From Patescibacteria group bacterium (GTDB lineage: Bacteria > Patescibacteriota > Patescibacteriia > Patescibacteriales > UBA12075), in the NCBI GenBank assembly GCA_018897195.1, contig JAHILH010000001.1, positions 156,565 to 220,564 of the forward strand: a DNA stretch of 64,000 bases. The letters are read 5' to 3'. The notes under the pieces were generated by a model. That model was not told the origin of the DNA. It searched no databases and was given only the letters and a program-made list of their open reading frames with translations. Within the stretch, counting starts at the first letter, position 1, and the number at the start of each line of letters is the position of its first letter. Both the position numbers and the translations under genes were made by a program. Shown here piece after piece: positions 1-64,000 of the stretch.

Positions 1-517
1 GTACTGGTGTTGAGGCACAATGAGCAATATTTTTGATAGCGTCTTTTACCTTGTCGTGAACATTTTCTTCCCAGCTGTCACTGATTGGAAAGTATAATGG
101 CTTAAACACAAATTTGTCATTTGCATAATGCGTGGCCCGGTTCAATTCTTCCAAGGGGTCATAGGCATCGCCATAAAAAGCTTGTTCATCGCCAAAAGTG
201 CCATCAGCTACTTCATCCGTCTCCTCAGTCTGAATTGGGGAGATGTTCAAGGCGACTTGCTTTTCTCCAGTCGTGTCGCCAGTGACATCATTCATTTCTT
301 TTATCTGGATAGGCGCGATATTAATGGACGTGCTTTTTTCTTCAGGTGTGTCGCCGGCATCTTTATTGATTTCCTTTGACTGGTCTGAAGAACGGCTATT
401 AAAGGCCTGATTGTTACCAAGTGGGTCATTGGCGACTTTTGTTGTCGCACAGCCGCTTAGAAATAGTAGTAAAAAGAGCAATACCGTTAAGCCAGTTGCT
501 GATAGTTTTTCCCGCAT
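1..517 (-). CDS. MlaA/VacJ-like lipoprotein, N-terminal part (gene runs off the left edge)
   Basis: My reverse-strand translation from ATG 517..515 gives MREKLSATGLTVLLFLLLFLSGCATTK, a signal peptide with lipobox LSGC. GGAGGAGG sits just upstream (521-530). Further on, DPLEELNRATHYANDKFVFKPLYFPISDSW fits the DPLExxNR...N...P...W core I recall for MlaA/VacJ. It is absent from the ORF track because it is open at the window edge. Confidence 0.6.
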   Translation of the reverse strand, partial: MREKLSATGLTVLLFLLLFLSGCATTKVANDPLGNNQAFNSRSSDQSKEINKDAGDTPEEKSTSINIAPIQIKEMNDVTGDTTGEKQVALNISPIQTEETDEVADGTFGDEQAFYGDAYDPLEELNRATHYANDKFVFKPLYFPISDSWEENVHDKVKDAIKNIAHCASTPV

Positions 518-606
518 AAAATCCTCCTCCTCTGATTATTGGTTTAAGTCAAAATGCGTGATGTTTGTATTGTATAGATTTTTTGAGTAATGTCAATTAT
601 GAACGT

Positions 607-635
607 TTGACATATTTTTCCACATATCTTATAAT
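607..635 (+). promoter_or_regulatory. sigma70-type promoter for the thrS leader
   Basis: TTGACA (607-612), a 17-nt spacer, then TATAAT (630-635). Both hexamers match consensus exactly. Confidence 0.6.
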
Positions 636-641
636 TTAAAT

Positions 642-851
642 ATACAATAAAATACTGCTTCATAGGTGATTGTTATGGCCACCAACCATATTATCAAATT
701 AACCTTGATATTCCATTCGGAACTAAGTCTAATGAGCAGACAAAAGTGGCCTTATAATTTTATAAGGAAACTGGGTGGAACCGCGAGCTACAATAACCTC
801 GTCCCAGTGCATTGATTTTTTTTGATTAATGCATTGAGATGAGGTTTTTTT
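642..851 (+). promoter_or_regulatory. T-box riboswitch leader (Thr by context) with antiterminator/terminator switch
   Basis: The T-box core ctGGGTGGaACCGCGag lies at 771-787. Antiterminator: ACTGGG (770-775) pairs with CCCAGT (803-808), CGAG (784-787) pairs with CTCG (798-801), and UGGAACC forms the bulge. Competing terminator: CCTCGTCCCAGTGCAT (797-812) pairs with ATGCATTGAGATGAGG (829-844), followed by T7. ACC codons at about 679-686 are specifier candidates. Confidence 0.75.
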
Positions 852-877
852 AAATTATAAATATTAAATACAAAAAG

Positions 878-2617
878 ATGGAAAACGAACAAGAAATTTT
901 ACGACATTCTTTGTCACACATTTTGGCAGCAGCCATAATGGAACTTTATCCGCAGGCAAAATTCGCCATTGGCCCAGCGATTGAGAATGGCTTTTATTAC
1001 GATATTGATTTCGGTGAAGAAAAAATTAATGATGCTTCTTTGGTGGCGATTGAGAAAAAGATGAAGCATATCATGAAGCAGAATTTAAAATTTGAACACA
1101 GTGAGAAATCAATTGCTGACGCGATTGCTTTTGAGATTGAACGAGGACAGATTTATAAACAAGAATTAATTGAGGATTTGCAAAAGGCGGGGGAGACTAA
1201 TGTGAGCTATTACCAATTGGGTAAGTTCGCCGACCTTTGTCGTGGACCGCATATTGAATCAAGTTTAAAGATCAAAGATGGTAGTTTTAAATTGACTAAA
1301 TTGGCAGGGGCATACTGGCGTGGTAGTGAAAAGAATAAAATGTTGACACGAATTTATGGTGTTGGTTTTGAAAATAAAGAACAATTAGAGGAGTATTTAA
1401 AAATGATGGAAGAGGCGGAAAAGAGGGATCATCGTAAACTAGGAAAGGAATTGGACTTATTTATGTTTCATGAGTATGCGCCAGGGATGCCTTTCTTTTT
1501 ACCGAAAGGAATGATTGCCTTGCAAGAACTATTAAAATTCGTTAGACAATATTCTTATGGTGCAGGCTATAAAGAAGTGCGCACACCACATCTTTTCAAC
1601 TCGGGGCTTTGGCAGGCGTCTGGGCACTGGGGGCATTACAAGGATGATATGTTTTGCATGCATCACGCGGAAGATAATATCGACATGGCAATGAAGCCAA
1701 TGAATTGCCCGGCACACATGTTGATTTTTAAGCGTGATATTCATTCTTATCGTGAATTGCCATTGCGTATTGCTGAAACATCAACACTTTACCGCAATGA
1801 AAAATCAGGCACCCTGCAAGGACTAACTCGTGTGCGTAGTTTGTCACAAGATGATACTCACATCTTTTTAACAGAGGAGCAAGTCTTGGAAGAGATTGGT
1901 GTCTTGCTGGAAAAAGTAAAAAAGATTTATCAAGTTTTTGATTTACAAATTGACGAAGTGCATTTATCAACTCGGCCTGAAAGTTTCTTGGGCGAGAAAG
2001 CAGTTTGGGACGAAGCAGAAAATTCTCTTAAAACAGCTTTGACTAAGGCTGGCTTGGAATATAAAATTAATGAAGGAGATGGCGCTTTTTATGGACCAAA
2101 GATTGATATCAAAGTAAAAGATGCAATTGGTCGTCAATGGCAATTGGCAACTGTGCAACTAGATTTCCAATTACCGCTACGTTTTGAATTAAAATACGCA
2201 GCCGCGGACGGCACCGATAAACAACCAGTTGTTATTCATCGCGCTCTCTTGGGATCAATGGAAAGATTTTTAGGAATTATCATTGAGCACTATGCCGGCG
2301 CTTTGCCTTTATGGTTGTCACCAGTGCAAGTGAAGATCTTGTCCGTTGGTGAAGGTCACATTGAGCATTGCAAAAAATTAGCGATTGAACTGGGTGAGGC
2401 GGGGATTAGGGCAGAGGTTGATGATGCCTCAGAAACAGTCGGCAATAAAACTCGCAAAGCCGTCAATGAAAAAACACCCTACATTTTAGTGGTTGGTGAC
2501 AAGGAGATGGCTTCCGAAAATTTAGCTATTCGCAAGCGGGGTGACCGAGAATTAAATGAGATGGGAAAAAAAGAGTTTATAGCGATGGTTTTGGAAATAA
2601 TTAAAAATATGAAATAG
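878..2617 (+). CDS. thrS: threonine--tRNA ligase (begins in the editing domain; no N-terminal TGS domain)
   Basis: 579-aa ORF. HSLSHILAAAIMELYPQAKFAIGPAIENGFYYD is the ThrRS editing-domain motif. Class II catalytic core and anticodon-binding domain follow. A T-box leader lies upstream. Confidence 0.97.
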   Translation: MENEQEILRHSLSHILAAAIMELYPQAKFAIGPAIENGFYYDIDFGEEKINDASLVAIEKKMKHIMKQNLKFEHSEKSIADAIAFEIERGQIYKQELIEDLQKAGETNVSYYQLGKFADLCRGPHIESSLKIKDGSFKLTKLAGAYWRGSEKNKMLTRIYGVGFENKEQLEEYLKMMEEAEKRDHRKLGKELDLFMFHEYAPGMPFFLPKGMIALQELLKFVRQYSYGAGYKEVRTPHLFNSGLWQASGHWGHYKDDMFCMHHAEDNIDMAMKPMNCPAHMLIFKRDIHSYRELPLRIAETSTLYRNEKSGTLQGLTRVRSLSQDDTHIFLTEEQVLEEIGVLLEKVKKIYQVFDLQIDEVHLSTRPESFLGEKAVWDEAENSLKTALTKAGLEYKINEGDGAFYGPKIDIKVKDAIGRQWQLATVQLDFQLPLRFELKYAAADGTDKQPVVIHRALLGSMERFLGIIIEHYAGALPLWLSPVQVKILSVGEGHIEHCKKLAIELGEAGIRAEVDDASETVGNKTRKAVNEKTPYILVVGDKEMASENLAIRKRGDRELNEMGKKEFIAMVLEIIKNMK

Positions 2618-2662
2618 ACAATATTTCAATTAGTTAATATTTGAAACAATAAAACTCAAAAA

Positions 2663-2696
2663 AGTCCGATTTTTAGCCAAAAAAATCGGACTTTTT
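2663..2696 (+). terminator. intrinsic terminator after thrS
   Basis: Perfect 12-bp stem: AGTCCGATTTTT (2663-2674) pairs with AAAAATCGGACT (2681-2692). A T-run follows. Confidence 0.75.
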
Positions 2697-2734
2697 GTAT
2701 TTTTTAATTTTGGAGTTTTTTTTGACCTTAGCTC

Positions 2735-2763
2735 TTGACAAATTTTAAAAAATAGCCTAAGAT
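2735..2763 (+). promoter_or_regulatory. candidate promoter for the 2791 gene
   Basis: TTGACA (2735-2740), 17-nt spacer, TAAGAT (2758-2763). Confidence 0.45.
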
Positions 2764-2790
2764 ATTCGATTAAATCGTTAAATTTACTAT

Positions 2791-3588
2791 ATGGAAATTA
2801 AGGAGTTTTTACAATTGTTAAACAGAAAAAAACAGACCGTCTTCTCAGTTTTGTTTTTATGCATTTTACTGATGGCTATTTCATTGTCTTTTCAGTCTTT
2901 TAAATATGAGGCTAAGTCGAAAATTTTGTTATTACAACATAATGGGGAGGCAACAGACCCATATACGGCTGCTAAATCCAGTCAGTTTATTAGTAGCCTG
3001 CTAGCGCAAGTGGTAACTTCAAACTCTTTTTTGAATGATGTGTTTGAGTCTGGATTTAATATTGATGAGACATATTTTGGCGATAATTTAAATACAAGAC
3101 TGAAGAAGTGGGAAAAAACAGCAGAGGCAAGAGCTATAAATGATACGGGCATCATTGAAATAAATATTTATCACACCGACAAGAGTCAGTCTGAGCAGAT
3201 TAATAGTGCCATTATAAATATTATCAAAACAAAGAATGGTTCGTATTATGGAAGAACAGAAGATATATCAATTAAAGTAATAAATGAGCCAATTGTTTCG
3301 GCTTGGCCAGTACGACCGAATATCTTGCTCAATCTGTTTCTGACAATTTTTTTATCATTTATGATTTCTTTTTCTTTTATCGTTTTATTCCCCGATGAAA
3401 AATACAATTTAAGTGTTTGGCCGAAAAGAAAAAAGAAAGAGAAAATTGTTGTAACAGAAAAGATTAATTTTGCGGACAAAATGAACGAAGAGAAGCCAAT
3501 GAATAAGGTAGAGTTTGCGCCCAAGGTAGATGCTTTTACAGAACGTGGCGATATTAAGAATATCTTTGATCAATCGAATACAAAATAA
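2791..3588 (+). CDS. Wzz/chain-length-determinant-like bitopic membrane protein
   Basis: The N-terminus LLNRKKQTVFSVLFLCILLMAISLSF..YEAKSKILL resembles the Wzz N-terminal domain. A second TM near the C-terminus (NILLNLFLTIFLSFMISFSFIVLF) is followed by a Lys-rich tail. The family call is from memory only. Confidence 0.5.
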   Translation: MEIKEFLQLLNRKKQTVFSVLFLCILLMAISLSFQSFKYEAKSKILLLQHNGEATDPYTAAKSSQFISSLLAQVVTSNSFLNDVFESGFNIDETYFGDNLNTRLKKWEKTAEARAINDTGIIEINIYHTDKSQSEQINSAIINIIKTKNGSYYGRTEDISIKVINEPIVSAWPVRPNILLNLFLTIFLSFMISFSFIVLFPDEKYNLSVWPKRKKKEKIVVTEKINFADKMNEEKPMNKVEFAPKVDAFTERGDIKNIFDQSNTK

Positions 3589-3652
3589 ATTTAGATTTTG
3601 AAGCTGGAAAATAATTTCAGCTTGAGAATCGAAATAATTTGGTTCTTGCTAT

Positions 3653-3682
3653 TTGACAACTAAATCAAGAAAAACATATAAA
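3653..3682 (+). promoter_or_regulatory. candidate promoter of the four-gene exported-protein cluster
   Basis: TTGACA (3653-3658), 18-nt spacer, TATAAA (3677-3682). AAGGAGG and ATG 3701 follow directly. Confidence 0.5.
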
Positions 3683-3700
3683 TGTCAAAGGAGGCGCGCT

Positions 3701-4753
3701 ATGAAAACGTTAGTGAAATGCTTGGTCGTTTTGTTGGCGCCGGTATTGCTTGGCGCTTGTGCAGCGAAGAATACGATGTATTTGCCGAAGTACGCTATCA
3801 CGGATCCTGGTAATGCAATTAGTATTCCGCATCCTATTGAGATGCAGAAAAAAGAAGTAAAGTCAGTAACAATTTGGACAGGAGTTCTTAGCCCTGATCT
3901 ATTGGTTGAAGTCATTTCCGGTAATGGGGTTTTTCCAATTATCGGTAGCGATGGAAAAAAGGAATTTTACGGATTTGCTTATTTGGTTGATTTGAATTAT
4001 TGGGGAGAGTGGATAGGTCAATTCGAAATTCAATGCTCCGAAAGCGAGGCTAAATCAGCAAAGTTTGTTCTGGTTAATCGCGATGGTGGTTTTGCCTACT
4101 CTTTGATGGGCGAGCGGATTACCACCGTCGACAAAAGTGATCCTCAGAAGAATATAAACCCTTATGATGTTGAGAAATTTGATACTGACCTCGAGGTGAG
4201 GTCAAGGTTTCTGACCGAATTTGGAATGACATTTTCTGAAGTAAACACTTCTTGGCAAAAATTTTTTTATGCCAAGGGAATTAACTTTGGCAATAGATCT
4301 GTCGTTACGGAATATGCAATTGGTTCAAGTGATTGGTTAAAAATGGTTGACAAAGTCAATCAAGATATTGAGTCAGGCAAACTAACTGCTTACAAAGTTG
4401 GTGGCGAAATTAGGATTGGAAGAATGAACTTTGATCAGTTTGCTGATAAAGCTTCAGATGTTCCTGATTTCAAGATCGGCGATCGCATTATCAAGCGTGC
4501 CGCTGTTCCAGTTGTGTCCCTAGCCTCAATGGCTATCGGGCCATTGGCAATGGCAGGTGCTGGATTTGGTGGAACGGTTTATTCTGCTAATATTGATAAC
4601 GATTGGCATGGACATACGCTTCGCAGTAAATTTTGGGGCTATGAATTGGCACCAACATTTCGCTCTGTCTGTGAGCAGTATAAAAAATTGCTTATTGGCA
4701 GAGATGAGGAAATTAGGAGATTAAAACATCCAACTCAACTATCTCGGAGATGA
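3701..4753 (+). CDS. lipoprotein, unknown function
   Basis: I chose ATG 3701, preceded by AAGGAGG (3688-3694), over the TTG at 3653 used in the ORF track. MKTLVKCLVVLLAPVLLGACAAK is a signal peptide with lipobox LLGAC. I recognise no domain. Confidence 0.75.
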   Translation: MKTLVKCLVVLLAPVLLGACAAKNTMYLPKYAITDPGNAISIPHPIEMQKKEVKSVTIWTGVLSPDLLVEVISGNGVFPIIGSDGKKEFYGFAYLVDLNYWGEWIGQFEIQCSESEAKSAKFVLVNRDGGFAYSLMGERITTVDKSDPQKNINPYDVEKFDTDLEVRSRFLTEFGMTFSEVNTSWQKFFYAKGINFGNRSVVTEYAIGSSDWLKMVDKVNQDIESGKLTAYKVGGEIRIGRMNFDQFADKASDVPDFKIGDRIIKRAAVPVVSLASMAIGPLAMAGAGFGGTVYSANIDNDWHGHTLRSKFWGYELAPTFRSVCEQYKKLLIGRDEEIRRLKHPTQLSRR

Positions 4754-4766
4754 GAGAGGAGGCAAT

Positions 4767-6275
4767 ATGAAAAAATTTTGGCAACTTTTTGCCATTACCT
4801 TGGCGGTGTTGGCAATGCCGGCATTGTCGAGTGCGGAAAAAGTTATTCATGAAGTTCAAAAAGGGGAGACGGCAAGCGGTATTGCGAAGCAATACGGCGT
4901 TACCGTCGAAAGCCTTGGCATCACTGATTCTAAGGGATGGGTATATGTCGGGCAGAAATTAACCATTTTTGACACGGAAAGAAAAGTGTCTTCTGCAAAG
5001 AAAAATTTCTCGTCCGATGAACCATTTCTCTGGAAAGTTCCTGGTGGTGACAAGTTTCGCGGTAGAGACGATGTCGCTTTCGAAAAGCTTAACTTGAGTA
5101 CGGTAGAAATTATTGAGCTCGAAAAGTTAATCGAGGCGAAAAGCTTTGACGTGTTGCCGATTTGTTATGGCGACAGATTTGAGATTATGGTTTTTGCAAA
5201 CATCAAAATTCGTGAAAATGTAATTGCAAGTTGGGACAAAAACAAGTGCCAGGCCGCTAGAATGTATAAATTGTCTAGCGGTAAAGAAGTTTGGATGCCA
5301 TTCATTTGTCGTAACTGGTCTGTTCGTGTTCCGAATCAGCCTGTTCCCGTAAAAAATGATGTGCCACCAACTTTAGACAATGGCTTTCCGCCGGCTCTCG
5401 AGGGTGGTCTTCCGCCAGCACCACCATCTGCACCAGAAGTCGGCTCTAATGGTGGTTCAAATCGTAATACCATTGATATTATAATGGGTACCGGTGCATA
5501 TGAAGATGCTCACAATTCTGGACATACAGGCGGATATGTTTGGATTAAAGGACGTGGATTTGTTTGGTCGTATGACATTGATCATGATTTAGCTCTGGAT
5601 GTCGGCATTGCTGCTTTTTATGCAGCGGGTGGCGGCAATGATCGTGGATATGATTATGACTGGAATGAATTTGTTGCCGGTCCGGCTTTTCGCTTGACAG
5701 GAAATGGTTGGGATGGAAATCTTGATCTGATGTATGGGCGATTGAATAATGAGGGCGATGTAAGTCTTTATTCTTCAAGTCAGAAGGATAATGTTTTTAT
5801 CACTTCAGTGCATTACAACGATTATCATCGGCGTCAGCAAAATGAGCTCGTGTTCCCGAAGTTTGAAGCCAACGTCGAGTATCGTCACGTCTTGAAGTCA
5901 TCGATTGATGCGAATTGGGGTGGTACACCTTTGGTGGAGACTCCCAACGATAACAATGCGGCTGAATTAACATTGACGCCTTATTTGTACGATTTTCGTC
6001 TGGATAATGGTGTTACTGTTAGCCCCTTGGTTGATTTTGGCCTGGGCTATGAAAATGGTGACAAGACTTATGCTCGTATTATGCCTGGTGCAGCCGTGAG
6101 TATTAATGATACTGACGTTCTCCAGGTGCGGGCATTCGGTTATAAGGACATGCTTGAGAGTGATAAGTCGCAAATCAGTTGGTTTGCCATTACACTCGAT
6201 CTGGGCGGGGTATACAAAGTATATCGCCGCGGGCAAATCAGCTCCGTTGATCGGAGTGAACTCGATCCTCGTTAG
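4767..6275 (+). CDS. secreted LysM-domain protein with Pro-rich linker and beta-strand-rich C-terminal domain
   Basis: GAGGAGG Shine-Dalgarno. Signal peptide MKKFWQLFAITLAVLAMPALSSA. LysM motif HEVQKGETASGIAKQYGVTVESL...VGQKLTI. Pro-rich PPTLDNGFPPALEGGLPPAPPSAP. About 270 aa of alternating aromatic/Gly-rich short strands follow. Confidence 0.8.
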   Translation: MKKFWQLFAITLAVLAMPALSSAEKVIHEVQKGETASGIAKQYGVTVESLGITDSKGWVYVGQKLTIFDTERKVSSAKKNFSSDEPFLWKVPGGDKFRGRDDVAFEKLNLSTVEIIELEKLIEAKSFDVLPICYGDRFEIMVFANIKIRENVIASWDKNKCQAARMYKLSSGKEVWMPFICRNWSVRVPNQPVPVKNDVPPTLDNGFPPALEGGLPPAPPSAPEVGSNGGSNRNTIDIIMGTGAYEDAHNSGHTGGYVWIKGRGFVWSYDIDHDLALDVGIAAFYAAGGGNDRGYDYDWNEFVAGPAFRLTGNGWDGNLDLMYGRLNNEGDVSLYSSSQKDNVFITSVHYNDYHRRQQNELVFPKFEANVEYRHVLKSSIDANWGGTPLVETPNDNNAAELTLTPYLYDFRLDNGVTVSPLVDFGLGYENGDKTYARIMPGAAVSINDTDVLQVRAFGYKDMLESDKSQISWFAITLDLGGVYKVYRRGQISSVDRSELDPR

Positions 6276-6492
6276 GCAGAGTAGTATACCGCAGTATATG
6301 TTTGAGTGATTTTAGACAAAAAAACCACTTATATTGGCGCAAAATGTGCCAAAATATAAGCAATAGGAGCGAGCAAAAGTTCGCAAATGTGATAGCAAAA
6401 GTTATCCACCTAGATGGGCAAAGTCTAAGAATATCTCAGCTTGATTTATTAGTTGACAATTATCACGTCCTGTGGTAGTTGTAGTATATAAC

Positions 6493-6529
6493 ATTGGTGA
6501 TGCATTGTAACAAACAATGCATCACCAAT
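6493..6529. repeat. perfect 16-bp-stem inverted repeat in a 370-nt intergenic gap
   Basis: ATTGGTGATGCATTGT (6493-6508), loop aacaa, ACAATGCATCACCAAT (6514-6529). A TTGACA lies at 6453-6458. Confidence 0.8.
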
Positions 6530-6646
6530 ATCTTAATTTAAAAAAAGATTTGTATTTAGTAAATTATCTTTATGATAGTTTGCTAAAAAACAGGCTCTTT
6601 TAAAATAAAGTGTGCATTTGCACAAAATCAAAGGAGGAGGTGTGTT

Positions 6647-7168
6647 ATGCGAAAAAACATCTGGTTGTTGATGTGTGTTGGTTGTTTTCTGATGTTGGTT
6701 GTCGGTGTTAGTGCTGACGAGATCCCGCCGGCCGGTAAATTGGTGACTACGGGATCTGATCCGGAGGTTGTTGTCGGCGTTGAAAACAGCGTTGCTACGC
6801 TTGGTTTTCCCCTGACGCTTGGCCAGAGAGAAAAACTGGGACACAAGTCTTATCCCTGGCAGATGTCTGTCAGCGTCGCTCGTTTCGTTGGTGACGAATG
6901 GCAACTGAAGGCCGAAGAAAAGGATCGGTACGAGGTGCAAACCGCGGCTGATAACAGTTCGCACACGATCGGGATGCAGTATAATATGCCCACCGATGGT
7001 TGCGACTGGATTCGCACCTGGGGCAAATCCAGCGCCGATTGGCTCTGGATTTCACAGTCGTCAAAATATTACCGCAAAGCTCAAAATGGCAAACCTGGCT
7101 ATGAGGCATTGGTTTGCTCCGACGGCAAAGTACATGTTGTACCCGACAATTATCCGTTGCGTCCGTAG
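6647..7168 (+). CDS. secreted protein, unknown function
   Basis: AAAGGAGGAGG Shine-Dalgarno. Signal peptide MRKNIWLLMCVGCFLMLVVGVSA/DE. 173 aa. Confidence 0.75.
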   Translation: MRKNIWLLMCVGCFLMLVVGVSADEIPPAGKLVTTGSDPEVVVGVENSVATLGFPLTLGQREKLGHKSYPWQMSVSVARFVGDEWQLKAEEKDRYEVQTAADNSSHTIGMQYNMPTDGCDWIRTWGKSSADWLWISQSSKYYRKAQNGKPGYEALVCSDGKVHVVPDNYPLRP

Positions 7169-7193
7169 GGGACACGATGGATGAAAAAACATG

Positions 7194-7230
7194 AAGGCGC
7201 TTTCAATTTCTTGAAAGCGCCTTTTTTCTT
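7194..7230 (+). terminator. strong intrinsic terminator between the third and fourth cluster genes
   Basis: Perfect 13-bp stem: AAGGCGCTTTCAA (7194-7206) pairs with TTGAAAGCGCCTT (7211-7223). Loop tttc, then T6. Confidence 0.8.
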
Positions 7231-7251
7231 CAACAGAAAAGGAGAGAAAAG

Positions 7252-7959
7252 ATGAAAGGGGTTAATATTTTCGCAGTATGTTTCTTGTTTTTCTCTTTTT
7301 TGACAGGCTGCGCAACGCAGCAACCAAAGTCGGAAAATATTCCTCAGGCAGTTTTGCCCGGAATTCCTGATGGCGCGATTCACGTGAGGGAGAAGATTTT
7401 TCGTCTTCAACCTCCGGAAGATTCATTTGATTTTGCTGTATTTTGGTATCAAATCGCCGCCTTGCATCAGGCTCCGGATGCAAATAAAAATTTGAGCGGA
7501 ATCATTGTGAAATCATGCCGCATCACTTGCATGGATAGCAACGGCAAGAAGATCTTTGAAAGAAATTTTGCCGGCGACACGCTTCTTGGTCCGGAATTGG
7601 GGGGGCTTTACGACCGTAATCCGTGGTTTAAAAGCGATAAGCACACGCCTATTTTCGCTCAGCGAGTTTTGCCCGAACAAGGCTTGGTGATCAACGCCTC
7701 GCTCGTGCCGGATAAGATAGTGCACTGGTGGACCGAACGTTTTCGCTACAACTCAAGAAACAAGTATAAAGTCGAGATGAAGGTCAAAATCATCGGCGAC
7801 ACAGCTCTGCAAATCGGCGGCGATTACTGGAAAGGAGCCTCGTCTCCTCACACCGGCTGGGACGCAGAATGTCGCGGCACAAATAACTGTGAAGCCTTTG
7901 TTTCCGAATGGTATGGTGATACTAAAGGCAAATATATCACCATCACCAAAGAGCTTTAA
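7252..7959 (+). CDS. lipoprotein, unknown function
   Basis: AAGGAGAG Shine-Dalgarno. MKGVNIFAVCFLFFSFLTGCATQQ is a signal peptide with lipobox LTGC. 235 aa. Confidence 0.8.
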   Translation: MKGVNIFAVCFLFFSFLTGCATQQPKSENIPQAVLPGIPDGAIHVREKIFRLQPPEDSFDFAVFWYQIAALHQAPDANKNLSGIIVKSCRITCMDSNGKKIFERNFAGDTLLGPELGGLYDRNPWFKSDKHTPIFAQRVLPEQGLVINASLVPDKIVHWWTERFRYNSRNKYKVEMKVKIIGDTALQIGGDYWKGASSPHTGWDAECRGTNNCEAFVSEWYGDTKGKYITITKEL

Positions 7960-7973
7960 AAAAAACCTTAACT

Positions 7974-7998
7974 AGGGCAATGAAAATTGCCCTTTTTT
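7974..7998 (+). terminator. intrinsic terminator after the cluster
   Basis: AGGGCAAT (7974-7981) pairs with ATTGCCCT (7986-7993), followed by a T-run. Confidence 0.7.
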
Positions 7999-8005
7999 AT
8001 TTTAA

Positions 8006-8078
8006 CCAATTGTTGTAAATAAAACGCGACCCCTCCCAAGGCGGGCAAGCGCGCTTTTTTACAACAATTGGTTTTTTT
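8006..8078 (+). repeat. long GC-cored hairpin (second, tandem terminator-like element)
   Basis: CCAATTGTTGTAAA (8006-8019) pairs with TTTACAACAATTGG (8058-8071). The arms enclose a GC-rich core cgcgacccctcccaaggcgggcaagcgcgc. T7 follows. Confidence 0.5.
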
Positions 8079-8147
8079 GTTTATTTGATTAAAATGCAAA
8101 AAATTGCTATTATTTAAATATAAATAAGTAATTCTCAATTATATTAT

Positions 8148-10811
8148 ATGAATCTAGATAAAATCTTTAAACCGAAAAGAATTGCCGTTATTGGCGCTAG
8201 TAGTGAAGCCGGAAGTGTTGGTTTTGCTCTATTCCACAACATCATAAATAGCGATTTTAAGGGCACTGTGACGCCTGTTAGTCTGAAAAGGGATAAAGTA
8301 CAGGGTATTAAGGCGGTGAAGAATATCGGCGATATTCAGGAAAAACAGGATTTGGCGATTATTATAACTCCAGCCAAGACGGTGCCATCAGTCCTGGAAG
8401 AGTGTGGAAGAGCTGGAGTCGGTGGAGTAATTATCATTTCATCCGGATTTTCTGAAATGGGCAAGGATGGCGAGAAATTAAGTGCAGAACTAAAAGCAAT
8501 TGCTAAAAAATATAATATACGGATTTTAGGACCAAACTGTCTTGGATACATAAACCCAGCCTTAAAACTTAATGCCAGTTTTGCTGGTGCAACTGCAAAG
8601 AAGGGGAATATTGCCTTCATCTCACAGAGCGGGGCTTTGTGCACTTCAATTTTAGACTGGGCTAACAAAAACAATGTGGGCTTCTCATATTTTGTCTCAA
8701 TTGGCGAAATGGTGGATGTAAGCTTTCATGATTTGATTGATTACTTCGGTTCCGATCCAAATACAACTAGCATCTTGATTTATATGGAAACCTTAAAAGA
8801 CGCGCGCAAATTTATCAGTGCAGCGCGAGCTTTTTCAAAAGGTAAACCGATTGTTGTCCTAAAGGCTGGTCGTAGTGAAGAAGGAGCAAAAGCCACTAAG
8901 TCACATACTGGTAGCTTAGCGGGGAATGACAAAGTTTTCACTGCTGCCTTTGATAGAGCTGGTGTAATTCGCGTAGACACCGTTGTTGGCTTATTTCATG
9001 TGGCTAAAACTTTATCAATGCAATCACTTCCAAAAAGTAATCGCTTAGCAATTTTAACTAATGCCGGCGGTCCTGGTGTAATCGCCACCGATGCTTTGAT
9101 TTATTCAGGAGGTAAATTAGCCAATCTATCTCAAGGAACGATTACTGAATTGGACAAGGTTTTACCAAAGTCTTGGAGTCGAAATAACCCAATTGATGTA
9201 ATCGGTGATGCTGATGCAGATCGTTATGAAAAGGCACTGAAGATTTGTCTCCGCGATGATAGCATTGACGCCATCCTTATAATCCTTACCCCACAAGCAA
9301 TGACTGATCCAACCAAGGTAGCGAAGCGAATTGTAGAGATGACCAAAAAATCAAGCAAAACTATTCTAGCGAGCTGGATGGGCGGACAATCAGTAGCAGA
9401 GGGGAGACGACTTTTGGAATCTGGAAACATCCCAACTTATCGAGCACCCGAAGATGCAATAAATGCCTTTATGAATGTTCATAAATATTCTCGTAATCTA
9501 TCGATATTAAATGAAACACCATCATCTATTCCACACGCCTTTACCCCTAAGACTGATGAAAATAAAGAACTAATTAAGCGCGTAGTCGCTGAAGGACGAT
9601 ATTCCCTAAATGAAACGGAAGCCAAAGTGTTACTTGCAAATTATGAAATACCAGTAGTTAAAAATGGCTTAGCCAAAAACTCAATTGAAGCTGGTACGGT
9701 AGCAGCTAAAATTGGTTTTCCCGTGGTTATGAAAATTTTATCTCCAGATATAATTCACAAGGTTGATGTTGGCGGCGTTGTCTTGAATGTTAATTCCAAG
9801 AAAGAAGCTGAGGCTAATTTTGAAAAAATTATCAATTCTGCTCGGGCGCATTTTCCCAAGGCGCAGATTGACGGTATTTTTATCGAGGGCATGATTAATA
9901 AAAAATACGAGCTGTTGATTGGTTCTAAAAAAGATCCGATTTTTGGCCCAGTGATCGTCTTTGGAATGGGGGGTGTGGCAGTTGAGGTGTTTCAGGATAT
10001 CAAAGTCGGCTTGCCTCCATTAAACATGTCTTTGGCAATGAGATTGATCGAAGGCACAAAAATTTACAAACTTTTACAAGGTTACCGTAATATGCCTGGA
10101 GTTGATATTCAATCGATTCAATTTTTATTATATAAATTTGCTTACCTTATCGCCGACTTTCCGGAAATTAGCGAGATTGATATCAATCCTTTTGCCGTGG
10201 ATGAACATGGTGGCATTGTTTTGGATGCAAAGGTTATCCTAGACAAACAAGTGCTTAGTAAGCCAGTTAAGCCTTATTCACACCTAGTTATTTCTCCATA
10301 TCCAAAAGAATACATCTCTAGTGTAAAAACTAAGAGCAAGAAAAATATCACCATTAGACCAATAAGACCCGAAGATGAGCCAATGGAAGATGTGATGTTT
10401 GCTTCAATTATGGCGAGCACACATGAACATATCTTTTTTGATAAGATTAAAAACATAACCCATGATTTGTTAGAAAGATATGCGCAAATTGATTATGATC
10501 GAGAAATGGTATTAATTGTGGAAGGCACAAATGGTAAGCGTGTCGAAATGGCGGGCTTAGCTAGATTAATCGAGGATCCGAATAGCAACTCCGCTGAGTT
10601 TTCTTTCGTTGTGCCTGATGGTTGGCAGGGGAATGGTATTGGTGGTATTTTGGTTGATAAGATTTTAGAGGTGGCACGCGATAAAGGGTTTGAAAAGATT
10701 TATGCTAAGTTTTTGGCGCACAATAATCCGGCAACTGGTATTTTTACCAAGCGTGGATTTACCATTAGTAAAAAAGGTGAGATCGGAATTGCAGAATTGA
10801 CAATTAGTTAA
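8148..10811 (+). CDS. ADP-forming acyl-CoA synthetase-like / GNAT acetyltransferase fusion (Pat/YfiQ architecture)
   Basis: 887 aa. N-terminal CoA-binding motif KRIAVIGAS. Succinyl-CoA-ligase-like and ATP-grasp segments. C-terminal GNAT motif QGNGIGGILVDKILEVARDKG. Size and domain order match Pat-type protein acetyltransferases (about 886 aa). Confidence 0.88.
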   Translation: MNLDKIFKPKRIAVIGASSEAGSVGFALFHNIINSDFKGTVTPVSLKRDKVQGIKAVKNIGDIQEKQDLAIIITPAKTVPSVLEECGRAGVGGVIIISSGFSEMGKDGEKLSAELKAIAKKYNIRILGPNCLGYINPALKLNASFAGATAKKGNIAFISQSGALCTSILDWANKNNVGFSYFVSIGEMVDVSFHDLIDYFGSDPNTTSILIYMETLKDARKFISAARAFSKGKPIVVLKAGRSEEGAKATKSHTGSLAGNDKVFTAAFDRAGVIRVDTVVGLFHVAKTLSMQSLPKSNRLAILTNAGGPGVIATDALIYSGGKLANLSQGTITELDKVLPKSWSRNNPIDVIGDADADRYEKALKICLRDDSIDAILIILTPQAMTDPTKVAKRIVEMTKKSSKTILASWMGGQSVAEGRRLLESGNIPTYRAPEDAINAFMNVHKYSRNLSILNETPSSIPHAFTPKTDENKELIKRVVAEGRYSLNETEAKVLLANYEIPVVKNGLAKNSIEAGTVAAKIGFPVVMKILSPDIIHKVDVGGVVLNVNSKKEAEANFEKIINSARAHFPKAQIDGIFIEGMINKKYELLIGSKKDPIFGPVIVFGMGGVAVEVFQDIKVGLPPLNMSLAMRLIEGTKIYKLLQGYRNMPGVDIQSIQFLLYKFAYLIADFPEISEIDINPFAVDEHGGIVLDAKVILDKQVLSKPVKPYSHLVISPYPKEYISSVKTKSKKNITIRPIRPEDEPMEDVMFASIMASTHEHIFFDKIKNITHDLLERYAQIDYDREMVLIVEGTNGKRVEMAGLARLIEDPNSNSAEFSFVVPDGWQGNGIGGILVDKILEVARDKGFEKIYAKFLAHNNPATGIFTKRGFTISKKGEIGIAELTIS

Positions 10812-10867
10812 TAATAGTCAATAATAAGTTATTAATTATTGTACATATAAAAAAGGAGGGAATACAA

Positions 10868-11110
10868 ATGTTCTTTTTGTTGTCATCTTTTAAATTGAAG
10901 AAGGGTGTGGACACAAAAGATGCCGTTGGGTTTATTAAGGAATCTGATTTTTCAACAGCGATTTCCAGGACTGGCCTAAGCGTGGTAAGGTCATATCTGG
11001 ATAAAGAAAAGGAGGGTGATTGTCAGATTGTATTTGTTTTGAAAAACGGAAAAGGTCGTCGTTATTTTTTAGAAGCAGTTGAGGAAATTTTCGGTCCGCC
11101 GTTAATTTAG
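10868..11110 (+). CDS. small hypothetical protein
   Basis: Strong AAGGAGGG Shine-Dalgarno 7 nt upstream. 80 aa, followed by a terminator. No domain recognised. Confidence 0.6.
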   Translation: MFFLLSSFKLKKGVDTKDAVGFIKESDFSTAISRTGLSVVRSYLDKEKEGDCQIVFVLKNGKGRRYFLEAVEEIFGPPLI

Positions 11111-11115
11111 TATTC

Positions 11116-11152
11116 AAAAAAGCCATTCATTATGAATGGCTTTTCTTTTTTT
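11116..11152. terminator. bidirectional terminator between the 10868 gene and gyrB
   Basis: AGCCATTCA (11121-11129) pairs with TGAATGGCT (11133-11141). It is flanked by an A-run and a T-run. Confidence 0.7.
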
Positions 11153-11163
11153 GATTGAAATGA

Positions 11164-13221
11164 TTATATGTCTAGATTCTGCACCTTACGCGCATGAGTC
11201 TGAATAAATTTCTTACGAGGGGCAACATCGCCACCCATTAACATATCAAAGACGGTATCCGCATAGACAGCGTCGTCAACGGTTACCTGGCTCATAATAC
11301 GCTTAGCTGGATCCATGGTTGTTTCCCAAAGTTGTTCAGGGTTCATTTCACCGAGACCTTTGTATCGTTGAATGATAATCTTGCCACCAGTTTTAGCTTT
11401 GATTTCCTTTTCTCCCGCTTCGTCTGCTGCCTCCTCTGCTTCGGCTGCCGCGGTTTCGGCAGAAACTGAATCATCATCCTCAGTGGCAACCTCAACCTCA
11501 GCAGGAATGCCGCCAAGCTTCAAGATAATTTCTTCTTTCTCGGCATCGGAATAAGCATATTCTGCCTTCGCACCTTTTTTGATTTGGTACAATGGGGGAT
11601 TAGCAACATAAAGATGTCCCAAAGTTACCAATGGCTTGAAATGACGGAAGAATAATGTCAAAAGCAAAGTTCTAATGTGAGAGCCATCAACATCGGCATC
11701 TGTCATGATGACAACTCTATGATATCGCAATTTATCAATATCAAATTGATCGTCAATATTGGTACCCAAAGCAATCACGAGGTTTTTGATTTCGTTATTG
11801 GCCAACATTTTGTCCAAACGCGCTCTCTCAACGTTTAAAATTTTACCACGAAGAGGTAGAATGGCTTGAAACTTTCGGTCACGACCTTGCTTAGCTGATC
11901 CACCAGCCGAGTCTCCCTCTACAATGTACAATTCACATTCTTCTGGTTTACGTGAGGAACAATCAGATAATTTACCTGGCAAAGTCATGCCTTCCAAGGC
12001 GCCTTTTCGTAAGATAGTGGCACGAGCATTCTTAGCGGCCATACGAGCACGACTAGAAAGTAAACATTTACCGATAATTGCCTCCGCTTCCTTTGGATGT
12101 TCTTCCAAGAAGGTCGCAAACGCTTCACCAAAGACTTGTTCAACGTAACCTTTCATTTCGACGTTACCCAGCTTACCTTTAGTTTGACCTTCAAATTGTG
12201 GTTCTAATAATTTTACACTAATAATTGACACCAAGCCTTCACGCACATCCTCACCGGTTAAATTCTCTTCCTTTTCTTTTAAGATTTTTTTATTACGCGC
12301 GTAGTTGTTAATTGATCTAGTTAGAGCCGAACGGAAGCCAGCTAAGTGACTACCACCCTCTGGATTGTAAATATTGTTCGCAAATGGCAAAACCATTTCG
12401 TTAAATTCATCATTGTATTGCAAGGCGATTTCCACCTTTGAGCTTTCAATTTCTTTTTCAATGTAGAAAACAGTTTCATTTTTGACAGTTTTGTTCTTAT
12501 TCAAAATCTTTACATAAGACTTGATGCCACCTTCAAAGTAAAAAGTGTAAGCCTTGTCGCGGTGGTCACTGCGCTTGTCAAACATTCTCAAGGTGATACC
12601 TTTTGTTAAATATGTTTGTTGGCGTAAACGATCAAGAATCGTGCCCCAGTTGTATTCTGTTTCTGGAAAAATACTGCCATCTGGTTTGAAGGTGATAGTA
12701 GTACCTGTGCGTTTGCTGTCGCCGACTGCCTTTACTTTACCCTGGGGAATACCAATTTTGTATTCTTGCACCCAGATTTTACCTTCACGATGAATCTCAG
12801 CTTTCACATAAGTACTAAGCGCGTTCACCACGGAAATACCTACACCATGCAAACCACCAGAAGCTTTGTAGCCACTATTTTCGCCACCAAATTTACCACC
12901 AGCGTGCAGAGTACACATTACAGTCTCCAAGGCCGAAACGCCAGACACCTTGTGCATGCCGACTGGAATACCACGACCATTGTCAGTCACCTGAACCATG
13001 CCGTCATCTAGAAGAGTAACCGTAATCTCATTAGCGTGACCCGCCATCGCTTCATCAAAGCCATTATCAACAACTTCCCAAATCAAGTGGTGTAGTCCGG
13101 CTAAAGAAGTCGAACCAATATACATACCTGGTCGTTTTCGCACCGGATCAAGTCCCTCCAAGACGGTAATCGAATCCGCCCCATAATCCTCATCTTTTTT
13201 CTTTTTTTCTTCTTTTGGCAT
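11164..13221 (-). CDS. gyrB: DNA gyrase subunit B
   Basis: 685 aa. Motifs LEGLDPVRKRPGMYIGS, the GHKL ATPase fold, TOPRIM EGDSAGGSAKQGRDR, and IQRYKGLGEMNPEQLWETTM. Confidence 0.97.
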   Translation of the reverse strand: MPKEEKKKKDEDYGADSITVLEGLDPVRKRPGMYIGSTSLAGLHHLIWEVVDNGFDEAMAGHANEITVTLLDDGMVQVTDNGRGIPVGMHKVSGVSALETVMCTLHAGGKFGGENSGYKASGGLHGVGISVVNALSTYVKAEIHREGKIWVQEYKIGIPQGKVKAVGDSKRTGTTITFKPDGSIFPETEYNWGTILDRLRQQTYLTKGITLRMFDKRSDHRDKAYTFYFEGGIKSYVKILNKNKTVKNETVFYIEKEIESSKVEIALQYNDEFNEMVLPFANNIYNPEGGSHLAGFRSALTRSINNYARNKKILKEKEENLTGEDVREGLVSIISVKLLEPQFEGQTKGKLGNVEMKGYVEQVFGEAFATFLEEHPKEAEAIIGKCLLSSRARMAAKNARATILRKGALEGMTLPGKLSDCSSRKPEECELYIVEGDSAGGSAKQGRDRKFQAILPLRGKILNVERARLDKMLANNEIKNLVIALGTNIDDQFDIDKLRYHRVVIMTDADVDGSHIRTLLLTLFFRHFKPLVTLGHLYVANPPLYQIKKGAKAEYAYSDAEKEEIILKLGGIPAEVEVATEDDDSVSAETAAAEAEEAADEAGEKEIKAKTGGKIIIQRYKGLGEMNPEQLWETTMDPAKRIMSQVTVDDAVYADTVFDMLMGGDVAPRKKFIQTHARKVQNLDI

Positions 13222-13336
13222 AGAGTTTTATATAGTAATTATAATAAAAATTAAAAAATAACTTTTTGCAAGTTATGTATATATTTTAGCAAAAAAGAGA
13301 AAATAATGCAAATAAAATAACCAATAATAGGGGAAT

Positions 13337-13376
13337 AAAAAATACCGCCAATATCGTAATATTAGCGGTATTTTTA
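13337..13376. terminator. terminator downstream of clpB
   Basis: ATACCGCCAATAT (13342-13354) pairs with ATATTAGCGGTAT (13359-13371) with one mismatch. It is flanked by A5 and T5. Confidence 0.65.
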
Positions 13377-13393
13377 TTATAATTTTGATTGGT

Positions 13394-16027
13394 TTATTTC
13401 ACAGTAACCAAAACCCGATCCATTGCTCCCAAATCAATCGTTACACTATCACCATCTTTAATCTTACCCTCAATAATTTCCATCGCCAATTCGTCCAAAA
13501 TACTGGTTTGAATGATGCGTTTGAGTGGGCGAGCACCAAAGGTGATGTCGTAGCCTTTCTCAGAGAGCATTTTCTTGATTTTGGCGGCGACTTTAAGTTT
13601 GATATTTTTGTCTTTCAATCTCTTTTCAACTTTAGCCATTTCGAGGTCAACAATTTGCATCAAGGTTTCCTTGGTTAAGCTCTTGAAAGCGACGATTTCG
13701 TCAATTCTATTTAAGAATTCTAGTTTGAAATTGTCGCGTAAGATCTTGTCGATTTTTTCTTTCATTTCGTCATCGCGGAAATCCTTAGCCTTAGCTGTGT
13801 CAGAGCCATCAGAGAAGCCGATAGAATACTGCTTGATTACTTCATTGCCCAAGTTTGAGGTCATAACAATTATAGTGTTCTTAAAATTAACAACACGTCC
13901 CTTGGAGTCGGTCAAACGGCCGTCGTCCAGGATTTGTAATAAAATATTAAATACTTCCGGATGGGCTTTTTCGATTTCGTCGAAAAGAATTACACTGTAT
14001 GGTCGTTTACGAATCTTGTCAGATAATTGTCCGCCTTCATCATGACCGACGTATCCAGGAGGGGAGCCGATGATTCTAGCGACCGAGTGCTTTTCCATGT
14101 ATTCACTCATATCCAACCTGATTAGAGAAGTTTCATCGTTGAACATGAATGTTGAAAGTGCTTTAGCAAGCTGAGTTTTACCAACACCAGTTGGGCCAAC
14201 GAATAGGAATGAGCCGATTGGTTTGTTTTCTTCACTGATGCCGGCACGAGAACGACGAATGGCATTAGCGACTGCCTTGATGGCTGCTTCTTGTCCCTTA
14301 ACTTTCTTGTTTAACTCTTCTTCGGCGTGTGCCAACTTAGCAACTTCCGATTGTAACATCTTGGAAACCGGAATACCAGTCCAACGCGCTACTACTTTAG
14401 CAATATCTTCCTCATCAATTTCTTCCTTAAGAATTCTTTGACCCTTGCTCTGGATTTTGGTTAATTCACCCTCAAACTTCTTTACTTCATTTTCTAATTT
14501 TGGAATAATGGAGTATTTAATTTCAGCCACACGTGTCAAATCATCACCCTTACGTTCAGTGATTTCTGCCTCGGCTTTGATGCGGTCGATTTCTTTTTTA
14601 GTATCGCTGATTTTATAAATAATATCTTTCTCGTTGCGCCAATGTAGCTCCAATTGGTTTGCCTCCTCTTTTAATTGTTCTAATTTTTTATTTAAGGTAG
14701 TTAATTTACCGTTGCTCTTATTTCGCTTATCAGTGACTAGACCAGCTTTTTCAATTTCTAAACGTTTAATCTCACGCTTTAATTTATCAAGATTTTCCGG
14801 CATAGAATCGATTTCCATGCGCAAGGCTGAGGTAGCTTCATCTACTAAATCTACTGCCTTATCAGGCAAGAAACGGTCCGTAATATAACGGCTGGAAAAA
14901 TTAGCCGCCGCAATCAAGGCATCATCAGTAATGCGGACGCCATGATGTACTTCATATTTTTCCTTGATGCCACGTAAAATGGCGATCGTATCTTCAATAG
15001 TCGGTTCAGCTACATGAATGGGTTGGAAGCGTCTTTCTAAAGCTGCGTCGCGTTCAATGTATTTTTGATATTCTTTGGTGGTGGTCGCACCGATGGTGCG
15101 GAGTTCGCCACGCGCCAAAGCTGGCTTCAACATATTAGAAGCATCAATCGAGCCCTCGGAAGCACCAGCGCCGACAAGAGTATGTAATTCATCAATGAAT
15201 AAAATTATTTTGCCATCCTGGGCCTTGATTTCCTTCATGAAAGCCTTTAAGCGGTCTTCGAACTCACCACGGAATTTTGCACCGGCAACCATAGAACCAA
15301 GGTCCAGACTAATTAGCTCTTTATTCTTTAAAGACTCCGGCACATCACCACTAATAATTCGCTGCGCTAAGCCTTCGATAATAGCTGTTTTACCTGTGCC
15401 AGCCTCACCGATTAAGACTGGATTGTTCTTGGTGCGACGAGAAAGCACCTGCATGATGCGACGGATTTCATTGTCACGACCAATAACAGGATCTAGTTTT
15501 TTCTTGCGTGCCAAGTCAGTAAGATTGATAGCGTACTTTTCCAATACTTTATATTTTGTTTCTGGATCTGGGCTATCGATTTTTTGACCACCGCGCAATT
15601 CAGTTAATATTTTTAAAACTGTGCCATATTCAATTTTGAAAGAAAGTAAAATTTCTTGAGCAGCTGATTTAACACCGATAAGAGCAAGGAATAAATGCTC
15701 TGTCGAAATAAAATCATCCTTCATTTGCTCCGCTTCCTTTTTGGCCCGATCCATGATCGCCGCCACCTCAGCTGTTCCTTGAACAGTGCCAATGCTTTTG
15801 TCGCCAGGAGTTTTTGGTAGAGTTTCAATCTGGGTAAAAGTCTTGTCCTCAATATCCTCAATGGCAATACTAAGCTTGTCCAAAATTGACTTAACCAAGC
15901 TTTCACTTTGACTCATTAAGGAAGCTAAAACATGTAGGCCCTCGATTTGCTGCTGGCCATTGTCCTGAGCAATAATCTGAGCATTAATTATAGTTTCCTG
16001 AGTTTTGTTGGTAAATTTATTGTACAT
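13394..16027 (-). CDS. clpB: ClpB disaggregase
   Basis: Two AAA+ modules ([18 protein letters not shown]) and a long coiled-coil middle domain. I moved the start to ATG 16027 ([10 protein letters not shown]...) because the GTG at 16060 in the ORF track lies inside the CIRCE operator. Confidence 0.95.
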
Positions 16028-16053
16028 ATATTTAATATAATTATTAGTTCTTT

Positions 16054-16080
16054 TTAGCACTCTATTAAACCGAGTGCTAA
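16054..16080. promoter_or_regulatory. CIRCE operator (HrcA binding site)
   Basis: TTAGCACTC-tattaaacc-GAGTGCTAA matches the CIRCE consensus TTAGCACTC-N9-GAGTGCTAA exactly. It lies between the clpB promoter and start codon. Confidence 0.85.
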
Positions 16081-16084
16081 TTTC

Positions 16085-16113
16085 AATATACTATATTGTG
16101 AAATTGGTGTCAA
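16085..16113 (-). promoter_or_regulatory. clpB promoter
   Basis: On the minus strand: TTGACA (16113-16108), 17-nt spacer, TATATT (16090-16085). It sits directly upstream of CIRCE. Confidence 0.7.
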
Positions 16114-16172
16114 GGCTTTTTTTTATATTAATTTAGTGTTATATTATTTATATATAATAATGTCTAAATTTT

Positions 16173-17345
16173 ATGAAAATATTAGGAATACATGTAACCG
16201 ATGACTCCCGCGAGGAGGTTTTGGGGCGGATTGAGGGGTTTTTGGAGTCTGATAGGCAGAATATTGTGGTAACGCCGAATCCGGAGATTATTTTGGCTGC
16301 GCAGGACGATGAGAAGCTTTTTCACATTTTAAACATTGCCAGTTTGTCACTGGCGGATGGGATTGGCTTAAAGTTGATGGGACTATTATTGGGGGAGAAT
16401 GTAGTCCGGATAACAGGGGCTGATTTAGTAGTGGATATTTTGAAAATGGCACAGAGTCGAAAAAGTAATGTTGGAATAATTAATTGGTCAGGCGGACTTT
16501 CGAGTTTTGGAGAAATAAAAAAAACATTAGAAGAAAAATTCGTAGGTATAAAAGTCTTTGTAACTGATATCGCAGAAAAAGATTTTAACAACAAAAATAT
16601 CAGTTTTGTGAGCTTAAGTAATTGTGAAATAATTTTGGCCAATCTGGGAGCTCCTTATCAAGAGAAAATTATCTTTAACAACTTGCCGCAATTTCCCAAG
16701 GCGCGAGTTTTGATTGGTATCGGTGGTGCTCTTGATTTCTTGACTGGTAAAATAGCTCGAGCGCCGTTTATCTTGCGCAAAATTGGCATGGAGTGGTTGT
16801 GGCGCTTAATTAAACAACCGACGCGCATTAAGAGAATTATTAACGCCGTTATAGTTTTCCCATTACGGTTCTTTAAATTTCATTTTATTAATTGTTTTTT
16901 CTATCGGCCCAACGTTGCTTGCTTGCTGTATAAAAAATCAGAATCTGGTTATTCTTTTTTATTAATAAGTCGCAGTGATATTGAACACCATTGGCAAGTA
17001 CCACAAGGAGGCTTGGATGGTTTAAACGCAGAAGAGGCGGCCAAAAAGGAGTTGAGCGAGGAATTGGGAACTGATAAATTTGTCACCAAGGCGATTGTGA
17101 AAAATATTTATCGTTATAAATATGTAGACAAAAAAACCGTCGTTAAACACCGTGGTTATAAGGGGCAAAAGCAAGATTTGTATATTGCAGAATTTATTGG
17201 TAATGATGAGGATATAAAAGTAAAAACTTGGGAGCATGCTGGCTGGCAGTGGGTGAGCGAGAATGAGTTCATTTCTTCACTGCACCAGGATAGGCGAAAG
17301 AGTGGAGAATTGTTTTTGGATAAATTCCAAAAATTGACAAAATAG
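16173..17345 (+). CDS. WecG/TagA/CpsF-family (GT26) glycosyltransferase fused to a NUDIX hydrolase domain
   Basis: The N-terminal 240 aa or so look GT26-like (NIVVTPNPEIIL, ADGIGL, MEWLWRL). The C-terminus has an RppH-like Nudix region HWQVPQGGLDGLNAEEAAKKELSEELG. Confidence 0.8.
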   Translation: MKILGIHVTDDSREEVLGRIEGFLESDRQNIVVTPNPEIILAAQDDEKLFHILNIASLSLADGIGLKLMGLLLGENVVRITGADLVVDILKMAQSRKSNVGIINWSGGLSSFGEIKKTLEEKFVGIKVFVTDIAEKDFNNKNISFVSLSNCEIILANLGAPYQEKIIFNNLPQFPKARVLIGIGGALDFLTGKIARAPFILRKIGMEWLWRLIKQPTRIKRIINAVIVFPLRFFKFHFINCFFYRPNVACLLYKKSESGYSFLLISRSDIEHHWQVPQGGLDGLNAEEAAKKELSEELGTDKFVTKAIVKNIYRYKYVDKKTVVKHRGYKGQKQDLYIAEFIGNDEDIKVKTWEHAGWQWVSENEFISSLHQDRRKSGELFLDKFQKLTK

Positions 17346-17369
17346 TTTAATATTATTAAAATAAGCCTT

Positions 17370-17549
17370 ATGAAATTACAATTTAAAAAATACATCTTTT
17401 TAATTAATGACGTTACAAATTTACTTTTGGGCAAAGAAAGGGAGAATTTGGAGAGAGATTTCAAGAAGATGAAAATGGTAATAATTATTTTGGGAGTGCT
17501 TTTAGTAATTTCTGTTTTGCTAAACATCTATTTATTAATAATGATATAA
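17370..17549 (+). CDS. possible 59-aa tail-anchored membrane peptide (below the ORF-track cutoff)
   Basis: My translation: MKLQFKKYIFLINDVTNLLLGKERENLERDFKKMKMVIIILGVLLVISVLLNIYLLIMI. No Shine-Dalgarno. The only support is an open frame and a C-terminal TM. Confidence 0.25.
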   Translation: MKLQFKKYIFLINDVTNLLLGKERENLERDFKKMKMVIIILGVLLVISVLLNIYLLIMI

Positions 17550-17555
17550 AATAAT

Positions 17556-19016
17556 ATGGAATTTAGAACACGGTTTGCGCCGTCACCAACTGGGTATTTG
17601 CATTTGGGCAGTTTAAGAACTGTTCTTTTTGGATATTTAATGGCAAAGAGTGAGGGAGGGAAATTTTTCTTAAGAATTGAAGATACTGATCAAAAGCGAT
17701 CGGTCGAGGGAGCAATCGAGGGTTTGCTGGATATTTTAAACTGGGTAGGCTTAACTTTTGACGAAGGTCCGCATCTTGGTGGCGATTATGGTCCTTATGT
17801 ACAGACTGAGCGAATGGATATTTATAAAAAATATTTAGAGGAATTATTGGCGACTGGCAAGGCTTATTACTGTTTTTGTACATCAGAAAGATTGGATGCT
17901 ATGCGCGCTGAGCAACAGGCGAATAAATTACCGCCTCGCTATGATCGACATTGTCGTAATTTGAGCAAGGAAGATGTGGAGAAAAGGATTGCAGCCGGCG
18001 AGCCGTATGTAGTACGACACAAATTACCGTTGGACGGAGAGATTACCGTTCATGATGAATTGCGTGGCGATATTACGGTGCAGTTTAAGGAGGTGGAAGA
18101 TTATGTTTTGATTAAGTCTGACGGGATTCCTACTTATCAATTTGCGAGCGTGGTTGATGACCATACGATGAAGACTTCACATGTCCTACGTGCCGAAGAG
18201 TGGATTCCTAGTTTACCAAAAAATATACAACTATATAACGATTTTGGCTGGGAGCCACCAAAATTTGTCCACATGTCTTTGACCTTAAATAAGGACGGTG
18301 GCAAATTGAGCAAGCGCCAGGGCGATGTGGCCGTGGAGGATTATCGGGCGAAGGGTTATTTACAAGAAGCTCTGATAAATTTTAGCGCGCTTTTGGGATG
18401 GCATCCCAAGGATGATCAAGAGATTTTAACCTTGGACGAAATTATTTCAAAATTCAATTACAAAGATATGGGTGTAAAGGGCGCTATCTTTGATTTGGAT
18501 AAATTGGATTACTATAATGGTTACTATATCCGCCAAAAACCGATCGCGGAATTGGTAGAATTGTGTAAGCCGTTCTTGGCTGAGAATTTAAAATTAACAA
18601 ACAATTCTTATAAAAAAACCGATGAATTTTTAACCAAGGTGGTAAAGTCTGAACAGGAGAGATTGAAAAAATTAATTGAAATAGGGGAGTTGACGGAGTT
18701 TTTGTTTAAGGATGAGATTGAATATGATACTAATCTATTAGTTTGGAAAAAAACGACCTTGGAGGAGATGAAAGTCAATTTACAAAAGATTTATGATTTT
18801 TTGGAAAGAATTTCTGAGGAAAACTGGAATCGTGAATATTTAGATGCTAATGTTATTGAATATTTAAAGACTAATGATTTGAAAATAGGTGATCATCTTT
18901 GGCCAACGCGCGTGGCTTTGTCTGGCAAGCAGGCGAGTCCGGGGCCTTTTGAGATTGCGGACGTTTTAGGTAAGGTAGAGACTTTGGAGAGAATTAAGAG
19001 GGCGATAGGGAAATAA
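17556..19016 (+). CDS. gltX: glutamate--tRNA ligase
   Basis: HIGH-type motif PSPTGYLHLGSLRT and KMSKS-type motif KLSKRQ. 486 aa. Confidence 0.95.
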   Translation: MEFRTRFAPSPTGYLHLGSLRTVLFGYLMAKSEGGKFFLRIEDTDQKRSVEGAIEGLLDILNWVGLTFDEGPHLGGDYGPYVQTERMDIYKKYLEELLATGKAYYCFCTSERLDAMRAEQQANKLPPRYDRHCRNLSKEDVEKRIAAGEPYVVRHKLPLDGEITVHDELRGDITVQFKEVEDYVLIKSDGIPTYQFASVVDDHTMKTSHVLRAEEWIPSLPKNIQLYNDFGWEPPKFVHMSLTLNKDGGKLSKRQGDVAVEDYRAKGYLQEALINFSALLGWHPKDDQEILTLDEIISKFNYKDMGVKGAIFDLDKLDYYNGYYIRQKPIAELVELCKPFLAENLKLTNNSYKKTDEFLTKVVKSEQERLKKLIEIGELTEFLFKDEIEYDTNLLVWKKTTLEEMKVNLQKIYDFLERISEENWNREYLDANVIEYLKTNDLKIGDHLWPTRVALSGKQASPGPFEIADVLGKVETLERIKRAIGK

Positions 19017-19022
19017 AAAACC

Positions 19023-19090
19023 CCTCACCCTGTCCCCTTTATTATTAATCGGACGAGGATTACGTTAACCCTCTCCCGCCGGGGCGAGGG
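19023..19090 (+). repeat. GC-rich intergenic repeat, copy A
   Basis: cctcaccctgtcccctttattattaatcggacgaggattacgttaaccctctcc (19023-19076), followed by cgccggggcgaggg. The 54-nt core recurs at 63237-63290 with 5 mismatches. Confidence 0.6.
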
Positions 19091-19101
19091 AAAAAAACTG
19101 T

Positions 19102-19131
19102 AAAAAGGCTGATTTTATTCAGCCTTTTTTA
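19102..19131 (+). terminator. terminator after gltX
   Basis: AGGCTGA (19106-19112) pairs with TCAGCCT (19119-19125), followed by T6. Confidence 0.7.
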
Positions 19132-19159
19132 TTTTTCCAAAATGTGCTATAATATAGAT

Positions 19160-20392
19160 ATGAAAAAATTTATCTCGGGTACAATTTTAATCTCTTTATT
19201 TTTGGGTTTTATAATTAAGGCCCCAGGTTTTGTATTGGGACAATTGTCCTCGGAATCAATAAAAAGAGAGGTGGATCAGTTGAACAACGGCATTGGTGAT
19301 CAGAAAGATAAACTTAAAAAATTACAAAAAAAACAAGAAGAATATGCCGAGGCTATTAAAAAGGCACAGGCAGAAAAATCTTCTTTAAGCAGTCAATTAG
19401 CAATTTTAGACAATCGTTTAGCTAAGGCACAGCTTGATATTGAAATAATCGAATCAAAAATTAATGAGATGGAGCTGGAAATGCAGAAGACAAACATTGA
19501 GATTGACACCAAGAATAAAGAAATTGCTAAAGAAAAAGAGCATGTTGCCAATGTTTTTAAAATGATGCAAAAGAAGGATGGGGTAACCACCTTGGAGGTT
19601 TTACTATTAAATAATTCTCTGTCAGATTTTTTGAGCCAAGTTAAATATTTGGAAAATATTAATGAGGGGATTAGTGAGAGTATTAGTAATTTGCAAAAAT
19701 TAACAAGACAGTTGGAAAGACAAAAGGAAGATTTAACGCAAAAAAATGTAAAATTAACTGCCTTAAAAAATGAATTGACTGACAATAGAAATAAGGTAAC
19801 CGCAGAGGTTGAGAATAAATCCTTTGTCTTGGTACAGGTGGGTAATTCCGAAAATGAATTTCAAAGATTATTAGCGAAGTCAAAGAAAGAACAAGAAAAC
19901 GCCAACGCTGAAATTGCTAGCATGGAAAAATTAATGCGGGCAAAATTAGCGAAACTTGATGGCAAGAAGCTAGAAATGAATCCTAATGGCTTGGTTTGGC
20001 CAGTGCCAAGAAATACAATTACGGCTTATTTTCATGATCCTGATTATCCGTTTAGAAATATTTTTGAACATCCAGCTGTTGATATTCGTGCTGGACAGGG
20101 GACTCCCCTCAAGGCGGCCGCTTCTGGATATGTCGGTAGAGCCAAATATGGCGCCAAGGGCAGTTATGGCTATATCATGCTTATTCATGGCGATGGCTTA
20201 TCTACTGTTTATGGTCATGCATCCAGGATTACCGTACAAGAGGATGATTACGTTACACAAGGTCAAATTATTGGTTATAGTGGTGGTATGCCCGGTGCAG
20301 ATGGATCAGGCGGTTTAACCACTGGTGCGCATTTACATTTTGAAACTCGTTTAAACGGAATTCCAGTTGATCCATTGGGATATTTACGCTAA
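19160..20392 (+). CDS. M23 (LytM-type) peptidoglycan endopeptidase with long N-terminal coiled coil (EnvC-like layout, catalytic residues present)
   Basis: The signal/TM segment MKKFISGTILISLFLGFII starts at ATG 19160. The track start at 19142 overlaps the TGcTATAAT box. About 230 aa of coiled coil follow. HPAVD (HxxxD) and HLHFE (HxH) motifs are intact. Confidence 0.85.
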   Translation: MKKFISGTILISLFLGFIIKAPGFVLGQLSSESIKREVDQLNNGIGDQKDKLKKLQKKQEEYAEAIKKAQAEKSSLSSQLAILDNRLAKAQLDIEIIESKINEMELEMQKTNIEIDTKNKEIAKEKEHVANVFKMMQKKDGVTTLEVLLLNNSLSDFLSQVKYLENINEGISESISNLQKLTRQLERQKEDLTQKNVKLTALKNELTDNRNKVTAEVENKSFVLVQVGNSENEFQRLLAKSKKEQENANAEIASMEKLMRAKLAKLDGKKLEMNPNGLVWPVPRNTITAYFHDPDYPFRNIFEHPAVDIRAGQGTPLKAAASGYVGRAKYGAKGSYGYIMLIHGDGLSTVYGHASRITVQEDDYVTQGQIIGYSGGMPGADGSGGLTTGAHLHFETRLNGIPVDPLGYLR

Positions 20393-20404
20393 AGAAAAAT
20401 ACAC

Positions 20405-20436
20405 AAAAAACGTTCGCGGTTATGCGAACGTTTTTT
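20405..20436. terminator. bidirectional terminator between the M23 gene and the recombinase gene
   Basis: AACGTTCGC (20409-20417) pairs with GCGAACGTT (20424-20432). It is flanked by A-runs and T-runs. Confidence 0.7.
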
Positions 20437-21396
20437 TTATTTCTTTAAATCCTTACCACTGTGTAGTTTTTTGTGAATATCACGTAGTTGCTTATTGGTG
20501 ACATGAGTGTAGATTTGTGTGGTGGCAATATTGCGATGTCCCAAGAACTCTTGGACTATTCTTAGGTCAGCACCTTGCGAGAGTAGATCGGTGGCAAATG
20601 AGTGACGAAGGGTGTGTGGCGTAGCCATGATGGGGAGGCCGGAAATTTTGACGTATTTTTTAACAATATCTTCAACACTGCGAGTGGTCAAGCGCCTTGG
20701 GTTGTTAGTCTTGTCGATTCCTGGTTTGTAGTTGATAAAGAGAGCGTCGTCAAAATCATTTCGTTTATTTAAATATTTACGCAACCAATTAATTGTTCTC
20801 TCGGAGAAGTAAACTGTTCGGACCTTGCTGCCCTTGCCGACGACGGCAACTTCGAGTTCTTCGGTCGCGTCGTTGATTCGGAGTTGTTCTAGATTGAGAG
20901 AGGCAAGTTCAGCGACACGGAGACCAGTGGAGAAGAGGGTCTCTAGGATAGCTCGGTCACGTAGACCGATTATGGTTGTGACATCAGGTGTGAGCAAAAG
21001 TCTTTCTAGCTGGTCTAGTTTTAAAAATTTAATTTCTTTGTCTGACTTGTCCTTGGCGAGTTTGATTGAGCTTGGGGAAAGGGTAGCAATTTTTTTCTCA
21101 ACAAAAAAATCAAGCAAACTTCTGAGTGCGATAAGGTAATAATTCTGAGTAGTTTTTTTGAGAGATTTTTTGGTGCGGGGGTCAACAAAGCGGGAGAGGT
21201 AGACGCGGTATTTATAGACATGGTCAGTGGTTAACTGGCCAGGCTCGATTGTGTCCAAATCAACCTCGGCAAGCCACTTGAAGAACTTGGTTAAGAACCG
21301 GGAATAATTTTCTTGGGTCTTGGAAGAAAGACCTTTTTCGATCTCAATATAATCTAAATAGTCGGTAAGATATTTTGTAATTGGCTTATCAGTCAT
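20437..21396 (-). CDS. tyrosine recombinase, XerC/XerD family
   Basis: Motifs GLRVAELASL, HTLRHSFATDLL and LGHRNIATTQIYTHV supply the R..HxxR..Y catalytic set. An N-terminal SAM-like core-binding domain is present. Confidence 0.85.
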   Translation of the reverse strand: MTDKPITKYLTDYLDYIEIEKGLSSKTQENYSRFLTKFFKWLAEVDLDTIEPGQLTTDHVYKYRVYLSRFVDPRTKKSLKKTTQNYYLIALRSLLDFFVEKKIATLSPSSIKLAKDKSDKEIKFLKLDQLERLLLTPDVTTIIGLRDRAILETLFSTGLRVAELASLNLEQLRINDATEELEVAVVGKGSKVRTVYFSERTINWLRKYLNKRNDFDDALFINYKPGIDKTNNPRRLTTRSVEDIVKKYVKISGLPIMATPHTLRHSFATDLLSQGADLRIVQEFLGHRNIATTQIYTHVTNKQLRDIHKKLHSGKDLKK

Positions 21397-21756
21397 AGGG
21401 ATATATGAATGTTAACGGGGTAATTAGTTAAAACCCCAGGAAAAGTGATATATAGTACTTCGCATAATGTAGATTAAGCGAAGTATGGTCTGTATTAAAA
21501 CAAGGGGATTTGGCCCGTTTAGTTTAGGCTAAAGCGTATTCCCATCATACTTAGGTCTGGGAAAAAAAGAAGGGATATTTTGACGAATAACAAAAACAAT
21601 CCAATCACGGTCAAAACTGACACTAAAATTGTCAGATAAAAAAAGAATTTGAATGTTGCTTCTGCCATATATTTTTAAAAAAAATGTCAAAATATTGATT
21701 GCTGGTATTATTATCGATTTCCGCGTATTTGTCAACCTAAGGTGTCTACCTTGTGC

Positions 21757-22635
21757 TTACTTGTAATAAACGCTGTCGCCGACACTGACGTCGATGTATT
21801 GTCTAGATTTAAAATCGTCTTTAAATTTTTCGTTCTTGATGATAGCCAGCTTGTTTAATTGTTTCTTGATGTCTGTGGTAATAGAAAAATAAATTTCTGG
21901 ACCGTCAACTAGCTTGCTGTTAACCATATTGACGGCATCGCCAATGATAAACTCTTGAACCTTGAAATCTGGGTATTCCTTGTACTTATCAGCCAAGGCA
22001 AACATAAAATCGATATACTCGCCCCCTGGGGCTATTTTTTTGTTATTAACCTTGTTGGCGGATTTATTTTCGACGATGGGGAGGCCGGACTGATTGGCTG
22101 CGTCTTGGTTTGTTTCTGATATTATATAACCGCTACGATCAGTATTGTAATACTTCCCGTCCTCGAGCCAGATCAAAGCTTGCTTCTTTTCCACATAACT
22201 TATCTTCACGGTATGCAGACCGCTACGACTGATATTTAATTTATCAAATAAATACTTTGTTTCTATTTGATCCACTAACCCGCCTTTGCTGCAAAAAATT
22301 ATATTACTCCTGGGTGAAAATACAAATGACTTATAGTTAATCTCATCCAAGGCAATCTGCTGGATCTCGTTTTTATCAATTTGTCCGTCCCCTTCAATTA
22401 CAATATTTTGAATCTCAAAAGTTTTGGAATACAACAAAAACCACGTTAAAAATAAAACCAATGAAACGGTTGTCGTTGTTAGGACACGAACTTTCCAATC
22501 AAAATCTTTTTTAACTGCAGTTGCCCTACGTTCCGCAAAAAAAGGATTGGAATAATCCTTTGATGCATAAGAGCTACCTCCTTTTTTCTTAATTTTTGCC
22601 CTATTATTTTTGTTGTAAATTTTACTTTCGAGCAT
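21757..22635 (-). CDS. FtsQ/DivIB-like cell-division protein (TM + POTRA)
   Basis: GGAGG Shine-Dalgarno. One TM (VSLVLFLTWFLLY) is followed by a POTRA-like FEIQNIVIEGDGQIDKNEIQQI. Confidence 0.6.
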   Translation of the reverse strand: MLESKIYNKNNRAKIKKKGGSSYASKDYSNPFFAERRATAVKKDFDWKVRVLTTTTVSLVLFLTWFLLYSKTFEIQNIVIEGDGQIDKNEIQQIALDEINYKSFVFSPRSNIIFCSKGGLVDQIETKYLFDKLNISRSGLHTVKISYVEKKQALIWLEDGKYYNTDRSGYIISETNQDAANQSGLPIVENKSANKVNNKKIAPGGEYIDFMFALADKYKEYPDFKVQEFIIGDAVNMVNSKLVDGPEIYFSITTDIKKQLNKLAIIKNEKFKDDFKSRQYIDVSVGDSVYYK

Positions 22636-22671
22636 AGTCCTCCATTTATCAATTAAGGTTGAGAGACCTCC

Positions 22672-23946
22672 CTATTTCTTTTTAATTATTTCAAGATTGC
22701 CAGGAATATATTTGCGCAGTTTTTCGGGGATAATCACAGTGCCATCTGCTTGTTGGTAATTTTCCAAAATAGCAATTAGTGCACGAGTAATCGCAATCGC
22801 CGTGCCGTTAAGCATATGTACAAATTCACTTTTGCCTTCCTTGTTCTTGAATTTAATGTTAAGTCCCCTGGCTTGATAATCGGTACAATTGGACGTAGAT
22901 GTTATTTCTGCCCAATCACCCATTTCCCCGTTCTTATTTGGCTTTCCTGGCATCCAGGCTTCTAGGTCAAAGGTTCTAATAGCTGGGCCGCCTAAGTCAG
23001 CGGTGCAATGATCGACAACGCGAAAAGGAATATTTAAACCTTCAAAGATTTCACGTTCGATGCTTAATAATTCTTTATGCGCTGTCTCACCTTTATCAGG
23101 TGTGACATATTGGAACATTTCAATTTTGGTAAATTGATGCACGCGGAAAATGCCTTTGGAGAATTTGGAATAAGCACCCGCTTCGGTTCGGAAGCAATGA
23201 GAGACGGCTACATATTTTTTTGGTAAATTTTCTTCTTTAAAAAGTTCGTCCATGTGCATACCGCCCATGGTAATTTCGGCAGTACCGATTAAGCATAGGT
23301 CGCTATTTTCAATATTATAAACCTGAGTCGACTCACCTCTTGGATTGAATCCTAGTCCTTCAAGGACTTCTTTTTTGGCCAAATCAGGGGTTATAATTGG
23401 TGTAAAGCCGTGCTTAGTGACAACCTCAAGGGCGTATTGTATTAAGGCAAATTCCAAAAAAGCTAACTCGTTTTTTAAGTAATAAAATTTAGCACCACTA
23501 ACCTTGGTGGCTCTGTCGAAATCGATCAAATCTAATTGTTCGGCTAGCTCAACATGATCTTTGGGTGTGAAGGTAAATTTAGCAGCTTCGCCAAAATTAC
23601 CAACAACGGGATTGTCATCTTCATTATCACTGACGTGCACGTCTGGATGAGTCATGTTGGGTACGCGCATAAGCATCGTGCGCAATTCGTTTTCTAATGG
23701 CGTTTGTTTTTCTTCGAGCACTCTCACCTCTTCGCCAATTTTTTTCATTTCTTCTATTTGTTCCGGCGTTGGTTTTGTCTTAGAGCCAGTGTTGCGCTTT
23801 GATCTGAGCTCGTCAACAATTATTTGTAATTTTCTTTTTTCTTCGTCTAATTTTAATAACTGATTGATATCAATATCAACTAGTCTGTTTTGACAATTCT
23901 GTTGAACTTTCTCCTTGTTTTCACGAATGTATTTAATGTCTAACAT
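22672..23946 (-). CDS. serS: serine--tRNA ligase
   Basis: 424 aa. N-terminal coiled-coil arm and class II core (FRTEAGAYSKFSKGIFRVHQF, NGTAIA). Confidence 0.95.
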   Translation of the reverse strand: MLDIKYIRENKEKVQQNCQNRLVDIDINQLLKLDEEKRKLQIIVDELRSKRNTGSKTKPTPEQIEEMKKIGEEVRVLEEKQTPLENELRTMLMRVPNMTHPDVHVSDNEDDNPVVGNFGEAAKFTFTPKDHVELAEQLDLIDFDRATKVSGAKFYYLKNELAFLEFALIQYALEVVTKHGFTPIITPDLAKKEVLEGLGFNPRGESTQVYNIENSDLCLIGTAEITMGGMHMDELFKEENLPKKYVAVSHCFRTEAGAYSKFSKGIFRVHQFTKIEMFQYVTPDKGETAHKELLSIEREIFEGLNIPFRVVDHCTADLGGPAIRTFDLEAWMPGKPNKNGEMGDWAEITSTSNCTDYQARGLNIKFKNKEGKSEFVHMLNGTAIAITRALIAILENYQQADGTVIIPEKLRKYIPGNLEIIKKK

Positions 23947-23963
23947 ATATATAAAATTAATTA

Positions 23964-25427
23964 TTATTTATTTTTGGGTTTTATTAATGGGAATAAAGTT
24001 GCCTCACGCAAGGTTTTGTCACTAAGAGCGGCAAAGAGACGCTCACCAAAGCCGAAACCAAATGTTGGGGGCATGCCATGTTCAAGCATCTCAACAAAAT
24101 CCCAGTCAGGCATCATCGCCTCATCATCCCCTTCTTCCATAAGTTTTTGTTGTGCCTCAAAACGTTCGCGTTGGTCAATTGGATCATTCAACTCCGAGTA
24201 ACCGTTGCCGATTTCACTGCCACAGAGAATGATTTGGAATTTTTCTACTGTACCAGGAAATTCAACTGACTCCTTGGACAAAGGTGCGATCATCTTTGGG
24301 TGTCTAACCAAGAAGGCTGGTCCGGCAATCTGCTTGCGACAATACTTCCACAATGAATCGATTAATCTTTCTTTATTGCGTGCGTCGGATTTTACACCTA
24401 GCTCGGCCAGCTTTGCGAGCATTTCTTTTTCCGTAGTATTTAAAACATCGATTCCGGTCCTATTTAAAACCTCTTCGCGATAGTCAATCTCCTTCCACTC
24501 CCCTGCTAAATCAAATTCATAACCGCGTGATGAAAATTTAGTTTTACCAAATACCTTATTGGCGATTTCTAAATACAATTCTCTAGTCAATTTCATACCA
24601 TCTTTATAATCAGCATACGCCCAATAGAATTCCATATTCGTAAACTCTTGCAAATGATTAGGACTAGTGCCTTCGTTGCGATAAGCACGGCCGATTTCAA
24701 AAGTTTTTTCATAGCCGGCCGCCATTAATCTTTTTTGCCACAATTCGCCGATGGAAATACGCATATAAACATCGATATCAAAATCATTGTGATGTGTCCG
24801 AAAAGGATTGGCTTCGGCACCACCAGTTGTATTTTCAATCGTTGGTGTTTCTACTTCTAAGAATCCCTTGTCCTTCAAAAAATTTCTGGTTACCTCCCAA
24901 AATTTTGCACGTTGAATAAATAACTGAAAATGTTCATCGTTGGTTAAGAGATCAAGATATCTTTTGCGAATAATTTCTTCTTCATCTTTTAGACCATGAA
25001 ATTTTTCTGGCAATGGCAATAAGGCCTTGGTTAGTAATTTCCAGGACTTCACCATGACACTTTGTTCACCCTTATGAGTCAAAAAACATTCACCGGTAAT
25101 TTCCAAGAAGTCACCCATGTCAATTAATTTTACAAAGTCCTTATATGAATCAACGCCGATTTCATTCTTGGAAACAGCAATCTGAATTTGGTAACCGTTG
25201 TTTTTCAGGTTAGCAAAAGATAAGTTACCGTGAGAACGCTTACTCATCAAGCGACCAGCCAAAGAAATTGAAGTTTTGTCGGCTTCCAATTGTTCAAATA
25301 CAGTCAAAACATCCTCAACCCTGATTGTGGTTTTGGTACTAGCGGGATATGGATTTACACCCTTGCCCTTTAACTCCTCTAATTTTTTTAAGCGCTCATC
25401 ATGTTCGCTAACTTTACCTATTTCCAT
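23964..25427 (-). CDS. lysS: lysine--tRNA ligase, class II
   Basis: 487 aa. OB-fold N-domain and class II motifs (FLEVETP, FEIGRAYRNEG, GFGFGERL). Confidence 0.95.
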   Translation of the reverse strand: MEIGKVSEHDERLKKLEELKGKGVNPYPASTKTTIRVEDVLTVFEQLEADKTSISLAGRLMSKRSHGNLSFANLKNNGYQIQIAVSKNEIGVDSYKDFVKLIDMGDFLEITGECFLTHKGEQSVMVKSWKLLTKALLPLPEKFHGLKDEEEIIRKRYLDLLTNDEHFQLFIQRAKFWEVTRNFLKDKGFLEVETPTIENTTGGAEANPFRTHHNDFDIDVYMRISIGELWQKRLMAAGYEKTFEIGRAYRNEGTSPNHLQEFTNMEFYWAYADYKDGMKLTRELYLEIANKVFGKTKFSSRGYEFDLAGEWKEIDYREEVLNRTGIDVLNTTEKEMLAKLAELGVKSDARNKERLIDSLWKYCRKQIAGPAFLVRHPKMIAPLSKESVEFPGTVEKFQIILCGSEIGNGYSELNDPIDQRERFEAQQKLMEEGDDEAMMPDWDFVEMLEHGMPPTFGFGFGERLFAALSDKTLREATLFPLIKPKNK

Positions 25428-25542
25428 ATATTTTTATTTAATTTTGTTCATGAAAATAAGATGCTTAATTCGGCATCATTATTAATATAATATATAACAT
25501 TCGTGCAAAAATGTAAAGACCGAAAAAATTGCGCCAAAAATT

Positions 25543-25571
25543 AAAAAGAGGAATATTTAATTCCTCTTTTT
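25543..25571. terminator. terminator downstream of the SulP gene
   Basis: AGAGGAAT (25547-25554) pairs with ATTCCTCT (25560-25567). It is flanked by A5 and T5. Confidence 0.65.
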
Positions 25572-25597
25572 ACAACAATATTGTGAAAGTTTAAATT

Positions 25598-27346
25598 CTA
25601 CGAGTTACATTCTTTAAAAATTTTACTAGTACATTTCGCACAAATGTCTTTATCTAGGAGAGAATAAATCTTGGCAATCGCCTCCGGTTTAGAATGACAA
25701 ATATGCTTATCGCCGATCACTTCCATTAAGCCTGATTTTTGCATTTCAGTCATAATGTAAGGACTGACATTGCTAAAATAAACATCTTTATCATGTTTTC
25801 TGTATTTTTTAATAATATTTGACAACATATCGAAACCAGCTAAATCAACTGTGCTGACACTACTGAATACGATTAAAACTATTTTGTGATCCGGGTTTTC
25901 TTCATTAATTCTGTTAATTGAATGCTCAACGTGTTCAGTTGAACCGAAGAAGATTGAGCCATCAATTTTGATCAAAGTTAATTGCGGACATTTTGGCAAT
26001 TCATCACTGGCCACCATTCTTCTTCTTGGGTGATTATTATCGGGAACGTAACAGGAAACGTGTGGCTTGGCTGTGTTGCGCAAATAAATTGCAATCGAAA
26101 GCAAAACGCCAACAAAGATTGCAAATTCTAATTCAATAAAGAGGGTTGATAAAAAAGTAATTACCAATAAAGAAGCTTCGCTCTTATTAGCCTTGATAAT
26201 GTTCTTGATGTGATGAAAGTCTATTAAACCATAAGCGACCAAGAAAAGAATTGCAGCCATAACTGCGTTTGGCAAATAAGCTGCCAAAGGCGCGACAAAT
26301 AAAACTATAATACTCAAGAAGATAGCTGAGTACACAGAGGAGAATTGTGTTTTAGCGCCACTCTCATAATTTAGACCAGTTCGATTAAAGGATCCGCTAG
26401 CAGGATATGCTGAAAACATACTGCCAACAATATTAGAAATCCCCTGTCCGATTATTTCCTGATTGCCATTAATTTGTTGTCCAGATTTTAGCGCAATAGC
26501 TTTAGATATTGCTACGGCCTCAACAAGGGCTAGCATGGTAACTGCCAAGGCAGGAGAAGCTAGTTCCTTAATTGAACCGAACTTTATTAATGAAAATGAG
26601 AATGGTGGTAAAATACTTGGTAATGCTCCGACAGTTTTTATAGCCGTGGTGTCAAAACCATATTTACTAGTTAGGTAATAACCAAAGAAGCTACCTACCA
26701 GCATGGCTGGGATCATATAGGGAATTTTTGGAAATTTTTTCTTCAAAATAAGGCCGATAATTAAAGTTAGAGAACTAACGGCCACGATGTAAGGATTGAT
26801 TTTATCAAGATGTAGTAAAAACTCATGAATGGTTTCGTAAAAAGAACTTCCTTGTGGTATCTTAACGCCAAAAAAATTCTTGATTTGACTGGATCCGATT
26901 AAGATTGCGGCGCCTGCAGTAAAGCCAACGACAACCGTATGTGAAATAAAATTCAGCAAGCGTCCAAATTTCAACCAACCCATTACTAATTGAATAATAC
27001 CCACTAATAATGAGATTGTTAAAATTAAACTAATATACTCTTGACTGCCTGGTTCTGCCATCGGGCTAACCGTTGCAAAGATAACTAATGAGATGGCTGT
27101 AGTCGGACCTGAGACTAGGTGCGCAGATGAGCCCCATAAAGCGGCCATGATAGCGGGTGCAATAGCTGCAAAAATACCGTATTGTGGTGGTAGACCAGCA
27201 ATAGTGGCAAAGGCCACGCCCTGAGGTAGTACGATAATGGCGCCAATCAGGCCAGCCATTGCGTCTTTTCTGGCTTTTTCTTTGTTATAACTTTTTAACG
27301 TTTCTATAAAGGGGAAAAACGATAAGACCTTTTCTTTTGATAACAT
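25598..27346 (-). CDS. SulP-family anion permease with C-terminal STAS domain
   Basis: Polytopic membrane protein (LIGAIIVLPQGVAFATIAGLPP, SGSFNRTG) with a STAS-like C-terminus. I prefer the start at ATG 27346 (MLSKEKV) over the upstream TTG in the track. Confidence 0.9.
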   Translation of the reverse strand: MLSKEKVLSFFPFIETLKSYNKEKARKDAMAGLIGAIIVLPQGVAFATIAGLPPQYGIFAAIAPAIMAALWGSSAHLVSGPTTAISLVIFATVSPMAEPGSQEYISLILTISLLVGIIQLVMGWLKFGRLLNFISHTVVVGFTAGAAILIGSSQIKNFFGVKIPQGSSFYETIHEFLLHLDKINPYIVAVSSLTLIIGLILKKKFPKIPYMIPAMLVGSFFGYYLTSKYGFDTTAIKTVGALPSILPPFSFSLIKFGSIKELASPALAVTMLALVEAVAISKAIALKSGQQINGNQEIIGQGISNIVGSMFSAYPASGSFNRTGLNYESGAKTQFSSVYSAIFLSIIVLFVAPLAAYLPNAVMAAILFLVAYGLIDFHHIKNIIKANKSEASLLVITFLSTLFIELEFAIFVGVLLSIAIYLRNTAKPHVSCYVPDNNHPRRRMVASDELPKCPQLTLIKIDGSIFFGSTEHVEHSINRINEENPDHKIVLIVFSSVSTVDLAGFDMLSNIIKKYRKHDKDVYFSNVSPYIMTEMQKSGLMEVIGDKHICHSKPEAIAKIYSLLDKDICAKCTSKIFKECNS

Positions 27347-27462
27347 AATTTTTTTCAAAAAAAAATAAAACCTCCTCAAAAAAAAAGAAAGTTTTCTTTA
27401 GATTATTAATAACAGTTTTAATTATACGGAATAAGTTAAAGTAAGTCAAATAATGAATTTCC

Positions 27463-27491
27463 TTGACTTTTTTTTCAAAATGTATTATAAA
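27463..27491 (+). promoter_or_regulatory. candidate typA promoter
   Basis: TTGACT (27463-27468), 17-nt spacer, TATAAA (27486-27491). Confidence 0.5.
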
Positions 27492-27552
27492 TAGGATAAG
27501 ATTTATTTATACATAAACTGCCTCATTATTAGGGGGTGGTTTTACTTTTTTT

Positions 27553-29349
27553 ATGGAAATTAGAAATATTGCCATTATCGCTCACGTAGATCATGGAAAA
27601 ACAACTTTAACAGATGCTTTAATGCGCCAAACCGGTATGTCAGCCGAGGGTGTTAGTATGGATAGCAATGCTCTTGAACAAGAAAGAGGAATTACGATCT
27701 ACTCTAAAAATACTTCTGTTTATTACAAAGACACAAAGATTAATATTGTGGACACTCCCGGACATGCTGACTTCGGCTCCGAAGTTGAGCGTGTTTTGCG
27801 TTCCATTGACTCTGTGCTTTTAGTAGTCGATGCGCAAGAAGGACCAATGCCTCAAACCAAATTCGTTTTGAAAAAATCTCTTGAATTAGGCTTGAAACCT
27901 ATTGTGGTTATCAATAAAATTGATAAACCGGCCGCTCGCCCTGATGAGGTAAAAGAAATGGTTTATGAATTATTCTTGGACTTAGGTGCTAATGATGAGC
28001 AATTAGATTTTACAACTATTTATGCCATTGCTCGTGAAGGTATCGCGAAGATGAATATGGACGATGAGTCAAAAGACCTCTTCCCTATTTTGGATGTTGT
28101 TTTGAAAGAGGTGCCAATGGCATCAAGTGCTGAATTAGATGAAAGGCCTTTGAAAATGCAAACATTTAACCTAGCCTATGATAACTTCTTGGGCCGTCTT
28201 TCAATTAGCCGTATTTATGAAGGTAAAGTAAAAGCTGGACAAAAAGTAATTATCAAGGGTGTTGGCGATACAAGCCGTGAGGGAAAAGTTACTAAATTAT
28301 ATTCATTTGAAGGTTTAAAAAGAAAAGAAGTCACTGAGGCTTTTGCTGGTGATATCGTGATGACCGCTGGTTTGGCTGATATCTTTATTGGCGAAACTAT
28401 TTGTGAAAACGCTGACCAGGAAGCGCTCCCAGCTATCAATGTCGATGAGCCGACTATCTCTCTTAACTTCTTTGTAAATAGCTCCCCTTTTGCTGGTAAA
28501 GAAGGTAAATTCGTAACTAACAGACAGATTAAAGAACGTTTGGAAAAAGAATTAGAAATTAACGTTGGTTTGAAAATTGATTTTGATTTTATTGATCATT
28601 ATAAAGTGTATGGTCGTGGTGAAATGCACATCGCTATTTTATTAGAAAATATGCGTCGTGAAAATTACGAATTACAAATCTCCCAACCGCACGTTATTAT
28701 CAAGGAAGAAGGTGGTCACAAACTTGAACCGTTTGAGGAAGTAACTATCTCTGTTCCAGAAACAATGACAGGTACTGTAATCGAAAAATTATCCAAGCGT
28801 AAGGGTAATATGACAGAAATGAAGCCAGAACATGGCCATGTGCGAATCTTATTTGAAATCCCGACTCGTGGATTACTTGGCTACCGAAATGACTTTGTAG
28901 TTGATACTCGCGGTGAAGGTATTATGTATACTCGTGTAATCGGCTTTAAGCCACACGTGGGCAAGATTGAGAAACATGACGTTGGTTCTATGATCTCGAT
29001 GGCTACTGGCAAAGCGCTTGGTTTCTCCATCTTCAATCTTCAAGAACGTGGTTCAATGTATATTGCTGCTAATACTGAGGTTTATGAAGGTATGGTAATC
29101 GGCAATACTTCTAAGGGTGAAGATATGATGGTTAATCCAACCAAAGGCAAGCAATTAACTAATATGCGTGCGTCTGGCTCTGATGAGGCAATCCGTTTAA
29201 CTCCCCCATTGGAAATTACCTTGGAAAGAGGTATGAGTGTTATGAAAGATGATGAATACTTGGAAATTACTCCAAAGAACATTCGTCTTCGTAAACAGTA
29301 TTTGACTGAAAATGAAAGAGTAAGACTTGGTCGTAAGAAACAAGCGTAA
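27553..29349 (+). CDS. typA: translational GTPase TypA/BipA
   Basis: Motifs [19 protein letters not shown] and NKIDK. 598 aa, with an EF-G-like domain order lacking domain IV. Confidence 0.95.
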
Positions 29350-29362
29350 ACAACTTCGATAT

Positions 29363-29396
29363 AAAAAAACGAGCGAATTAAATCGCTCGTTTTTTG
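29363..29396. terminator. bidirectional terminator after typA
   Basis: ACGAGCGA (29369-29376) pairs with TCGCTCGT (29383-29390). It is flanked by A7 and T5. Confidence 0.75.
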
Positions 29397-29476
29397 TTTT
29401 TCTCATCGCTCTACTGGAAAGCACATGTGCTGCGCCAGGCATAAGGTTGTTGTGAGGGGTGTTTTATGTGAGTGTG

Positions 29477-31390
29477 TTATTTCCTAATTTCAATTTCGAT
29501 TCTTCCTGGTTCGATTAATGCGGGAATCTTGGTAATAAAGGATGGGTAGAATTGAATTTCGTGCCCAGCTAGGTCTAAGTTGCCAGTTTTATCAATGTCG
29601 TTTAGATAGGCATTGACTTGATCTTTATTTAAGCCGATTAATTTCTCTTTGTCAATGACGTTAGAATTATCCTTTAAAGTAACCATGCCCTCAAAAGAAG
29701 CGCCGACGTTGGCGGTGCCGTTCTCGACATTAAAGTTGTTTAGTGAGTAGTTAATATTTTCACTGTCAAAACTAACTAATTCTTTATTATCGGCTAATGA
29801 TTTCATTAATTTATCTTTAGCAATTTCTGCAAATATCTTATTGCTAAAAGCGACAACTACTACTTTGGCTTCCATGCCAATCTGAAATTCGGAGATTTCT
29901 TCACCTACTTTATTATTGACAGTTGTAATGATGGAATTCTCATCTATCTTGTAAATTATCTTATCGTAATTACTGTAGCTGTCATTGACTTCCTTTTTGG
30001 CATTGTTTAATAATTCTTGTTTCAAGTCCTTGACGCCATTCCTAATGTCATCTTCGGAGATACTTTTTTTGACTTTTTGTTGATAGATAGCCGCTTCTGA
30101 ACTTTCAGCATAAATCTTGTCCTGGAGACCTGCCCATAGACCAGGAATGGTGAACTTGGACGCGCCAATCGCCATTTCTGGACTTGAATCATCGGCGTAA
30201 ATCTCAGCCTCAACTGATCCGTTTACGGGAATGTCGACGGTATTTTTTAGTCTAAATAATTTACCATCAGTTGATAATAATCTAGTACTCGCGACTAAAG
30301 GTTGATTTTTGATATAATTATTTACTAGTCTAACCTTGCCAATCACCTCTTTGCCCAAAACCTCTTCGTTTGTGGCAGGATATGTCTTGGAAAAACTAAC
30401 CGCTGTTTCTTTAACAACACCGATCACCTTTTCACCAACAGCCTCATCGACGTTTTGATTCTTTTCGGCATCCAGAACATCAAAAATTGCATTATTGCTA
30501 ATTCTTTCCTGACTAGGTATTAAAACTATCTTAACATGTATAAATGTGAAGTAGAAAACCGCCGCACCAACTGCCATTAATAATAATGCAAAAAAATAAG
30601 CAATTTTTTTATAAATACCAATAGCATGCGATGATAATTTGAAGACATTATTTTCATGCTCAATAACAGGGGTTTCTGGTACTTTTTTGGCATTTTCTGC
30701 GTCTGTCTTTGCGGCATTGGCGGCGGCAATGACCTTTTTTACGGCATCGCTTTCAACATTCCACAATCCATCCTGTTCTTCTGTTGCGCTTTCGATAATT
30801 TTCTCGTCAATTTTAATGGCGGCATCTGGCACTACAACAACAACATCTTTTTTCGCCTCGATTTTATTACTTTCAGCAATAACGGCTTCAACTGGTGATG
30901 TTGATGCGCCGTTGTCTGCGTCATTGCTAGTTTCTGCTGGAGTGGTTGCTGTGATATTTTCCACAGGCTTTTCTGTCCCCAGGGTTTCTGAGGTGGCAAT
31001 TAATTCATCGATATTATTTTGAATTTTACCTTTGATATTGATTTTAATAGCAATTTCCTCATCATCAGAATAACTGTCTTGGTTAATTGGACCATCTGAA
31101 TATAAAGTCTCTGCAGGCTTTTCAGCGCTAATCAATGGTTTAATAATTATTGGTTTTTTGTCTACCTTTTTCGTGCTTGTTTTTTTTACAGTTGATTTCT
31201 TAACCACTTTTTTTTCTTTAACAACTTTATCCTTAGTGGTAGCTATGGCACCCTCAATCTTTTTCGGTCTTCCCGCTTTCTTTTTTACAACAATATTCTC
31301 CGCGTTTACCTGAGTGATTTCTTCTTTTTGATTATCTTTTTTTTCTGCTGTCATAAAAAAATTATTAATTTCGATTGAGGAATCCGCCAC
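29477..31390 (-). CDS. bitopic membrane protein: Lys-rich/AT-hook-like N-terminus, one TM, large C-terminal outside domain
   Basis: 637 aa. KKAGRPKKIEG and KKVVKKSTVKKTSTKKVDKK lie near the N-terminus, followed by an acidic/Thr-rich low-complexity stretch. TM is IAYFFALLLMAVGAAVFYFTF, then about 360 aa. The start codon is uncertain (GTG 31390 or ATG 31354). I vaguely recall similar C-terminal domains annotated as baseplate-J-like in uncultivated lineages. This is unverified. Confidence 0.7.
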   Translation of the reverse strand: MADSSIEINNFFMTAEKKDNQKEEITQVNAENIVVKKKAGRPKKIEGAIATTKDKVVKEKKVVKKSTVKKTSTKKVDKKPIIIKPLISAEKPAETLYSDGPINQDSYSDDEEIAIKINIKGKIQNNIDELIATSETLGTEKPVENITATTPAETSNDADNGASTSPVEAVIAESNKIEAKKDVVVVVPDAAIKIDEKIIESATEEQDGLWNVESDAVKKVIAAANAAKTDAENAKKVPETPVIEHENNVFKLSSHAIGIYKKIAYFFALLLMAVGAAVFYFTFIHVKIVLIPSQERISNNAIFDVLDAEKNQNVDEAVGEKVIGVVKETAVSFSKTYPATNEEVLGKEVIGKVRLVNNYIKNQPLVASTRLLSTDGKLFRLKNTVDIPVNGSVEAEIYADDSSPEMAIGASKFTIPGLWAGLQDKIYAESSEAAIYQQKVKKSISEDDIRNGVKDLKQELLNNAKKEVNDSYSNYDKIIYKIDENSIITTVNNKVGEEISEFQIGMEAKVVVVAFSNKIFAEIAKDKLMKSLADNKELVSFDSENINYSLNNFNVENGTANVGASFEGMVTLKDNSNVIDKEKLIGLNKDQVNAYLNDIDKTGNLDLAGHEIQFYPSFITKIPALIEPGRIEIEIRK

Positions 31391-31504
31391 GGCGGACTAA
31401 CCATGTAAAAAGCTTTTAGCTTTTTTATCCACAAGTTTTAATATATGAATAATATAACAAATTTTTGGGTTTATGTCCAATTCGCGACTTTTTTCCTGTA
31501 AAAC

Positions 31505-31534
31505 AAAAAGATCATCCGTTGCGGATGATCTTTT
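31505..31534. terminator. terminator downstream of the tRNA-Glu pair
   Basis: GATCATCCG (31510-31518) pairs with CGGATGATC (31522-31530). It is flanked by A-runs and T-runs. Confidence 0.65.
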
Positions 31535-31542
31535 AATGCTTG

Positions 31543-31614
31543 TGATCCCTAGGAGAATCGAACTCCTGTTATCAGGATGAGAACCTGGTGTCCTAACCAT
31601 TAGACGAAGGGACC
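31543..31614 (-). tRNA. tRNA-Glu (anticodon CUC), no encoded CCA
   Basis: The reverse complement GGTCCCTTCGTCTAATGGTTAGGACACCAGGTTCTCATCCTGATAACAGGAGTTCGATTCTCCTAGGGATCA folds as a cloverleaf. Anticodon loop is TTCTCAT. T-arm is AGGAG-TTCGATT-CTCCT. Confidence 0.9.
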
Positions 31615-31676
31615 ATTTTTTGCGAAAATAAATAGCCCTATATGGGACTGTTGGTCGTGTGATTGTTATTAAATTG

Positions 31677-31748
31677 TGATCCCTAGGGGAATCGAACCCC
31701 TATTATCAGGATGAAAACCTGGTGTCCTAACCACTAGACGAAGGGACC
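31677..31748 (-). tRNA. tRNA-Glu (anticodon UUC), no encoded CCA
   Basis: The reverse complement GGTCCCTTCGTCTAGTGGTTAGGACACCAGGTTTTCATCCTGATAATAGGGGTTCGATTCCCCTAGGGATCA folds as a cloverleaf. Anticodon loop is TTTTCAT. Confidence 0.9.
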
Positions 31749-31790
31749 TTTTTCGGCAAAAAATAAATAGCCCTTTTCAGAGCTATTTGT

Positions 31791-31819
31791 ATTATATATT
31801 GAATAATAAAATATGTCAA
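31791..31819 (-). promoter_or_regulatory. promoter of the tRNA-Glu operon
   Basis: On the minus strand: TTGACA (31819-31814), 17-nt spacer, TATAAT (31796-31791). Both hexamers match consensus. Confidence 0.65.
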
Positions 31820-31895
31820 GAGTATTTTTTGGCACTAATTTTTATAAATAATGCTAAGATTAGCAAAATAACAAATATAATATTTTATTATATTT

Positions 31896-32723
31896 TTAAA
31901 TCCGAAAAAATATTCGCGCATTTCTAGTAGTTGTTTCCTCTATCGAATCAATACTTAAATTTTTAATCTCGGCAATTCTTTTGGCGACATAGGATACCAG
32001 GGCTGGTTCGTTGCGGCTGCCACGGAATGGTTCGGGGGTCATGTATGGGCAATCGGTTTCGATCATGTATTTATCTTTGGGAATTTTGCGGATGAGGTCG
32101 TCCCATTGTTTGCTAAATGTAATTAACCCAGTGAATGAAATAATAATACCGATGCCGAAATATTTCCAAGCGAGATCTTCATCTCCGGAAAAACAATGCA
32201 TGACTGCCCAGGGCCTATCTTTGGGAATTAGTTGGCGGTTTTCGCGGCGGAATTCATCAAGTAATTGGAGCATATCATCGTGGGCTTGGCGACAATGAAT
32301 AATGGCTGGCAAATCTAAACGTCTAGCTAGTAGTAATTGTTGATAAAAAACTTTTTTCTGTGTTTCTTTAATCTTGCTGACATCCTGGGTATTGTCGATA
32401 TGATAATAATCCAAGCCAATCTCCCCCACTGCGACCACTTTTTCAAACTTGGATAATTTTTCGTAAACGTCGTAATTGTATTCCTCGCCCGCGGTTGTAT
32501 AATCGTTTTCTTGATGTGCGTGTAGGTGAATTGGATGTAGGCCAACAGCGGCGTAAACACCTTTTTCGTATTTATTGGCATACTCCAATGCACGCTTAGA
32601 AGTTTTGTAATCAGCACCAACCACAATCTGCCAAGTCTTTTCAGACAAGGAGTTGCGGATAACTTCATCAGCGTCATCGCGGAAGTTTTTAAAATTTACG
32701 TGGGAGTGAGTATCGATGAACAT
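31896..32723 (-). CDS. tatD: TatD-family metal-dependent hydrolase/DNase
   Basis: Motifs FIDTHSHV, GEIGLDY, IHCR, HCFSG and ETDCPY. Confidence 0.9.
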   Translation of the reverse strand: MFIDTHSHVNFKNFRDDADEVIRNSLSEKTWQIVVGADYKTSKRALEYANKYEKGVYAAVGLHPIHLHAHQENDYTTAGEEYNYDVYEKLSKFEKVVAVGEIGLDYYHIDNTQDVSKIKETQKKVFYQQLLLARRLDLPAIIHCRQAHDDMLQLLDEFRRENRQLIPKDRPWAVMHCFSGDEDLAWKYFGIGIIISFTGLITFSKQWDDLIRKIPKDKYMIETDCPYMTPEPFRGSRNEPALVSYVAKRIAEIKNLSIDSIEETTTRNARIFFRI

Positions 32724-32761
32724 ATAGTGCGAATTTTTAATTTTGAATTTTTAATTTTAAA

Positions 32762-32777
32762 TAAGGATATATCCTTA
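32762..32777. promoter_or_regulatory. perfect 16-bp palindrome in the divergent tatD / small-peptide control region
   Basis: TAAGGATATATCCTTA equals its own reverse complement. It lies 39 nt from the tatD start and 51 nt upstream of the peptide gene -35 box. Confidence 0.55.
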
Positions 32778-32827
32778 TCCTCTTTTAATAGTATACCATT
32801 TTTTCCGGTTTATCAACTTTATCTTTT

Positions 32828-32856
32828 TTGACTTAAATGCTGATATTTTGTATAAT
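32828..32856 (+). promoter_or_regulatory. promoter of the Cys-rich peptide gene
   Basis: TTGACT (32828-32833), 17-nt spacer, TATAAT (32851-32856). Confidence 0.7.
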
Positions 32857-32920
32857 ATTATCGTCGTCGTTCTTTTCGGAATATATTTCCAAAACCTTCA
32901 ATCAAAAAAAGGAGGCTATC

Positions 32921-33079
32921 ATGATTGGAGAATCACAGAAAAAAATCTTCAATCCTCGTATCGAGATGTTTTCGGCATTCAGTCAACCATTTGCCACAAC
33001 CTCAACCAGCGTCATTGACACGTCATTGGAAAAAGCAGCTGCTTGTTGCGCATGCACGGCTTGCACTGCCTGTCGCTAA
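32921..33079 (+). CDS. 52-aa peptide with C-terminal CCACTACTACR (candidate RiPP precursor or metal-binding peptide)
   Basis: AAGGAGG (32909-32915) lies 5 nt before ATG 32921. Translation: MIGESQKKIFNPRIEMFSAFSQPFATTSTSVIDTSLEKAAACCACTACTACR. It has its own promoter and terminator. The track start at 32837 lies inside the promoter. Confidence 0.55.
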   Translation: MIGESQKKIFNPRIEMFSAFSQPFATTSTSVIDTSLEKAAACCACTACTACR

Positions 33080-33094
33080 CCAAAAAACCTCAAC

Positions 33095-33127
33095 AAAGAT
33101 CTCTGCACGCAGGGATCTTTCTTTTAT
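33095..33127 (+). terminator. hairpin plus U-tract immediately after the peptide ORF
   Basis: AGATCTCTGC (33097-33106) pairs with GCAGGGATCT (33109-33118) with one G-U pair. ttcttttat follows. The next ATG is at 33130. Confidence 0.55.
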
Positions 33128-33129
33128 AT

Positions 33130-34530
33130 ATGAAAAACACTATACAAATAAAAAACGCGACTGCGAATAATTTGAAAAATGTCAGTGTGGCTATCCCCTT
33201 GAATAAATTGGTAGTTGTCGCCGGGAAAAGTGGCAGTGGTAAATCTTCTTTGATTTACGATGTGTTGTTTAAGGCATCGCAAGGAGAGAGGGTTGCGGCC
33301 GTGATTGGTAAATTACCAAAGACTTTTGCGATATCACAAAAGGTTAAGTCTGATGGCAAGATGAGCTTGGGTGAAACTAATATGGGTAAATTGCGGGAGA
33401 TTTTAAAAGTTATCAAAAAGGATGAATTGCTGATAATTGATGAGCCTTGCGCAGGGATGAACAAGGTTGACCGCGAAAGTGTTTTGAAATTATTACGAGA
33501 CAGTTTAAAGAAAGGTATTTCAATTATTGTAGTTGAGCACAACAAAGATATCATTGCCAATGCTGATTACGTTATCGAATTTGGCCCTGAGGCGGGCGCT
33601 AAGGGCGGTGAAGTTATTTTTCAGGGCTCGATTGCTGATTATAAAAAAGCCAAGACGCCGACTTCTATTTATGTTTTTTCTAAAAAAGCAGAATTAGTGG
33701 ATTATCAGAGAAGTCCGAATGCCAAGGCAAAATTGATGCAAAAAAAATCTTTGATAATTAAGGGTATAAACCAAAATAATATCAAGAATTATAATTTAAA
33801 TATTCCTCTTGGTAGTTTGGTTTGTATGACTGGCGGGATTGGTACGGGCAAGACAACTTTATTGTCGGTTGCCTATGGTTCTCTGTTCAAGGGCAAGGAT
33901 GCCTGGAAGATGAAGCAAGGTTTTAAATCCATTGAGGGCAAGGCGAATGTGAGAAGATCTTATTTTGTTGACCAGACTATTTTGAGTCCGATTATCACCA
34001 GTACCCCGGCCACCTATCTTGGTATTTGGGATTCAATTCGAGATGTCTTCGGTGGCTTGCCTGAGAGTAAAAAATTGAAATTGAATAAATCGCATTTCAG
34101 TTTGAATACGCAATTTGGTAAAGAAAAAATTCACGTTTTGGAAAAAGTAAAATATAAAAATAAGACAATTTTTGATGTCTTGAAAATGACCATTGATGAA
34201 GCGACTATTTTGTTTGATGATAATTCTTTGGTAAAAAGAAAATTAGGTTTTTTGCAAGAAGTTGGTTTGGGCTATCTGGCCTTGGGACAAAAATCAGGCA
34301 CCCTGTCTGGCGGTGAGGCACAACGAGTGCGCTTGGCGAAGATTTTGTCCAAAAAATTAGGTGATCGTTGTATTTATATTCTAGACATCCCATCGCGAGG
34401 CTTGCATTTGAGCGACCTTCCTACTTTGACGAAAATATTTCAAAAAATTATTGATAAGAATAATACCGTTTTGATTGCCGAGAACAGAGAAGAAATTATT
34501 AACAATTGTGATGCGGTTATAAATCTATAA
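33130..34530 (+). CDS. minimal UvrA-like double-ABC ATPase (466 aa; no zinc modules or UvrB-binding domain)
   Basis: IKNATANNLKNVSVAIPLNKLVVVAGKSGSGKSSLIYDVLF is the UvrA N-terminal motif. The second module has GGIGTGKTT, PATYLGIW and LSGGEAQRVRLA. I chose ATG 33130 because the track's upstream extension crosses the terminator hairpin. Confidence 0.85.
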   Translation: MKNTIQIKNATANNLKNVSVAIPLNKLVVVAGKSGSGKSSLIYDVLFKASQGERVAAVIGKLPKTFAISQKVKSDGKMSLGETNMGKLREILKVIKKDELLIIDEPCAGMNKVDRESVLKLLRDSLKKGISIIVVEHNKDIIANADYVIEFGPEAGAKGGEVIFQGSIADYKKAKTPTSIYVFSKKAELVDYQRSPNAKAKLMQKKSLIIKGINQNNIKNYNLNIPLGSLVCMTGGIGTGKTTLLSVAYGSLFKGKDAWKMKQGFKSIEGKANVRRSYFVDQTILSPIITSTPATYLGIWDSIRDVFGGLPESKKLKLNKSHFSLNTQFGKEKIHVLEKVKYKNKTIFDVLKMTIDEATILFDDNSLVKRKLGFLQEVGLGYLALGQKSGTLSGGEAQRVRLAKILSKKLGDRCIYILDIPSRGLHLSDLPTLTKIFQKIIDKNNTVLIAENREEIINNCDAVINL

Positions 34531-35976
34531 TTACTTAACTAAATTCTCCCCAATCCGAAAAATATCCCCCGCTCCCATCAAAATCACAATATCGCCTCTA
34601 TCAATATCACCTCTTAAATATGCTTCACATTCCGCCAAAGTCGGGATGTGTTTTGCTTTTCGCAAGTGAGCCGTGCGTGGTTTGCAAGCGAGTTGTCTAT
34701 CTAATTGTTTGGTAATAATATTAACCAAGTCCTTGCTGTGCACGCCGCCTTGTTCTTCGCGGGCAGAGCCGTAGATGTCGAGGACGATTAATTCGTCGGC
34801 ATCGCCGAAGCTGGTGGCGAAGTCGTTGAGGAGAGCCTTGGTGCGGGTGTAAGTGTGCGGGTGGAAAACGACTTTGATTTTTTTATCGCCGTATTTTTGG
34901 CGCGCTCCCGCTAGGGTTGCTTTGATTTCGGTCGGATGATGGGCGTAGTCGTCAATAATAGTTGCGCCCCGGAATTGTCCCATCGTTTGCATACGACGAG
35001 CGGTGCCTTCGAAATTTTCGAGATGGGTACGGATGTCGACTAAGTCGATTTCCAATTCAGCGCAGGTCGCTATTACGGCTAAAGCATTATAGATACTATG
35101 TTGTCCGGAAAGTTGAATGCTAAATTCTCCCAAGTTGGTGTCACCCACTTCATCGTCTTCATCAAAACTACTCACGCCGATCTTAACTTTAAAAACCTGC
35201 CGATCCCCTTCTTGTTTAATATCATAAGCCATGTAATCTGCTGATTCATTGATAGCATAACTCACGACGCGTCCACGACAATTCACATTGGCAATTTTGC
35301 GGATGAATTTGTCATCAAAATTCGCAACCAAAAAACCTTTGCTAGAAATTTTTTGAATAAAATCGACAAAAACCTGAACATAACTTTCTTCGGTCGGAAA
35401 ATAATCCGGGTGATCGTAATCGATATTATTTAGTAAAACTATTTTGGGATTAAAATATTGTAATTTATTCTGATACTCATCGGCCTCGATAATTAAATAG
35501 CTAGAATGACCATTCAATGACGCGCCATCAAACTGAGGCACGCGCGCTCCCACCATCACACTTGGCGACTTCCCCGCTCTATCCATCACATAACCCAACC
35601 AGGCCGACGTCGTAGTCTTGCCATGGGAGCCAATGACGGCGATACCATGCTTTTGATTAAAGACTAGGCCAAGTGCCTCAGCGTATTTCAAGACTTTATG
35701 TTTTGATGACATGGCCACAGCTAATTCTGGATTAGTTTTTTCGTTATAAGCAGTTGAGTAGATAATTAAATCTGTGTCTATTGGAATATTTTTCTCGTCA
35801 AAGCCTTTGAAGACTTTAATGCCTTCTTTTTCTAACACTTCATCAGTCATAAAAATTTCATCAATATCCGAGCCAGAAACTTCCATGCTGATGTTGTTTA
35901 AATATTGTGCCAACATCGTCATGCCAACACCCTTGATGCCGATCATGTAGATTTTTTTGATTTTATTTAGGTCCAT
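34531..35976 (-). CDS. murC: UDP-N-acetylmuramate--L-alanine ligase
   Basis: Motifs GIKGVGMTMLAQYL, GSHGKTTTSAW and the Mur ligase C-terminal domain. Lies in a cell-wall gene cluster. Confidence 0.9.
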   Translation of the reverse strand: MDLNKIKKIYMIGIKGVGMTMLAQYLNNISMEVSGSDIDEIFMTDEVLEKEGIKVFKGFDEKNIPIDTDLIIYSTAYNEKTNPELAVAMSSKHKVLKYAEALGLVFNQKHGIAVIGSHGKTTTSAWLGYVMDRAGKSPSVMVGARVPQFDGASLNGHSSYLIIEADEYQNKLQYFNPKIVLLNNIDYDHPDYFPTEESYVQVFVDFIQKISSKGFLVANFDDKFIRKIANVNCRGRVVSYAINESADYMAYDIKQEGDRQVFKVKIGVSSFDEDDEVGDTNLGEFSIQLSGQHSIYNALAVIATCAELEIDLVDIRTHLENFEGTARRMQTMGQFRGATIIDDYAHHPTEIKATLAGARQKYGDKKIKVVFHPHTYTRTKALLNDFATSFGDADELIVLDIYGSAREEQGGVHSKDLVNIITKQLDRQLACKPRTAHLRKAKHIPTLAECEAYLRGDIDRGDIVILMGAGDIFRIGENLVK

Positions 35977-35987
35977 ATGTTTAATGA

Positions 35988-36103
35988 GTCATTCTGGAAG
36001 GAGCGAAGTGACTGATAGAATCTTCCGATGTTTTATAAAAGGAGTGTTGATATATTTTCTTTTTTAACATTGGAAGATCCTATCGCTTGCGCTCCAGGAT
36101 GAC
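35988..36103. repeat. imperfect long inverted repeat between murG and murC
   Basis: The left arm gtcattctggaaggagcgaagtgactgatagaatcttcc (35988-36026) pairs imperfectly with the right arm ggaagatcctatcgcttgcgctccaggatgac (36072-36103). The ends GTCATTCTGGA/TCCAGGATGAC and GGAAGAT/ATCTTCC pair well. Confidence 0.55.
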
Positions 36104-36109
36104 AGATTT

Positions 36110-37210
36110 TTATCTTATTAATTTCTTAATTTCCTCCACAATCTTCCCTCCCGCATTTGTCTTAATAATCCCTTGAATATTCTTACTCAATTCTTCGCGC
36201 AATTCTTGATTACTGAAAATATTCAAAATATTATCCATGAAAATTCGTGCATCGATTTCTTTTTGATTTAAGACAATCGCGCCTTTTTTGTCGGCGAAGA
36301 CTTGGGCGTTTTCTTCTTGATGTGAATCTGGCATTGGGATTAAAATGGCTGGCTTGCCCAAGTATGAAAGTTCAGTGAGGACGCCGATGCCACAGCGAGA
36401 AATAACTAATTCAGCGGCAGTAAATGATTTAAGCATGCCCGTAGTATCAAGGAATTCGAAGGCTTTGTAATTTGGAAGGTCGAAATTTTTGTCCGCGGTG
36501 TTCATGCGGTCTTTGCCGGTGATGTGGACGATTTGGAATTTTTTTAGTAATTCAGGTAAATTATCAAGAACCATTTTGTTGATAAAATCAGAGCCAGTGC
36601 CACCGCCGAGGATAAGAATAATCGGCATGTCTTTACGGAAGCCTAATTTTTCAATTGCCTCCCTCTTGGTCATATTTAAGGTGCTCATGATACCGCGGAC
36701 GGGATTGCCAGTGCGGACCGCTTTGCGACCGTAGTCATCCAGGGATTTTTCAAAAGTAACTGTAATTACTGTCGCAAAATAGGACATGATTTTATTGGCC
36801 AAGCCAGGGCGCATATCTAATTGATGAATTAAAATTGGAATACGTAAAACCCAAGCGGCGCAGACTACGGGCACACTGACAAAAGAGCCGGCGGTGATAA
36901 CAATATCCGGACGCCATTTAATGAGGTAAAATAATGATTGATAAAAACCATATTTAATAAAAAATGGATCAATGAAATTTTGCCAGGACCAATAGCGTCG
37001 TAGTTTTCCCCATTTGATTGCTTTGAAAGTAATTTTTTCGCGCTCCATTAAAAACTTTTCTGGTCCTTCGGCTGTGCCAATCCAGCGGACTTCAAAATTA
37101 ATGTCTGGTGTGGATTTTTTTAATTCGTCGTAGATAGCCAAAACCGGCACGACTGAACCGCCTGTTCCTCCACCGGTTAATAATATTTTTTTTGTTGTTT
37201 TTTCGTTCAT
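36110..37210 (-). CDS. murG: lipid II glycosyltransferase MurG
   Basis: Motifs LTGGGTGGSVVPVLAI and HQEENA. GT28 layout and cell-wall cluster context. Confidence 0.9.
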   Translation of the reverse strand: MNEKTTKKILLTGGGTGGSVVPVLAIYDELKKSTPDINFEVRWIGTAEGPEKFLMEREKITFKAIKWGKLRRYWSWQNFIDPFFIKYGFYQSLFYLIKWRPDIVITAGSFVSVPVVCAAWVLRIPILIHQLDMRPGLANKIMSYFATVITVTFEKSLDDYGRKAVRTGNPVRGIMSTLNMTKREAIEKLGFRKDMPIILILGGGTGSDFINKMVLDNLPELLKKFQIVHITGKDRMNTADKNFDLPNYKAFEFLDTTGMLKSFTAAELVISRCGIGVLTELSYLGKPAILIPMPDSHQEENAQVFADKKGAIVLNQKEIDARIFMDNILNIFSNQELREELSKNIQGIIKTNAGGKIVEEIKKLIR

Positions 37211-37214
37211 AAAT

Positions 37215-38333
37215 TTAAGAAGTTGTTTGTTTAGAAATATTCATTAAAACTCCCAGCGCAGCCAAGGCAGTCAGAATTGCAGACCCCCCGTAACTAATTA
37301 ATGGCAGGGGTACACCGGTCATGGGCATAATGTTAATTAGACCACCGATATTTACTACCATCTGAATTGTTATCCAGCTAACGACACCGATAGCTAAAAT
37401 TTTGCCAAAATCATCTGGGGCGTTGGCAGAAATTTTGTAACCGCGATAAAAAATATACAGGTAAGTTAAAACTAAGCCGATTGAATAAAATAAACCCACC
37501 TCTTCGGCAATAACGGCAAAAATAAAGTCACTCGATACTTCTGGCAGATACATATATTTTTGTTTGCTACCGCTAATCCCCCGTCCCCAGACACCACCGG
37601 AACCGACAGCAATTAGGGATTGATTGATTTGATAACAAACGTCGTTCTTGCTGAAATTCGGATCGGCAACGCATTTAAATCGATTCATCTGGTATGGCTT
37701 AATTTGCACCAGGATAAATACTCCCAAAATGGCTGCCAGAAAAATATACAAGATATGCTTGGTTTTACCGCCACCGACAAAATAAACCACCATTGAGGTC
37801 ATGCCTACAATTGATAGGGTTCCTAAATCTGGTTGCAAAAGCATTAAAAATGCAATTAATCCTAAAACGGCTAAAAATGGTCCAATGCCTTGGTGGGCAT
37901 TATGCAAATCCTTTTTGCGCGCTTCAAGCCAAGCAGCTAGATAAAGCAAGAAGGATAATTTTACAAACTCGGATGGTTGCAAAGAGAAACCAAAGACATT
38001 AATCCAGCTATGGGCTGTGCCGTAGTCGGCGCTTAAACCGGGTATAAATACTAAAACCAGTAAAAAAATAGAAAAGAATAAAAAGCCAGCGGCGTACTTT
38101 TTCAAGCGACGGTAGTCAAAATTAGTAAAAAACCAAAAAGCGGCCACACCGGCTGCTATGGCAAATAATTGATGTTTAAAATAATAATACGGATCACCGA
38201 ATTTTTCATAAGCGACAATTGATGAGGCACTAGATAAACTTAATAGGCCGAACAAAACTATGCCCACAATGGCGATGAGTAAGCCTTTATCAAGGGAGTG
38301 ATAGCCTGGTTTTGATGTGATCGGTTTGCGCAT
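37215..38333 (-). CDS. ftsW: SEDS-family peptidoglycan polymerase (FtsW by context)
   Basis: Polytopic FtsW/RodA/SpoVE pattern (QPSEFVKL, LQPDLGT, PEVSSDFIFA, GVPLPLISYGGS). Located between mraY and murG. Confidence 0.85.
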   Translation of the reverse strand: MRKPITSKPGYHSLDKGLLIAIVGIVLFGLLSLSSASSIVAYEKFGDPYYYFKHQLFAIAAGVAAFWFFTNFDYRRLKKYAAGFLFFSIFLLVLVFIPGLSADYGTAHSWINVFGFSLQPSEFVKLSFLLYLAAWLEARKKDLHNAHQGIGPFLAVLGLIAFLMLLQPDLGTLSIVGMTSMVVYFVGGGKTKHILYIFLAAILGVFILVQIKPYQMNRFKCVADPNFSKNDVCYQINQSLIAVGSGGVWGRGISGSKQKYMYLPEVSSDFIFAVIAEEVGLFYSIGLVLTYLYIFYRGYKISANAPDDFGKILAIGVVSWITIQMVVNIGGLINIMPMTGVPLPLISYGGSAILTALAALGVLMNISKQTTS

Positions 38334-38339
38334 AAAAAA

Positions 38340-39395
38340 TTACATTGTCTTGTCTGATAAAAATAATACCAAGCCAATTGTGGCGGCGACACCAGAGATT
38401 ACCCAAAAGCGCATGACAATCTTAGCTTCGATCCAGCCTTTGGCTTCGAAATGATGATGAATTGGAGAAGAGAGGAAGACTTTTTTGCCGTTACGTAATT
38501 TTTTGGAAGTTAATTGAATAATAACTGATAGAGATTCGATAACAAAGATTAAGCCAATAACCGGTAAAATCAAAGCTGTATTGGTTAGCATGGCGATAAC
38601 ACCCAGAGTAACACCCAGGCTCATTGCCCCAGTGTCCCCCATGTAAAAGCGCGCCGGCATAATATTGAACCATAAAAATCCCAGCAAGGCCCCGACGATG
38701 ACACCGCAAAAAACTGCTAAATCATATTTGCCCATGGAAAAAGCGATAACCGCATAAGCGGCAAAAGAAGTTAATAAGGCGCCACCAGCCAAGCCATCAA
38801 GGCCGTCGGTTAAATTAACCGAATGAGCTGTTGCCACGATTACCAATATAAAAATCAAAATATATGACCAGCCTAATTTTACTAAGCCAACAAAGGGAAT
38901 ATGAAATAAGTCCCAATCAAGCTTGAAATAGAACCATAAAGCCCCAATCAGGGCAATGACGGCGTAAATTGCAAAACGATGTTTCATGTTTAAACCACCG
39001 CCACCTTTGACACCACTCCCCCTAATATCTAACCAGTCATCAAATAAACCAACAAGCGCAGTGGCAACCAGGGCACCCAAGGGTAAAAGAGTTTGTTCGC
39101 GCGATAAAAAATTCAAACTGACAAAAATGCTATTAGGAAACAGATCAGCTAAATAATAAATTGAAAGCGAAAAAATTAAAACGGTCATCCAGATTAGGAT
39201 ACCGCCCATGGTTGGTGTGCCGGCTTTGTGTAAATGCAATTTGGAAAAAATCGGTGTCTCGCCGCTGTTACGGATGTTTTTGCCCAATTTGTATTTATAC
39301 AAAAAATGTGTGAACAATGGCGTCCAAGCCATTGTGAAGATAAAAGCTAAGCCCGTGAATAGCAAAACTTTGATTGTGTTAAAATCGTTTGTCAT
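38340..39395 (-). CDS. mraY: phospho-N-acetylmuramoyl-pentapeptide transferase
   Basis: Motifs GTPTMGG, DDWLDI, NLTDGLDGLA, MGDTGAMSLG and HHHFE. Confidence 0.93.
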   Translation of the reverse strand: MTNDFNTIKVLLFTGLAFIFTMAWTPLFTHFLYKYKLGKNIRNSGETPIFSKLHLHKAGTPTMGGILIWMTVLIFSLSIYYLADLFPNSIFVSLNFLSREQTLLPLGALVATALVGLFDDWLDIRGSGVKGGGGLNMKHRFAIYAVIALIGALWFYFKLDWDLFHIPFVGLVKLGWSYILIFILVIVATAHSVNLTDGLDGLAGGALLTSFAAYAVIAFSMGKYDLAVFCGVIVGALLGFLWFNIMPARFYMGDTGAMSLGVTLGVIAMLTNTALILPVIGLIFVIESLSVIIQLTSKKLRNGKKVFLSSPIHHHFEAKGWIEAKIVMRFWVISGVAATIGLVLFLSDKTM

Positions 39396-39409
39396 AATTT
39401 TTGTTTTAT

Positions 39410-39844
39410 TTATTGTCCAAAATTAACAATATACAGAGAAATAATCGCCATTACCAAGATGATATTGGCAAAAAAAGCCGACCCTAAAAGAGTGTAGGCG
39501 ATAAAAGTTCTGTCTTTTTTGTTGTTAATAAAAGATAGAATTAAAAAATTAAGGATAAAAACAAATAAGCCGAATATGGGGAGAATATATAATTTTTTCG
39601 CTTCTCCGTAAAGGTCAATTCCCTTCTCTACGTTATAATGTAAGGCAATATTGTCAGCACCTGCCAAAACAACGGCTTTATGCACTATAACCCAAATAAT
39701 GATATTGATAGCTATAATCGCAATAATAAAAAAGCGAACATAGGTAGCAGAAAATAGTTCACTTAAATAATTTTCAACATCATCTTTTTTAAAGTAAAAA
39801 AAGTCTAAAAATTTGGAAAACATACAGCAAAAAATCTTATCCAC
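39410..39844 (-). CDS. small polytopic membrane protein, unknown function
   Basis: 144 aa with 3-4 predicted TM segments. It occupies the slot upstream of mraY. Confidence 0.5.
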   Translation of the reverse strand: MDKIFCCMFSKFLDFFYFKKDDVENYLSELFSATYVRFFIIAIIAINIIIWVIVHKAVVLAGADNIALHYNVEKGIDLYGEAKKLYILPIFGLFVFILNFLILSFINNKKDRTFIAYTLLGSAFFANIILVMAIISLYIVNFGQ

Positions 39845-39965
39845 TAATTGCGGATTTTGTTAAAACTTCTAAATAAAAAATAACATATATTCCATAAAAA
39901 AACAAATTTTATTCTTTGGTGATAAGCGGTTGTGAATTAATAATATTTCAAAAAAAACAATTTTG

Positions 39966-39974
39966 TGGTATAAT
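39966..39974 (+). promoter_or_regulatory. extended -10 promoter upstream of pilB
   Basis: TGgTATAAT at 39966-39974, 36 nt before ATG 40011. Confidence 0.45.
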
Positions 39975-40010
39975 AAAAAATAATTAAACCTGTGTATAAA
40001 TAAATCCCTC

Positions 40011-41747
40011 ATGTTTTCAAAAAAGCAATTAAAAAATATTCTTTTGAGTGCGGAAATTATTTCCGCTGATGACTTTGAGAAGTTATCAGCGGAGGCAATT
40101 AGCCTTGGTAAGCCACTTGAGAATTTATTAGTCGAAAAGAAAATTACTTCTTCTTTGGCTATATGTGAAAATGCGGCCAGCTATTACAAGCTGCCCTTTA
40201 TTGATTTAAAAAACCAAAATATTCGTAAAGATGTTTTATTTTCAATTCCAGAACCAATTGCTTCTGCGCACGAAATTATTGCCTTTGACTCTGATGGCAA
40301 GGATTTAAAACTAGCCTTGATAAATCCGGAAAATATCCAGATTATTGAATTTATTAAGAAAAAAACTGGTCTAAATCCAGTGCTTTATGTTACCACCTCT
40401 GACAGTATTCATGACACTTTAAAGCAATATCACAAAAGTCTAAAGGCGGAATTCGATTATTTGTCCGATGAACAAAAAGAGGATCTTTCAGAATTGGATA
40501 TAAACAAAGATTTGAAGAAATTGGCTCAAGATGTGCCCGTGGTTCGTATCGTGGATACTTTATTGGAGTACTCCATTATTGAGGGCGCGAGTGATATTCA
40601 CATTGAGCCAGAAGAAAAAGACGTATTAGTTCGCTATCGTATCGATGGTATTTTGAAAAATGTAATGGTTTTACCCAAGAATGTTCAATCTGGCATTGTG
40701 GCGCGTATCAAAATTTTGGCGAATTTAAAAGTAGACGAACATCGCCTACCACAAGATGGTCGTTTTAAGATTTCCAACGCTGAACATAAGATGGCTTTTC
40801 GTGTTTCGATTTTACCAACCTTTGATGGCGAAAAAATTGTAATGCGTTTGTTAAATGAAAAAGGACAGATTTTAACCTTGGAACAGCTTGGTTTTCAGCG
40901 TAGCGCCTTAGAGGCTTTGAAGCGTAATATTACTAAGCCACACGGTGTGCTTTTGGTGACCGGACCAACGGGGTCAGGAAAAACCACTACCCTATATACA
41001 ATCTTAAGTATTCTTAATCAACCAGAGGTTAATATTTCTACCATTGAGGACCCAATTGAGTATCGTATGCCCCATGTGAACCAGTCACAGGTTAATGCCA
41101 AGATTGGTTACACCTTTGCTCAGGGCTTGCGTGCTTTTTTGCGGCAAGATCCGAATATTATTATGGTGGGAGAAATCCGTGATGAAGAAACGGCTGAAAT
41201 TGCGACGCATGCGGCTATGACTGGTCATATGGTGTTATCTACTATTCATACCAACAGCGCTGCGGCCACTTTGCCTCGTTTAACTGAAATGGGTATCCCC
41301 TCTTTTTTGATTGCAACGACGGCCAATGCTATTATTGCGCAACGTTTGGTGCGAAAAATATGTCCAAATTGTATTCAAAGTTTTAATCTGGATAAAGAAG
41401 TTATTGATAAACTCGAAAAACAATTAAATATCGGAAGTATTTTAACGACACTGGAACAGGAGAAGCAAATTTTGAGCGCTAAAAAGGGGTTATCGCAATT
41501 GCTGTTTTATCGCGGTAAGGGTTGTAAGCAATGTAATAATACTGGCTATAAGGGGCGTATTGGTATTTATGAAATATTAGAAAACACTCCGGATATATCA
41601 TCATTAATTGTTAAAAATGCCAGTGCTCATGAGATTCATCAAAAGGCCATCGAGCAAGGCATGTTGACGATTGTTGAAGATGGTTTTATTAAGGCGAAAA
41701 ACGGCGTGACAACAATTGAAGAGGTGTTGCGCGTGACAAAGGAATAG
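40011..41747 (+). CDS. pilB: type IV pilus assembly ATPase (GspE/PilB family)
   Basis: N-terminal GspE-N-like domain. Walker A GPTGSGKTTT, GEIRDEETA, and tetracysteine CPNC...CKQC. Confidence 0.92.
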   Translation: MFSKKQLKNILLSAEIISADDFEKLSAEAISLGKPLENLLVEKKITSSLAICENAASYYKLPFIDLKNQNIRKDVLFSIPEPIASAHEIIAFDSDGKDLKLALINPENIQIIEFIKKKTGLNPVLYVTTSDSIHDTLKQYHKSLKAEFDYLSDEQKEDLSELDINKDLKKLAQDVPVVRIVDTLLEYSIIEGASDIHIEPEEKDVLVRYRIDGILKNVMVLPKNVQSGIVARIKILANLKVDEHRLPQDGRFKISNAEHKMAFRVSILPTFDGEKIVMRLLNEKGQILTLEQLGFQRSALEALKRNITKPHGVLLVTGPTGSGKTTTLYTILSILNQPEVNISTIEDPIEYRMPHVNQSQVNAKIGYTFAQGLRAFLRQDPNIIMVGEIRDEETAEIATHAAMTGHMVLSTIHTNSAAATLPRLTEMGIPSFLIATTANAIIAQRLVRKICPNCIQSFNLDKEVIDKLEKQLNIGSILTTLEQEKQILSAKKGLSQLLFYRGKGCKQCNNTGYKGRIGIYEILENTPDISSLIVKNASAHEIHQKAIEQGMLTIVEDGFIKAKNGVTTIEEVLRVTKE

Positions 41748-41777
41748 ATTTTTAAAAATAATTAATAAATAAAAACT

Positions 41778-42914
41778 ATGGTAGTTAATTTTAGTTCGCA
41801 GGACTATGGCGCAAATGATGTCAAAAAAGAAGAGGTGCCTATAATGGATAAAATTAATAATTTTCTTCTGACTCTGACTCCAATCGCACTAAAAGAAAAA
41901 TTATTTTTTGTGCAACACTTGGGATTGATGCTTAAGTCCGGCATTTCTCTTGCGCGTGCGCTTAAGACTTTAGCTGACCAATCCGAGAATAAACATTTTA
42001 ATCAAATTTTAACTGATGTGGCTAGCCGAGTTGAAAAAGGCTCAAGTTTTGCTGAATCCTTAGAGGATTATCGTAAAGTTTTTGGTGATCTTTTTTTGAG
42101 TATGATCGACGCCGGAGAATTGTCAGGTAAACTAGAGGAGGTGCTTAGACAACTTTTTGTGCAGATGAAAAAAGAGCATCAATTAGTTTCTAAGGTGAAA
42201 GGGGCCATGACGTATCCGGCAGTTATCCTATTTGCGATGTTCGGTATCGGTGCTTTTATGTTAATCGTGGTGGTTCCAAAAATTACAGCCATGTTTGATG
42301 AGTTACATGCTGAATTGCCACTAGCCACAAAAATTTTGATTGGGGCCAGTGATGCTATTAGAAATAATGGCATAATGGTTGTGATTGGATTGGGAATTTT
42401 TATTACAGCTTGGGTCAAGATATTAAAAACCTATAAAGGAAGATACATTCTTCAGACAATCTTGTTGCGGGCACCGGTTTTTGGCACAATTATCAAAAAA
42501 ATTAATCTCGCGCGTTTCGCGAGAAATATTAGTTCTCTTTTGAAGACTGATATTATGATTGTAAAATGCTTCCAAATCACTGCCAACGTTCTGGGAAATT
42601 TACATTATAAGGCGGCCTTGAATGATATGTCGCAAGTAATCAAGCAGGGCGGTAAATTAAATGAAGCTGTTAAGGCCTATCCCCATCTTTTTACTCCAGT
42701 AGTTGTGCAAATGATTGCCATTGGCGAAGAGACTGGTGAGCTTGATAATATTTTAATGGAATTAGCTGAGTTTTACGAAGATGAAGTTGATCAGATTATG
42801 GAAAATTTACCAACTATTATTGAGCCCTTATTAATTCTTGCACTTGGCCTAGGCGTTGGTGGCGTGGCCGTGGCTATCGTGATGCCAATGTTTGCCATTT
42901 CATCGGCAATATAA
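41778..42914 (+). CDS. pilC: type IV pilus platform protein (GspF/PilC family)
   Basis: Two T2SS-F repeats (SGISLARAL..., GEETGELD) and three TM segments. An alternative start is ATG 41844. Confidence 0.9.
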   Translation: MVVNFSSQDYGANDVKKEEVPIMDKINNFLLTLTPIALKEKLFFVQHLGLMLKSGISLARALKTLADQSENKHFNQILTDVASRVEKGSSFAESLEDYRKVFGDLFLSMIDAGELSGKLEEVLRQLFVQMKKEHQLVSKVKGAMTYPAVILFAMFGIGAFMLIVVVPKITAMFDELHAELPLATKILIGASDAIRNNGIMVVIGLGIFITAWVKILKTYKGRYILQTILLRAPVFGTIIKKINLARFARNISSLLKTDIMIVKCFQITANVLGNLHYKAALNDMSQVIKQGGKLNEAVKAYPHLFTPVVVQMIAIGEETGELDNILMELAEFYEDEVDQIMENLPTIIEPLLILALGLGVGGVAVAIVMPMFAISSAI

Positions 42915-42919
42915 AATTA

Positions 42920-45900
42920 ATGAAATTATCCCCCCAAAAAAATCAAAAAGGCTTTACATTAATTGAGGTTACAGTCTCTTTGGCTATAATCGCTGTTTTG
43001 ATTTTGGGAGTTTACAGCTTGGTAATCTTGTCTCTTAGAATAACGGCTGACAACAAAAACTATGTATCAGCGATTGAGATTGCCAATCAAAAAATGGAGC
43101 AGATTCGCAATATGCCCTATGATAATGTCGGAACTATTGACAGCAGTATTGTCTCTGGCACAATTCCTCAAATAGTTACCATTGAAAGAGGTGGAGTTTT
43201 TACGGTTACAACAAACGTCACCATGCCAAACGATCCATACGATGATATTGCTGGAGTAGATACCATCCCTAATGACTATAAGCAGGCCACGGTTAAAGTT
43301 GGTTGGGAAAGTAGTTATGGTCCAAAAAGTATATCTGTGTTTTCTAAAATAGTTTCCAAGACCAAAGAAGTGGCCGCTGGCTATGGCTTGCTAGAGCTTC
43401 ATTCTGTTGATTCTAATGGATTACCCGTTCCTAATGCTAATGTCTATATAGATAATGATATTTTAGTTCCTGCCATGCATGAACATACGACAGTTACTGA
43501 TGCAAACGGCATATTAAACATGGCGCTTCTTAAGTCATTTCAAGGTTATAAGATTACGGTTAGCAAGGCTGGTTATAGCACTGATTATTCTCTCGACCCC
43601 GCTTCCGGTTTAACACCAATTCATCTCTCAATTACTGAGGGTAATAAAACAGCTGAAAGTTTTTCAATAGATAAGCTAGCTACACTTATTGTTAAAACAT
43701 ATTCTGATAATATTCCTGCAAATTGGATGGTCAATAAGGCGACGTCGACAAGTAGTAAGTCAAAAACAGCTATTTCAAAAGATGATTCCGGAAATATTTA
43801 TTTCATTTGGCAAGATGTAGTTGATGCGACAAACGCAGGTGTTTTTATTCAAAAATATAACTCTGCCAAGACCAGACAATGGCTAAATGATGTTAGAGTG
43901 GAAACCTCAAGTAATGAAACTAATCCTAGTATTGCCACAAGCAAGAACGGCACTTCTTATGTTGTTTGGCAGGACAGTTCAATAGCTTTAAAATCATTGG
44001 CAAAAGCTCCAGTTGAATCAAGTCTAGCCAGTAATGATGACTTGACTAGCCCCAGCAGTGATAAGGTTCTAAACGTGAATAAAATTGTTAAAAGTTCCTT
44101 GCTGAGACCGCTAAGTAATGTTGGCAGACTTGCTGAATTGTATTTTAATAAAATAAAAGTTTTTTTATTTCATGATATTAGAAATAATTCACATATTTTT
44201 GTTGCTAAAATTAAAAAATATTTTAGCAATAACAGTGCTGTTGCCGCCGGTACAGTTACAATTGTACAGACAAAAATAGGCGCAAACGTAAACAATTCAC
44301 CAACCTTGTCAGCTACCTTTGATAGTGCCCCACTTAGCGGTAATGTTATTATTGCCATTGCAAGTCATCGGCATAGTTTCACTTCATTTATTACGCCAGC
44401 TGGTTTTACAAAATCAGTTTATAGCGATGTCTCAGCTAGTCTGGATGCTGGTATCTGGCATAAAGTTGCGGGCGCTAGCGAATCAAAAACAGTCTCTATT
44501 ACAAATTCTGGCGATATAAATGGCGGTGTCTTGATGCTTATGGAGGTAAGTGGACTCGAAACCGCTAGCTTGCTTGATGTTGTCTCAATGAATTATCAAG
44601 GTGACTTGTCTAAAACTGGCAACACCGACTTGACTGCCACTTCAACAAATAACAGTTTTGGCGTCGCGGCAGTGTCTTTTGGTGACGACGCTTTTACGGC
44701 ACCAACTTCGGCAAATTGGCAATCATCATCATCTAATGTGTATACTCAGAAAATGTGGGATGATTGGAATTCTGGAAGCAAAGGGTCCTTGAGTGTGGCG
44801 ACGATAAATATAAATGCTGGTGTTCCACAAAAGGCTACGCTTGGGCCCTTGCTAGGTGGTAGCAATACGTATAGAAATAGCGTCTTGGCAATTTTTAAAA
44901 TTAAAAATGACACCTCTGTTAGTGCAATAAATTCTCAAACAGCCTCTATCACCTTCCCTGCCACAAACCAATATATTGGTGGTTCTTTTGCAATTACGGC
45001 AAGTTCTACAAACTCTGTCAGTAGTATAAAAATAAGTGAAGATGGAACTGTTGATGCGCAAAATAATTTAGAAAATATTCACTTGTATTATGATATAGAC
45101 TCTAGTTTTCCATATGACTGCGTTAGTGAGTCGTACGCTGGTACCGATTTGCAATTTGGTACTAATACTGGTTTTGATAGTTACGATGGTGTGGCAATAT
45201 TTACAAAAGTTGGTGGTGTGACAATCGATACCACACATAGTCTTTGTGTCTATACAGTTCTAGATGTTAAAAGTTCGTCTAATAAAAATGACACCGTTGA
45301 AATTAAAATAAGTAATCCGGCAACAGATGTTATAATTAGCGCTGGTCTTATGACTCCTGGATCTACTGTCGCCATTGCGGGAACAACCATTCTTTTAAAA
45401 CCAGCTGAATTGCAGCAGATTCATTATAGATTTCGCAATGATGATGGTGATGAAAGCACTGCTTCTTGGAGTAAGACCGAAGATAATAATTTGATAACCA
45501 AAATAGGGGCTCCGGTTAGACTGAGATTTGCCGTTACCAATGCAGGCAGCTTTGATTCCGCTGCTACTAGTTATCAGATTCAGTACGGCGAAAAAGATAC
45601 TACCTGTGCTGCAATTTCAGTCTGGAGTTCATTGCCGGCAAAATGGAAAATGTACAACTCGAGCAATATTAACGATGGTGATGCAACGACTGATTCTACT
45701 GGTATTACCAATGAAAATACTAATTTTAAGGCTAGTCAAATAAAAGATACTGGTAGTCAAACTTCAGCACTGACACTCACCTCTTCTGATTTTACCGAAA
45801 TTGAATATTCTCTTGAGGCTGATGGTAGTGCATCTGAAAAAACTTATTGCTTCCGCTTGACCAATGCTGGCGCAACCACCCAGTTTAACTATATTGAATA

Positions 45901-47020
45901 TCCCGAGATTAGCATTGTCGGCGATGATAATATTTATATAAAAAGTTTTAATAATGACGGGAGTGAACACTGGGGCGTGAAAAGAGTTCATTTGGATTCG
46001 TCTAGTGTTAATCAGCAAAATCCGCAAATTGCTATCACGGAAAATTTTGGCACGGCCACAACTACGGTTATTTGGGAAGATAGTCGCAATGGCAATATTG
46101 ATATTTACGCGCAAAGCTTTAATGAGGGCGGCAACCGCTTATGGAGTAGTGATTTGAGAATCACTAGTTCTTCAACAAATGAAATAAATCCCGTGATTGA
46201 TATCGACGCAGAAGACAATATTTATATCAGCTGGGAGGAACAAGGCGATATTTATTTACAAAAATTTGATATTGATGGTAATAAGTTGTGGCTTGAGCCT
46301 ATTAATATCACTAATTCAGGTGTTGCAGATTTTCGACCAAGAATTAGCCATGCTTCAACAACTGCCCTTTTATCCTGGACTGCATCAGAATCATCTATTT
46401 ATAATACTTATTTAGCCAAATTTGATAGCACAGGTAGCTTAATTTGGAAAGAACGGGCAAATGTAGAGTCTAGTGAAAAAAACCAATTCTACCCGACTAT
46501 TGCTAGTAATGATTCTAATGTTTATGTAACATGGACTGATGATCGTAATGGTAATAACAACATCTATGCTCAAAAATTTAATCTCAGCGGTGTTGCAGAG
46601 TGGACCAATGATCAAAAAATAACCGACGATATAGACTCGTCAGATCAAAATTCACCTGCTATTATCATAAGTTCAGATAATAAAATTTTTAGTGCTTGGC
46701 ACGATGAAAGAAGTTTATCCAAGGAGATCTATGCAACCGAAATTAGCGAACCAGGAACACCAACGGTGGTGGCCAATGTCCCCTTGGTTATAACCGGCTC
46801 AAGATTGATATACAAAGATCCATTGCAGTATAAATATAGTCAAACGCATGCTACTGACGGTGGTGGTGACTTGTCTTTGCAGTTGGAGTGGGATGCATCA
46901 TATCAAATAGTTGCAAGCAGCACCTTGACAGGGCTAATTGTGACTGAATGCCGCCCCCTTAACTGCCCTATTAGTATTAGCGCTGATGAAATAAAAACAA
47001 TTGAAATTTATGTTAAATAA
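42920..47020 (+). CDS. giant prepilin-like protein (1,366 aa) with CarboxypepD_reg-like segment and propeller-type repeats
   Basis: MKLSPQKNQKG/FTLIEVTVSLAIIAVLILGVYSL is a class III signal. The repeat signature recurs: VIWEDSRNGNIDIYAQSF, VTWTDDRNGNNNIYAQKF, SAWHDERSLSKEIYATEI. Confidence 0.85.
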   Translation: MKLSPQKNQKGFTLIEVTVSLAIIAVLILGVYSLVILSLRITADNKNYVSAIEIANQKMEQIRNMPYDNVGTIDSSIVSGTIPQIVTIERGGVFTVTTNVTMPNDPYDDIAGVDTIPNDYKQATVKVGWESSYGPKSISVFSKIVSKTKEVAAGYGLLELHSVDSNGLPVPNANVYIDNDILVPAMHEHTTVTDANGILNMALLKSFQGYKITVSKAGYSTDYSLDPASGLTPIHLSITEGNKTAESFSIDKLATLIVKTYSDNIPANWMVNKATSTSSKSKTAISKDDSGNIYFIWQDVVDATNAGVFIQKYNSAKTRQWLNDVRVETSSNETNPSIATSKNGTSYVVWQDSSIALKSLAKAPVESSLASNDDLTSPSSDKVLNVNKIVKSSLLRPLSNVGRLAELYFNKIKVFLFHDIRNNSHIFVAKIKKYFSNNSAVAAGTVTIVQTKIGANVNNSPTLSATFDSAPLSGNVIIAIASHRHSFTSFITPAGFTKSVYSDVSASLDAGIWHKVAGASESKTVSITNSGDINGGVLMLMEVSGLETASLLDVVSMNYQGDLSKTGNTDLTATSTNNSFGVAAVSFGDDAFTAPTSANWQSSSSNVYTQKMWDDWNSGSKGSLSVATININAGVPQKATLGPLLGGSNTYRNSVLAIFKIKNDTSVSAINSQTASITFPATNQYIGGSFAITASSTNSVSSIKISEDGTVDAQNNLENIHLYYDIDSSFPYDCVSESYAGTDLQFGTNTGFDSYDGVAIFTKVGGVTIDTTHSLCVYTVLDVKSSSNKNDTVEIKISNPATDVIISAGLMTPGSTVAIAGTTILLKPAELQQIHYRFRNDDGDESTASWSKTEDNNLITKIGAPVRLRFAVTNAGSFDSAATSYQIQYGEKDTTCAAISVWSSLPAKWKMYNSSNINDGDATTDSTGITNENTNFKASQIKDTGSQTSALTLTSSDFTEIEYSLEADGSASEKTYCFRLTNAGATTQFNYIEYPEISIVGDDNIYIKSFNNDGSEHWGVKRVHLDSSSVNQQNPQIAITENFGTATTTVIWEDSRNGNIDIYAQSFNEGGNRLWSSDLRITSSSTNEINPVIDIDAEDNIYISWEEQGDIYLQKFDIDGNKLWLEPINITNSGVADFRPRISHASTTALLSWTASESSIYNTYLAKFDSTGSLIWKERANVESSEKNQFYPTIASNDSNVYVTWTDDRNGNNNIYAQKFNLSGVAEWTNDQKITDDIDSSDQNSPAIIISSDNKIFSAWHDERSLSKEIYATEISEPGTPTVVANVPLVITGSRLIYKDPLQYKYSQTHATDGGGDLSLQLEWDASYQIVASSTLTGLIVTECRPLNCPISISADEIKTIEIYVK

Positions 47021-47075
47021 AATTTTAAAAAAGCCATTGTTTTTTTATATGGCTGGGCATTCATTTTCCTCAACT

Positions 47076-47651
47076 ATGAAAAATAAAACCGGTTTCACTA
47101 TGATTGAATTAATTGTCGTGATTGCAGTTATGGGTGTCATCTCAACCATGGTTTTAAATTTTACCGTCATGGGTCTGAGAGCTTCTCGTTTTGAGGCTGA
47201 ACAAGCTGAAGCGGTCAAACAAGCCAGAGATGCAATGAACATTATGAAGACTGAAATTAGAGGCGCAAATAATTCCGCCCATGGTGATTACCCGATTTCT
47301 GTAATTACTAATCAAGAGTTTGCTTTTTTCTCCGACATCGACAAGGATGATGTGTATGAAAAAGTTAGATACTACCTCGACGGCTTGGAGTTAAAAAAAG
47401 CTGTCATTGAGCCCAATATCTCTAATTTGTATACAGACCCACCAGTCATTACGGTTATTGCTAATTACGTCAATAATCAAACCGAAAATGTCTTTAACTA
47501 CTATACCTCTAATTATACTATTGCTGGGGATATTAACGAGGTTAGATTAATTAATATGAATTTAAAAATCAACGTTACTCCGGAAATATCACCGGCTGAT
47601 ATTTATGTCGAAACTGATGTTGCTCTCCGTAATCTTAAATCAAATTTATAA
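47076..47651 (+). CDS. minor (pseudo)pilin
   Basis: MKNKTG/FTMIELIVVIAVMGVISTMVL is a class III signal. I chose ATG 47076 over the track start at 47001, which overlaps the previous gene. Confidence 0.75.
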   Translation: MKNKTGFTMIELIVVIAVMGVISTMVLNFTVMGLRASRFEAEQAEAVKQARDAMNIMKTEIRGANNSAHGDYPISVITNQEFAFFSDIDKDDVYEKVRYYLDGLELKKAVIEPNISNLYTDPPVITVIANYVNNQTENVFNYYTSNYTIAGDINEVRLINMNLKINVTPEISPADIYVETDVALRNLKSNL

Positions 47652-47655
47652 GTTA

Positions 47656-49245
47656 ATGAATATGCAGAAACAAAAAATAAAACAATTCATGAATAACAGC
47701 AGAGGCTCGATGTTAATCCTTGCCTTGGTTTTGACCGGTCTTTTTATGGCCATGACTATGGGCGCCATCGGCCTAGCTCTTTTACAACAAAAATTAAATA
47801 TGATCAAAATTGCCAGCAATCAAGCCGTTCATATTGCTGAGGCTGGTGTTAATTATTATCGCTGGGTGCTATATCATGATCCAGAAGAGTATTGCAATAA
47901 AGAGGCTTGTCGTGCCTCGACCACTCCATATGGGCCATACGCATATACGGACGCTAGTGGCAGCATTACAGGTCATTATGAGTTATATATTACCCCACCA
48001 GCTATTAATGCCTCAACTATCGTGACAGTTAAATCAATAGGGTGGGAAGATGGCCACCCAAGCGTTAAAAGAGTCATTGAGGTTAAACTAGGAAAACCCT
48101 CTTGGTCTAATTTTGCAACTTTATCTAATAATGATATTACATTTGGTGCTGATACTGAGGTTTGGGGGCCTATTCATTCAAATGGCGGTGTTCGATTTGA
48201 TGGAATAGCTCATAATATTATTACCTCTTCCAAGGATTATTATACCGACCCAGATCATGCCAGTAGTGATGTTTTTGCGTTTGGAGTGCATACTCACAAT
48301 GGTGCTGGTAATGGTACTTATAATACAACCGAAGAAGGAAATCCCGGACTAAGTCTTCCTGCGCCAGATCAAAGTGCAACTTTTCTTTCTGGTCGCGAAT
48401 TCCCCGTCCCAATCGTGAGCTTTAGTTTATTAGATAACTATATAAGTGAGACATATATTAAAGCTTCTTCAAGCGGAATGATTATTGATCCTAGAAGTGC
48501 TGGGATAGCTGATCCTGAATCAGAGCCAACTCTTCGTAATTGCATTAGCTCTACCTGCGACGAGGGATTCCATATTACACTAAAAACAAATAATACTTTT
48601 GAAATTAGGGATGTCTCCGCTGTTTTCCCGGATTGGAGTAATAATCCCAGTGCAGACTCTAAAAGCCTTAGTATAAAAACTGAAGGAGCTGCTAAAACTT
48701 TTAGCATTCCGGAGAACGGAATAATTTTTGTCAAAAATCATGTCTGGATTGATGGAAAAATAAACGGAAGCAAGGTGAACGTTTTAGCATTTTTCGAACC
48801 GTTTACGGGCACTGTTAACACTGCGAGTATAATCACTAATAAGGATTTACTTTATACAAATTATGACGGCACAGACTCCATTGGACTTATCGCTCAAGGC
48901 GATATTGGCCCTGGTTTGTATAGCGAAGGTGCTTTGTCGGGAACGGAGGATCAAATGGAATTAAGAATTGATGCAGCTATGATTGCTAAGACTGGTCGAG
49001 TCGGTCGTTTGTATTACAAGCACAGTAGCGGCGATGAGTATCCCAAGAGACAAACGATAACTATTTATGGGTCTTTGGCAACAAACCAGCGCTATGGTTT
49101 TAGTTATTCTTGTGGCACCAGTGATCAATGGTGTTCTGGATATAAAATTAGGAATATAATTTATGATAATAATCTTACGCTGGATCCCCCGGCGAATTTT
49201 CCTACCACGGGAGAGTATACTTTTGTTTCTTGGAAAGAAGATTAA
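47656..49245 (+). CDS. large PilX-N-terminal-like pilus-associated protein
   Basis: NNSRGSMLILALVLTGLFMAMTMGAIGL resembles the PilX N-terminal hydrophobic segment. About 490 aa of unknown fold follow. The start is placed after the previous stop. Confidence 0.6.
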   Translation: MNMQKQKIKQFMNNSRGSMLILALVLTGLFMAMTMGAIGLALLQQKLNMIKIASNQAVHIAEAGVNYYRWVLYHDPEEYCNKEACRASTTPYGPYAYTDASGSITGHYELYITPPAINASTIVTVKSIGWEDGHPSVKRVIEVKLGKPSWSNFATLSNNDITFGADTEVWGPIHSNGGVRFDGIAHNIITSSKDYYTDPDHASSDVFAFGVHTHNGAGNGTYNTTEEGNPGLSLPAPDQSATFLSGREFPVPIVSFSLLDNYISETYIKASSSGMIIDPRSAGIADPESEPTLRNCISSTCDEGFHITLKTNNTFEIRDVSAVFPDWSNNPSADSKSLSIKTEGAAKTFSIPENGIIFVKNHVWIDGKINGSKVNVLAFFEPFTGTVNTASIITNKDLLYTNYDGTDSIGLIAQGDIGPGLYSEGALSGTEDQMELRIDAAMIAKTGRVGRLYYKHSSGDEYPKRQTITIYGSLATNQRYGFSYSCGTSDQWCSGYKIRNIIYDNNLTLDPPANFPTTGEYTFVSWKED

Positions 49246-49286
49246 AATGTGTTACAATAAAGTTATAAAATATTTAATACTAAAGT

Positions 49287-50435
49287 ATGCTCTCATTCAG
49301 ACAATCAAATTTTCCCATCGGACTTGACATATCAGACACCTCGCTTAAATTAGTTCAATTAAGGAAAAAAACCAACAAAATTAAAATTCAGGCGATGGGA
49401 CGAGTTGAATTGCCTATCGGTACTATTGAAAAAGGTGAAATAAAAAATCAACGTGTTTTTTTGGAATCATTGGAGAAGTTAATTGCTAAGCCAAAATTTG
49501 GCAATATTACCACTAATGAAATTGTTGCATGTTTGCCAGAGTCAAAAACTTACATAGAATTAATCAAGATTGCTAAATCATCAAATCAGATTGAAAATGT
49601 AATAGAGACTGAGATGGAAAAATATTTCCCCATTTCCGCTAATGAATTATTTTATGATTGGCAAATATTTAGTGAAGATAAAAATAACTATAGTGTTTTA
49701 ATCGGCGCTGCCGAGAAAGCTGTAGTAACACAGTATATTGCCATTTTTAATAAAGCCAAGCTTTCAACGGTTGCTTTGGAGATTGAGTCTGTGGCCATTT
49801 GCCGGGCTTTATTGACCGAGGAGTCACCAAATTTCAAAATTAAGCAATTTAAAAATTACCTAATTATTGATATAGGCTACAATCGTACCAATTTAATAGC
49901 CTATTCTGGCAATGCCATTGTTTTTTCAGTAAGCATCCCCGTGTCTGGCAGAGAGATTACAAAAAAAATTGCCGATATTTTAGAAATAAGCGAGGAACAA
50001 GCCGAGAAGGCAAAGATAATTTGCGGTCTTGATGAAACAATTGCCAAGGGTATAATTAAAAAAATTCTTGCTAACACCTTAGACGTTGTTAACAAAAGAA
50101 TTGAGTCTGCTCTAGAATTTTACAATAATAATTATAGTAGCCTTGGGCCGATTAATGAAATAATTTTATCTGGCGGTGGTTCTAATATTAAAGACCTAGA
50201 TAAAATTATTGCAGAAAATATAAAAATCGAAACAAAAAATGGTGATATTTTTACACACCTAGATAGAGAATTTAGTGATAGTTTTTCTAAAAATTTGATA
50301 GAAACCCATGATCTAAAATTAGACAATATCAAGGGGTTAGATGATAAAAAACTTTCAATTAAACAAAGTACCAGCTCTGGATACGCGACAGCTATCGGAC
50401 TGTCATTAAGAAATATATTTATAGCTAATAAATAA
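49287..50435 (+). CDS. pilM: type IV pilus assembly protein PilM (actin-like ATPase fold)
   Basis: PIGLDISDTSLKLVQL, the ILSGGGSNI motif, and position before the pilN/pilO-like genes. Confidence 0.85.
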   Translation: MLSFRQSNFPIGLDISDTSLKLVQLRKKTNKIKIQAMGRVELPIGTIEKGEIKNQRVFLESLEKLIAKPKFGNITTNEIVACLPESKTYIELIKIAKSSNQIENVIETEMEKYFPISANELFYDWQIFSEDKNNYSVLIGAAEKAVVTQYIAIFNKAKLSTVALEIESVAICRALLTEESPNFKIKQFKNYLIIDIGYNRTNLIAYSGNAIVFSVSIPVSGREITKKIADILEISEEQAEKAKIICGLDETIAKGIIKKILANTLDVVNKRIESALEFYNNNYSSLGPINEIILSGGGSNIKDLDKIIAENIKIETKNGDIFTHLDREFSDSFSKNLIETHDLKLDNIKGLDDKKLSIKQSTSSGYATAIGLSLRNIFIANK

Positions 50436-50436
50436 A

Positions 50437-50970
50437 ATGATTACATTAAACATTATCTCGCCAGAATTAAAAAATGAGATCAAATTAAAGTATATTTATC
50501 GGATTATTGGAAAGTCTTTTATCTTGATTGGTGTTTTTTTGGGATTCTATGCGATTATTTTAGTCTCTTCAAGAATTGTTCTCAGTTCTTACTTGAGTGA
50601 AGTTAGTCAGATGAACAGCACTACCAACGAGTCAACTAACAATACGGTTAAGGCGGTTAATGATGTAAATAAAAAATTAAAAGAAGTCGCCGTTATTCAA
50701 AAAGATGAAATAAGTTGGTTAAATCTCTTGGAGTTAATCTCTCAAAATACTTCTAAAGATATCAAATATAATAAAATATCAATGGATAGAAATAATGGGC
50801 TTAGCCTCACTGGGCAATCAAAAACCAGGGATGGCCTGATTAAGATAAAAAAATTCCTCGATGAGTCCGCCTTCCTTTCCGACGTCGACTTCCCTATTAG
50901 CAATTTACTGGAAAAAGAGAATATAAATTTTAATATTAGCGCCAAAATTAATAATTATGAATTTAAATAA
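50437..50970 (+). CDS. pilN: PilN-like bitopic protein
   Basis: 177 aa with a single N-terminal TM. It is start/stop-coupled to pilM. The call rests on position and topology. Confidence 0.55.
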   Translation: MITLNIISPELKNEIKLKYIYRIIGKSFILIGVFLGFYAIILVSSRIVLSSYLSEVSQMNSTTNESTNNTVKAVNDVNKKLKEVAVIQKDEISWLNLLELISQNTSKDIKYNKISMDRNNGLSLTGQSKTRDGLIKIKKFLDESAFLSDVDFPISNLLEKENINFNISAKINNYEFK

Positions 50971-51583
50971 TCAAAAACATTATTCAGCTAAGCAAAAAAT
51001 AACTAATATAATTTTTTTATTTATAGTTTTTTTTGGTGCTTTGTTGTATTTTGCAATTATACCATCAATAGCCGCTATTAATGATCTTGAGGTAAAAATT
51101 ATTAATGAGAAAATAAACAGTGAAAAAAAATATCAAATTGAAAATAACGCCATTAGTCTAAATAAGAAAATAGGTGAAATTGAACCAAGCGTAAAAACTC
51201 TGGAGGAGGTATTTATTAATAAAAACAGAGAATTAGAGTTTATTACCGTTTTGGAAAGTGTTGCGAATAAAAACAATGTAGAGCAAAAAATAAGCCTAAC
51301 CTCTCCAGCGAGTGAAGATAAAACCGTCAAAGCGACAAAAAACAACAGTGCCAATAAAGAGTCTGGAAATAATAACTTGTTTGTGCCAATGACAATAACC
51401 TTAAGCGGTAATTACAAAAATGTAGTGAACTATCTTTCTGAATTACAATCTTTAAAATATTACATCAACATTGATGGATTGGATTTTGTCAGCGGGTCGT
51501 CCAACGGCTCCCTGCCTAATGACAATTCTAGCCGCAATCAAATAATTACTTTAAATATAGTGGCAAAAACTTATTGGAAATAA
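50957..51583 (+). CDS. PilO-like bitopic protein
   Basis: 208 aa with an N-terminal TM and coiled coil. It overlaps the pilN end by 14 nt. The call rests on position and topology only. Confidence 0.45.
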   Translation: MNLNNQKHYSAKQKITNIIFLFIVFFGALLYFAIIPSIAAINDLEVKIINEKINSEKKYQIENNAISLNKKIGEIEPSVKTLEEVFINKNRELEFITVLESVANKNNVEQKISLTSPASEDKTVKATKNNSANKESGNNNLFVPMTITLSGNYKNVVNYLSELQSLKYYINIDGLDFVSGSSNGSLPNDNSSRNQIITLNIVAKTYWK

Positions 51584-51584
51584 T

Positions 51585-51854
51585 ATGCAGTTAAAATTAA
51601 TAATTTCAAAAAACAACATCGTGAATCTGATAAATCCTATCATATACGCAATAAATATTATTGTTATTATTATTGTAATCATCTTTATTAATAAAAATGT
51701 TTATCAGACAATAGCAATCCAAGGCCAAGACTTAAGAGATCGGATTAATGAATCGCCAAATGATATAAACATTGAAGAGTTTAATAAAGTGGTAGATAAA
51801 ATAAATTACCGCAAAACTAAACAGCAATCAATTACGATTGGAGAAATTTTTTAA
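51585..51854 (+). CDS. 89-aa single-TM protein ending the pilus operon
   Basis: Its start lies 1 nt after the pilO-like stop. TM is IIYAINIIVIIIVIIFI. No family recognised. Confidence 0.4.
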   Translation: MQLKLIISKNNIVNLINPIIYAINIIVIIIVIIFINKNVYQTIAIQGQDLRDRINESPNDINIEEFNKVVDKINYRKTKQQSITIGEIF

Positions 51855-52985
51855 TATTTTTTGTAAATATTTTTCAAGAGAATAGTTGTTAATATTTTTT
51901 GTGTAATTTTTTTTTAAATTCTCAATTTTTTGAGGATTTTTTATTATCCAGTCTATTTTTTTTTGCAAATCAGTCTGGTCGCCAGGATTGAATAATATCC
52001 CGCCGATGTCGTGAAGGAGCTCAGTAATGCCGCCAATTCGTGAACCTAGCACTGGTAGTCCGGCTGCCATGGCCTCGTAGATAACTGTTGGTGAATTTTC
52101 ATAGCATAAAGAAGGAACTATTAAGCAGTCAGCATTCTTCATGATTTCAACAACTTCTTCTTTTGATTTTCTACCAGTAATAATAATATTTTTTTTATTT
52201 TTGGTGTTTTCCACGAGTTGTTGCCGATAACTTCCGTCGCCTACAATTTTCAATTCAACTCCATTTATGGTGGCAAGGGCGTTAGCTAAAAATTCAACAC
52301 CTTTGTATTTTTCTACTTGACCAACATAAAGAAATTGAAAAATATTATTTTTTGGTGTGGCGTATTGTTCAATCTTGTTAATATTAACCGGGTTTGGAAT
52401 AACGCTCGTAGTTATTTTTTTAAAAAAACCTCTCTTTAGATGCTGGTCTAGTAGCCATTGTGAAGGTGAAACAATTTCTTCGCAAAAGTTAAATAAATAT
52501 CTAGAAAAGTTCATGTAAAATTTTGCACCAAGACTATCTAGTACTTGTTCTTGTCCGTGCATTATCAAGCCTGATGGGTGCAATAGTTGCACATCATGAA
52601 GTATGTGAATATGCCTGGTATTTGTTTTTTTAATTATTAATGGCAGTAAAAAGCTAATCCCCTTTAGATTGTTGGTGATTATTAAATCTGGTTTTTCCTG
52701 TGACAAAATATTCTTAACCTGCAAGGCGGTAAAAATATCAAACATGTCATAAAAATGCCAAAATAAGCGAAAAAAAACAGGCATTTTGCCTAGGTTATAA
52801 TAGCAAGATTTTAAATTATACTTACCAGCGCTGTTAGTAATTTTTTTATTAAATCTGGGAGTGGTTGATATGACAAAAACGTCATGCTTAAGTTCGGCAA
52901 GGCCACCATTGATTGATTCAAGGACTATTTCAGCGCCACCGCGCGCAAAGGGTTTATATAAGTTATTGATCAAGCAAATTTTCAT
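51828..52985 (-). CDS. GT4-family glycosyltransferase
   Basis: GT-B layout. C-terminal ENSPTVIYEAMAAGLPVLGSRIGGITELL is the E-x7-E region. Confidence 0.85.
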   Translation of the reverse strand: MKICLINNLYKPFARGGAEIVLESINGGLAELKHDVFVISTTPRFNKKITNSAGKYNLKSCYYNLGKMPVFFRLFWHFYDMFDIFTALQVKNILSQEKPDLIITNNLKGISFLLPLIIKKTNTRHIHILHDVQLLHPSGLIMHGQEQVLDSLGAKFYMNFSRYLFNFCEEIVSPSQWLLDQHLKRGFFKKITTSVIPNPVNINKIEQYATPKNNIFQFLYVGQVEKYKGVEFLANALATINGVELKIVGDGSYRQQLVENTKNKKNIIITGRKSKEEVVEIMKNADCLIVPSLCYENSPTVIYEAMAAGLPVLGSRIGGITELLHDIGGILFNPGDQTDLQKKIDWIIKNPQKIENLKKNYTKNINNYSLEKYLQKILKNFSNRN

Positions 52986-52996
52986 ACAATTGTAGT

Positions 52997-53617
52997 TTAT
53001 ATAGTCAGGGTAATTTTTTTAAATAATTTATAGTGCCAAGGATACATTGATAACAGGATTAATGACTGAAAAATATCTACCGTGTCTGGCGTTTTTCCAG
53101 TGGTGTATGATAGAGTATAAAAAATTATCGGAAAAAGAAAAATAATAATCTCGTCATTGATGATTTTATTTAAGGTTAGGCCTATGGAATTATTATTGCC
53201 ATCATTTCTCAATAAAAATAAATGCCACAACGTCATGGCAATAAAAATAAAAAATACCTGTATTAAATCATCTCGTAGAAATTTACCCATGGCAATGGGC
53301 AGTGCTGCGTTTACAACTGCGACTAATAATACTGCGGCGATGTCTTTCCGTTTTTCTTTTACTGTTACGTAAACAACAATTTCGTTGGTATCACTGTTGT
53401 TGTCATTGTTTATATTATTTTTTTTCTTTAGCTTCCTTTTGTGCTTGAAAAAAAATATAAAAAAAATTGAGAAGATTGCGAGGGGTACTAATGACTTCAG
53501 GATGGCGGTAAAAGTCTCAAATCTATCACCTACGATAAAAAAAGTTATAAAAAAAATAACAACGACGATTAGGAAGGCATAATTTAAAAAATCTATTAAA
53601 ACATCTTTGGCGTTCAT
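52997..53617 (-). CDS. polytopic membrane protein, unknown function
   Basis: 206 aa with about 5 TM segments and a Lys/Asn-rich loop. Confidence 0.5.
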   Translation of the reverse strand: MNAKDVLIDFLNYAFLIVVVIFFITFFIVGDRFETFTAILKSLVPLAIFSIFFIFFFKHKRKLKKKNNINNDNNSDTNEIVVYVTVKEKRKDIAAVLLVAVVNAALPIAMGKFLRDDLIQVFFIFIAMTLWHLFLLRNDGNNNSIGLTLNKIINDEIIIFLFPIIFYTLSYTTGKTPDTVDIFQSLILLSMYPWHYKLFKKITLTI

Positions 53618-53665
53618 ATATTATTTTCGGTCAAGGAGTTTAAATACTTCAACCATGCAAAACCC

Positions 53666-53995
53666 CTATGGTTTGATATTATTAATGGCAATATTTTTTA
53701 CTATCTTTGTCATTTCTCTTTCCATTTTTTCTTGTCGAAGGCGAATACGAAAAACAAAGTAAAACAAAATTATCACCGAGATGTAAAGCAAAACATTAAT
53801 ACCAGAACTGGAGAAGCCGAAGCTAGCTACTAATTCGTCGACAAGTCGAAGATTTAGAATTATTATCCCAGCGACAAACCAGAAAACAAACCAAAATAAA
53901 AATTCCCGCGAATCAATTTGTTTTTTCTTTTTCTGCCAAACAAGTCTAAATAAGAAAAAAAAGATAACGGCGATGGCGATGTATTGTTGTAACAT
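53666..53995 (-). CDS. DUF2304-like small membrane protein
   Basis: 109 aa. The topology and REFLFWFVFW motif match my recollection of DUF2304, which often sits beside GT2 genes. Confidence 0.55.
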   Translation of the reverse strand: MLQQYIAIAVIFFFLFRLVWQKKKKQIDSREFLFWFVFWFVAGIIILNLRLVDELVASFGFSSSGINVLLYISVIILFYFVFRIRLRQEKMEREMTKIVKNIAINNIKP

Positions 53996-54005
53996 ATTTT
54001 TATAG

Positions 54006-54668
54006 TTAATCTAATAATTTTGCCAAAAGCAAGTCCTTGATGATGCGAATGCCGCCGCCGAAGCTTTGACCAAATTCATCGTAGATTACTGTTATTGGCA
54101 CCTCCTTAATTCTTAATTTATTTTTAAAAGCTTTATAGATAATTTCACTGCAATGAGCCATTCCTCTTTGTGTGATGATTATTTCTTGCAAGGCTTTCCT
54201 GTTTAGGGCACGAAAACCGCCTTGTGGGTCTGATAGCGTTCGGCCTAGAATAATCTTGTTCACTAAATGCGCTAAAGGCATGATAATGAATTCTTTCCAA
54301 AATGGTAATTTTGATTTTTTGCCTAAAAATCTGGAACCGAAGACGATATCACATTCGTTGTTAATAAGCGGCTGAATCACCTCTTTTATTTCTGTTGCCA
54401 AGAATTGTCCGTCGGCGTCAAAGTGAACGACGATGTCGGCACCATTCAACAATGCGAATTCGTTGCCTGTTTGTAGCGCAGCGCCCTGGCCTCTGTTTAT
54501 TATGTGTCTAAGGACGATCGCATTGGTTTTTTTTAAAACCTCTACTGTTTGATCAATTGAACCGTCATCAACTACAACAACATTGTCGACATATTTTGCC
54601 GCCTCATTAACAACGTCTAATATTTTCTTTTCTTCATTCCACGCTGGAATAACGCAAAATATTTTCAT
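54006..54668 (-). CDS. GT2-family glycosyltransferase (polyprenol-phosphate sugar transferase-like)
   Basis: Motifs VIPAWNEE, VVVDDGSIDQT and DADGQ (DxD). Confidence 0.85.
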   Translation of the reverse strand: MKIFCVIPAWNEEKKILDVVNEAAKYVDNVVVVDDGSIDQTVEVLKKTNAIVLRHIINRGQGAALQTGNEFALLNGADIVVHFDADGQFLATEIKEVIQPLINNECDIVFGSRFLGKKSKLPFWKEFIIMPLAHLVNKIILGRTLSDPQGGFRALNRKALQEIIITQRGMAHCSEIIYKAFKNKLRIKEVPITVIYDEFGQSFGGGIRIIKDLLLAKLLD

Positions 54669-54672
54669 AATT

Positions 54673-55683
54673 TTAAAATCCTATAATTCCTTTTTTAGCT
54701 CTAAGATCGTCTATTGTTTTATGTAATCCAGTATCAAGTGTGATAATCGGCAACCAGCCAAGTTCATTTCTTGCTTTGGTTAAATCTGGTAGACACAAAG
54801 GCTTCATAAAGAGCACCTCTTCGGCATAAACGATTTTTGACTTTGATTTTACCGCCTCGATTACCTTTCCAGCAAAAGAGGTTAGATTGACCTTAACATC
54901 AGAGCCAATATTCATTGGGCCATAAAACTTAGAAGACATCATCTTGATAGCAGCATCAATGCAGTCACTTACATAGCAAAATGATGATGAAAAATTGGCA
55001 TCACCTTGAATGATTAAGTCTTTATCGTCAAGGGCATTGGTTATAAAATCTGGAATCATTTGGTCATCGCCTAGTGGCATTCTTGGACCAAAGGTTCTAA
55101 ATATTCTAATAATCTTGGCGTCAATGCCGTATTCTTCACGATAATTCATTACCATTGTTTCAGCAAATCTTTTTCCTTCATCATAAACAGCGCGTTCGGA
55201 GAGGTGATCAATTTTGCCGACGTAATTTTCAGGTATTTTTTGCTCAAAATCATCAAAAAGTCCATAAACAACCGATGATGAAAAGTGTAGAAATTTTGCT
55301 CCATACTGAACCGCTAAATCTAGGGCATTCTTGACGCCATGAGAATTTACCAAAAGAGTTTCTATTTTATTTCTATTGAAATTTTTGACAGACATCGGGC
55401 AGGCTAAATTATAAATTTCTTGAATACCTTGAAATTCTAGCTTGAATTTTTGCAACTCAGGATACTCTTCCAGGACGATTGTCTTTGTTATGTCATGATT
55501 GATAAATTCAAAATCAGGGTTGGCTAAAAGATGATCAATATTTTTTTCTTGTCCACTGGAAAAGTTGTCGATACAAATTACTTTAGCATCTTTCAGTAAT
55601 TCATCACAAAGATGCGAGCCTATGAAGCCGGCGCCACCAATAACTAAAACATTTTTTTTATCAAATATAGCCCTCTTTGTCAT
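54673..55683 (-). CDS. SDR-family NAD-dependent sugar-nucleotide dehydratase/decarboxylase (UXS-like)
   Basis: Motifs GGAGFIGSHLCDEL and YDEGKRFAE (YxxxK). 336 aa. Confidence 0.85.
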   Translation of the reverse strand: MTKRAIFDKKNVLVIGGAGFIGSHLCDELLKDAKVICIDNFSSGQEKNIDHLLANPDFEFINHDITKTIVLEEYPELQKFKLEFQGIQEIYNLACPMSVKNFNRNKIETLLVNSHGVKNALDLAVQYGAKFLHFSSSVVYGLFDDFEQKIPENYVGKIDHLSERAVYDEGKRFAETMVMNYREEYGIDAKIIRIFRTFGPRMPLGDDQMIPDFITNALDDKDLIIQGDANFSSSFCYVSDCIDAAIKMMSSKFYGPMNIGSDVKVNLTSFAGKVIEAVKSKSKIVYAEEVLFMKPLCLPDLTKARNELGWLPIITLDTGLHKTIDDLRAKKGIIGF

Positions 55684-55709
55684 ATATTTTTATATAAAGT
55701 TTAAATAAA

Positions 55710-57824
55710 TTATAATTCAATTGCTGCGACTGAAACTCCGCCATTAAAACTTTCCTCATAGGCATAAAAAGAGGAAACCAGCGTACCGTTGTCGTCGAAA
55801 GCTCTGACATGTGGAGCGCCACCAGGCCCAGTCCCTGTGATAATTTCTTTTTGACCATCATAATCAATATCTGCCAAGGAAATATTTACACCACCCTTGA
55901 ATTGCTCAGCATAGGCAAAAAATTGGCCATGTAGCTTGAAGTGATTGTCAAAGATTTTTATTTGCGGTCCACCACCCTTTCCTGGCGCTGTTATAATCAT
56001 TGAACGGGCATTTCGGACGCTATCATTGAATGCTCCAACCGCGACGTTTACACCGCCTCTGAATTTTTTATCATAAGCAAAGTATTGTCCTTTTAACTGT
56101 CCGTTGTTGTTAAAAATACGTACCTGTGGTCCACCGCCGACGCCAGCACCTGTTACTATTTCAGATATACCATCACCATCAAGGTCGCCAGCTGCGACAT
56201 TTACACCACCTCTGAAATTTTTGTCATAGGCAAAAAATTGCCTTTTTAATTCGCCTTTATGATTAAAAACTCTAATGTGCGGTCCGCCACCAATACCAGC
56301 GCCGACTACAATCTCCGAAAATCCATCACCATCAATATCTGAAACTACTACATTTACACCACCTTTAAACTTCTTATCAAAAGCATAAAATTCTTTTTTT
56401 AATTTACCATCACTGCTAAAGATTTTTACATGAGGACTGTTTCCAGTATTTGCGCTAACGATAATTTCAGATAAACCATCTCCGTTGACATCGCCGGTTG
56501 CGACATTGACGCCACCCTTGAAATTTTGATCAAAGGCAAAAAATTTATTTAAAATTTTTCCATCTTTGTCTGTCAATAATATCTCACCATTTTTTCCCGA
56601 TAGCGGGCCAATAACTAAATCAACATTCTTTTTTTGAGAAATATCAAGTACGTTATTAATGGCAGCGTAAACGTTTAGTCTGCCGCTCCCAAGTTTACCG
56701 ATATAGTTTGGGTTTAAATTATCAATATTATCTGTATTTTTTAGCAATGCGTTAACCACCTCACTTCTTGATAGGTGCGGATTGGCTGCCTCAATCAAAG
56801 CAACTGCTCCGGAAACCATAGGCACAGCCATTGAAGTTCCAGCCCAGTAGCCATCATAATTATTGTTAAAAACAGTTGAGCCTGGTTTATTTACAGCAGT
56901 ACTAAAAATACTAATACCTGGTGCGGAAATATCAATGCACCTACTGCCATAGCCTGAAAAATTTGCTTTTTGATCAAGTGAATCAGTTGCCGCAACACCG
57001 ATTACCATGTTTTCACCATTTTTACCATCGTAGCAAACGGGATATAGTGGCTCTTTGTCTAAAAAATGGCTACTATCACCTTCCATGTCATTGCCAGCTG
57101 CGGCCACGACCACAATACCGGCGTTATAGGCTCGCCTAATAGCGTCTTCTAGGATTGAGCTGTATCCAGCGCCAACAAAGCTTAAGTTGATAATATCAGC
57201 TCCGTTTTTAATTGCATAATCAATCGCCCTAACAACGCTCTTTGTATTTCCCTCTCCCTTGCCATTTAAAACACGCAGGGGCATAATCTTGGCATTCCAG
57301 GCAACACCAGTAATGCCTAAGAAGTTATTACCACCGGCAGCGGCAACACCTGCTACAACTGTTCCGTGCATGATGCCGTCCTTGGTATAGCCTTCGTCGT
57401 ATTTAGGATTTGGGTCTGAGTTGTTTTCAACGAAGTCCCAACCATTATAATCATCAATAAACCCATTACCATCATCATCTCTATTATTTTTGGGCACCTC
57501 GCCGGAATTAATCCAGATATTATCTTTAAGGTCTGGGTGATTAATTTGTACCCCTGAATCAATAACGGCAATAATAATACTACTAGCATCCCAATGCTCG
57601 TCCCATGTTTCCACAGCCTTAATTCTTTTTAAATACCACTGCTTATCAAAATAAGGGTCGGACGGAACAGTGCTGGCCCTATAGATGTTAACATCGTCTT
57701 TTTCGGTAAACTTAATCTCAAAATCTGCTGTTTTATTAGCTAAAACCGCAGAAGGATAAAAAAAGTTACCGGCAATGCTAGCCAGCAAAAATAAAATAAA
57801 AAAAGATGATATTTTTTTTCTCAT
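55710..57824 (-). CDS. secreted S8 subtilisin-like protease with C-terminal FG-GAP-like repeats
   Basis: Signal peptide from ATG 57824 (MRKKISSFFILFLLASIAG). Catalytic triad motifs AVIDSGV, HGTVVAG and GTSMAVP. About 5.5 repeats of roughly 50 aa follow (F.AYDKKFRGGVNVA.GD.DGDG.SEI..G.G.GGGP.V.IF). Confidence 0.88.
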   Translation of the reverse strand: MRKKISSFFILFLLASIAGNFFYPSAVLANKTADFEIKFTEKDDVNIYRASTVPSDPYFDKQWYLKRIKAVETWDEHWDASSIIIAVIDSGVQINHPDLKDNIWINSGEVPKNNRDDDGNGFIDDYNGWDFVENNSDPNPKYDEGYTKDGIMHGTVVAGVAAAGGNNFLGITGVAWNAKIMPLRVLNGKGEGNTKSVVRAIDYAIKNGADIINLSFVGAGYSSILEDAIRRAYNAGIVVVAAAGNDMEGDSSHFLDKEPLYPVCYDGKNGENMVIGVAATDSLDQKANFSGYGSRCIDISAPGISIFSTAVNKPGSTVFNNNYDGYWAGTSMAVPMVSGAVALIEAANPHLSRSEVVNALLKNTDNIDNLNPNYIGKLGSGRLNVYAAINNVLDISQKKNVDLVIGPLSGKNGEILLTDKDGKILNKFFAFDQNFKGGVNVATGDVNGDGLSEIIVSANTGNSPHVKIFSSDGKLKKEFYAFDKKFKGGVNVVVSDIDGDGFSEIVVGAGIGGGPHIRVFNHKGELKRQFFAYDKNFRGGVNVAAGDLDGDGISEIVTGAGVGGGPQVRIFNNNGQLKGQYFAYDKKFRGGVNVAVGAFNDSVRNARSMIITAPGKGGGPQIKIFDNHFKLHGQFFAYAEQFKGGVNISLADIDYDGQKEIITGTGPGGAPHVRAFDDNGTLVSSFYAYEESFNGGVSVAAIEL

Positions 57825-57878
57825 AACATCTTTATTATAACACATTAAAAAAGTATTTGGCAATGTTGTTTTTGTTAT

Positions 57879-59162
57879 CTAATTATTGATTATTTCTTGT
57901 AGTGTTTCTTCGGCACATTTTTTCCAGCCAAAACTTTTAACCCTTTCTTTTCCATTAATGATTAACTCTTCTCTAAGATCTTTATTGTTTGCAACCTCAT
58001 CCATGGCCTCGGCAATCGATTTAACGTATTGAGGATTAAATAATCTGGCGGCATTCTCTACTACCTCGGGAATAGAGGAGATGTTGGATGCGATAATTGG
58101 TGTTCCGCAAGCCATCGCCTGTAGTAATGGAATCCCAAACCCCTCGTAAACTGAAGGAAAAATAAATGCTAGGGCCCCACTGTACAGCGCGGGTAAATCC
58201 CCTTCGTTAACCCAGCCTGGAATTATTACGTCGTGCTCAAGGGCAAATTCTCTAATCATATAATTAACCTCGTCAAAGCCGTAACTAGCACTTCCAATTA
58301 AGACTAATTTGATATTTTTATTTTCAGGATTATCGCGCATGATTGCAAAAGCTTCAATCAGGGCTGCGATATTTTTCTTTTTTTCAATTCTTCCAACGTA
58401 TAAAAAATATTGATCTCTGATTCCGTATTTCTTGAGAATATTATCAACCGTGCCCTGTTCGCTACACTTGGCATATAAAGTTTCATTATACCCATTGTGA
58501 ACTACTTTTATTTTGCTTTCGTTAACTTTATATTGATCGATAATTTCTGCTTTGCTAAAATGAGAAACAGTTATGATTTTTTTGGCGTGTTTTAGGGCAT
58601 AGGCTGTTGTCCAACGTAGGTAATCAAGTGTGTTGGCGCGATATTTCCCCATGGTAAAGAGAAGGGCCAGGCCGTTTAATATTTTTCTGATTTTTTTATT
58701 TGCTGGACCAATATTTTCTGTCTTGTAGATATTACTGGTTTTATCAAAACCAATATCATGAATGGTGACAACGGATTTTTTAGGATGAATTACTGGTAGA
58801 GCGTGCGAGGGGATAAATAAAACGTCCGGTTTCTTGATTAGCATTTCCAGTGACAATCGACCCTGGGTCCAGAAGAATTGAAAAGGCCATTTCAGGATTT
58901 TGCCGTGAAAATTATTATGAGGACTTTTTATTTCTTGGTATCCATTTTTGAGGACTTCTGCCTTTTCGACGATGTCGGTATTGTAATCAAAGTTTTCATT
59001 CGTTAAATCCAAAAGACCACCAGTTAGCGGTCTGTCGGTATATAATATGTACTGGTTTTCCTTGTCTATTTGGGCAAAGTGCCTAATCAAACTATACGCA
59101 TACCACTCTGTCCCAGTCTTTCTGATTTTGTTTGCCCTGCTAGCATCAATGCCTATTAACAT
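57879..59162 (-). CDS. GT4-family glycosyltransferase
   Basis: [29 protein letters not shown] is the E-x7-E region. 427 aa. Confidence 0.85.
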
Positions 59163-59172
59163 AAAATTTGTT

Positions 59173-60348
59173 TTAATTTAATTCACCAAGGATAATTGAA
59201 ACATTTTCCCTTTTATCGTTTCTTAAATAAATAACATCAATTACTTGTCCTGGTTTGTAGCCACCAATCATATCATTTAACTGATTATTTTTATCAATGT
59301 TAACTCCGTTAATTGATATTATAATATCCCCAATTTTTAATTTGGCAATATCGGCGGGACTGGATTTCTTAATAGCAATGCCTTTCTCATTGGCAGTTAT
59401 CAAGGCCCCATTTTCCGGGTATTTGTTATCAACTGATTTGACTAGGGCGGATAAATTAATATAATTAACGCCTAGGCTAGATTTTTTTATTAAACTCTTA
59501 TCAAGTAAGCAGTTGATGCATGAAATATAGTTACCGATAAAACCAACCGAGCCGTCGTTGTTGATAAAGGCAAGCAGGTTGCCACTTAAATCAAATAAGA
59601 ACGATCCATGAAAGATTGGATTAGGGTTGCTCGCTAAGGTTATTTTTTTGAAGTAATCATCACTGGAAGTAATTGCATTATCCTTTTTGTCTGATTTCGA
59701 TATTATGGTTGAAACCCACACCGACTCGTTCCAGTTTACCGCCATTACCATTTGCCCATTTGCTATATCATTATTCGATACAAAAACATGTACTGGCAAA
59801 TCTTTAGCATTAACTTTCCAGAATGAGTAAGCTAAGTCTTTATCAATTACAATATTTTCAACATTGAATATTTTTTTATCCTTTGTGATAATTACATAGG
59901 TGTCAAAAAGCTCTTTTGTAGTTGAGGCAGTTTTCTTTTTATCTTCAACAATCTCCTTGGGCAAGTAGCCACTCATTACCCAGCCGTCACTAGTGATAAC
60001 AAATCCTTGTCCCAAGACGTTATCAACTTTATAATAATCTGCCATGGAAAAGTTATTGTTGTTTGGTGTCGAGGTGGCTATTTTTTTGAAAACGCCGACT
60101 ATTCCATTTTTAACACTATTTGAAGTTTCGATTATTTTTTCATTTTGTTCGACAACTACTTTGCTGGGATTGCTGATGACTAAATTTTTGCCGTCTACAA
60201 CCGAATTCCTGATGTTAATATCGCCCAACATTGGAATATTAAAGGCATTGTCCATTAAATAAGTTCGAGAAATGATTTGACCAACCACACCCCCACTTAA
60301 ACCAAAAAAAACTGCTATTAATATAATGATAATCAGCTTGTTGTTCAT
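59173..60348 (-). CDS. HtrA-like trypsin-fold + PDZ protein, apparently lacking catalytic His and Ser
   Basis: N-terminal TM. GQGFVITSDGWVMSGYLP stands where GSGF...TNxHV is expected. NPIFHGSFLFDLSGNLLAFIN stands where GNSGGPL...G..IGIN is expected. The PDZ is clear (IGDIIISINGVNI). Confidence 0.7.
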   Translation of the reverse strand: MNNKLIIIILIAVFFGLSGGVVGQIISRTYLMDNAFNIPMLGDINIRNSVVDGKNLVISNPSKVVVEQNEKIIETSNSVKNGIVGVFKKIATSTPNNNNFSMADYYKVDNVLGQGFVITSDGWVMSGYLPKEIVEDKKKTASTTKELFDTYVIITKDKKIFNVENIVIDKDLAYSFWKVNAKDLPVHVFVSNNDIANGQMVMAVNWNESVWVSTIISKSDKKDNAITSSDDYFKKITLASNPNPIFHGSFLFDLSGNLLAFINNDGSVGFIGNYISCINCLLDKSLIKKSSLGVNYINLSALVKSVDNKYPENGALITANEKGIAIKKSSPADIAKLKIGDIIISINGVNIDKNNQLNDMIGGYKPGQVIDVIYLRNDKRENVSIILGELN

Positions 60349-60392
60349 ATTTTTTTATAATTTATTTTATTTAAAATTTAATTTTTAAATTC

Positions 60393-61154
60393 CTAGATCC
60401 ATCGCGCCGTCAAAAGAGCTATTGAGACACTTATTAATCCAAAAATAAGATACATTTTAACCTTTTCCTTGCTTAAGTTTCCAAATAGATAGAATCTAAT
60501 CAACCCAATTAAAACATAAAAACTAATCGTTAATATAAGTCCTAAAATATAGTAGCTTAATGTTAAAAAAGAGATCCCCCAGGCTAATTCTAGCACAATC
60601 AAACTTAATAGCAAGCTATAAAAAAAGCTTGTTTGTTTGTTAATTTCACCAGACCAGGATATTTGAAAAACGATTAAAAATACAACTCCGGCTAGAAGTA
60701 TTATTAATTTCCAAATAGCGATGTCGAGAAAAAGCTGAAGGCCAAAAAAAGATACTGCCATAAAATAAAAGGCGAGAAAATTACCATAAGTGGATAAGTT
60801 TTCCATCTTTTCCTTTTGAAACAAATCCAGTTTTAAAAAGTGATAATATAACATCTTGAAATAATAATATAAAAAAATCAAATTAACTAAAAATAGAACA
60901 TGAACCACCCATTTATTTATAATAAAAAAAGAAACAAAAACAGAGCCAAAAGTGAATAGAATTGGTAATGAAATCGTATTAATTATGTTATCTTTTTTAC
61001 CTGAAGCATAGGCAAATTGTCTGGCAAGGAAAAAAAATAAAGAAAATATTATCACTAAAATAACAAAAACAGATTTAGGATAAAATGAATATATTTCCAA
61101 GAAGATAAAGGATAAAACCGGGACAATTAATGTTAAAAATTTATTGTATTTCAT
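60393..61154 (-). CDS. polytopic membrane protein, unknown function
   Basis: 253 aa with about 8 TM segments. Confidence 0.55.
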   Translation of the reverse strand: MKYNKFLTLIVPVLSFIFLEIYSFYPKSVFVILVIIFSLFFFLARQFAYASGKKDNIINTISLPILFTFGSVFVSFFIINKWVVHVLFLVNLIFLYYYFKMLYYHFLKLDLFQKEKMENLSTYGNFLAFYFMAVSFFGLQLFLDIAIWKLIILLAGVVFLIVFQISWSGEINKQTSFFYSLLLSLIVLELAWGISFLTLSYYILGLILTISFYVLIGLIRFYLFGNLSKEKVKMYLIFGLISVSIALLTARWI

Positions 61155-61215
61155 ATGATTAATATCATTAGTTTAGCAAAAAATCAAGAAAATTAAAAGG
61201 GTCATCTGTCAAGTT

Positions 61216-61247
61216 AAAAAAAACCGAGCCTTTTTCGCCGGGCCCGG
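61216..61247 (-). terminator. terminator of the hydrogenase-like transcription unit
   Basis: On the minus strand, CCGGGCC pairs with GGCTCGG (plus-strand 61241-61247 and 61224-61230) with one G-U pair. U8 follows. Confidence 0.55.
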
Positions 61248-61272
61248 TGATTTTTGTAAATATGTAAATTGA

Positions 61273-61413
61273 TTATTCGTAGAGAAAGCAGATTTTATTC
61301 CTAGTCTTAACCAAGTAATATCGAGACACTCTTTTGATAAAGAGCTCAAAATTTCCATTATTAGCTATATCAACCAGACGAAGAGAAATGATTGATACAA
61401 ATAATAATTTCAT
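61273..61413 (-). CDS. possible 46-aa ORF downstream of the hydrogenase-like gene
   Basis: My translation: MKLLFVSIISLRLVDIANNGNFELFIKRVSRYYLVKTRNKICFLYE. A weak GAGAGG lies upstream. It is below the ORF-track cutoff. Confidence 0.2.
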   Translation of the reverse strand: MKLLFVSIISLRLVDIANNGNFELFIKRVSRYYLVKTRNKICFLYE

Positions 61414-61565
61414 AAAGCCTCTCAATCATCACTTGGTATCCAAGGAGCAATTTGTAATCTGCTTACATAATTGAATATAGCAATGAAAAATTAAGAAAAG
61501 GTTAAATTTTAAAATTGTTATATTTTTCCCAACATTACGATGGTTATAGAACTACAACTCTGGAT

Positions 61566-63194
61566 TTATGAGAACAATATTTTATTTACCAAATTATTGC
61601 TTTCTAACCACTCCAAGATATCCACAATCTGTCCATCTAATTTTTTTTGATTAAAATTCTTTGGTAATTTCTTGGCTAAAAATGCGTGTTTGCGTTTTTT
61701 GCGCAACTCTTTCGTTGTAGGAATTGGCTGACCACCTCCACCAAGGCAACCGTCGGGGCATGACATAATTTCCAAATAGCTGTATTTTTCCAAGTGATTA
61801 ATGATTTTATTAACCTCACCAATCCCCTTCAGCGATGCCAATTCTTTACCACTTTCATTTTGCAACAACAAAACTTCATCTAGATTGTGGATGTTTTGTT
61901 TGCCATCGACCTTGGTAATTTGATTAGCCAATTTTAAGCGCCCTAATATTGATGCAAAAACACTAGTGGAAAATAAATCTGCTAATTCATTATTTAGTGA
62001 ATCGATATTTTTTATTTTGCTTTTAGTTAAATCAAGTTTATGTTTTTTTAATAAAAAAGAGAGTTCACGCAGAGTTAGAACATAATCAACTGGCCACAAG
62101 CCATTGAACTGCATTTTCTTTTCCACAATTTCATTTTTTCTTGCCACGCAAACACCGATACTTATTACTGAAATTTTTTCCGGGTCCAGCTTTTGCTTGT
62201 CCGCCCAATAAGTTTTTATTAAACCCCCCATAACCATAGCCGGTGATTTAATTTTTTGTAAATTTTTTGCCAAGGCTGGTTGGTATTGTTTGATGTAATT
62301 AACTGTAGCTGGACAATGAGAGCCGATCATTACTTCCCCGCCGTTGTTTTCTAAAATGTGTTCAGATTGAAGGTGTGCATTAATCTCGACACCAAGTGCG
62401 GAATTAAAAACATAATTAACACCCATTTGTTTTAGAGCGGCTGCCACTGAATTTAATTCTATATTTTTCATGTCAAAATTCTCACCAATGCTAAGCTCCA
62501 TTATTGGATCTAGAATTACCACCACAGTTTTTTGTTTATCTTTTATTTCCCGTTCCAGGTCCTCGTAATTAGTTTGCTCTTGAATGGCACTAACTGGGCA
62601 ATGAAGCGCGCATTGACCGCAAAGAATACAGGGATTTTTTTTGCTATCTTTAAAATCAACTTCTTGACCATGGCCTTTGCCACGCATCACTAAGCAGTCA
62701 AGTTTTTGTAAGTCCTGACAAGCGGAAATGCAATTACGGCAATCAATACATTGTGTGCCATCAATCTCTAGCGCATTTTTAAGTTTATGAATTTGGCGAT
62801 TCTTTTTGCGATCAGTAAAACGAACGATTTTAGTTTGGTATTTTTGAGCAAACTCTAATAGCTTGCATTCAAAACGCCAGACGCAAGTCGCGCATTTTTC
62901 CACGTGCTCAGCGTAAATCAATTCAATATTTACATTGCGGACTTTTTTAATTTTATCAGATTCGGTCATGATTTCCATACCCGCACTTGCCTTAGTGGAA
63001 CAAGAGGTTACCAGTTTATTGTTACCTTTCACTTCTACGACACAAACACGACAATTGCCCTTGGCACAAAAATCCTTGTGGTGGCAAAGGGTTGGTATTT
63101 CAATTCCATTTCGTTCAGCCACTTCCAAAATAGTCTCGCCCTCCGTGCCAGTCATTTTTTGATTGTTGATTTTAAGTTTAATTTTATTTATCAT
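61566..63194 (-). CDS. [FeFe]-hydrogenase-like protein (2Fe-2S + 4Fe-4S ferredoxin domains + divergent H-cluster domain)
   Basis: N-terminal 2Fe-2S fold (CHHKDFCAKGNCRVCVVEV). CIDCRNCISAC and CILCGQCALHCP. H-domain motifs GSHCPAT, IGVCVARKNE and EIMSCPDGCLGGGGQPIP. Confidence 0.85.
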   Translation of the reverse strand: MINKIKLKINNQKMTGTEGETILEVAERNGIEIPTLCHHKDFCAKGNCRVCVVEVKGNNKLVTSCSTKASAGMEIMTESDKIKKVRNVNIELIYAEHVEKCATCVWRFECKLLEFAQKYQTKIVRFTDRKKNRQIHKLKNALEIDGTQCIDCRNCISACQDLQKLDCLVMRGKGHGQEVDFKDSKKNPCILCGQCALHCPVSAIQEQTNYEDLEREIKDKQKTVVVILDPIMELSIGENFDMKNIELNSVAAALKQMGVNYVFNSALGVEINAHLQSEHILENNGGEVMIGSHCPATVNYIKQYQPALAKNLQKIKSPAMVMGGLIKTYWADKQKLDPEKISVISIGVCVARKNEIVEKKMQFNGLWPVDYVLTLRELSFLLKKHKLDLTKSKIKNIDSLNNELADLFSTSVFASILGRLKLANQITKVDGKQNIHNLDEVLLLQNESGKELASLKGIGEVNKIINHLEKYSYLEIMSCPDGCLGGGGQPIPTTKELRKKRKHAFLAKKLPKNFNQKKLDGQIVDILEWLESNNLVNKILFS

Positions 63195-63236
63195 ATAAAA
63201 ATTATATACACTAATTAATCTTCTTCGCCCGTTCTA

Positions 63237-63306
63237 CCTCACCCCGCCCTCTTTATAATTAGTCGGACGAGGATTACGTTAACCCTCTCCTGCAAAGGAG
63301 AGGGAT
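63237..63306 (+). repeat. GC-rich intergenic repeat, copy B
   Basis: cctcaccccgccctctttataattagtcggacgaggattacgttaaccctctcc (63237-63290) matches copy A at 49 of 54 positions. The hairpin CCCTCTCC-tgcaaa-GGAGAGGG ends at 63304. Confidence 0.6.
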
Positions 63307-63370
63307 CTATTACCCAACGCCGATTATAAATAAAAAAATTGTTTTTTAAAGGAAGTAATATCTACTAGTT

Positions 63371-63404
63371 CCCTCGCCCCGCCGGGAGAGGGTTAGGGTG
63401 AGGG
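63371..63404 (-). repeat. inverted short form of the GC-rich repeat (copy C)
   Basis: ccctcgccccgccgggagagggttagggtgaggg. Its reverse complement resembles copy A with the internal segment of about 35 nt removed. Confidence 0.5.
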
Positions 63405-63408
63405 AACA

Positions 63409-64000
63409 TTAAATATATTTCTCCTCACTATAATATGGATAAACAATCGACACCATGGCTCCAACCAAGAAATACCAAATAAAATCTTCGATTGGAATCC
63501 CAATAAATAATATCCCTGACAACTTCTCCAACATCCAGGTGTGTTCAACCCAACCAGGAGAAACGAATATCATCAACAAATAAATCGGCAACGAGATCAA
63601 TATCATCATTACCCCGCTCATTAAAGATATTTTAATCAAATCCGTACGTTTTATTAAAATGTAAATAATGGCTGTCAAAATTCCAATCGAATTAGCGTAA
63701 AAAGAATTCCAATCAAACATTTTGAATAAAACCAATGTGATAATTCCTGTAGAAATTAGTGGAATTGCAATGCGCGCCCAACTTGCCTGTCCTCTGCTTT
63801 TAATTTTTAAAAATAATAAATACCAAATCGCTGCAATACCAGCATTACTAAAACCTAATAAAAAATCTTCAACACCGACACGATAGCCGAAGATAGTTTC
63901 CGGTCGCCACCAGTCGGCAGTATAGACCAGCCCGAAAGTAACTCCCAAAATGGCATACAATAAACTAATCAATAACAATCTTTGACGATATTCTTTTAAT
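63409..64000 (-). CDS. membrane protein with two lycopene-cyclase-domain-like motifs (probably 5'-truncated by the window edge)
   Basis: Polytopic. GVEDFLLGF and IPIEDFIWYF resemble the PxE(E/D) motifs of CrtYc/Yd-type lycopene cyclase domains. The frame stays open upstream of the TTG at 63978 to the window end. Confidence 0.5.
   Translation of the reverse strand, partial: LKEYRQRLLLISLLYAILGVTFGLVYTADWWRPETIFGYRVGVEDFLLGFSNAGIAAIWYLLFLKIKSRGQASWARIAIPLISTGIITLVLFKMFDWNSFYANSIGILTAIIYILIKRTDLIKISLMSGVMMILISLPIYLLMIFVSPGWVEHTWMLEKLSGILFIGIPIEDFIWYFLVGAMVSIVYPYYSEEKYI

Follow-up and report, generated by a model that had tools for sequence, protein, structure and literature searches.

The window, by which we mean the whole 64,000-nucleotide stretch of DNA analysed here, belongs to an organism that its GyrB relatives place in Patescibacteria, near Falkowbacteria. 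At 4767..6275 on its forward strand, the ORF list holds an ATG-initiated reading frame of 502 aa, the product of which comprises a LysM domain, a middle domain, a proline-rich linker, a predicted 12-stranded β-barrel and a C-terminal helix, in that order. Three neighbours on the same strand concern us below: upstream, a gene for a Wzz-like polysaccharide co-polymerase (2791..3588) and one for a conserved lipoprotein of ~350 aa (3701..4753), and, downstream, one for a small secreted protein, p173 (6647..7168). An identical protein in NCBI is annotated as a 'LysM peptidoglycan-binding domain-containing protein' of Candidatus Parcubacteria bacterium. Moreover, a syntenic orthologue, P0002, aligns over its full length with 59% identity; since the species concerned are only 76-80% identical in their flanking DNA, sequence comparison indicates that the gene is genuine and under constraint.

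The protein begins with a predicted SPI-type Sec signal peptide (aa 1-23; 4767..4835), MKKFWQLFAITLAVLAMPALSSA, which has a basic N-terminus, a hydrophobic core and an A-x-A-like cleavage site after SSA, and would be cleaved before EK; this N-terminus is conserved in P0002, and most members of the family start in a signal-peptide-like manner. It is followed by the LysM peptidoglycan-binding domain (aa 28-67; 4848..4967), which matches Pfam PF01476 over positions 1-42 of the 43 in the profile (E=1.1e-6; 28.9 bits against a cut-off of 20.9), and for which LysM chains in the PDB are weak matches. Further along lies a proline-rich spacer (aa ~191-235; 5337..5471), containing PPTLDNGFPPALEGGLPPAPPSAP at aa 200-223, that is predicted to be disordered (pLDDT 45-61); its length and sequence vary widely in the homologues, where the alignment shows insertions of ~20 to >100 aa rich in Pro, Glu, Lys and Val. 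An earlier, sequence-only reading had already described a signal peptide, a LysM domain and a proline-rich linker ahead of a C-terminal barrel, and all of these are borne out by the sequence, the above-cut-off Pfam match and the low pLDDT; however, it overlooked an α/β domain between the LysM and the linker (aa ~85-190; 5019..5336), which AlphaFold2 predicts with pLDDT 81-97 as two helices and six strands. This middle domain, with the conserved residues W89, P92-G93, G135-D136, C181 and N183-W184, is without a Pfam or NCBIfam match, and we assign no function to it. It is kept across the family, and some proteins match profile positions 1-110 without a detectable barrel match.

The C-terminal half of the protein is predicted to be a β-barrel of the outer-membrane type (aa 236-479; 5472..6203). 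AlphaFold2, when supplied with an alignment of 110 sequences, returned a model with pLDDT 87.5 overall and >92 across aa 236-478, whereas a model built from only two close sequences reached just pLDDT 30 and was discarded. The former has 12 antiparallel strands, at 236-247, 253-272, 275-292, 295-312, 315-332 and 335-352 (strands 1-6), and at 362-384, 398-408, 416-429, 433-446, 449-462 and 468-478 (strands 7-12), connected by short loops on both sides. The ten strand-like runs quoted in the sequence-only reading correspond to strands β3-β12; thus, its proposal that the last ~270 aa form a barrel stands as to the fold, but the barrel begins earlier, the first two strands (236-247 and 253-272) having been missed. 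In a Foldseek search of the PDB, all 50 matches listed were membrane β-barrels (outer-membrane proteins, entries of the BAM complex and porin-derived designs). The best among those listed were the barrels of EspP, Hbp, BrkA, AIDA-I and NalP (E 3e-7 to 6e-5; probability 1.00), with TM-scores of up to 0.60 when normalized to the target; PgaA (4y25) ranked just 18th. We therefore predict with high confidence that aa 236-479 adopt a closed, 12-stranded antiparallel barrel of the outer-membrane type, the closure of which we infer from the Foldseek matches.

The family profile points in the same direction. Within the barrel strands, conserved hydrophobic columns alternate with charged ones, and there are three near-invariant glycines (G280, G290 and G305). 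The hydrophobic phase has Kyte-Doolittle values of 1.1-2.2 in the first ~10 residues from the side of the termini, then falls to <=0.2, and its W/Y fraction is 0.07-0.08 at the centre against 0.2-0.3 at the edges; together, the hydrophobic band and its aromatic edges delineate a predicted membrane-thick belt of the kind seen in outer-membrane proteins. The best-conserved residues within strands are charged or polar (Q339, D320, K309, D341 and R263); a comparison of conservation on the polar and the hydrophobic face gave entropies of 2.81 and 2.84 (p=0.30). The guess that the barrel is of the outer-membrane type is thus upheld by both the Foldseek neighbours and the profile, and the soluble β-sandwich or lectin fold that structure prediction might have returned did not emerge. 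By sequence, the protein stands apart from the known families: it matches no curated outer-membrane protein family in Pfam or NCBIfam, the Pfam Autotransporter family (PF03797) included at E<=1, and has no Pfam match beyond LysM, thus neither IAT_beta nor SLH; likewise, a search of PDB sequences with the barrel profile gave no meaningful match and reached no solved structure.

The protein ends in SELDPR, and the absence of an aromatic C-terminal residue, correctly pointed out in the sequence-only reading as atypical of outer-membrane proteins, is explained by a tail of ~23 aa that follows the last strand (aa 480-502 with the stop codon; 6204..6275). The tail is amphipathic and helical, with a helix at 479-490 in the AlphaFold2 model, before which strand 12 ends at L479. 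The long forms of the family share a tail of the pattern GG-x-Y-K-A-x-x-A-S-x-I...D-L. Barrel-only relatives lack it and stop in Phe or Tyr straight after the last strand, their terminal Phe aligning with L479 of the window protein. Internal β-signals are known in outer-membrane proteins that bear C-terminal extensions.

An exhaustive HMMER search with a LysM-less profile across 1.84 billion cluster representatives matched 182 of them, 34 at E<=1e-30, giving a family of ~180 clusters at 50% identity that no curated family covers; a word-indexed homologue search had found a single true relative, or three with a barrel-only profile. LysM is present in 52 of the 98 members scanned. The weak Pfam matches of family members are only to families of membrane β-barrels, namely, OMP_b-brl, KdgM, BBP2 and Autotransporter, and none attains the curated threshold for any outer-membrane protein family: the OMP_b-brl match among distant members scores 27.2 bits against a threshold of 28.7, one member matches KdgM at 9e-4 (19.4 bits against 22), and one of the 98 matches Autotransporter at 2.2e-4. 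A presumptive relative in a Planctomycetaceae MAG (L009) proved to be a false positive, an unrelated protein of 210 aa with a DGWDGNLD motif in common. On this sequence evidence, the LysM-barrel proteins form an undescribed family of Patescibacteria.

In the genomes sampled, the gene neighbourhood is conserved. The product of 2791..3588 resembles the short, two-TM, Gram-positive CpsC-like type of co-polymerase, its matches to Pfam Wzz (E=5.5e-4; 20.6 bits against 25.5) and GNVR (0.025) being sub-threshold, and that to NCBIfam TIGR01006 (E=2.2e-6) lying far under the cut-off. Homologues are encoded upstream of the barrel at five further loci (L004, L005, L010, L011 and L012; phmmer 1e-18 to 1e-68), and the Wzz-like genes of several relatives carry stronger precomputed Wzz matches than that of the window. 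The ~350-aa lipoprotein has the lipobox LLGAC and an unassigned fold; its gene may be extended to a longer, TTG-initiated reading frame from 3653, and the gene call in an identical strain begins MKTLVKCL. In L004, L005, L010 and L012, the gene immediately before that of the barrel encodes a homologue (phmmer 1e-47 to 1e-67), and each of these homologues has the lipobox Cys. The window copy has no Pfam match, and the possibility that this is an OPX protein is unsupported, as Poly_export and SLBB were absent from all five copies. Thus, genes for a Wzz-like protein, the lipoprotein and the barrel, with homologous products, are adjacent in L001, L004, L005, L010 and L012. The small secreted protein p173, which carries a signal peptide and has no Pfam match, is a downstream member in part of the family (L010, 1e-16; L005, 3e-13). 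In addition, a convergent Wzy_C gene comes after the barrel locus in six relatives (L004, L005, L010, L011, L012 and L015), with glycosyltransferase genes following in most genomes; no Wzy_C gene lies next to the barrel gene in the window. The genes of barrel-only relatives have the same surroundings. The Wzz-like co-polymerase, the conserved lipoprotein and the Wzy_C gene suggest that the barrel protein may be part of a module that assembles a surface glycan, and not only a tether.

Any such role has to be set against what is known of the envelope. The literature treats the CPR as being without an outer membrane, and groundwater CPR cells, Falkowbacteria among them, have been seen by cryo-EM to possess a periodic S-layer and no outer membrane. 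Within the 64-kb window and ~10 kb of flanking sequence, on a contig of 565 kb, we found no gene for BamA or other Bam, Lpt, Lol or Lpx components, and the type IV pilus operon of the window has no secretin; there is therefore no known layer or assembly machine for the barrel. There is, nevertheless, a solid homologue of MlaA encoded ~4 kb upstream of the barrel gene. Searches of the literature yielded no relevant account of BamA, MlaA or LysM-barrels from Patescibacteria.

The sequence-only reading had proposed an OmpA-like tether with the domain logic swapped. This is plausible as far as it goes, a membrane barrel and a peptidoglycan-binding domain sharing one polypeptide in both cases, but it is incomplete: the domain order is reversed, LysM stands in place of OmpA_C, there are 12 strands rather than eight, and no OmpA family match was obtained. 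The closer analogies, in terms of architecture, are with OmpM and with the combination of LysM and a 12-stranded barrel in the inverse autotransporters. The OmpM/SlpA tethers of diderm Terrabacteria, the clade within which the CPR have been placed, consist of an SLH domain, a coiled coil and a C-terminal porin barrel; the window protein likewise has a wall-binding module, an extended spacer and a C-terminal barrel of the outer-membrane type in the same order. It differs in having LysM for SLH, and a disordered proline-rich spacer plus an α/β domain for the coiled coil; moreover, its 12-stranded barrel bears no sequence relation to porins, and no outer membrane is known in the organism that encodes it.

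We tentatively favour, at somewhat short of an even chance, a reading in which the protein is a peptidoglycan-tethered barrel that lies in a hydrophobic outer layer and forms the distal end of a module for glycan assembly. The LysM would fix the N-terminus of the protein to the cell's own peptidoglycan, and the proline-rich spacer would extend outwards, through or past the wall, such that the barrel may sit in a hydrophobic outer layer; this could be a cryptic outer membrane, a sheath or S-layer that contains lipid, or a patch of lipid. In that position, the barrel could act as the distal conduit for the glycopolymer made by the Wzy/Wzz machinery, or as a site at which this polymer docks, with the ~350-aa lipoprotein and the small secreted protein perhaps bridging the barrel to the cytoplasmic membrane. 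The scheme would join the tethering logic of OmpM with that of polysaccharide translocons composed of a PCP, a periplasmic adaptor and a barrel. The predicted fold and the tethering are well supported; the link of the barrel family to glycans is one that we infer from gene context only.

The composite PCP/OPX/barrel translocons of the Myxococcus EpsV-EpsY-EpsX type offer a parallel for the latter, in that the clusters of the window's relatives likewise bring together, near Wzy and glycosyltransferase genes, a Wzz-like co-polymerase with a periplasmic (lipo)protein and a barrel of the outer-membrane type. However, these are Gram-negative systems with 16-18-stranded, AlgE/PgaA-like barrels (18 strands in the Myxococcus-type translocon as against 12 here), whereas the lipoprotein of the window lacks Poly_export/SLBB, and its PCP is of the short, Gram-positive CpsC-like type. 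A 12-stranded barrel would also be narrower than the 16-18-stranded polysaccharide translocons, a point against the favoured reading. KdgM and NanC, which are 12-stranded outer-membrane barrels, pass acidic oligosaccharides, and one family member has the weak, sub-threshold match to KdgM described above; neither of these proteins has a LysM, a spacer or a Wzz/Wzy linkage, though, and the window protein itself does not match them.

Less probable, although still to be reckoned with, is that the barrels pack into a sheath resembling an S-layer or toga, with few or no lipids, that is tethered to the wall by LysM and the spacer, and that the glycan cluster only decorates or anchors this layer. The layout of a wall-binding domain, a spacer and a barrel equals the definition of OmpM, with LysM replacing SLH, and the toga of Thermotoga (Omp-α/β) consists of arrays of β-barrel trimers with only small lipid patches, in which a LysM protein is enriched. 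The periodic outer layer seen on CPR cells and the shortness of the loops at either end of the predicted barrel also speak for an arrangement of this sort. Against it, 182 representatives among 1.84 billion are very few, and the protein is therefore not a general CPR S-layer protein; furthermore, a lattice role alone would leave the tight linkage to Wzz, Wzy_C and the lipoprotein unexplained, and the hydrophobic belt would need to be buried by lipids or adjoining barrels.

The resemblance to type V secretion systems raises the further, distinctly improbable alternative that the barrel exports its own N-terminal part, moving the LysM and middle domains to the cell surface, where LysM could bind host peptidoglycan or a chitin-like glycan and so promote episymbiont attachment. 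A signal peptide, N-terminal domains, a linker and a C-terminal 12-stranded barrel constitute the classical autotransporter order; the translocators of type Va systems are the best structural matches, agreeing in strand number, C-terminal position and approximate size; one family member weakly matches Autotransporter (2e-4); and the CPR are host-attaching episymbionts. Yet the structural alignments with EspP, Hbp, BrkA, AIDA-I and NalP are at only 8-13% sequence identity, PF03797 is unmatched, and the barrel is preceded by a disordered, proline-rich segment, not by a pore-filling α-helix, and has no β-helical passenger. Type Ve proteins (intimin and invasin), which have a periplasmic LysM, a 12-stranded barrel and a C-terminal Ig-like passenger, share with the window protein an N-terminal LysM and a subsequent 12-stranded barrel on one polypeptide, the barrel being structurally near type V translocators. 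In these inverse autotransporters, the one known class of type V systems to bear it, LysM stays on the wall side, contrary to what self-export would entail. The window protein also departs from them in lacking a C-terminal passenger (there is only the ~23-aa helical tail) and an IAT_beta match, in possessing the middle domain and the long proline-rich spacer, and in lying within a glycan cluster instead of an adhesin locus. In addition, barrel-only relatives, which have no passenger, retain the gene context, and self-export would still depend on both an outer membrane and a machine to assemble the barrel.

A still smaller likelihood attaches to the idea that the barrel is directed at the host, entering the outer membrane of a Gram-negative partner while LysM holds the symbiont wall, and thereby forming a junction or nutrient channel. 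CPR cells themselves have no outer membrane yet attach to Gram-negative hosts via dense contact interfaces; a belt of the outer-membrane type on a long, flexible spacer would be suited to this; and the cassette evolves much faster than its flanks (59-72% versus 92-97% identity between the window and the orthologous locus), as is often the case for interface proteins. However, there is no known precedent for a monomeric, 12-stranded barrel of this type entering a foreign membrane without BAM, the model shows no toxin-like or pre-pore features, and the conserved partners (the Wzz-like inner-membrane protein, the lipoprotein and Wzy_C) point to a cell-autonomous envelope machine. The least likely alternative is a soluble, wall-associated β-barrel, for instance a lectin or a lipid or glycolipid binder, the interior of which is hydrophobic and which is OMP-like in topology only. 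In its favour, the alternating pattern by itself would fit a hydrophobic face directed either outwards or inwards, no curated outer-membrane family is matched above threshold, and a monoderm envelope is expected for the organism. Against it, none of the 50 structural neighbours listed is a natural soluble barrel, the hydrophobic phase ends after ~10 residues in strands that reach 20-23 and is edged by W/Y in the manner of a membrane belt, conservation within the strands is highest at charged or polar positions, as in the lumens of outer-membrane proteins, the terminal Phe/Tyr of the barrel-only relatives resembles that of BAM substrates, and a barrel of 12 strands would be wider than a simple hydrophobic core could fill.

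Whether and how the CPR fully lost the outer membrane is central to models of envelope evolution, which currently assume a diderm last common ancestor and loss of the outer membrane through failure of OmpM-type tethering. Against this background, a predicted outer-membrane-type barrel with a wall-binding domain, encoded ~4 kb from a bona fide homologue of MlaA, would be either a relic of the transition or a sign of an unrecognized outer layer. It is conceivable, albeit on balance unlikely, that some Patescibacteria, comprising Falkowbacteria-like Parcubacteria and others, have kept or regained a hydrophobic outer layer containing LysM-tethered barrels, in the form of a cryptic or patchy outer membrane or a toga-like sheath that is serviced by an MlaA-type lipoprotein and has no recognizable BAM. 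Were this so, OmpM would have its CPR counterpart in the LysM-barrel family, which would then be a relic or an intermediate of the diderm-to-monoderm transition. The LysM-barrel protein thus offers a concrete target for localization in the CPR. What is newly defined is an uncurated family and, in the surface-glycan clusters of CPR bacteria, a conserved module of four genes, for a Wzz-like PCP, the lipoprotein, the barrel and the small secreted protein; their products are candidates for determining the surface of the episymbiont and its attachment to the host.

The lower identity of the cassette relative to its flanks could be mistaken for the mark of a hypervariable locus; we have abandoned that reading for one of lower constraint, as the two genomes represent different species (their DNA is 76-80% identical even in ThrRS), and synonymous sites are saturated for this reason. 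The differing gene lengths of L007, which had the appearance of a third allele, reflect other start calls in the same strain, and no cassette was detected at the syntenic position of the next-nearest genomes in a GyrB-anchored look-up. Finally, 7252..7959 on the forward strand encodes a lineage-specific lipoprotein, p235, with the lipobox LTGC; it has no Pfam match and no homologue in the other sampled clusters, being present in the window and in L001 only, where the two copies are 64% identical.

The ORF at 4767–6275 (+) encodes, from an ATG start, a 502-aa protein with a Sec-type signal peptide at its N-terminus (MKKFWQLFAITLAVLAMPALSSA|EK) and a LysM domain at residues 28–67 (Pfam, E = 1.1e-6; 28.9 bits versus a threshold of 20.9); searches of NCBIfam and of PDB sequences recognized nothing beyond the LysM part. 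The sequence-only reading had described a proline-rich linker and ten strand-like runs, and did so correctly, as the proline-rich segment lies at residues 200–223 and all ten quoted runs are present. An identical database protein, on a 565-kb contig, is named 'LysM peptidoglycan-binding domain-containing protein [Candidatus Parcubacteria bacterium]'.

The ORF is a genuine gene with a family of homologues. A word-indexed homologue search returned no relative besides the identical protein and P0002, a full-length orthologue (59% identity) in a second species. The latter is fully syntenic, both genomes having the order ThrRS, Wzz-like, lipoprotein, LysM protein, p173, p235, ACS-GNAT, GyrB, ClpB. 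An exhaustive HMMER search, using a profile built without LysM, matched 182 cluster representatives at a cut-off of E ≤ 1e-3; tightening this to 1e-10 and 1e-30 left 95 and 34, respectively. Many share this protein's layout at a length of ~500 aa; some (250–290 aa) consist of a signal peptide and the C-terminal module alone, and others match only the middle module in the profile search. When 98 members were scanned against Pfam, LysM was detected in 52; the other matches were single weak ones to OMP_b-brl, Autotransporter and KdgM, and no member scanned reached the threshold of a curated OMP family. Since, moreover, a search of PDB sequences with the barrel profile found no solved structure, the family is OMP-like by fold and pattern, yet outside the described OMP families.

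Structure prediction by AlphaFold2 failed with two sequences (pLDDT 30); with an alignment of 110 sequences, it gave a model of mean pLDDT 87.5 and pTM 0.67. The model contains, besides LysM, a previously unnoticed alpha/beta domain at residues ~85–190 (pLDDT 81–97), a disordered linker (residues ~191–235; pLDDT 45–61), twelve long antiparallel strands spanning residues 236–478 (pLDDT >92), mostly connected by 2–5-residue turns, and, after the last strand, a helix at 479–490. Membrane character was judged from the family profile of the strand positions rather than from the model coordinates. Within the strands, conserved hydrophobic columns alternate with charged ones (for example, D316, L319, D320, L321, R325 and L326), and G280, G290 and G305 are near-invariant. 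When strand residues were taken in pairs, starting from the strand end located on the same side as the N- and C-termini, the hydrophobic residue of a pair had a mean KD of 1.1–2.2 over the first five pairs (10 residues), and then abruptly ≤0.2; six strands run up to 8–12 residues past this band. The Trp/Tyr fraction is 0.07–0.08 in mid-band versus 0.2–0.3 at both edges. This pattern fits a putative membrane-thick belt with aromatic girdles, unlike the full-height hydrophobic core of a soluble barrel. The polar and hydrophobic faces do not differ clearly in conservation in the family profile, although polar residues (Q339, D320, K309, D341 and R263) are the best conserved within the strands. 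The barrel that had been proposed from strand-like runs is thus borne out, with 12 predicted strands and an OMP-type hydrophobic band. The non-aromatic C-terminus noted at the same time is also real: barrel-only relatives terminate in ...NFDF, ...SLEF, ...SFEF or ...NYLY right after the last strand, and these termini align with window residues 470–479 (ISWFAITLDL), so the non-aromatic end belongs to a conserved helical tail of ~23 residues that is confined to the long forms.

The gene neighbourhood was compared in five further family-bearing contigs, all of low GC content (0.33–0.40). In the four long-form contigs (L004, L005, L010 and L012), a Wzz-like polysaccharide co-polymerase (PCP) is followed by a ~340–360-aa protein, the barrel protein and a 167–273-aa protein, sometimes with an extra LysM or unknown protein before the barrel gene. 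The first gene in one of them, L012, has no recorded Pfam match, and phmmer relates it to the Wzz-like gene of the window (2e-18). L011, which encodes a barrel-only form, has a GT2 gene instead of the ~340–360-aa gene, and no small gene was called downstream. A convergent Wzy_C gene follows the barrel locus in all five contigs, with radical-SAM and GT4 genes beyond it in 4/4 long-form contigs. A second barrel-only contig, L015, carries a GT2 gene, a small ORF, the barrel gene, and then convergent Wzy_C and GT1 genes, its first gene being partly read. Against their positional counterparts, phmmer matches the window's Wzz-like protein (2791–3588) at 1e-18 to 1e-68, the ~350-aa lipoprotein (3701–4753) at 1e-47 to 1e-67 and p173 (6647–7168) at 1e-13 to 1e-16; the lipobox cysteine is present in all copies of the lipoprotein, and p235 (7252–7959) is restricted to the window lineage. 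Some relatives encode, on top of the LysM-barrel protein, a separate small LysM protein (208–295 aa) in or near the module (L005, 9357–9983 (+); L010, 5507–6394 (+)), so wall binding may have been duplicated or assigned to a separate protein in some lineages.

Both the window and its sister species carry the module between ThrRS and the ACS-GNAT gene, where it does not adjoin Wzy_C. The next-nearest genome keeps the ClpB-GyrB-ACS backbone with the module absent from that position, which suggests relocation or transfer and, hence, a module that moves between locations. In the window, the GC content of the module is 0.44–0.51 versus a window mean of 0.377. The proteins of the five-gene secreted/lipoprotein cassette (window 2791–7959; 7955–13224 in L001, the second species) are 59–72% identical, whereas the flanking housekeeping proteins are 92–97% identical. 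As the flank DNA itself is only 76–80% identical, this indicates weaker constraint on the module proteins, as would be expected of surface proteins, and does not prove diversifying selection. The adjoining ACS-GNAT gene (8148–10811 (+)) encodes a fusion protein of 887 aa in which a module resembling ADP-forming acetyl-CoA synthetase (CoA_binding, Succ_CoA_lig and ATP-grasp_5) is joined to a GNAT acetyltransferase at the C-terminus, the layout of a Pat-type protein acetyltransferase; its position beside GyrB is conserved in three related genomes.

The window has the kind of gene content usual in the Candidate Phyla Radiation (CPR): numerous aminoacyl-tRNA synthetase genes lie scattered among envelope genes, alongside a DUF5656 gene and a MraY-FtsW-MurG-MurC block. 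The nearest named GyrB relatives (73–77% identity) are all Candidatus Falkowbacteria or 'Patescibacteria group', an independent confirmation of how NCBI labels the organism. The 64-kb window contains no gene for Bam, Lpt, Lol, Lpx or Tol-Pal. A type IV pilus operon (40011–51583 (+)) encodes PilB, PilC, a pilin-like protein of 1366 aa that carries a pilin methylation motif at its N-terminus as well as a CarboxypepD_reg domain, another pilin of 216 aa, an unknown 546-aa protein, PilM, PilN and PilO; as no PilP/PilQ secretin follows downstream, the pilus is of the monoderm style, and one of its pilin-like subunits is giant. Groundwater CPR cells imaged by cryo-TEM are reported to have an S-layer that is periodic (3.8 and 10 nm) but to lack an outer membrane. 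By contrast, directly upstream of ThrRS (878–2617), just outside the window and ~4 kb from the barrel gene, there is a gene for a lipoprotein of 310 aa (lipobox LSGC) that matches MlaA/VacJ, a family of outer-membrane lipoproteins, strongly and over its full length (E = 5.7e-30, 104.9 bits). It is found at 7742–8674 (-) in L007 (the window's own strain), at 8708–9640 (-) in L008 and, at the same place in the second species, at 4771–5643 (-) in L001. Judged by its sequence, this MlaA homologue is a second outer-membrane-type protein beside the barrel gene; in a survey of Mla systems, MlaA absence tracked Lol absence in Terrabacteria. That some Patescibacteria have a cryptic outer layer bearing barrels is doubtful, albeit worth weighing. 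The earlier idea of a wall tether was reasonable; we judge the taxonomic setting, the conserved association with a glycan module and the proximity of an MlaA homologue to be more important, as through these the locus offers a concrete handle on the CPR cell-envelope question: an OMP-type barrel in a lineage not known to have an outer membrane or BAM.

For this protein, export, wall binding by a LysM domain, a flexible spacer and an OMP-type barrel of 12 strands whose belt is as thick as a membrane are shown or strongly predicted, as are the conserved partners: a lipoprotein, a short co-polymerase of the CpsC-like type and, in most cases, Wzy_C and glycosyltransferases. LysM would tie the N-terminal end to the peptidoglycan of the cell itself, and the spacer (~45 residues here, and up to >100 in relatives in the family alignment) would extend outward from this anchor to a barrel embedded in a hydrophobic outer layer, where it might form the distal channel or docking point for a glycopolymer made by the Wzy/Wzz system, with the lipoprotein and p173 perhaps linking it to the cytoplasmic membrane. 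We regard this composite reading as plausible but tentative. The 12-stranded KdgM/NanC porins let oligosaccharides through, and one family member has a weak Pfam match to KdgM. Known polysaccharide translocons have 16–18 strands and are wider than a 12-stranded barrel; the Wzx/Wzy PCP/OPX/barrel systems resemble the present one in gene context, but have 18 strands and a Poly_export partner, which is missing here.

By analogy with toga or OmpM proteins, the barrel protein could instead be a purely structural sheath or tether, which we consider unlikely. OmpM follows the same logic of wall-binding domain, spacer and barrel, but uses SLH, which the barrel protein lacks. A type V-like self-exporter showing LysM to a host is less probable again. 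Type V translocators are closest in predicted fold, and inverse autotransporters have a similar N-terminal half (LysM and a 12-stranded barrel); however, the passenger, pore helix and Autotransporter profile match of the former, and the passenger and IAT_beta profile match of the latter, are all missing. A pore placed into the host's outer membrane is slightly more improbable still, and a soluble barrel is the least probable, as the ~10-residue hydrophobic band with its Trp/Tyr edges fits a membrane belt instead. Because a defining feature of each known system is missing, the protein is best described as a new variant among wall-tethered OMP-type barrels, from an uncurated family and in an unexpected lineage.

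Elsewhere in the window, a 390-aa protein (16173–17345 (+)) fuses a WecG/TagA-family glycosyltransferase to a NUDIX hydrolase domain, as also seen in a related genome (L013, 506–1744). A second surface-glycan cluster (51828–59162) comprises GT4, GT2, NAD-epimerase and GT4 genes, with no Wzy_C among the ORFs scanned; within it, a 717-aa subtilase (Peptidase_S8) with FG-GAP repeats is encoded at 55710–57863 (-). Pfam gave no match for the ORFs at 21757–22635 (-; 292 aa), 52997–53617 (-; 206 aa) and 29477–31390 (-; 637 aa), the last of which lies just downstream of two minus-strand tRNA genes (31543–31614 and 31677–31748). Finally, a [FeFe]-hydrogenase-like protein with Fe_hyd_lg_C, 2Fe-2S and 4Fe-4S domains (61566–63194 (-)) adjoins a small lycopene-cyclase-domain protein (63409–63978 (-)), which is an uncommon combination in a reduced CPR genome.

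Follow-up and report, generated by a model that had tools for sequence, protein, structure and literature searches.

Copies of a BoxC-type structured repeat, probably mobile and in part extended by a 35-nt module, in a Patescibacteria genome

What kind of element is a GC-rich, non-coding sequence that recurs almost unchanged at two intergenic loci of an AT-rich Patescibacteria genome? The question is raised by a 64,000-nt stretch of such a genome (the window), for which a preliminary description had aligned positions 19023-19076 (copy A) with 63237-63290 (copy B) without gaps and with 5 mismatches in 54 nt, and had proposed a dispersed REP/MITE-like repeat, a protein-binding site or a small RNA module. 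The alignment was reproduced exactly, as was the shared 28-nt run TCGGACGAGGATTACGTTAACCCTCTCC, present at two places in the window (19049-19076 and 63263-63290); allowing up to 3 mismatches recovered the same two places only, with none expected in 100 shuffles. A repeat finder gave a longer match of 69 nt, 86% identical (19023-19091 and 63237-63305), which ends at the limits of the element, the flanks of A and B being unrelated. As the likeness stops at the element ends and the flanks do not align, the pair is not a segmental duplication. Our open-reading frame (ORF) calls agree that both copies are intergenic, A following gltX and B lying upstream of a hydrogenase-like gene: copy A starts 5 nt past the gltX stop codon (ORF 17556..19016; glutamyl-tRNA synthetase by Pfam), and copy B ends 43 nt before the start of an [FeFe]-hydrogenase-like ORF (61566..63194, minus strand). 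Both are richer in GC than their AT-rich surroundings, as described (57% in A and 52% in B, flanks 26-41%), and the terminal hairpin noted for each, CCCTCTCC...GGnGAGGG, was found three times in the window with none expected, at the ends of A, B and a further copy, C.

Copies A and B share one layout, CCCTCACCC, CCCTCTCC(C) and GGnGAGGG, with a 35-nt module in loop 2. Copy A is a long form (19021..19092, C-rich strand on the plus strand) situated between the gltX stop codon (19014-19016) and a terminator, and consists, on the plus strand, of block 1 CCCCTCACCC (19021-19030), the 35-nt module TGTCCCCTTTATTATTAATCGGACGAGGATTACGT (19031-19065), which is missing from short forms, a loop remnant TAA (19066-19068), block 2 CCCTCTCCC (19069-19077), loop 1 (19078-19080) and block 3 GGGGCGAGGG (19081-19090). 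Copy B is a long form on a type B backbone (63237..63305, C-rich strand also on the plus strand, antisense to both adjoining genes), and comprises, again on the plus strand, the block CCTCACCCCG (63237-63246), its 35-nt module (63247..63281, limits taken from the module-less orthologue in contig L214 and good to +/- 1-2 nt), the loop nucleotide A (63282), the block CCCTCTCC (63283-63290), the loop TGCAAA (63291-63296) and the block GGAGAGGG (63297-63304). The earlier statement that the element is not just a terminator stands, in that no T-run follows the element hairpins and a gltX-terminator-like hairpin, separate from the repeat, was found on the plus strand at 19102-19129 with a T-run to 19137. 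An intrinsic terminator was rejected as an identity for the repeat itself: a terminator scan returned 19102-19129 only and nothing in 63100-63500, and downstream of the element hairpins the sequence is an A-run or mixed.

The third family member, copy C, was missed in the preliminary description. It is a short form (63369..63406, minus strand), inverted with respect to copy B and separated from it by a 63-nt AT-rich spacer (63306..63368); it starts 2 nt past the stop codon (63409-63411) of a 189-aa ORF with a Lycopene_cyc domain and is oriented like that gene. On the plus strand it reads CCCTCGCCCC (63371-63380), GCC, GGGAGAGGG (63384-63392), TTA and GGGTGAGGG (63396-63404), whilst its minus-strand reading, TTCCCTCACCC-TAA-CCCTCTCCC-GGC-GGGGCGAGGG-AAC, is that of copy A minus 35 internal bases. 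Copy C identifies the family. By blastn it matched all 5,426 of 5,426 complete E. coli genomes, at a median of 18 places per genome and with 91% identity over 43 nt, always where no feature is annotated, for example in the yggN-yggL spacer (L205), and its three blocks and loop 2 are exactly the 'type A mm' of the E. coli BoxC/TM_ECO repeat (PMC4666352, Table 1).

This repeat has been named BoxC, then PIT element and then TM_ECO (Bachellier et al. 1990s; Hoyne & Maher 2000, 2002, as cited in PMC4666352). E. coli K-12 contains 23 TM_ECO copies (Holder et al. 2015, PMC4666352), defined in ITxF with loops of 1-6 nt and divided into type A, in which loop 2 is TTA, and type B, in which it is CCG or TCG; every copy lies between genes, neither strand is favoured, there are five inverted A+B pairs, mobility genes are not associated with the copies, and the surroundings of TM loci are unusually variable among E. 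coli strains (PMC4666352). The isolated TM_ECO strand forms a triplex in vitro, a triplex in vivo was not detected, and PIT elements stall DNA polymerase in vitro and have neither promoter nor terminator activity (PMC4666352). The same sequence, under the name HPGQ motif, was described as a G-quadruplex/hairpin switch in vitro (Kaplan et al. 2016, PMC5100583).

The agreement between the E. coli repeat and the copies studied here is close. Three blocks on one strand (CCCTC[G/T]CCC, GGGAGAGGG, GGGTGAGGG) are carried by A, B and C, by four metagenome copies (L001-L004) and by the copies in the relatives L208 and L214, and the blocks CCCTCGCCCC, GGGAGAGGG and GGGTGAGGG are identical to those of BoxC/PIT/TM. 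Both subtypes occur, type A (TTA) and type B (TCG or CCG), the copies are strictly intergenic in either orientation (in the window, three in 64 kb, all between genes), inverted type A plus type B pairs occur, presence varies strongly among close relatives, and no associated transposase is known. The differences concern the host, here a Patescibacteria genome of 38% GC, the geometry of the pairs and the length of loop 2. In the window the pair is made of C (type A) and B (type B backbone), with the third blocks directed outward across the 63-nt spacer, whereas in the E. coli pairs (L205 and those of Table 1) they are directed inward across 16-30 nt; the L214 orthologue of the window pair is a plain A+B pair. 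Loop 2 is TTA in copy C and is likewise short in the short copies of relatives, but in A and B it measures 38 nt (the 35-nt module plus 3 nt) as against 3 nt, outside the 1-6 nt of ITxF. Because A and B agree with the BoxC family in blocks, location, copy number and variability and depart from it in the length of the loop, they are filed as a variant of it: A and B belong, as judged from their sequence, to the BoxC/PIT/TM family as long forms, and the short copy C is a plain member. What is new is the 35-nt middle, the hairpin end and the 5' CCTCACCC being the long-known BoxC/PIT/TM triplex motif. Of the identical 28-nt core, 17 nt belong to the module and the other 11 nt to loop 2 and block 2.

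The module has a constant length of 35 nt, and its six copies agree at 29-33 of 35 positions, with the variation concentrated in one AT-rich stretch (30/35 nt match between B and A). On the G-rich strand it extends loop 2 from 3 nt to 38 nt, and its segment GAGGATTA repeats the neighbouring TAACCCTC imperfectly and in inverted orientation. In single-strand folds, computed with tools that consider Watson-Crick and wobble pairs only, block 2 and the module form an inner hairpin, which in copy A is nested in the stem of the C-block and the third block; on the long-form G-strand a possible inner hairpin is predicted as GAGGGTTA-ACG-TAATCCTC. RNA folds of the elements were more stable than those of shuffled sequences (z -1.9 to -5.3). 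No covariation was found among the six long-form sequences, and two pairings internal to the module, TAATC/GATTA and GTCC/GGAC, are not kept in the six copies and were thus rejected as conserved structure. The G-strand of copy C is a canonical G3N3G3N3G3N3G3, matching (G3+ N1-7)x4 as GGGAGAGGGTTAGGGTGAGGG, whilst A and B do not match this pattern, the module placing 31 nt (A) or 30 nt (B) between G-tracts 2 and 3.

Outside the window, an exact 21-mer of the module returned no match in 185,579 GTDB species-representative genomes or in IMG/VR viral contigs, a degenerate pattern of its 5' half returned none in IMG/VR, and a blastn search with the module and blocks gave no match in plasmids, phages and E. 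coli genomes. The 21-mer was found in four metagenome contigs (L001-L004), all from metagenome Ga0172371. Each contains a full long form, 84-94% identical to A or B, an identity partly due to ascertainment by a 21-mer lying inside the element, and the four occupy unrelated intergenic contexts with flanks without homology to the window; L004 has in addition a short form ~400 nt from the long one. The existence of further copies whose flanks do not align refutes the possibility, raised in the preliminary description, that only two copies exist within a larger duplication. Relative to the neighbouring genes the sense strand is C-rich for A, C and L004 and G-rich for B, L001 and L003. In L002, a BoxC-like hairpin GCCCTCGCACAGAGGACGAGGGAG (4787-4810) is located 18 nt downstream of the long form, and its loop and the module both contain GGACGAGG. 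A second repeat family, palindromic and ~170 nt long, is present in three of the four long-form contigs (L001 4168-4340, 5392-5547 and 9211-9319; L003 3228-3393 and 4277-4429; L004 5206-5375 and 7993-8148) and absent from the window.

The contig L001 probably derives, to judge by its PheT sequence, from a lineage other than the close clade of the window, its PheT relatives standing at 86%, 80% and then <=60% identity among the matches listed; a near-identical long form is thus probably common to different lineages. For the window GltX, the best matches among GTDB species representatives are 56-63% identical, three of the top ten being titled 'Patescibacteria group bacterium', and an exact look-up of the protein gave no record. 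Identical proteins listed at NCBI bear the names 'Patescibacteria group bacterium' and 'Candidatus Parcubacteria bacterium', and the genome is of Parcubacteria type. A search of ~1.3 Mb around gltX in 80 genomes, several of them titled Patescibacteria or its candidate phyla, with a long-form profile (nhmmer) and a hairpin regular expression found no family member, and the element is therefore patchy within the phylum. Many of the metagenome-assembled genome records with the closest GltX (L125-L142) are titled 'uncultured Gammaproteobacteria' whilst others in the same range are titled Patescibacteria, so that these labels look unreliable.

Extended three-block forms are widespread in another setting. 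At least 120 IMG/VR contigs (L005-L124), of high GC, carry the blocks with a 20-45-nt insert in loop 2, in the layout CCCTCACCC, insert, CCCTCTCCC, loop and GGGnGAGGG / GGGAGAGGG (examples are L067 2069-10449, L090, L069, L084 and L102). Among the IMG/VR matches listed there are at least 142 distinct inserts, most of which form hairpins (mean minimum free energy -11.9 kcal/mol vs. -5.9 kcal/mol for shuffled sequences), and one subclass, TG-stem-CTGAAC-stem-CTGT, has covarying stems around a fixed CTGAAC loop. The window long forms resemble these in having the same blocks and an insert at the same place, and the loop and 3' arm of the subclass, CTGAACGAGGATT, resemble CGGACGAGGATT of the module; this likeness to the 3' half of the module may reflect homology or chance. 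They differ in the nature of the insert: in IMG/VR it is a hairpin, GC-rich or covarying, with many different sequences, whereas the module is AT-rich in its 5' half and lacks that hairpin. A literature search by sequence string found no paper on the extended forms, and no Rfam family was found for them; they are common and, as far as the literature search shows, undescribed.

Whether the elements are fixed features of their loci or insertions was addressed at five orthologous sites, in relatives with 71-92% protein identity. Site 1 runs from the gltX stop codon through the terminator to an M23 peptidase gene, and four states were observed: no element in L209 (GltX 84% identical), a short form CCCCTCACCCC-AG-CCCTATCCC-GCG-GGGCGAGGG in L208 (92%), a short form like that of L208 whose block 2 is interrupted by a different insert of 22-24 nt in L206 and L207 (90%), and the long copy A in the window. 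All four states (4/4) keep the terminator, whether or not the element is there. The block 2 insert, ATTCGACTAAGCTCACGACAGG (L206 11384-11441, the same in L207), differs from the module, so BoxC-type elements accept more than one kind of internal insertion. Two contigs of the window organism (L210 and L211) end in gltX, ~230 nt before copy A and not at the repeat.

Site 2 is the junction of the Lycopene_cyc-domain gene with the hydrogenase-like gene. The two genes overlap by 11-17 nt in L212 and L213 (hydrogenase 83% identical; L212 10001-10011) and in L216 (71%; 1373-1389), and in the window these overlapping genes are split by 214 nt (63195..63408), the intergenic segment that holds the short type A copy C and the long copy B, a state also found in the independent assembly L217 (hydrogenase 100%). 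In L214 (83%) the segment is 180 nt and contains two short elements, one of type A and one of type B (…GGAGAGGG-TCG-GGGTGAGG), whilst L215 (81%, from metagenome Ga0172371) has an unrelated 112-nt spacer (5615-5726) with a small hairpin of its own, CCACTGTATGTGG. Insertion seems to recur at this junction. In two further assemblies of the window organism the contig begins inside copy B (L218 1-60 and L219 1-60), and the repeat seems to break short-read assemblies there.

The remaining sites also differ between relatives. Between SerRS and AspRS (site 3), L208 has a ~105-nt insertion that includes a short type B element, where the window and L206 have a 17-nt spacer. Downstream of a glycosyltransferase (GT2) gene (site 4), L214 carries an element 14 nt past the stop codon, and the window a 10-nt spacer. 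At site 5 a long form lies between stop codon and terminator in L001 and is absent in L220 and L221 (PheT 86%) and in L222 (80%). Close relatives thus either have or lack short elements, and at site 5 one whole long element, as clean units; an exception is the site 3 element of L208, which sits inside the larger insertion. No target duplication was evident at the best-resolved junction (L001 vs. L220); the other junctions are AT-rich and diverged, such that short duplications or precise deletions could lie hidden in them. These further copies in unrelated contexts, together with the variable presence at orthologous sites, bear out the original suggestion of a dispersed REP/MITE-like repeat in its general sense.

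The history of the module can be read from copy B. Its orthologue in L214 has the same type B backbone, with 2 differing positions, and in copy B the module follows the first base of the TCG loop; elsewhere the module occurs in type A backbones (A and L001-L004). Since the module-less orthologue of B has the same type B backbone and the module is otherwise found in type A, the module appears to have moved between elements, or, less parsimoniously, to have been lost precisely twice. The direction from short to long is likewise the one suggested by parsimony, the alternative again being two precise losses of the module.

We consider it likely that A and B are long forms of the BoxC/PIT/TM repeat, that they are non-autonomous insertions gained and lost between relatives, and that the module has spread between elements; the whole is probably a polymorphic, non-autonomous and mobile structured repeat. 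The structure would supply the means. Three 9-nt blocks, one C-rich and two G-rich or the complement, can pair in alternative single-strand hairpins, and the long form is a short form with the module in loop 2, its three blocks intact and an inner hairpin with block 2 added. Elements and module would spread at the DNA level through such single-strand structures: polymerase may stall at a hairpin or triplex, for which PIT elements offer an in vitro precedent (PMC4666352), and copy-choice or short-tract conversion between resident elements, primed on 8-9-nt microhomologies of the G-blocks, could then transfer the module. Whole elements would be inserted by some activity that leaves no target-site duplication. 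Insertions would survive mainly just past stop codons, where they are presumably least harmful, and in this clade the elements are mostly <= ~25 nt downstream of stop codons, in either orientation. The effects on neighbouring genes (a 3' UTR hairpin, a split operon, a new promoter) would be by-products of insertion. Lack of visible duplication and hairpin ends would fit an HUH-type single-strand transposition; no mobilising enzyme was found among 10 window ORFs (Pfam) or in the Pfam tables of the syntenic loci, ~150 kb of the clade in all, and the syntenic-locus gene tables (~90 kb) show only a XerC/D-like integrase. That the module is itself a nested passenger, a unit that spreads by entering loop 2 of BoxC elements already in place, whether type A or type B, is a further possibility, on balance unlikely.

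Other classes of small mobile repeat offer partial parallels. REP sequences have a conserved 5' GT(A/G)G next to the palindrome and typically flank a RAYT gene of the genome. Like REP/BIME elements and REPINs, which are mobilised by RAYT (IS200/IS605-like Y1 HUH) transposases, the elements here are short GC-rich imperfect palindromes, extragenic, often at the 3' ends of genes, often in inverted doublets and apparently inserted without target duplication. They differ in their three-block rather than two-arm architecture and in the absence of GT[AG]G, the flanks reading ...AAAAAA|CCCC, ...TTCTA|CC and ...TGTT|CCC. No RAYT gene was found among the 10 window ORFs (Pfam) or in ~90 kb of syntenic loci (Pfam tables), and with neither the tetranucleotide nor a RAYT in window or syntenic loci a REP/RAYT identity was rejected. 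With MITEs (Correia, RUP, ERIC, Nezha) they share small size, lack of coding capacity, dispersal, terminal inverted repeats (trivially, block 1 against block 3), insertion polymorphism among relatives and the capacity to create promoters or split operons. Unlike MITEs, they are much smaller (37-77 nt), have no detectable target-site duplication and have no known parent IS with matching ends; a classical MITE was rejected on the lack of duplication at the L001-L220 junction.

Three functional readings compete with mobility. E. coli and this clade have the blocks, the type A/B split and the A+B pairing in common (PMC4666352), and such near-identity across phyla could reflect selected function rather than mobility, for instance a structure-forming or protein-binding DNA site (triplex, G-quadruplex or hairpin switch) that organises replication, recombination or the nucleoid. 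The canonical G-strand of copy C and the triplex formation (PMC4666352) and G4-hairpin switching (PMC5100583) recorded in vitro are consistent with this, yet the element is dispensable at every orthologous site examined and absent from the ~1.3 Mb around gltX in the 80 other genomes, a 38-nt loop 2 and an insert breaking block 2 (L206) are both tolerated, and no triplex was detected in E. coli in vivo (PMC4666352); we regard a selected DNA site as quite improbable. The positions of many copies recall instead a cis-acting RNA, in which hairpins of the mRNA would tune expression, either by shielding 3' ends or by changing partners within a 5' leader. Copies A, C, L001, L003 and the GT2-site copy of L214 begin 2-14 nt from a stop codon, A and L001 lie upstream of a terminator, the folds are steadier than shuffles, one G block can pair alternatively with several C blocks, and copy B would lie in the hydrogenase 5' leader if the promoter-like site in the B-C spacer (TTTAAA-16-TATAAT, 63350-63323, minus strand, located by consensus match only) were used. 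The strand represented in the mRNA is nevertheless C-rich for some copies and G-rich for others, as listed above, the element is missing at the same genes in relatives with 80-92% protein identity, no Rfam family corresponds to it, E. coli PIT elements have no promoter or terminator activity (PMC4666352), covariation is lacking, and no proposed pairing survives in the AT-rich part of the module, to which the variation is confined; together these points make a cis-acting RNA unlikely.

The third reading, two copies of a small RNA gene or of a piece of such a gene, corresponds to the small RNA module of the preliminary description and is not upheld. A conserved, structured GC outlier with a promoter-like match near B would invite it, but Rfam returned only two tRNAs in the whole window at the gathering score, sub-threshold matches at chance level in permissive scans of both loci (E<=10) and nothing relevant on twelve related loci; no Rfam or terminator-class match, for which a check had been suggested, was found. 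Copy A is, moreover, squeezed between the gltX stop codon and the gltX terminator, the copies face either way relative to transcription, close relatives lack the element at orthologous sites, the positions of the copies are not conserved among relatives and the greater part of the conserved sequence is the BoxC repeat itself, making such a gene very unlikely. That only two long copies occur in the window might further be taken to suggest chance similarity, segmental duplication or an assembly artefact; with no matches expected by chance, flanks that fail to align, the B/C region recovered in the independent assembly L217 and further copies in other samples, this can be practically dismissed. 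Taken together, mixed orientation, dispensability, the fact that large inserts are tolerated and the negative outcome of functional tests in E. coli weaken the three functional readings, relative to a mobile, non-autonomous BoxC-type repeat.

Knowledge of the BoxC/PIT/TM repeats dates from the 1990s; they are almost the same in distant bacteria and destabilise their surroundings. The motif, with both subtypes and the A+B pairing, is now found in an AT-rich, reduced Patescibacteria genome, where the empty, short and long states of orthologous sites represent gain and loss between relatives, including the splitting of overlapping operon genes. A module common to two backbones and apparently to different lineages points to exchange between elements, and motif searches with loops of 1-6 nt miss a large class of extended forms. 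Were the module a nested passenger, streamlined Patescibacteria genomes, which combine low copy numbers with clean series of empty, short and long states at orthologous sites, could make both the movement of BoxC and the conservation of its blocks tractable, and the mobilising activity, possibly of the HUH single-strand type, could become identifiable.

Two other kinds of repetition were observed in the window. Between 55843 and 56545, five tandem 153-nt units, 61-80% identical, lie within a 717-aa ORF (55710..57863, minus strand) whose syntenic homologues have Peptidase_S8 and FG-GAP matches; these units are probably protein-domain repeats. Two adjacent tRNA-Glu genes with anticodons CTC and TTC (31542-31614 and 31676-31748, minus strand) share an 89-nt stretch of gene and flank that is 90% identical between them.

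Follow-up and report, generated by a model that had tools for sequence, protein, structure and literature searches.

Several described systems come close to parts of the locus considered here. UvrA-like proteins serve as self-resistance genes in the clusters of DNA-binding drugs, as in the case of DrrC, Ecm16 and MtrX (PMC10413001). These Class II UvrA-like ATPases are devoid of the UvrB-binding domain, as is the ATPase of the present locus, and its counterpart in full clusters likewise lies inside a natural-product cluster, sometimes beside ABC exporters. The UvrA twin-NBD core, as seen in the truncated UvrA structures 6n9l and 3ux8, exists here as a natural protein. On the peptide side, the sactipeptides (subtilosin/AlbA) and ranthipeptides (SCIFF/thermocellin CteB) have in common with the present family a short precursor made up of a conserved leader and a C-terminal core rich in Cys, a hairpin after the precursor gene, and rSAM/SPASM and PqqD-like (RRE) proteins, which in this family follow homologous precursors. 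The ACGX-repeat and Cys-every-fifth peptides, which we take to be small, with a short Ala-Cys-containing C-terminal repeat and adjoining rSAM/SPASM genes, are also similar.

The locus was studied in a window of 64 kb, meaning the whole stretch of DNA that was analysed, out of a contig of ~565 kb. Its features are as follows.

32828-32833 (TTGACT) and 32851-32856 (TATAAT), + strand: sigma-70-type promoter of the peptide/ATPase unit, spacing 17 nt, 11 of 12 positions matching.
32909-32915, + strand: Shine-Dalgarno sequence AAGGAGG, 5 nt upstream of the peptide ATG.
32921-33079, + strand: coding sequence of the precursor-type 52-aa peptide, translation MIGESQKKIFNPRIEMFSAFSQPFATTSTSVIDTSLEKAAACCACTACTACR, with the stop codon at 33077-33079.
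32939-32992, + strand: family motif K7-F24, KKIFNPRIEMFSAFSQPF, within the leader (aa 1-40).
33041-33076, + strand: peptide core A41-R52, ACCACTACTACR, invariant.
33095-33129, + strand: stem-loop (33095-33120) and interrupted T-tract, a putative partial terminator or dosage hairpin separating the peptide and ATPase genes.
33130-34530, + strand: 466-aa minimal UvrA-like twin-NBD ATPase, its ATG directly after the T-tract.

The preliminary description had proposed a consensus promoter, a strong ribosome-binding site and an expressed unit rather than a chance ORF, and all three proposals are upheld. The promoter and the AAGGAGG are found where they had been placed; the same TTGACT-17-TATAAT occurs in two close relatives (L019 and L021), and inspection of 24 homologous loci showed AGGAGG or AAGGA at most 20 nt from the start in the majority. 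A longer, 80-aa in-frame version of the ORF would begin at the ATG at 32837, which falls inside the spacer separating the -35 and -10 elements and does not serve as the start. Close homologues of the peptide number at least 36 (E 3e-26 to 7e-10), and genome and metagenome scans yielded 45 related peptide loci. Twelve core residues are unchanged across 18 CPR loci, while all synonymous Ala, Thr, Cys and Arg codons and all three stop codons occur; this fixation of residues amid varying synonymous codons points to selection on the protein. Homologues, related loci and purifying selection together place the gene far beyond chance, and the reading as a chance ORF is ruled out. At the level of its sequence, the 52-aa gene is thus confirmed as a genuine and expressed-looking gene.

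The architecture of a leader followed by a C-terminal Cys/Thr/Ala core, also proposed earlier, was retained with its boundary moved to leader 1-40 and core A41-R52. The core can be written as (A-C-x)4, with a Cys at each third residue; cores in the wider family take the form (A-C-x)3-6. They are invariant in CPR, and outside CPR both the number of repeats and the x residue vary. The leader carries the family motif KKxFNPRIExFSAFxxPF. Among the homologues, F10, N11, P12, E15, F20, P23, F24, A41-C48 and R52 are invariant, so that both motif and core are conserved in relatives. FNPR[IV]E is present in 18 of 19 minimal loci and variable in those with full clusters. The thiols of the peptide are arranged as C45-x2-C48-x2-C51 together with C42/C43, a CxxCxxC pattern with additional cysteines that is reminiscent of the ferredoxin-type [4Fe-4S]-binding motif and presumably of the clostridial CIACGAC. 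The peptide may also be a small metal- or redox-binding one, an alternative given from the outset.

No curated description of this peptide came to light. An exact look-up of the 52-aa product returned no record, and searches with the peptide gave no match in Pfam at E up to 0.01 and none in NCBIfam at E up to 10, where neither SCIFF nor any other curated precursor model responded. IMG/VR, the INPHARED phages and the PLSDB plasmids contained no relatives in searches for which the BLAST low-complexity filter may mask the core. One phage-like locus does carry the peptide, without the ATPase. In the literature search, CCACTACTACR and CCACTACSAC were printed in no paper, all matches to ACCACTACTAC were DNA primers, 'ACGX' led to unrelated papers, and there was neither a curated family nor a searchable paper covering the peptide family, nor anything connecting UvrA to rSAM RiPPs or to CPR. 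The peptide is therefore assigned to an undescribed family of putative cysteine-rich modified-peptide precursors.

Outside CPR, a radical-SAM RiPP cluster begins with this peptide gene in Clostridium, Desulfospira, Desulfosporosinus, Spirochaetes and Lachnospiraceae, and in 20 distinct non-CPR loci the peptide is directly followed by two rSAM/SPASM genes, PqqD and B12-rSAM. A full cluster encodes two rSAM/SPASM enzymes, a PqqD-like protein of the leader-binding kind, a 450-585-aa protein without known family, one to three B12-rSAMs and often an M19 dipeptidase; the Desulfospira cluster also includes a pentapeptide-repeat protein. A UvrA-like ATPase of 570-800 aa was always present, namely in all 12 full clusters with a flank extending as far as +5 to +7.7 kb. 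The cluster enzymes gave only sub-threshold generic rSAM, B12 and UvrA matches in NCBIfam (best 140 bits against a cut-off of 500), and the 450-585-aa protein had no match in Pfam, NCBIfam, PADLOC or PDB profiles. The earlier suggestion that the peptide is of the RiPP-precursor class thus holds at the family level. The suggested YcaO, MNIO or lanthipeptide-type maturation does not survive: azol(in)e, chalkophore and lanthipeptide chemistries are unlikely because the enzymes of the family are rSAM/SPASM and B12-rSAM proteins.

In the window, by contrast with these clusters, no maturation enzyme accompanies the peptide. Local HMMs for the four cluster families (rSAM/SPASM, PqqD, B12-rSAM and the 450-585-aa protein) found no homologue in the 64 kb, and the CxxxCxxC motif is absent from all window ORFs of at least 150 aa. 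This extends the initial remark that no maturase is adjacent. Pfam matches on 40 window ORFs were to housekeeping genes only. The same HMMs, applied to 18 CPR loci with flanks of 6-10 kb, detected no maturase, the sole match being an NrdG. A RiPP precursor of this type is recognised by its rSAM/SPASM and RRE partners; neither stands beside the window peptide, since maturases are missing from the 64 kb and from the 18 CPR loci. An invariant leader is what one would expect if it were read by a PqqD-type recognition protein, none of which was found either in the 64 kb or in the CPR loci, and this counts against a peptide that stays untailored. The taxonomic distribution shows the same division. 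None of the 105 rSAM homologue clusters bears a CPR name (those named are Desulfosporosinus, Desulfovibrio, Alphaproteobacteria, Syntrophomonadaceae, Lachnospiraceae and Rhodocaloribacter), as against the named matches of the peptide and the short ATPase, which are nearly all CPR. Among 14 loci from GTDB genomes, the seven full clusters all stand under non-CPR titles and the seven maturase-less loci all have CPR-type sequences.

What remains beside the peptide in CPR is the ATPase. Its N-terminus, MKNTIQIKNATANNLKN, aligns to residue 2 of T. maritima UvrA, and the matched residues are confined to 2-51, 488-715 and 752-865. The protein is devoid of the signature-domain-I inserts (Zn1, UvrB-binding domain, Zn2, insertion domain) and of the Zn3 hairpin, and a search for CxxC...CxxC motifs in it was negative. 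It scores 343 bits against the UvrA model TIGR00630 (cut-off 729.8), below full-length UvrA, and 310 bits against canonical UvrA versus 214 against Ecm16. An AF2 model (pLDDT 92.8) had its best PDB matches in 6n9l ('T. maritima UvrA d117-399') and 3ux8 (a 670-residue UvrA chain), with TM 0.86-0.88. NBD-II is degenerate, with ILDIP as Walker B and AEN as H-loop. This is a general property: in all 31 non-redundant peptide-linked ATPases NBD-II has D[ITVNS]P instead of DEP, and in the 24 of these 31 that were caught by the pattern search the H-loop has N instead of H. At NBD-I, DEP is retained in every Walker B that the search caught, and in canonical UvrA both domains carry DEP and H. K680 and R691 of B. 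stearothermophilus UvrA, which we take to be DNA-contact residues, correspond in the alignment to R276 and P287 of the short ATPase, so that one of the two is lost. The UvrA cores adjacent to the peptide in CPR measure 445-512 aa; those of the cluster type keep one Zn finger. Pairwise scores between the short and cluster-type ATPases are all ~245-315 bits, and kinship was for this reason judged by shared derived motif states. On these alignment-derived states, the short and cluster-type ATPases are shown to share common descent.

The UvrA-like neighbour noticed in the preliminary description proved to be a conserved partner, both in each full cluster with sufficient flank and in 18 distinct CPR loci, where a short UvrA-like gene is located within 2 kb of the peptide. 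In CPR genomes only these two genes remain adjacent, without maturases. The arrangements are varied: six are same-strand downstream, eight divergent, two convergent and two upstream. The ATPase by itself is widespread in CPR, with at least 120 clusters, and in newly sampled short-ATPase loci the peptide is adjacent in one of four. In one Uhrbacteria genome the two genes are ~790 kb apart. No conserved sensor or regulator gene was seen near the pair among the loci examined.

Between the two genes of the window lies a stem-loop of 11 bp with a 4-nt loop (dG -13.2 kcal/mol, z -4.71; equally good folds in none of 200 shuffles). The gene had been credited with its own terminator; the hairpin stands, and because the T-tract that follows is interrupted (CTTTTATAT), it is to be seen as a terminator of moderate rather than high strength. 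Comparison of the hairpin in the window with that in L021 shows one compensatory change of C-G to T-A and one change of T.G to C-G. Stable hairpins are located 3' of the stop codon in most family loci, including those with an rSAM gene next. An Rfam search of 32000-34000 gave no meaningful match. By analogy, the stem-loop is the usual device of RiPP operons for the dosage of precursor and enzyme.

On the basis of this information, we consider it an evenly balanced proposition that the system in the window consists of a RiPP-family precursor and a stripped-down 466-aa ATPase, an rSAM system reduced to two genes. A single consensus promoter would drive both genes. Most transcripts would end at the stem-loop after the peptide and a fraction would read through, resulting in a high level of peptide and a low level of ATPase. 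The ATPase would be an obligatory partner in the handling or protection of the peptide. The peptide itself would function without rSAM tailoring, its CCxCxxCxxC thiol cluster being the active part, and the ATPase would act on or with it. The pair is probably a two-gene remnant of this kind, a peptide with a dedicated ATPase and no rSAM tailoring, or else the maturases are encoded elsewhere. A more elaborate version is conceivable, though we hold it only tentatively: peptide and UvrA-type ATPase may form the functional core, which exists in a tailored form in defence islands of anaerobes, and in CPR the precursor may have been exapted as an untailored mini-protein with a metal or Fe-S Cys cluster, loaded, remodelled or used by an ATPase that does not sense DNA damage.

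These ideas have to be weighed against other ways of reading the same pair. If the rSAM/SPASM, PqqD and B12-rSAM genes were located elsewhere in the CPR genome, this would be an ordinary split RiPP cluster, with a tailored peptide and an ATPase for self-protection. Leader and core are conserved in CPR as much as or more than in loci with clusters, which would be expected if the same enzymes read them; the visible 64 kb are a small part of the contig, and the Uhrbacteria genome illustrates that genes of the system can separate. It is nevertheless unlikely, since no maturase is found within 6-10 kb in any of the 18 CPR loci, yet peptide-ATPase linkage is kept in four arrangements, and since CPR names are missing among the rSAM homologues and prevail among the matches to peptide and short ATPase. 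Two to four Fe-S/cobalamin radical enzymes would also be unusual for such reduced genomes. Far less can be said for the ORF as a cis-acting regulator, whose translation, sensitive to the supply of Cys-, Thr- or Ala-tRNA, controls how far transcription passes the hairpin and continues into the ATPase gene. Hairpin and T-tract do separate the ORF from the ATPase start in the window, and this start lacks a Shine-Dalgarno sequence of its own. An attenuation leader, however, is always upstream and on the same strand, and the ATPase is divergent or convergent in 10 of the 18 loci; homologues in 20 loci precede rSAM genes instead of an ATPase gene, folding of the hairpin region revealed no alternative anti-terminator pairing, and a whole 45-aa sequence of leader and core, beyond its Cys and Thr codons, is under selection at the amino-acid level. 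Read-through control by a leader peptide, an option raised initially, is therefore no general explanation and is extremely improbable even here. The identity of the ORF as an attenuation leader was rejected on gene orientation and on amino-acid selection with saturated synonymous sites.

Two further readings assign the pair a role towards other organisms. The short ATPase, often with a TMD-NBD exporter, could protect CPR from the mature peptide of neighbouring Clostridia, Desulfobacterota and Spirochaetes, the precursor being kept as a decoy, sensor or inducer. DrrC, Ecm16 and MtrX are precedents for UvrA-like self-resistance (PMC10413001). ABC exporters of ~600 aa flank the short ATPase in five loci (L001, L006, L009, L057 and L059) and recall DrrAB with DrrC. 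The ATPase lacks the peptide in three of the four reverse-sampled loci, and its being commoner than the peptide fits an immunity gene that is able to stand alone, like orphan immunity genes; the pentapeptide-repeat protein of Desulfospira fits as well. A decoy or relic, however, would not hold 12 core residues and a leader motif through saturated synonymous change, no conserved sensor or regulator is nearby, and removal of a drug from DNA is doubtful because the Zn3 finger, the insertion domain and one of the two DNA-contact residues are lost. Such a resistance island is thus a poor candidate. The other possibility is anti-phage defence, as a role of the whole family, in which the UvrA-type ATPase would sense foreign or damaged DNA, the Cys-rich peptide, with or without tailoring, would be the effector, and the CPR pair would be the minimal form. 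ABC-type ATPases are common defence sensors, and full clusters adjoin defence systems at six independent loci (RADAR at L031 and L041, Shango at L046, type I R-M at L050 and L053, BREX with SIR2 at L060). Against this, three full clusters have ordinary neighbours and defence islands also gather other mobile cargo; the CPR loci, including the window, are situated amid housekeeping genes (TatD, MurC, MurG, FtsW); PADLOC saw in the ATPases only generic ABC similarity (mad3, 114 bits; mad8); and one copy of the peptide is found in a phage-like region. We consider this role for the family very unlikely, and the reduced two-gene system of precursor and ATPase remains the preferred reading.

The family is a new and widely distributed one among radical-SAM RiPPs. 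It is defined by its (A-C-x)n core together with the two rSAM/SPASM enzymes, the B12-rSAMs, the M19 dipeptidase and the 450-585-aa protein, and cultured entry points to it are offered by Clostridium sp. 19966 and Desulfovibrio sp. A2. To our knowledge, secondary metabolism is regarded as nearly absent in CPR/Patescibacteria. Many CPR lineages retain the precursor without the enzymes under extreme purifying selection, which suggests either a hidden split radical-SAM pathway or a precursor with a function of its own. The frequent position of full clusters beside RADAR, Shango, BREX and R-M makes them candidates for a peptide-based anti-phage defence. Furthermore, a UvrA-derived ATPase with one degenerate ATP site is tied to a ribosomal peptide, which poses the question whether UvrA-like 'resistance' proteins may have clients other than DNA.

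Compared with the known systems, the family combines familiar elements in a different manner. In contrast to the sactipeptides and ranthipeptides, its core is built strictly of A-C-x triplets, its peptide matches no curated model, and its full cluster also holds the B12-rSAMs, M19 dipeptidase, 450-585-aa protein and UvrA-like ATPase; in the window, moreover, the maturation enzymes of such systems are lacking. With a repeat period of 3 it departs from the ACGX and Cys-every-fifth peptides, where the period is 4 or 5, and the rSAMs of the family reach 61 and 41 bits against the rSAM_ACGX model TIGR04340, whose cut-off is 400. DrrC and Ecm16 keep the insertion domain, the Zn fingers and two active ATP sites; in the ATPase of the window the second ATP site is degenerate, and neither an insertion domain nor any Zn module is left. 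Relative to the truncated UvrA of 6n9l and 3ux8 it further lacks the equivalents of T. maritima residues 716-751 (the Zn3 hairpin) as well as the catalytic Glu and the H-loop His of NBD-II. Finally, the partner product of this family is a ribosomal peptide, where that of DrrC, Ecm16 and MtrX is a DNA intercalator.

The peptide gene and its immediate surroundings in the window comprise the following features.

31896-32723 (-): TatD gene, a neighbour of the peptide gene
32828-32856 (+): peptide promoter, TTGACT-17-TATAAT, 11/12 matches
32909-32915 (+): Shine-Dalgarno sequence AAGGAGG, ending 5 nt upstream of the ATG
32921-33079 (+): peptide gene, from ATG (32921) to TAA (33079), product MIGESQKKIFNPRIEMFSAFSQPFATTSTSVIDTSLEKAAACCACTACTACR
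33095-33120 (+): stem-loop, 11-bp stem, 4-nt loop, -13.2 kcal/mol
33130 (+): ATG of the gene for a 466-aa UvrA-like protein, after the T-tract

The peptide reading frame, promoter, ribosome-binding site, hairpin after the stop codon and UvrA-like neighbour of the preliminary description are thus all present in the window as it had placed them. None of 200 shuffled sequences folds as stably as the stem-loop (z -4.71), which is directly followed by an interrupted T-tract. MurC-MurG-FtsW-MraY genes neighbour the peptide gene on the opposite strand, and the remaining genes form a typical CPR housekeeping set, with aminoacyl-tRNA synthetases, GyrB and ClpB as well as glycosyltransferases and a type IV pilus cluster. 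The gap from the TatD start to the peptide promoter contains, at 32724-32790, direct repeats rich in A and T (aatttttaattttgaatttttaatttta) and a palindrome of 14 nt (aaggatatatcctt); these may constitute an operator or divergent promoter region. Two ORFs between BipA and TatD, of 637 aa (29477-31390, -) and 67 aa (31397-31600, -), have no match in Pfam.

Several other window genes deserve mention. The pilus cluster (40011-51583) contains PilB-like T2SSE, PilC-like T2SSF, PilM and PilO, along with a giant pilin-like protein of 1366 aa that bears a pilin methylation motif at its N-terminus. An 887-aa fusion (8148-10811, +) joins an ADP-forming acyl-CoA synthetase (CoA-binding, ATP-grasp) to a C-terminal GNAT acetyltransferase, and a WecG/TagA-type glycosyltransferase is fused with a NUDIX hydrolase domain (16173-17345, +). 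By eye, a 542-aa ORF with 2Fe-2S and 4Fe-4S motifs (61566-63194, -) resembles an [FeFe]-hydrogenase, and a 717-aa ORF (55710-57863, -) a secreted subtilisin-like S8 peptidase.

The 52-aa peptide gene is real. Among 5.8 billion proteins searched, 36 are homologues, with E-values from 3e-26 to 7e-10; those with names belong to Candidatus Parcubacteria, Falkowbacteria and Magasanikbacteria. Most homologous genes have a strong Shine-Dalgarno sequence in front of them. A further 14 loci come from scanning one genome per species and 31 from JGI metagenomes, and 39 family representatives emerge when 1.84 billion representatives are searched exhaustively by HMM. The consensus is KKxFNPRIExFSAFxKPF...VV..LEKAAACCACTACTACR, with F10, N11, P12, E15, F20, P23, F24, A41-C48 (except T46) and R52 invariant. 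The pairing with a UvrA-like gene, proposed earlier as a check in relatives, recurs at 18 distinct CPR loci. All 12 core residues are identical across these loci, in which every synonymous Ala, Cys, Thr and Arg codon and all three stop codons occur; the constraint, which is old, therefore acts on the protein and not on DNA or RNA.

Outside CPR, a conserved cluster begins with the peptide gene; it is found in 20 distinct loci from Clostridium, Desulfospira, Desulfosporosinus, Spirochaetia, Desulfovibrio sp. A2, Syntrophomonadaceae, Lachnospiraceae and an alphaproteobacterium. In Clostridium sp. 19966 (L018), the peptide precedes two rSAM/SPASM enzymes and PqqD; next come a radical-SAM protein of 687 aa, by homology of the B12 type, and a SAM methyltransferase, followed by a UvrA-like protein of 572 aa and one more rSAM/SPASM enzyme. 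Desulfospira (L012) and the metagenome contigs L050, L052, L053 and L060 have peptide, two rSAM/SPASM enzymes, PqqD, an unknown 450-585-aa protein, a B12-rSAM enzyme, a 730-760-aa UvrA-like protein, a second B12-rSAM enzyme and Peptidase_M19. The Desulfospira cluster also holds a 634-aa pentapeptide-repeat protein (L012 13770-15674) between the B12-rSAM and UvrA-like genes; pentapeptide-repeat proteins protect gyrase in other toxin clusters. Across the family, the core consists of (A-C-x)n repeats, n ranging from 3 to 6, for example ACCACTACTACR, ACCACTACSACSACK, ACCACTACTACTACG, ACTACTACTACK, ACSACSACK and CAPCTACSACVACNACVACR. Given the leader, the PqqD-type protein and the SPASM enzymes, this is a RiPP precursor family, which bears out, at the level of the family, the RiPP-type reading made from the window. 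The peptide matches no Pfam or NCBIfam model, no cluster-family protein reaches a curated NCBIfam cut-off, and none of the papers that can be searched contains the core strings.

The CPR form is reduced to the peptide and a short UvrA-like gene (445-512 aa) at most 2 kb away in the 18 distinct loci, in every relative orientation.

Short ATPase gene relative to the peptide gene, by locus
same strand, downstream (n = 6): window, L019, L021, L007, L025, L058
divergent (n = 8): L003, L008, L009, L016, L026, L028, L034, L038
convergent (n = 2): L024, L037
same strand, upstream (n = 2): L001, L006

HMMs of the cluster proteins match nothing in the 64-kb window, in agreement with the earlier remark that no maturase is adjacent, nor in 11 CPR loci except the NrdG activase of L003; CPR-type loci likewise lack the cluster enzymes in the context table of all 50 loci. 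The literature searched describes no counterpart of this two-gene form. The peptide is under tighter constraint in CPR: 18 of the 19 minimal loci have FNPR[IV]E in the leader, which is variable in full loci, and the core, invariant in CPR, varies outside it in repeat number and x residue. This suggests that a somewhat different, stricter reader acts on the CPR peptide sequence.

In CPR loci, exporters of the TMD-NBD ABC type (~600 aa) recur beside the short UvrA-like gene, whether the peptide is there or not.

Positions of the ABC exporters, by locus
L001: 8114-9922
L006: 1714-~3550 and 5369-7144
L009: 8240-10060
L057: 7472-9280
L059: 7467-9251

An assembly N-run at L006 1714-4653 joins an exporter ORF to a UvrA-like ORF, giving an artefactual 979-aa 'protein'. 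The short ATPase is common (the best 120 clusters are all 357-495 aa, nearly all named ones CPR), and sampling from the ATPase side finds the peptide adjacent in one of four new loci. On one Uhrbacteria contig of 1.32 Mb, the peptide (L005 7929-9075) and an ATPase and exporter pair (L057 4651-9280) lie ~790 kb apart, each adjoining an IS200-type Y1 transposase, which suggests separation by a transposon. In a phage-like region with portal and capsid genes (L004 7271-10150, same region as L033), the peptide gene begins with the very next base after the stop codon of an AAA ATPase of 909 aa, with no UvrA-like gene nearby. Four CPR-type peptide/ATPase sequences (L007, L010, P0220, P0233) carry Bdellovibrionales, Gammaproteobacteria or Nanoarchaeota labels, probably through mis-binning; L010 is nearly identical to Patescibacteria locus L009.

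The window ATPase aligns with T. maritima UvrA only over residues 2-51, 488-715 and 752-865; it therefore lacks the Zn3 hairpin as well as the signature-domain-I inserts (Zn1, UvrB-binding domain, Zn2, insertion domain). Its score against the UvrA equivalog is 343 bits (cut-off 729.8), and its confident AF2 model (pLDDT 92.8, pTM 0.89) best matches UvrA in the PDB: 6n9l, 'T. maritima UvrA d117-399' (TM 0.86), and 3ux8 (TM 0.88). In all 31 non-redundant ATPases linked to the peptide, 22 of them short and 9 cluster-type, the NBD-II Walker B reads D[I/T/V/N/S]P instead of DEP, and all 24 NBD-II H-loops caught by pattern search have Asn for His; in NBD-I, every Walker B that was caught is still DEP. 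In canonical UvrA, both NBDs have DEP and H. One CxxC...CxxC finger is present in cluster-type ATPases and none in short ones. Plain scores cannot show that the short CPR and the cluster ATPases are a single lineage, because all pairs score about 245-315 bits; the shared derived NBD-II states indicate one, with a degenerate second ATP site.

A single promoter would drive the peptide gene, and the stem-loop would end most transcripts, a fraction continuing into the ATPase gene. Most family members have a stem-loop after the stop codon, regardless of which gene comes next, and the stems of the window and of CPR locus L021 differ by one compensatory change. The ATPase, as the sole component besides the peptide common to all versions of the system, probably handles or counteracts it. 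We see about an even chance that the peptide is untailored in this genome and that its CCxCxxCxxC thiol cluster is the active part. Maturation by enzymes encoded elsewhere in the genome seems unlikely, the evidence against it being indirect, as the window covers 64 kb of a contig of about 565 kb: no maturase is linked at the 18 CPR loci, and no CPR name occurs among 105 rSAM/SPASM homologue clusters, unlike the short-ATPase names, which are almost exclusively CPR. Moreover, 14 loci from species-representative genomes split into seven full clusters with non-CPR titles and seven maturase-free loci of CPR-type sequence, five labelled CPR and two probably mis-binned.

A resistance island keeping a precursor gene would account for the exporters alongside the ATPase and for the ATPase also found alone, but is rendered doubtful by how extreme the selection on the peptide is and by the loss of DNA-binding modules from the ATPase. 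A role as a defence module appears quite improbable. Known anti-phage systems directly adjoin six independent full clusters, placing these in the context of a defence island or mobile island; the neighbours of three others are ordinary.

Anti-phage systems beside full clusters, by locus
L031 306-5483 and L041 2576-7852: RADAR RdrA/RdrB
L046 3-3343: Shango SngB/SngC
L050 1224-8440 and L053 3615-5990: type I R-M
L060 3949-7694 and 20040-21008: BREX PglZ/BrxL and a SIR2 protein

Gene orientation across loci contradicts the alternative, also offered in the preliminary description, of a cis-regulatory uORF, a leader controlling read-through into the ATPase gene, which deserves almost no credence.

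Tests against curated families (Pfam, NCBIfam) gave membership in none. Functionally, the peptide family is like the sacti- and ranthipeptide systems and the predicted ACGX-repeat systems, and the window ATPase is like the class II UvrA-like resistance proteins DrrC and Ecm16.
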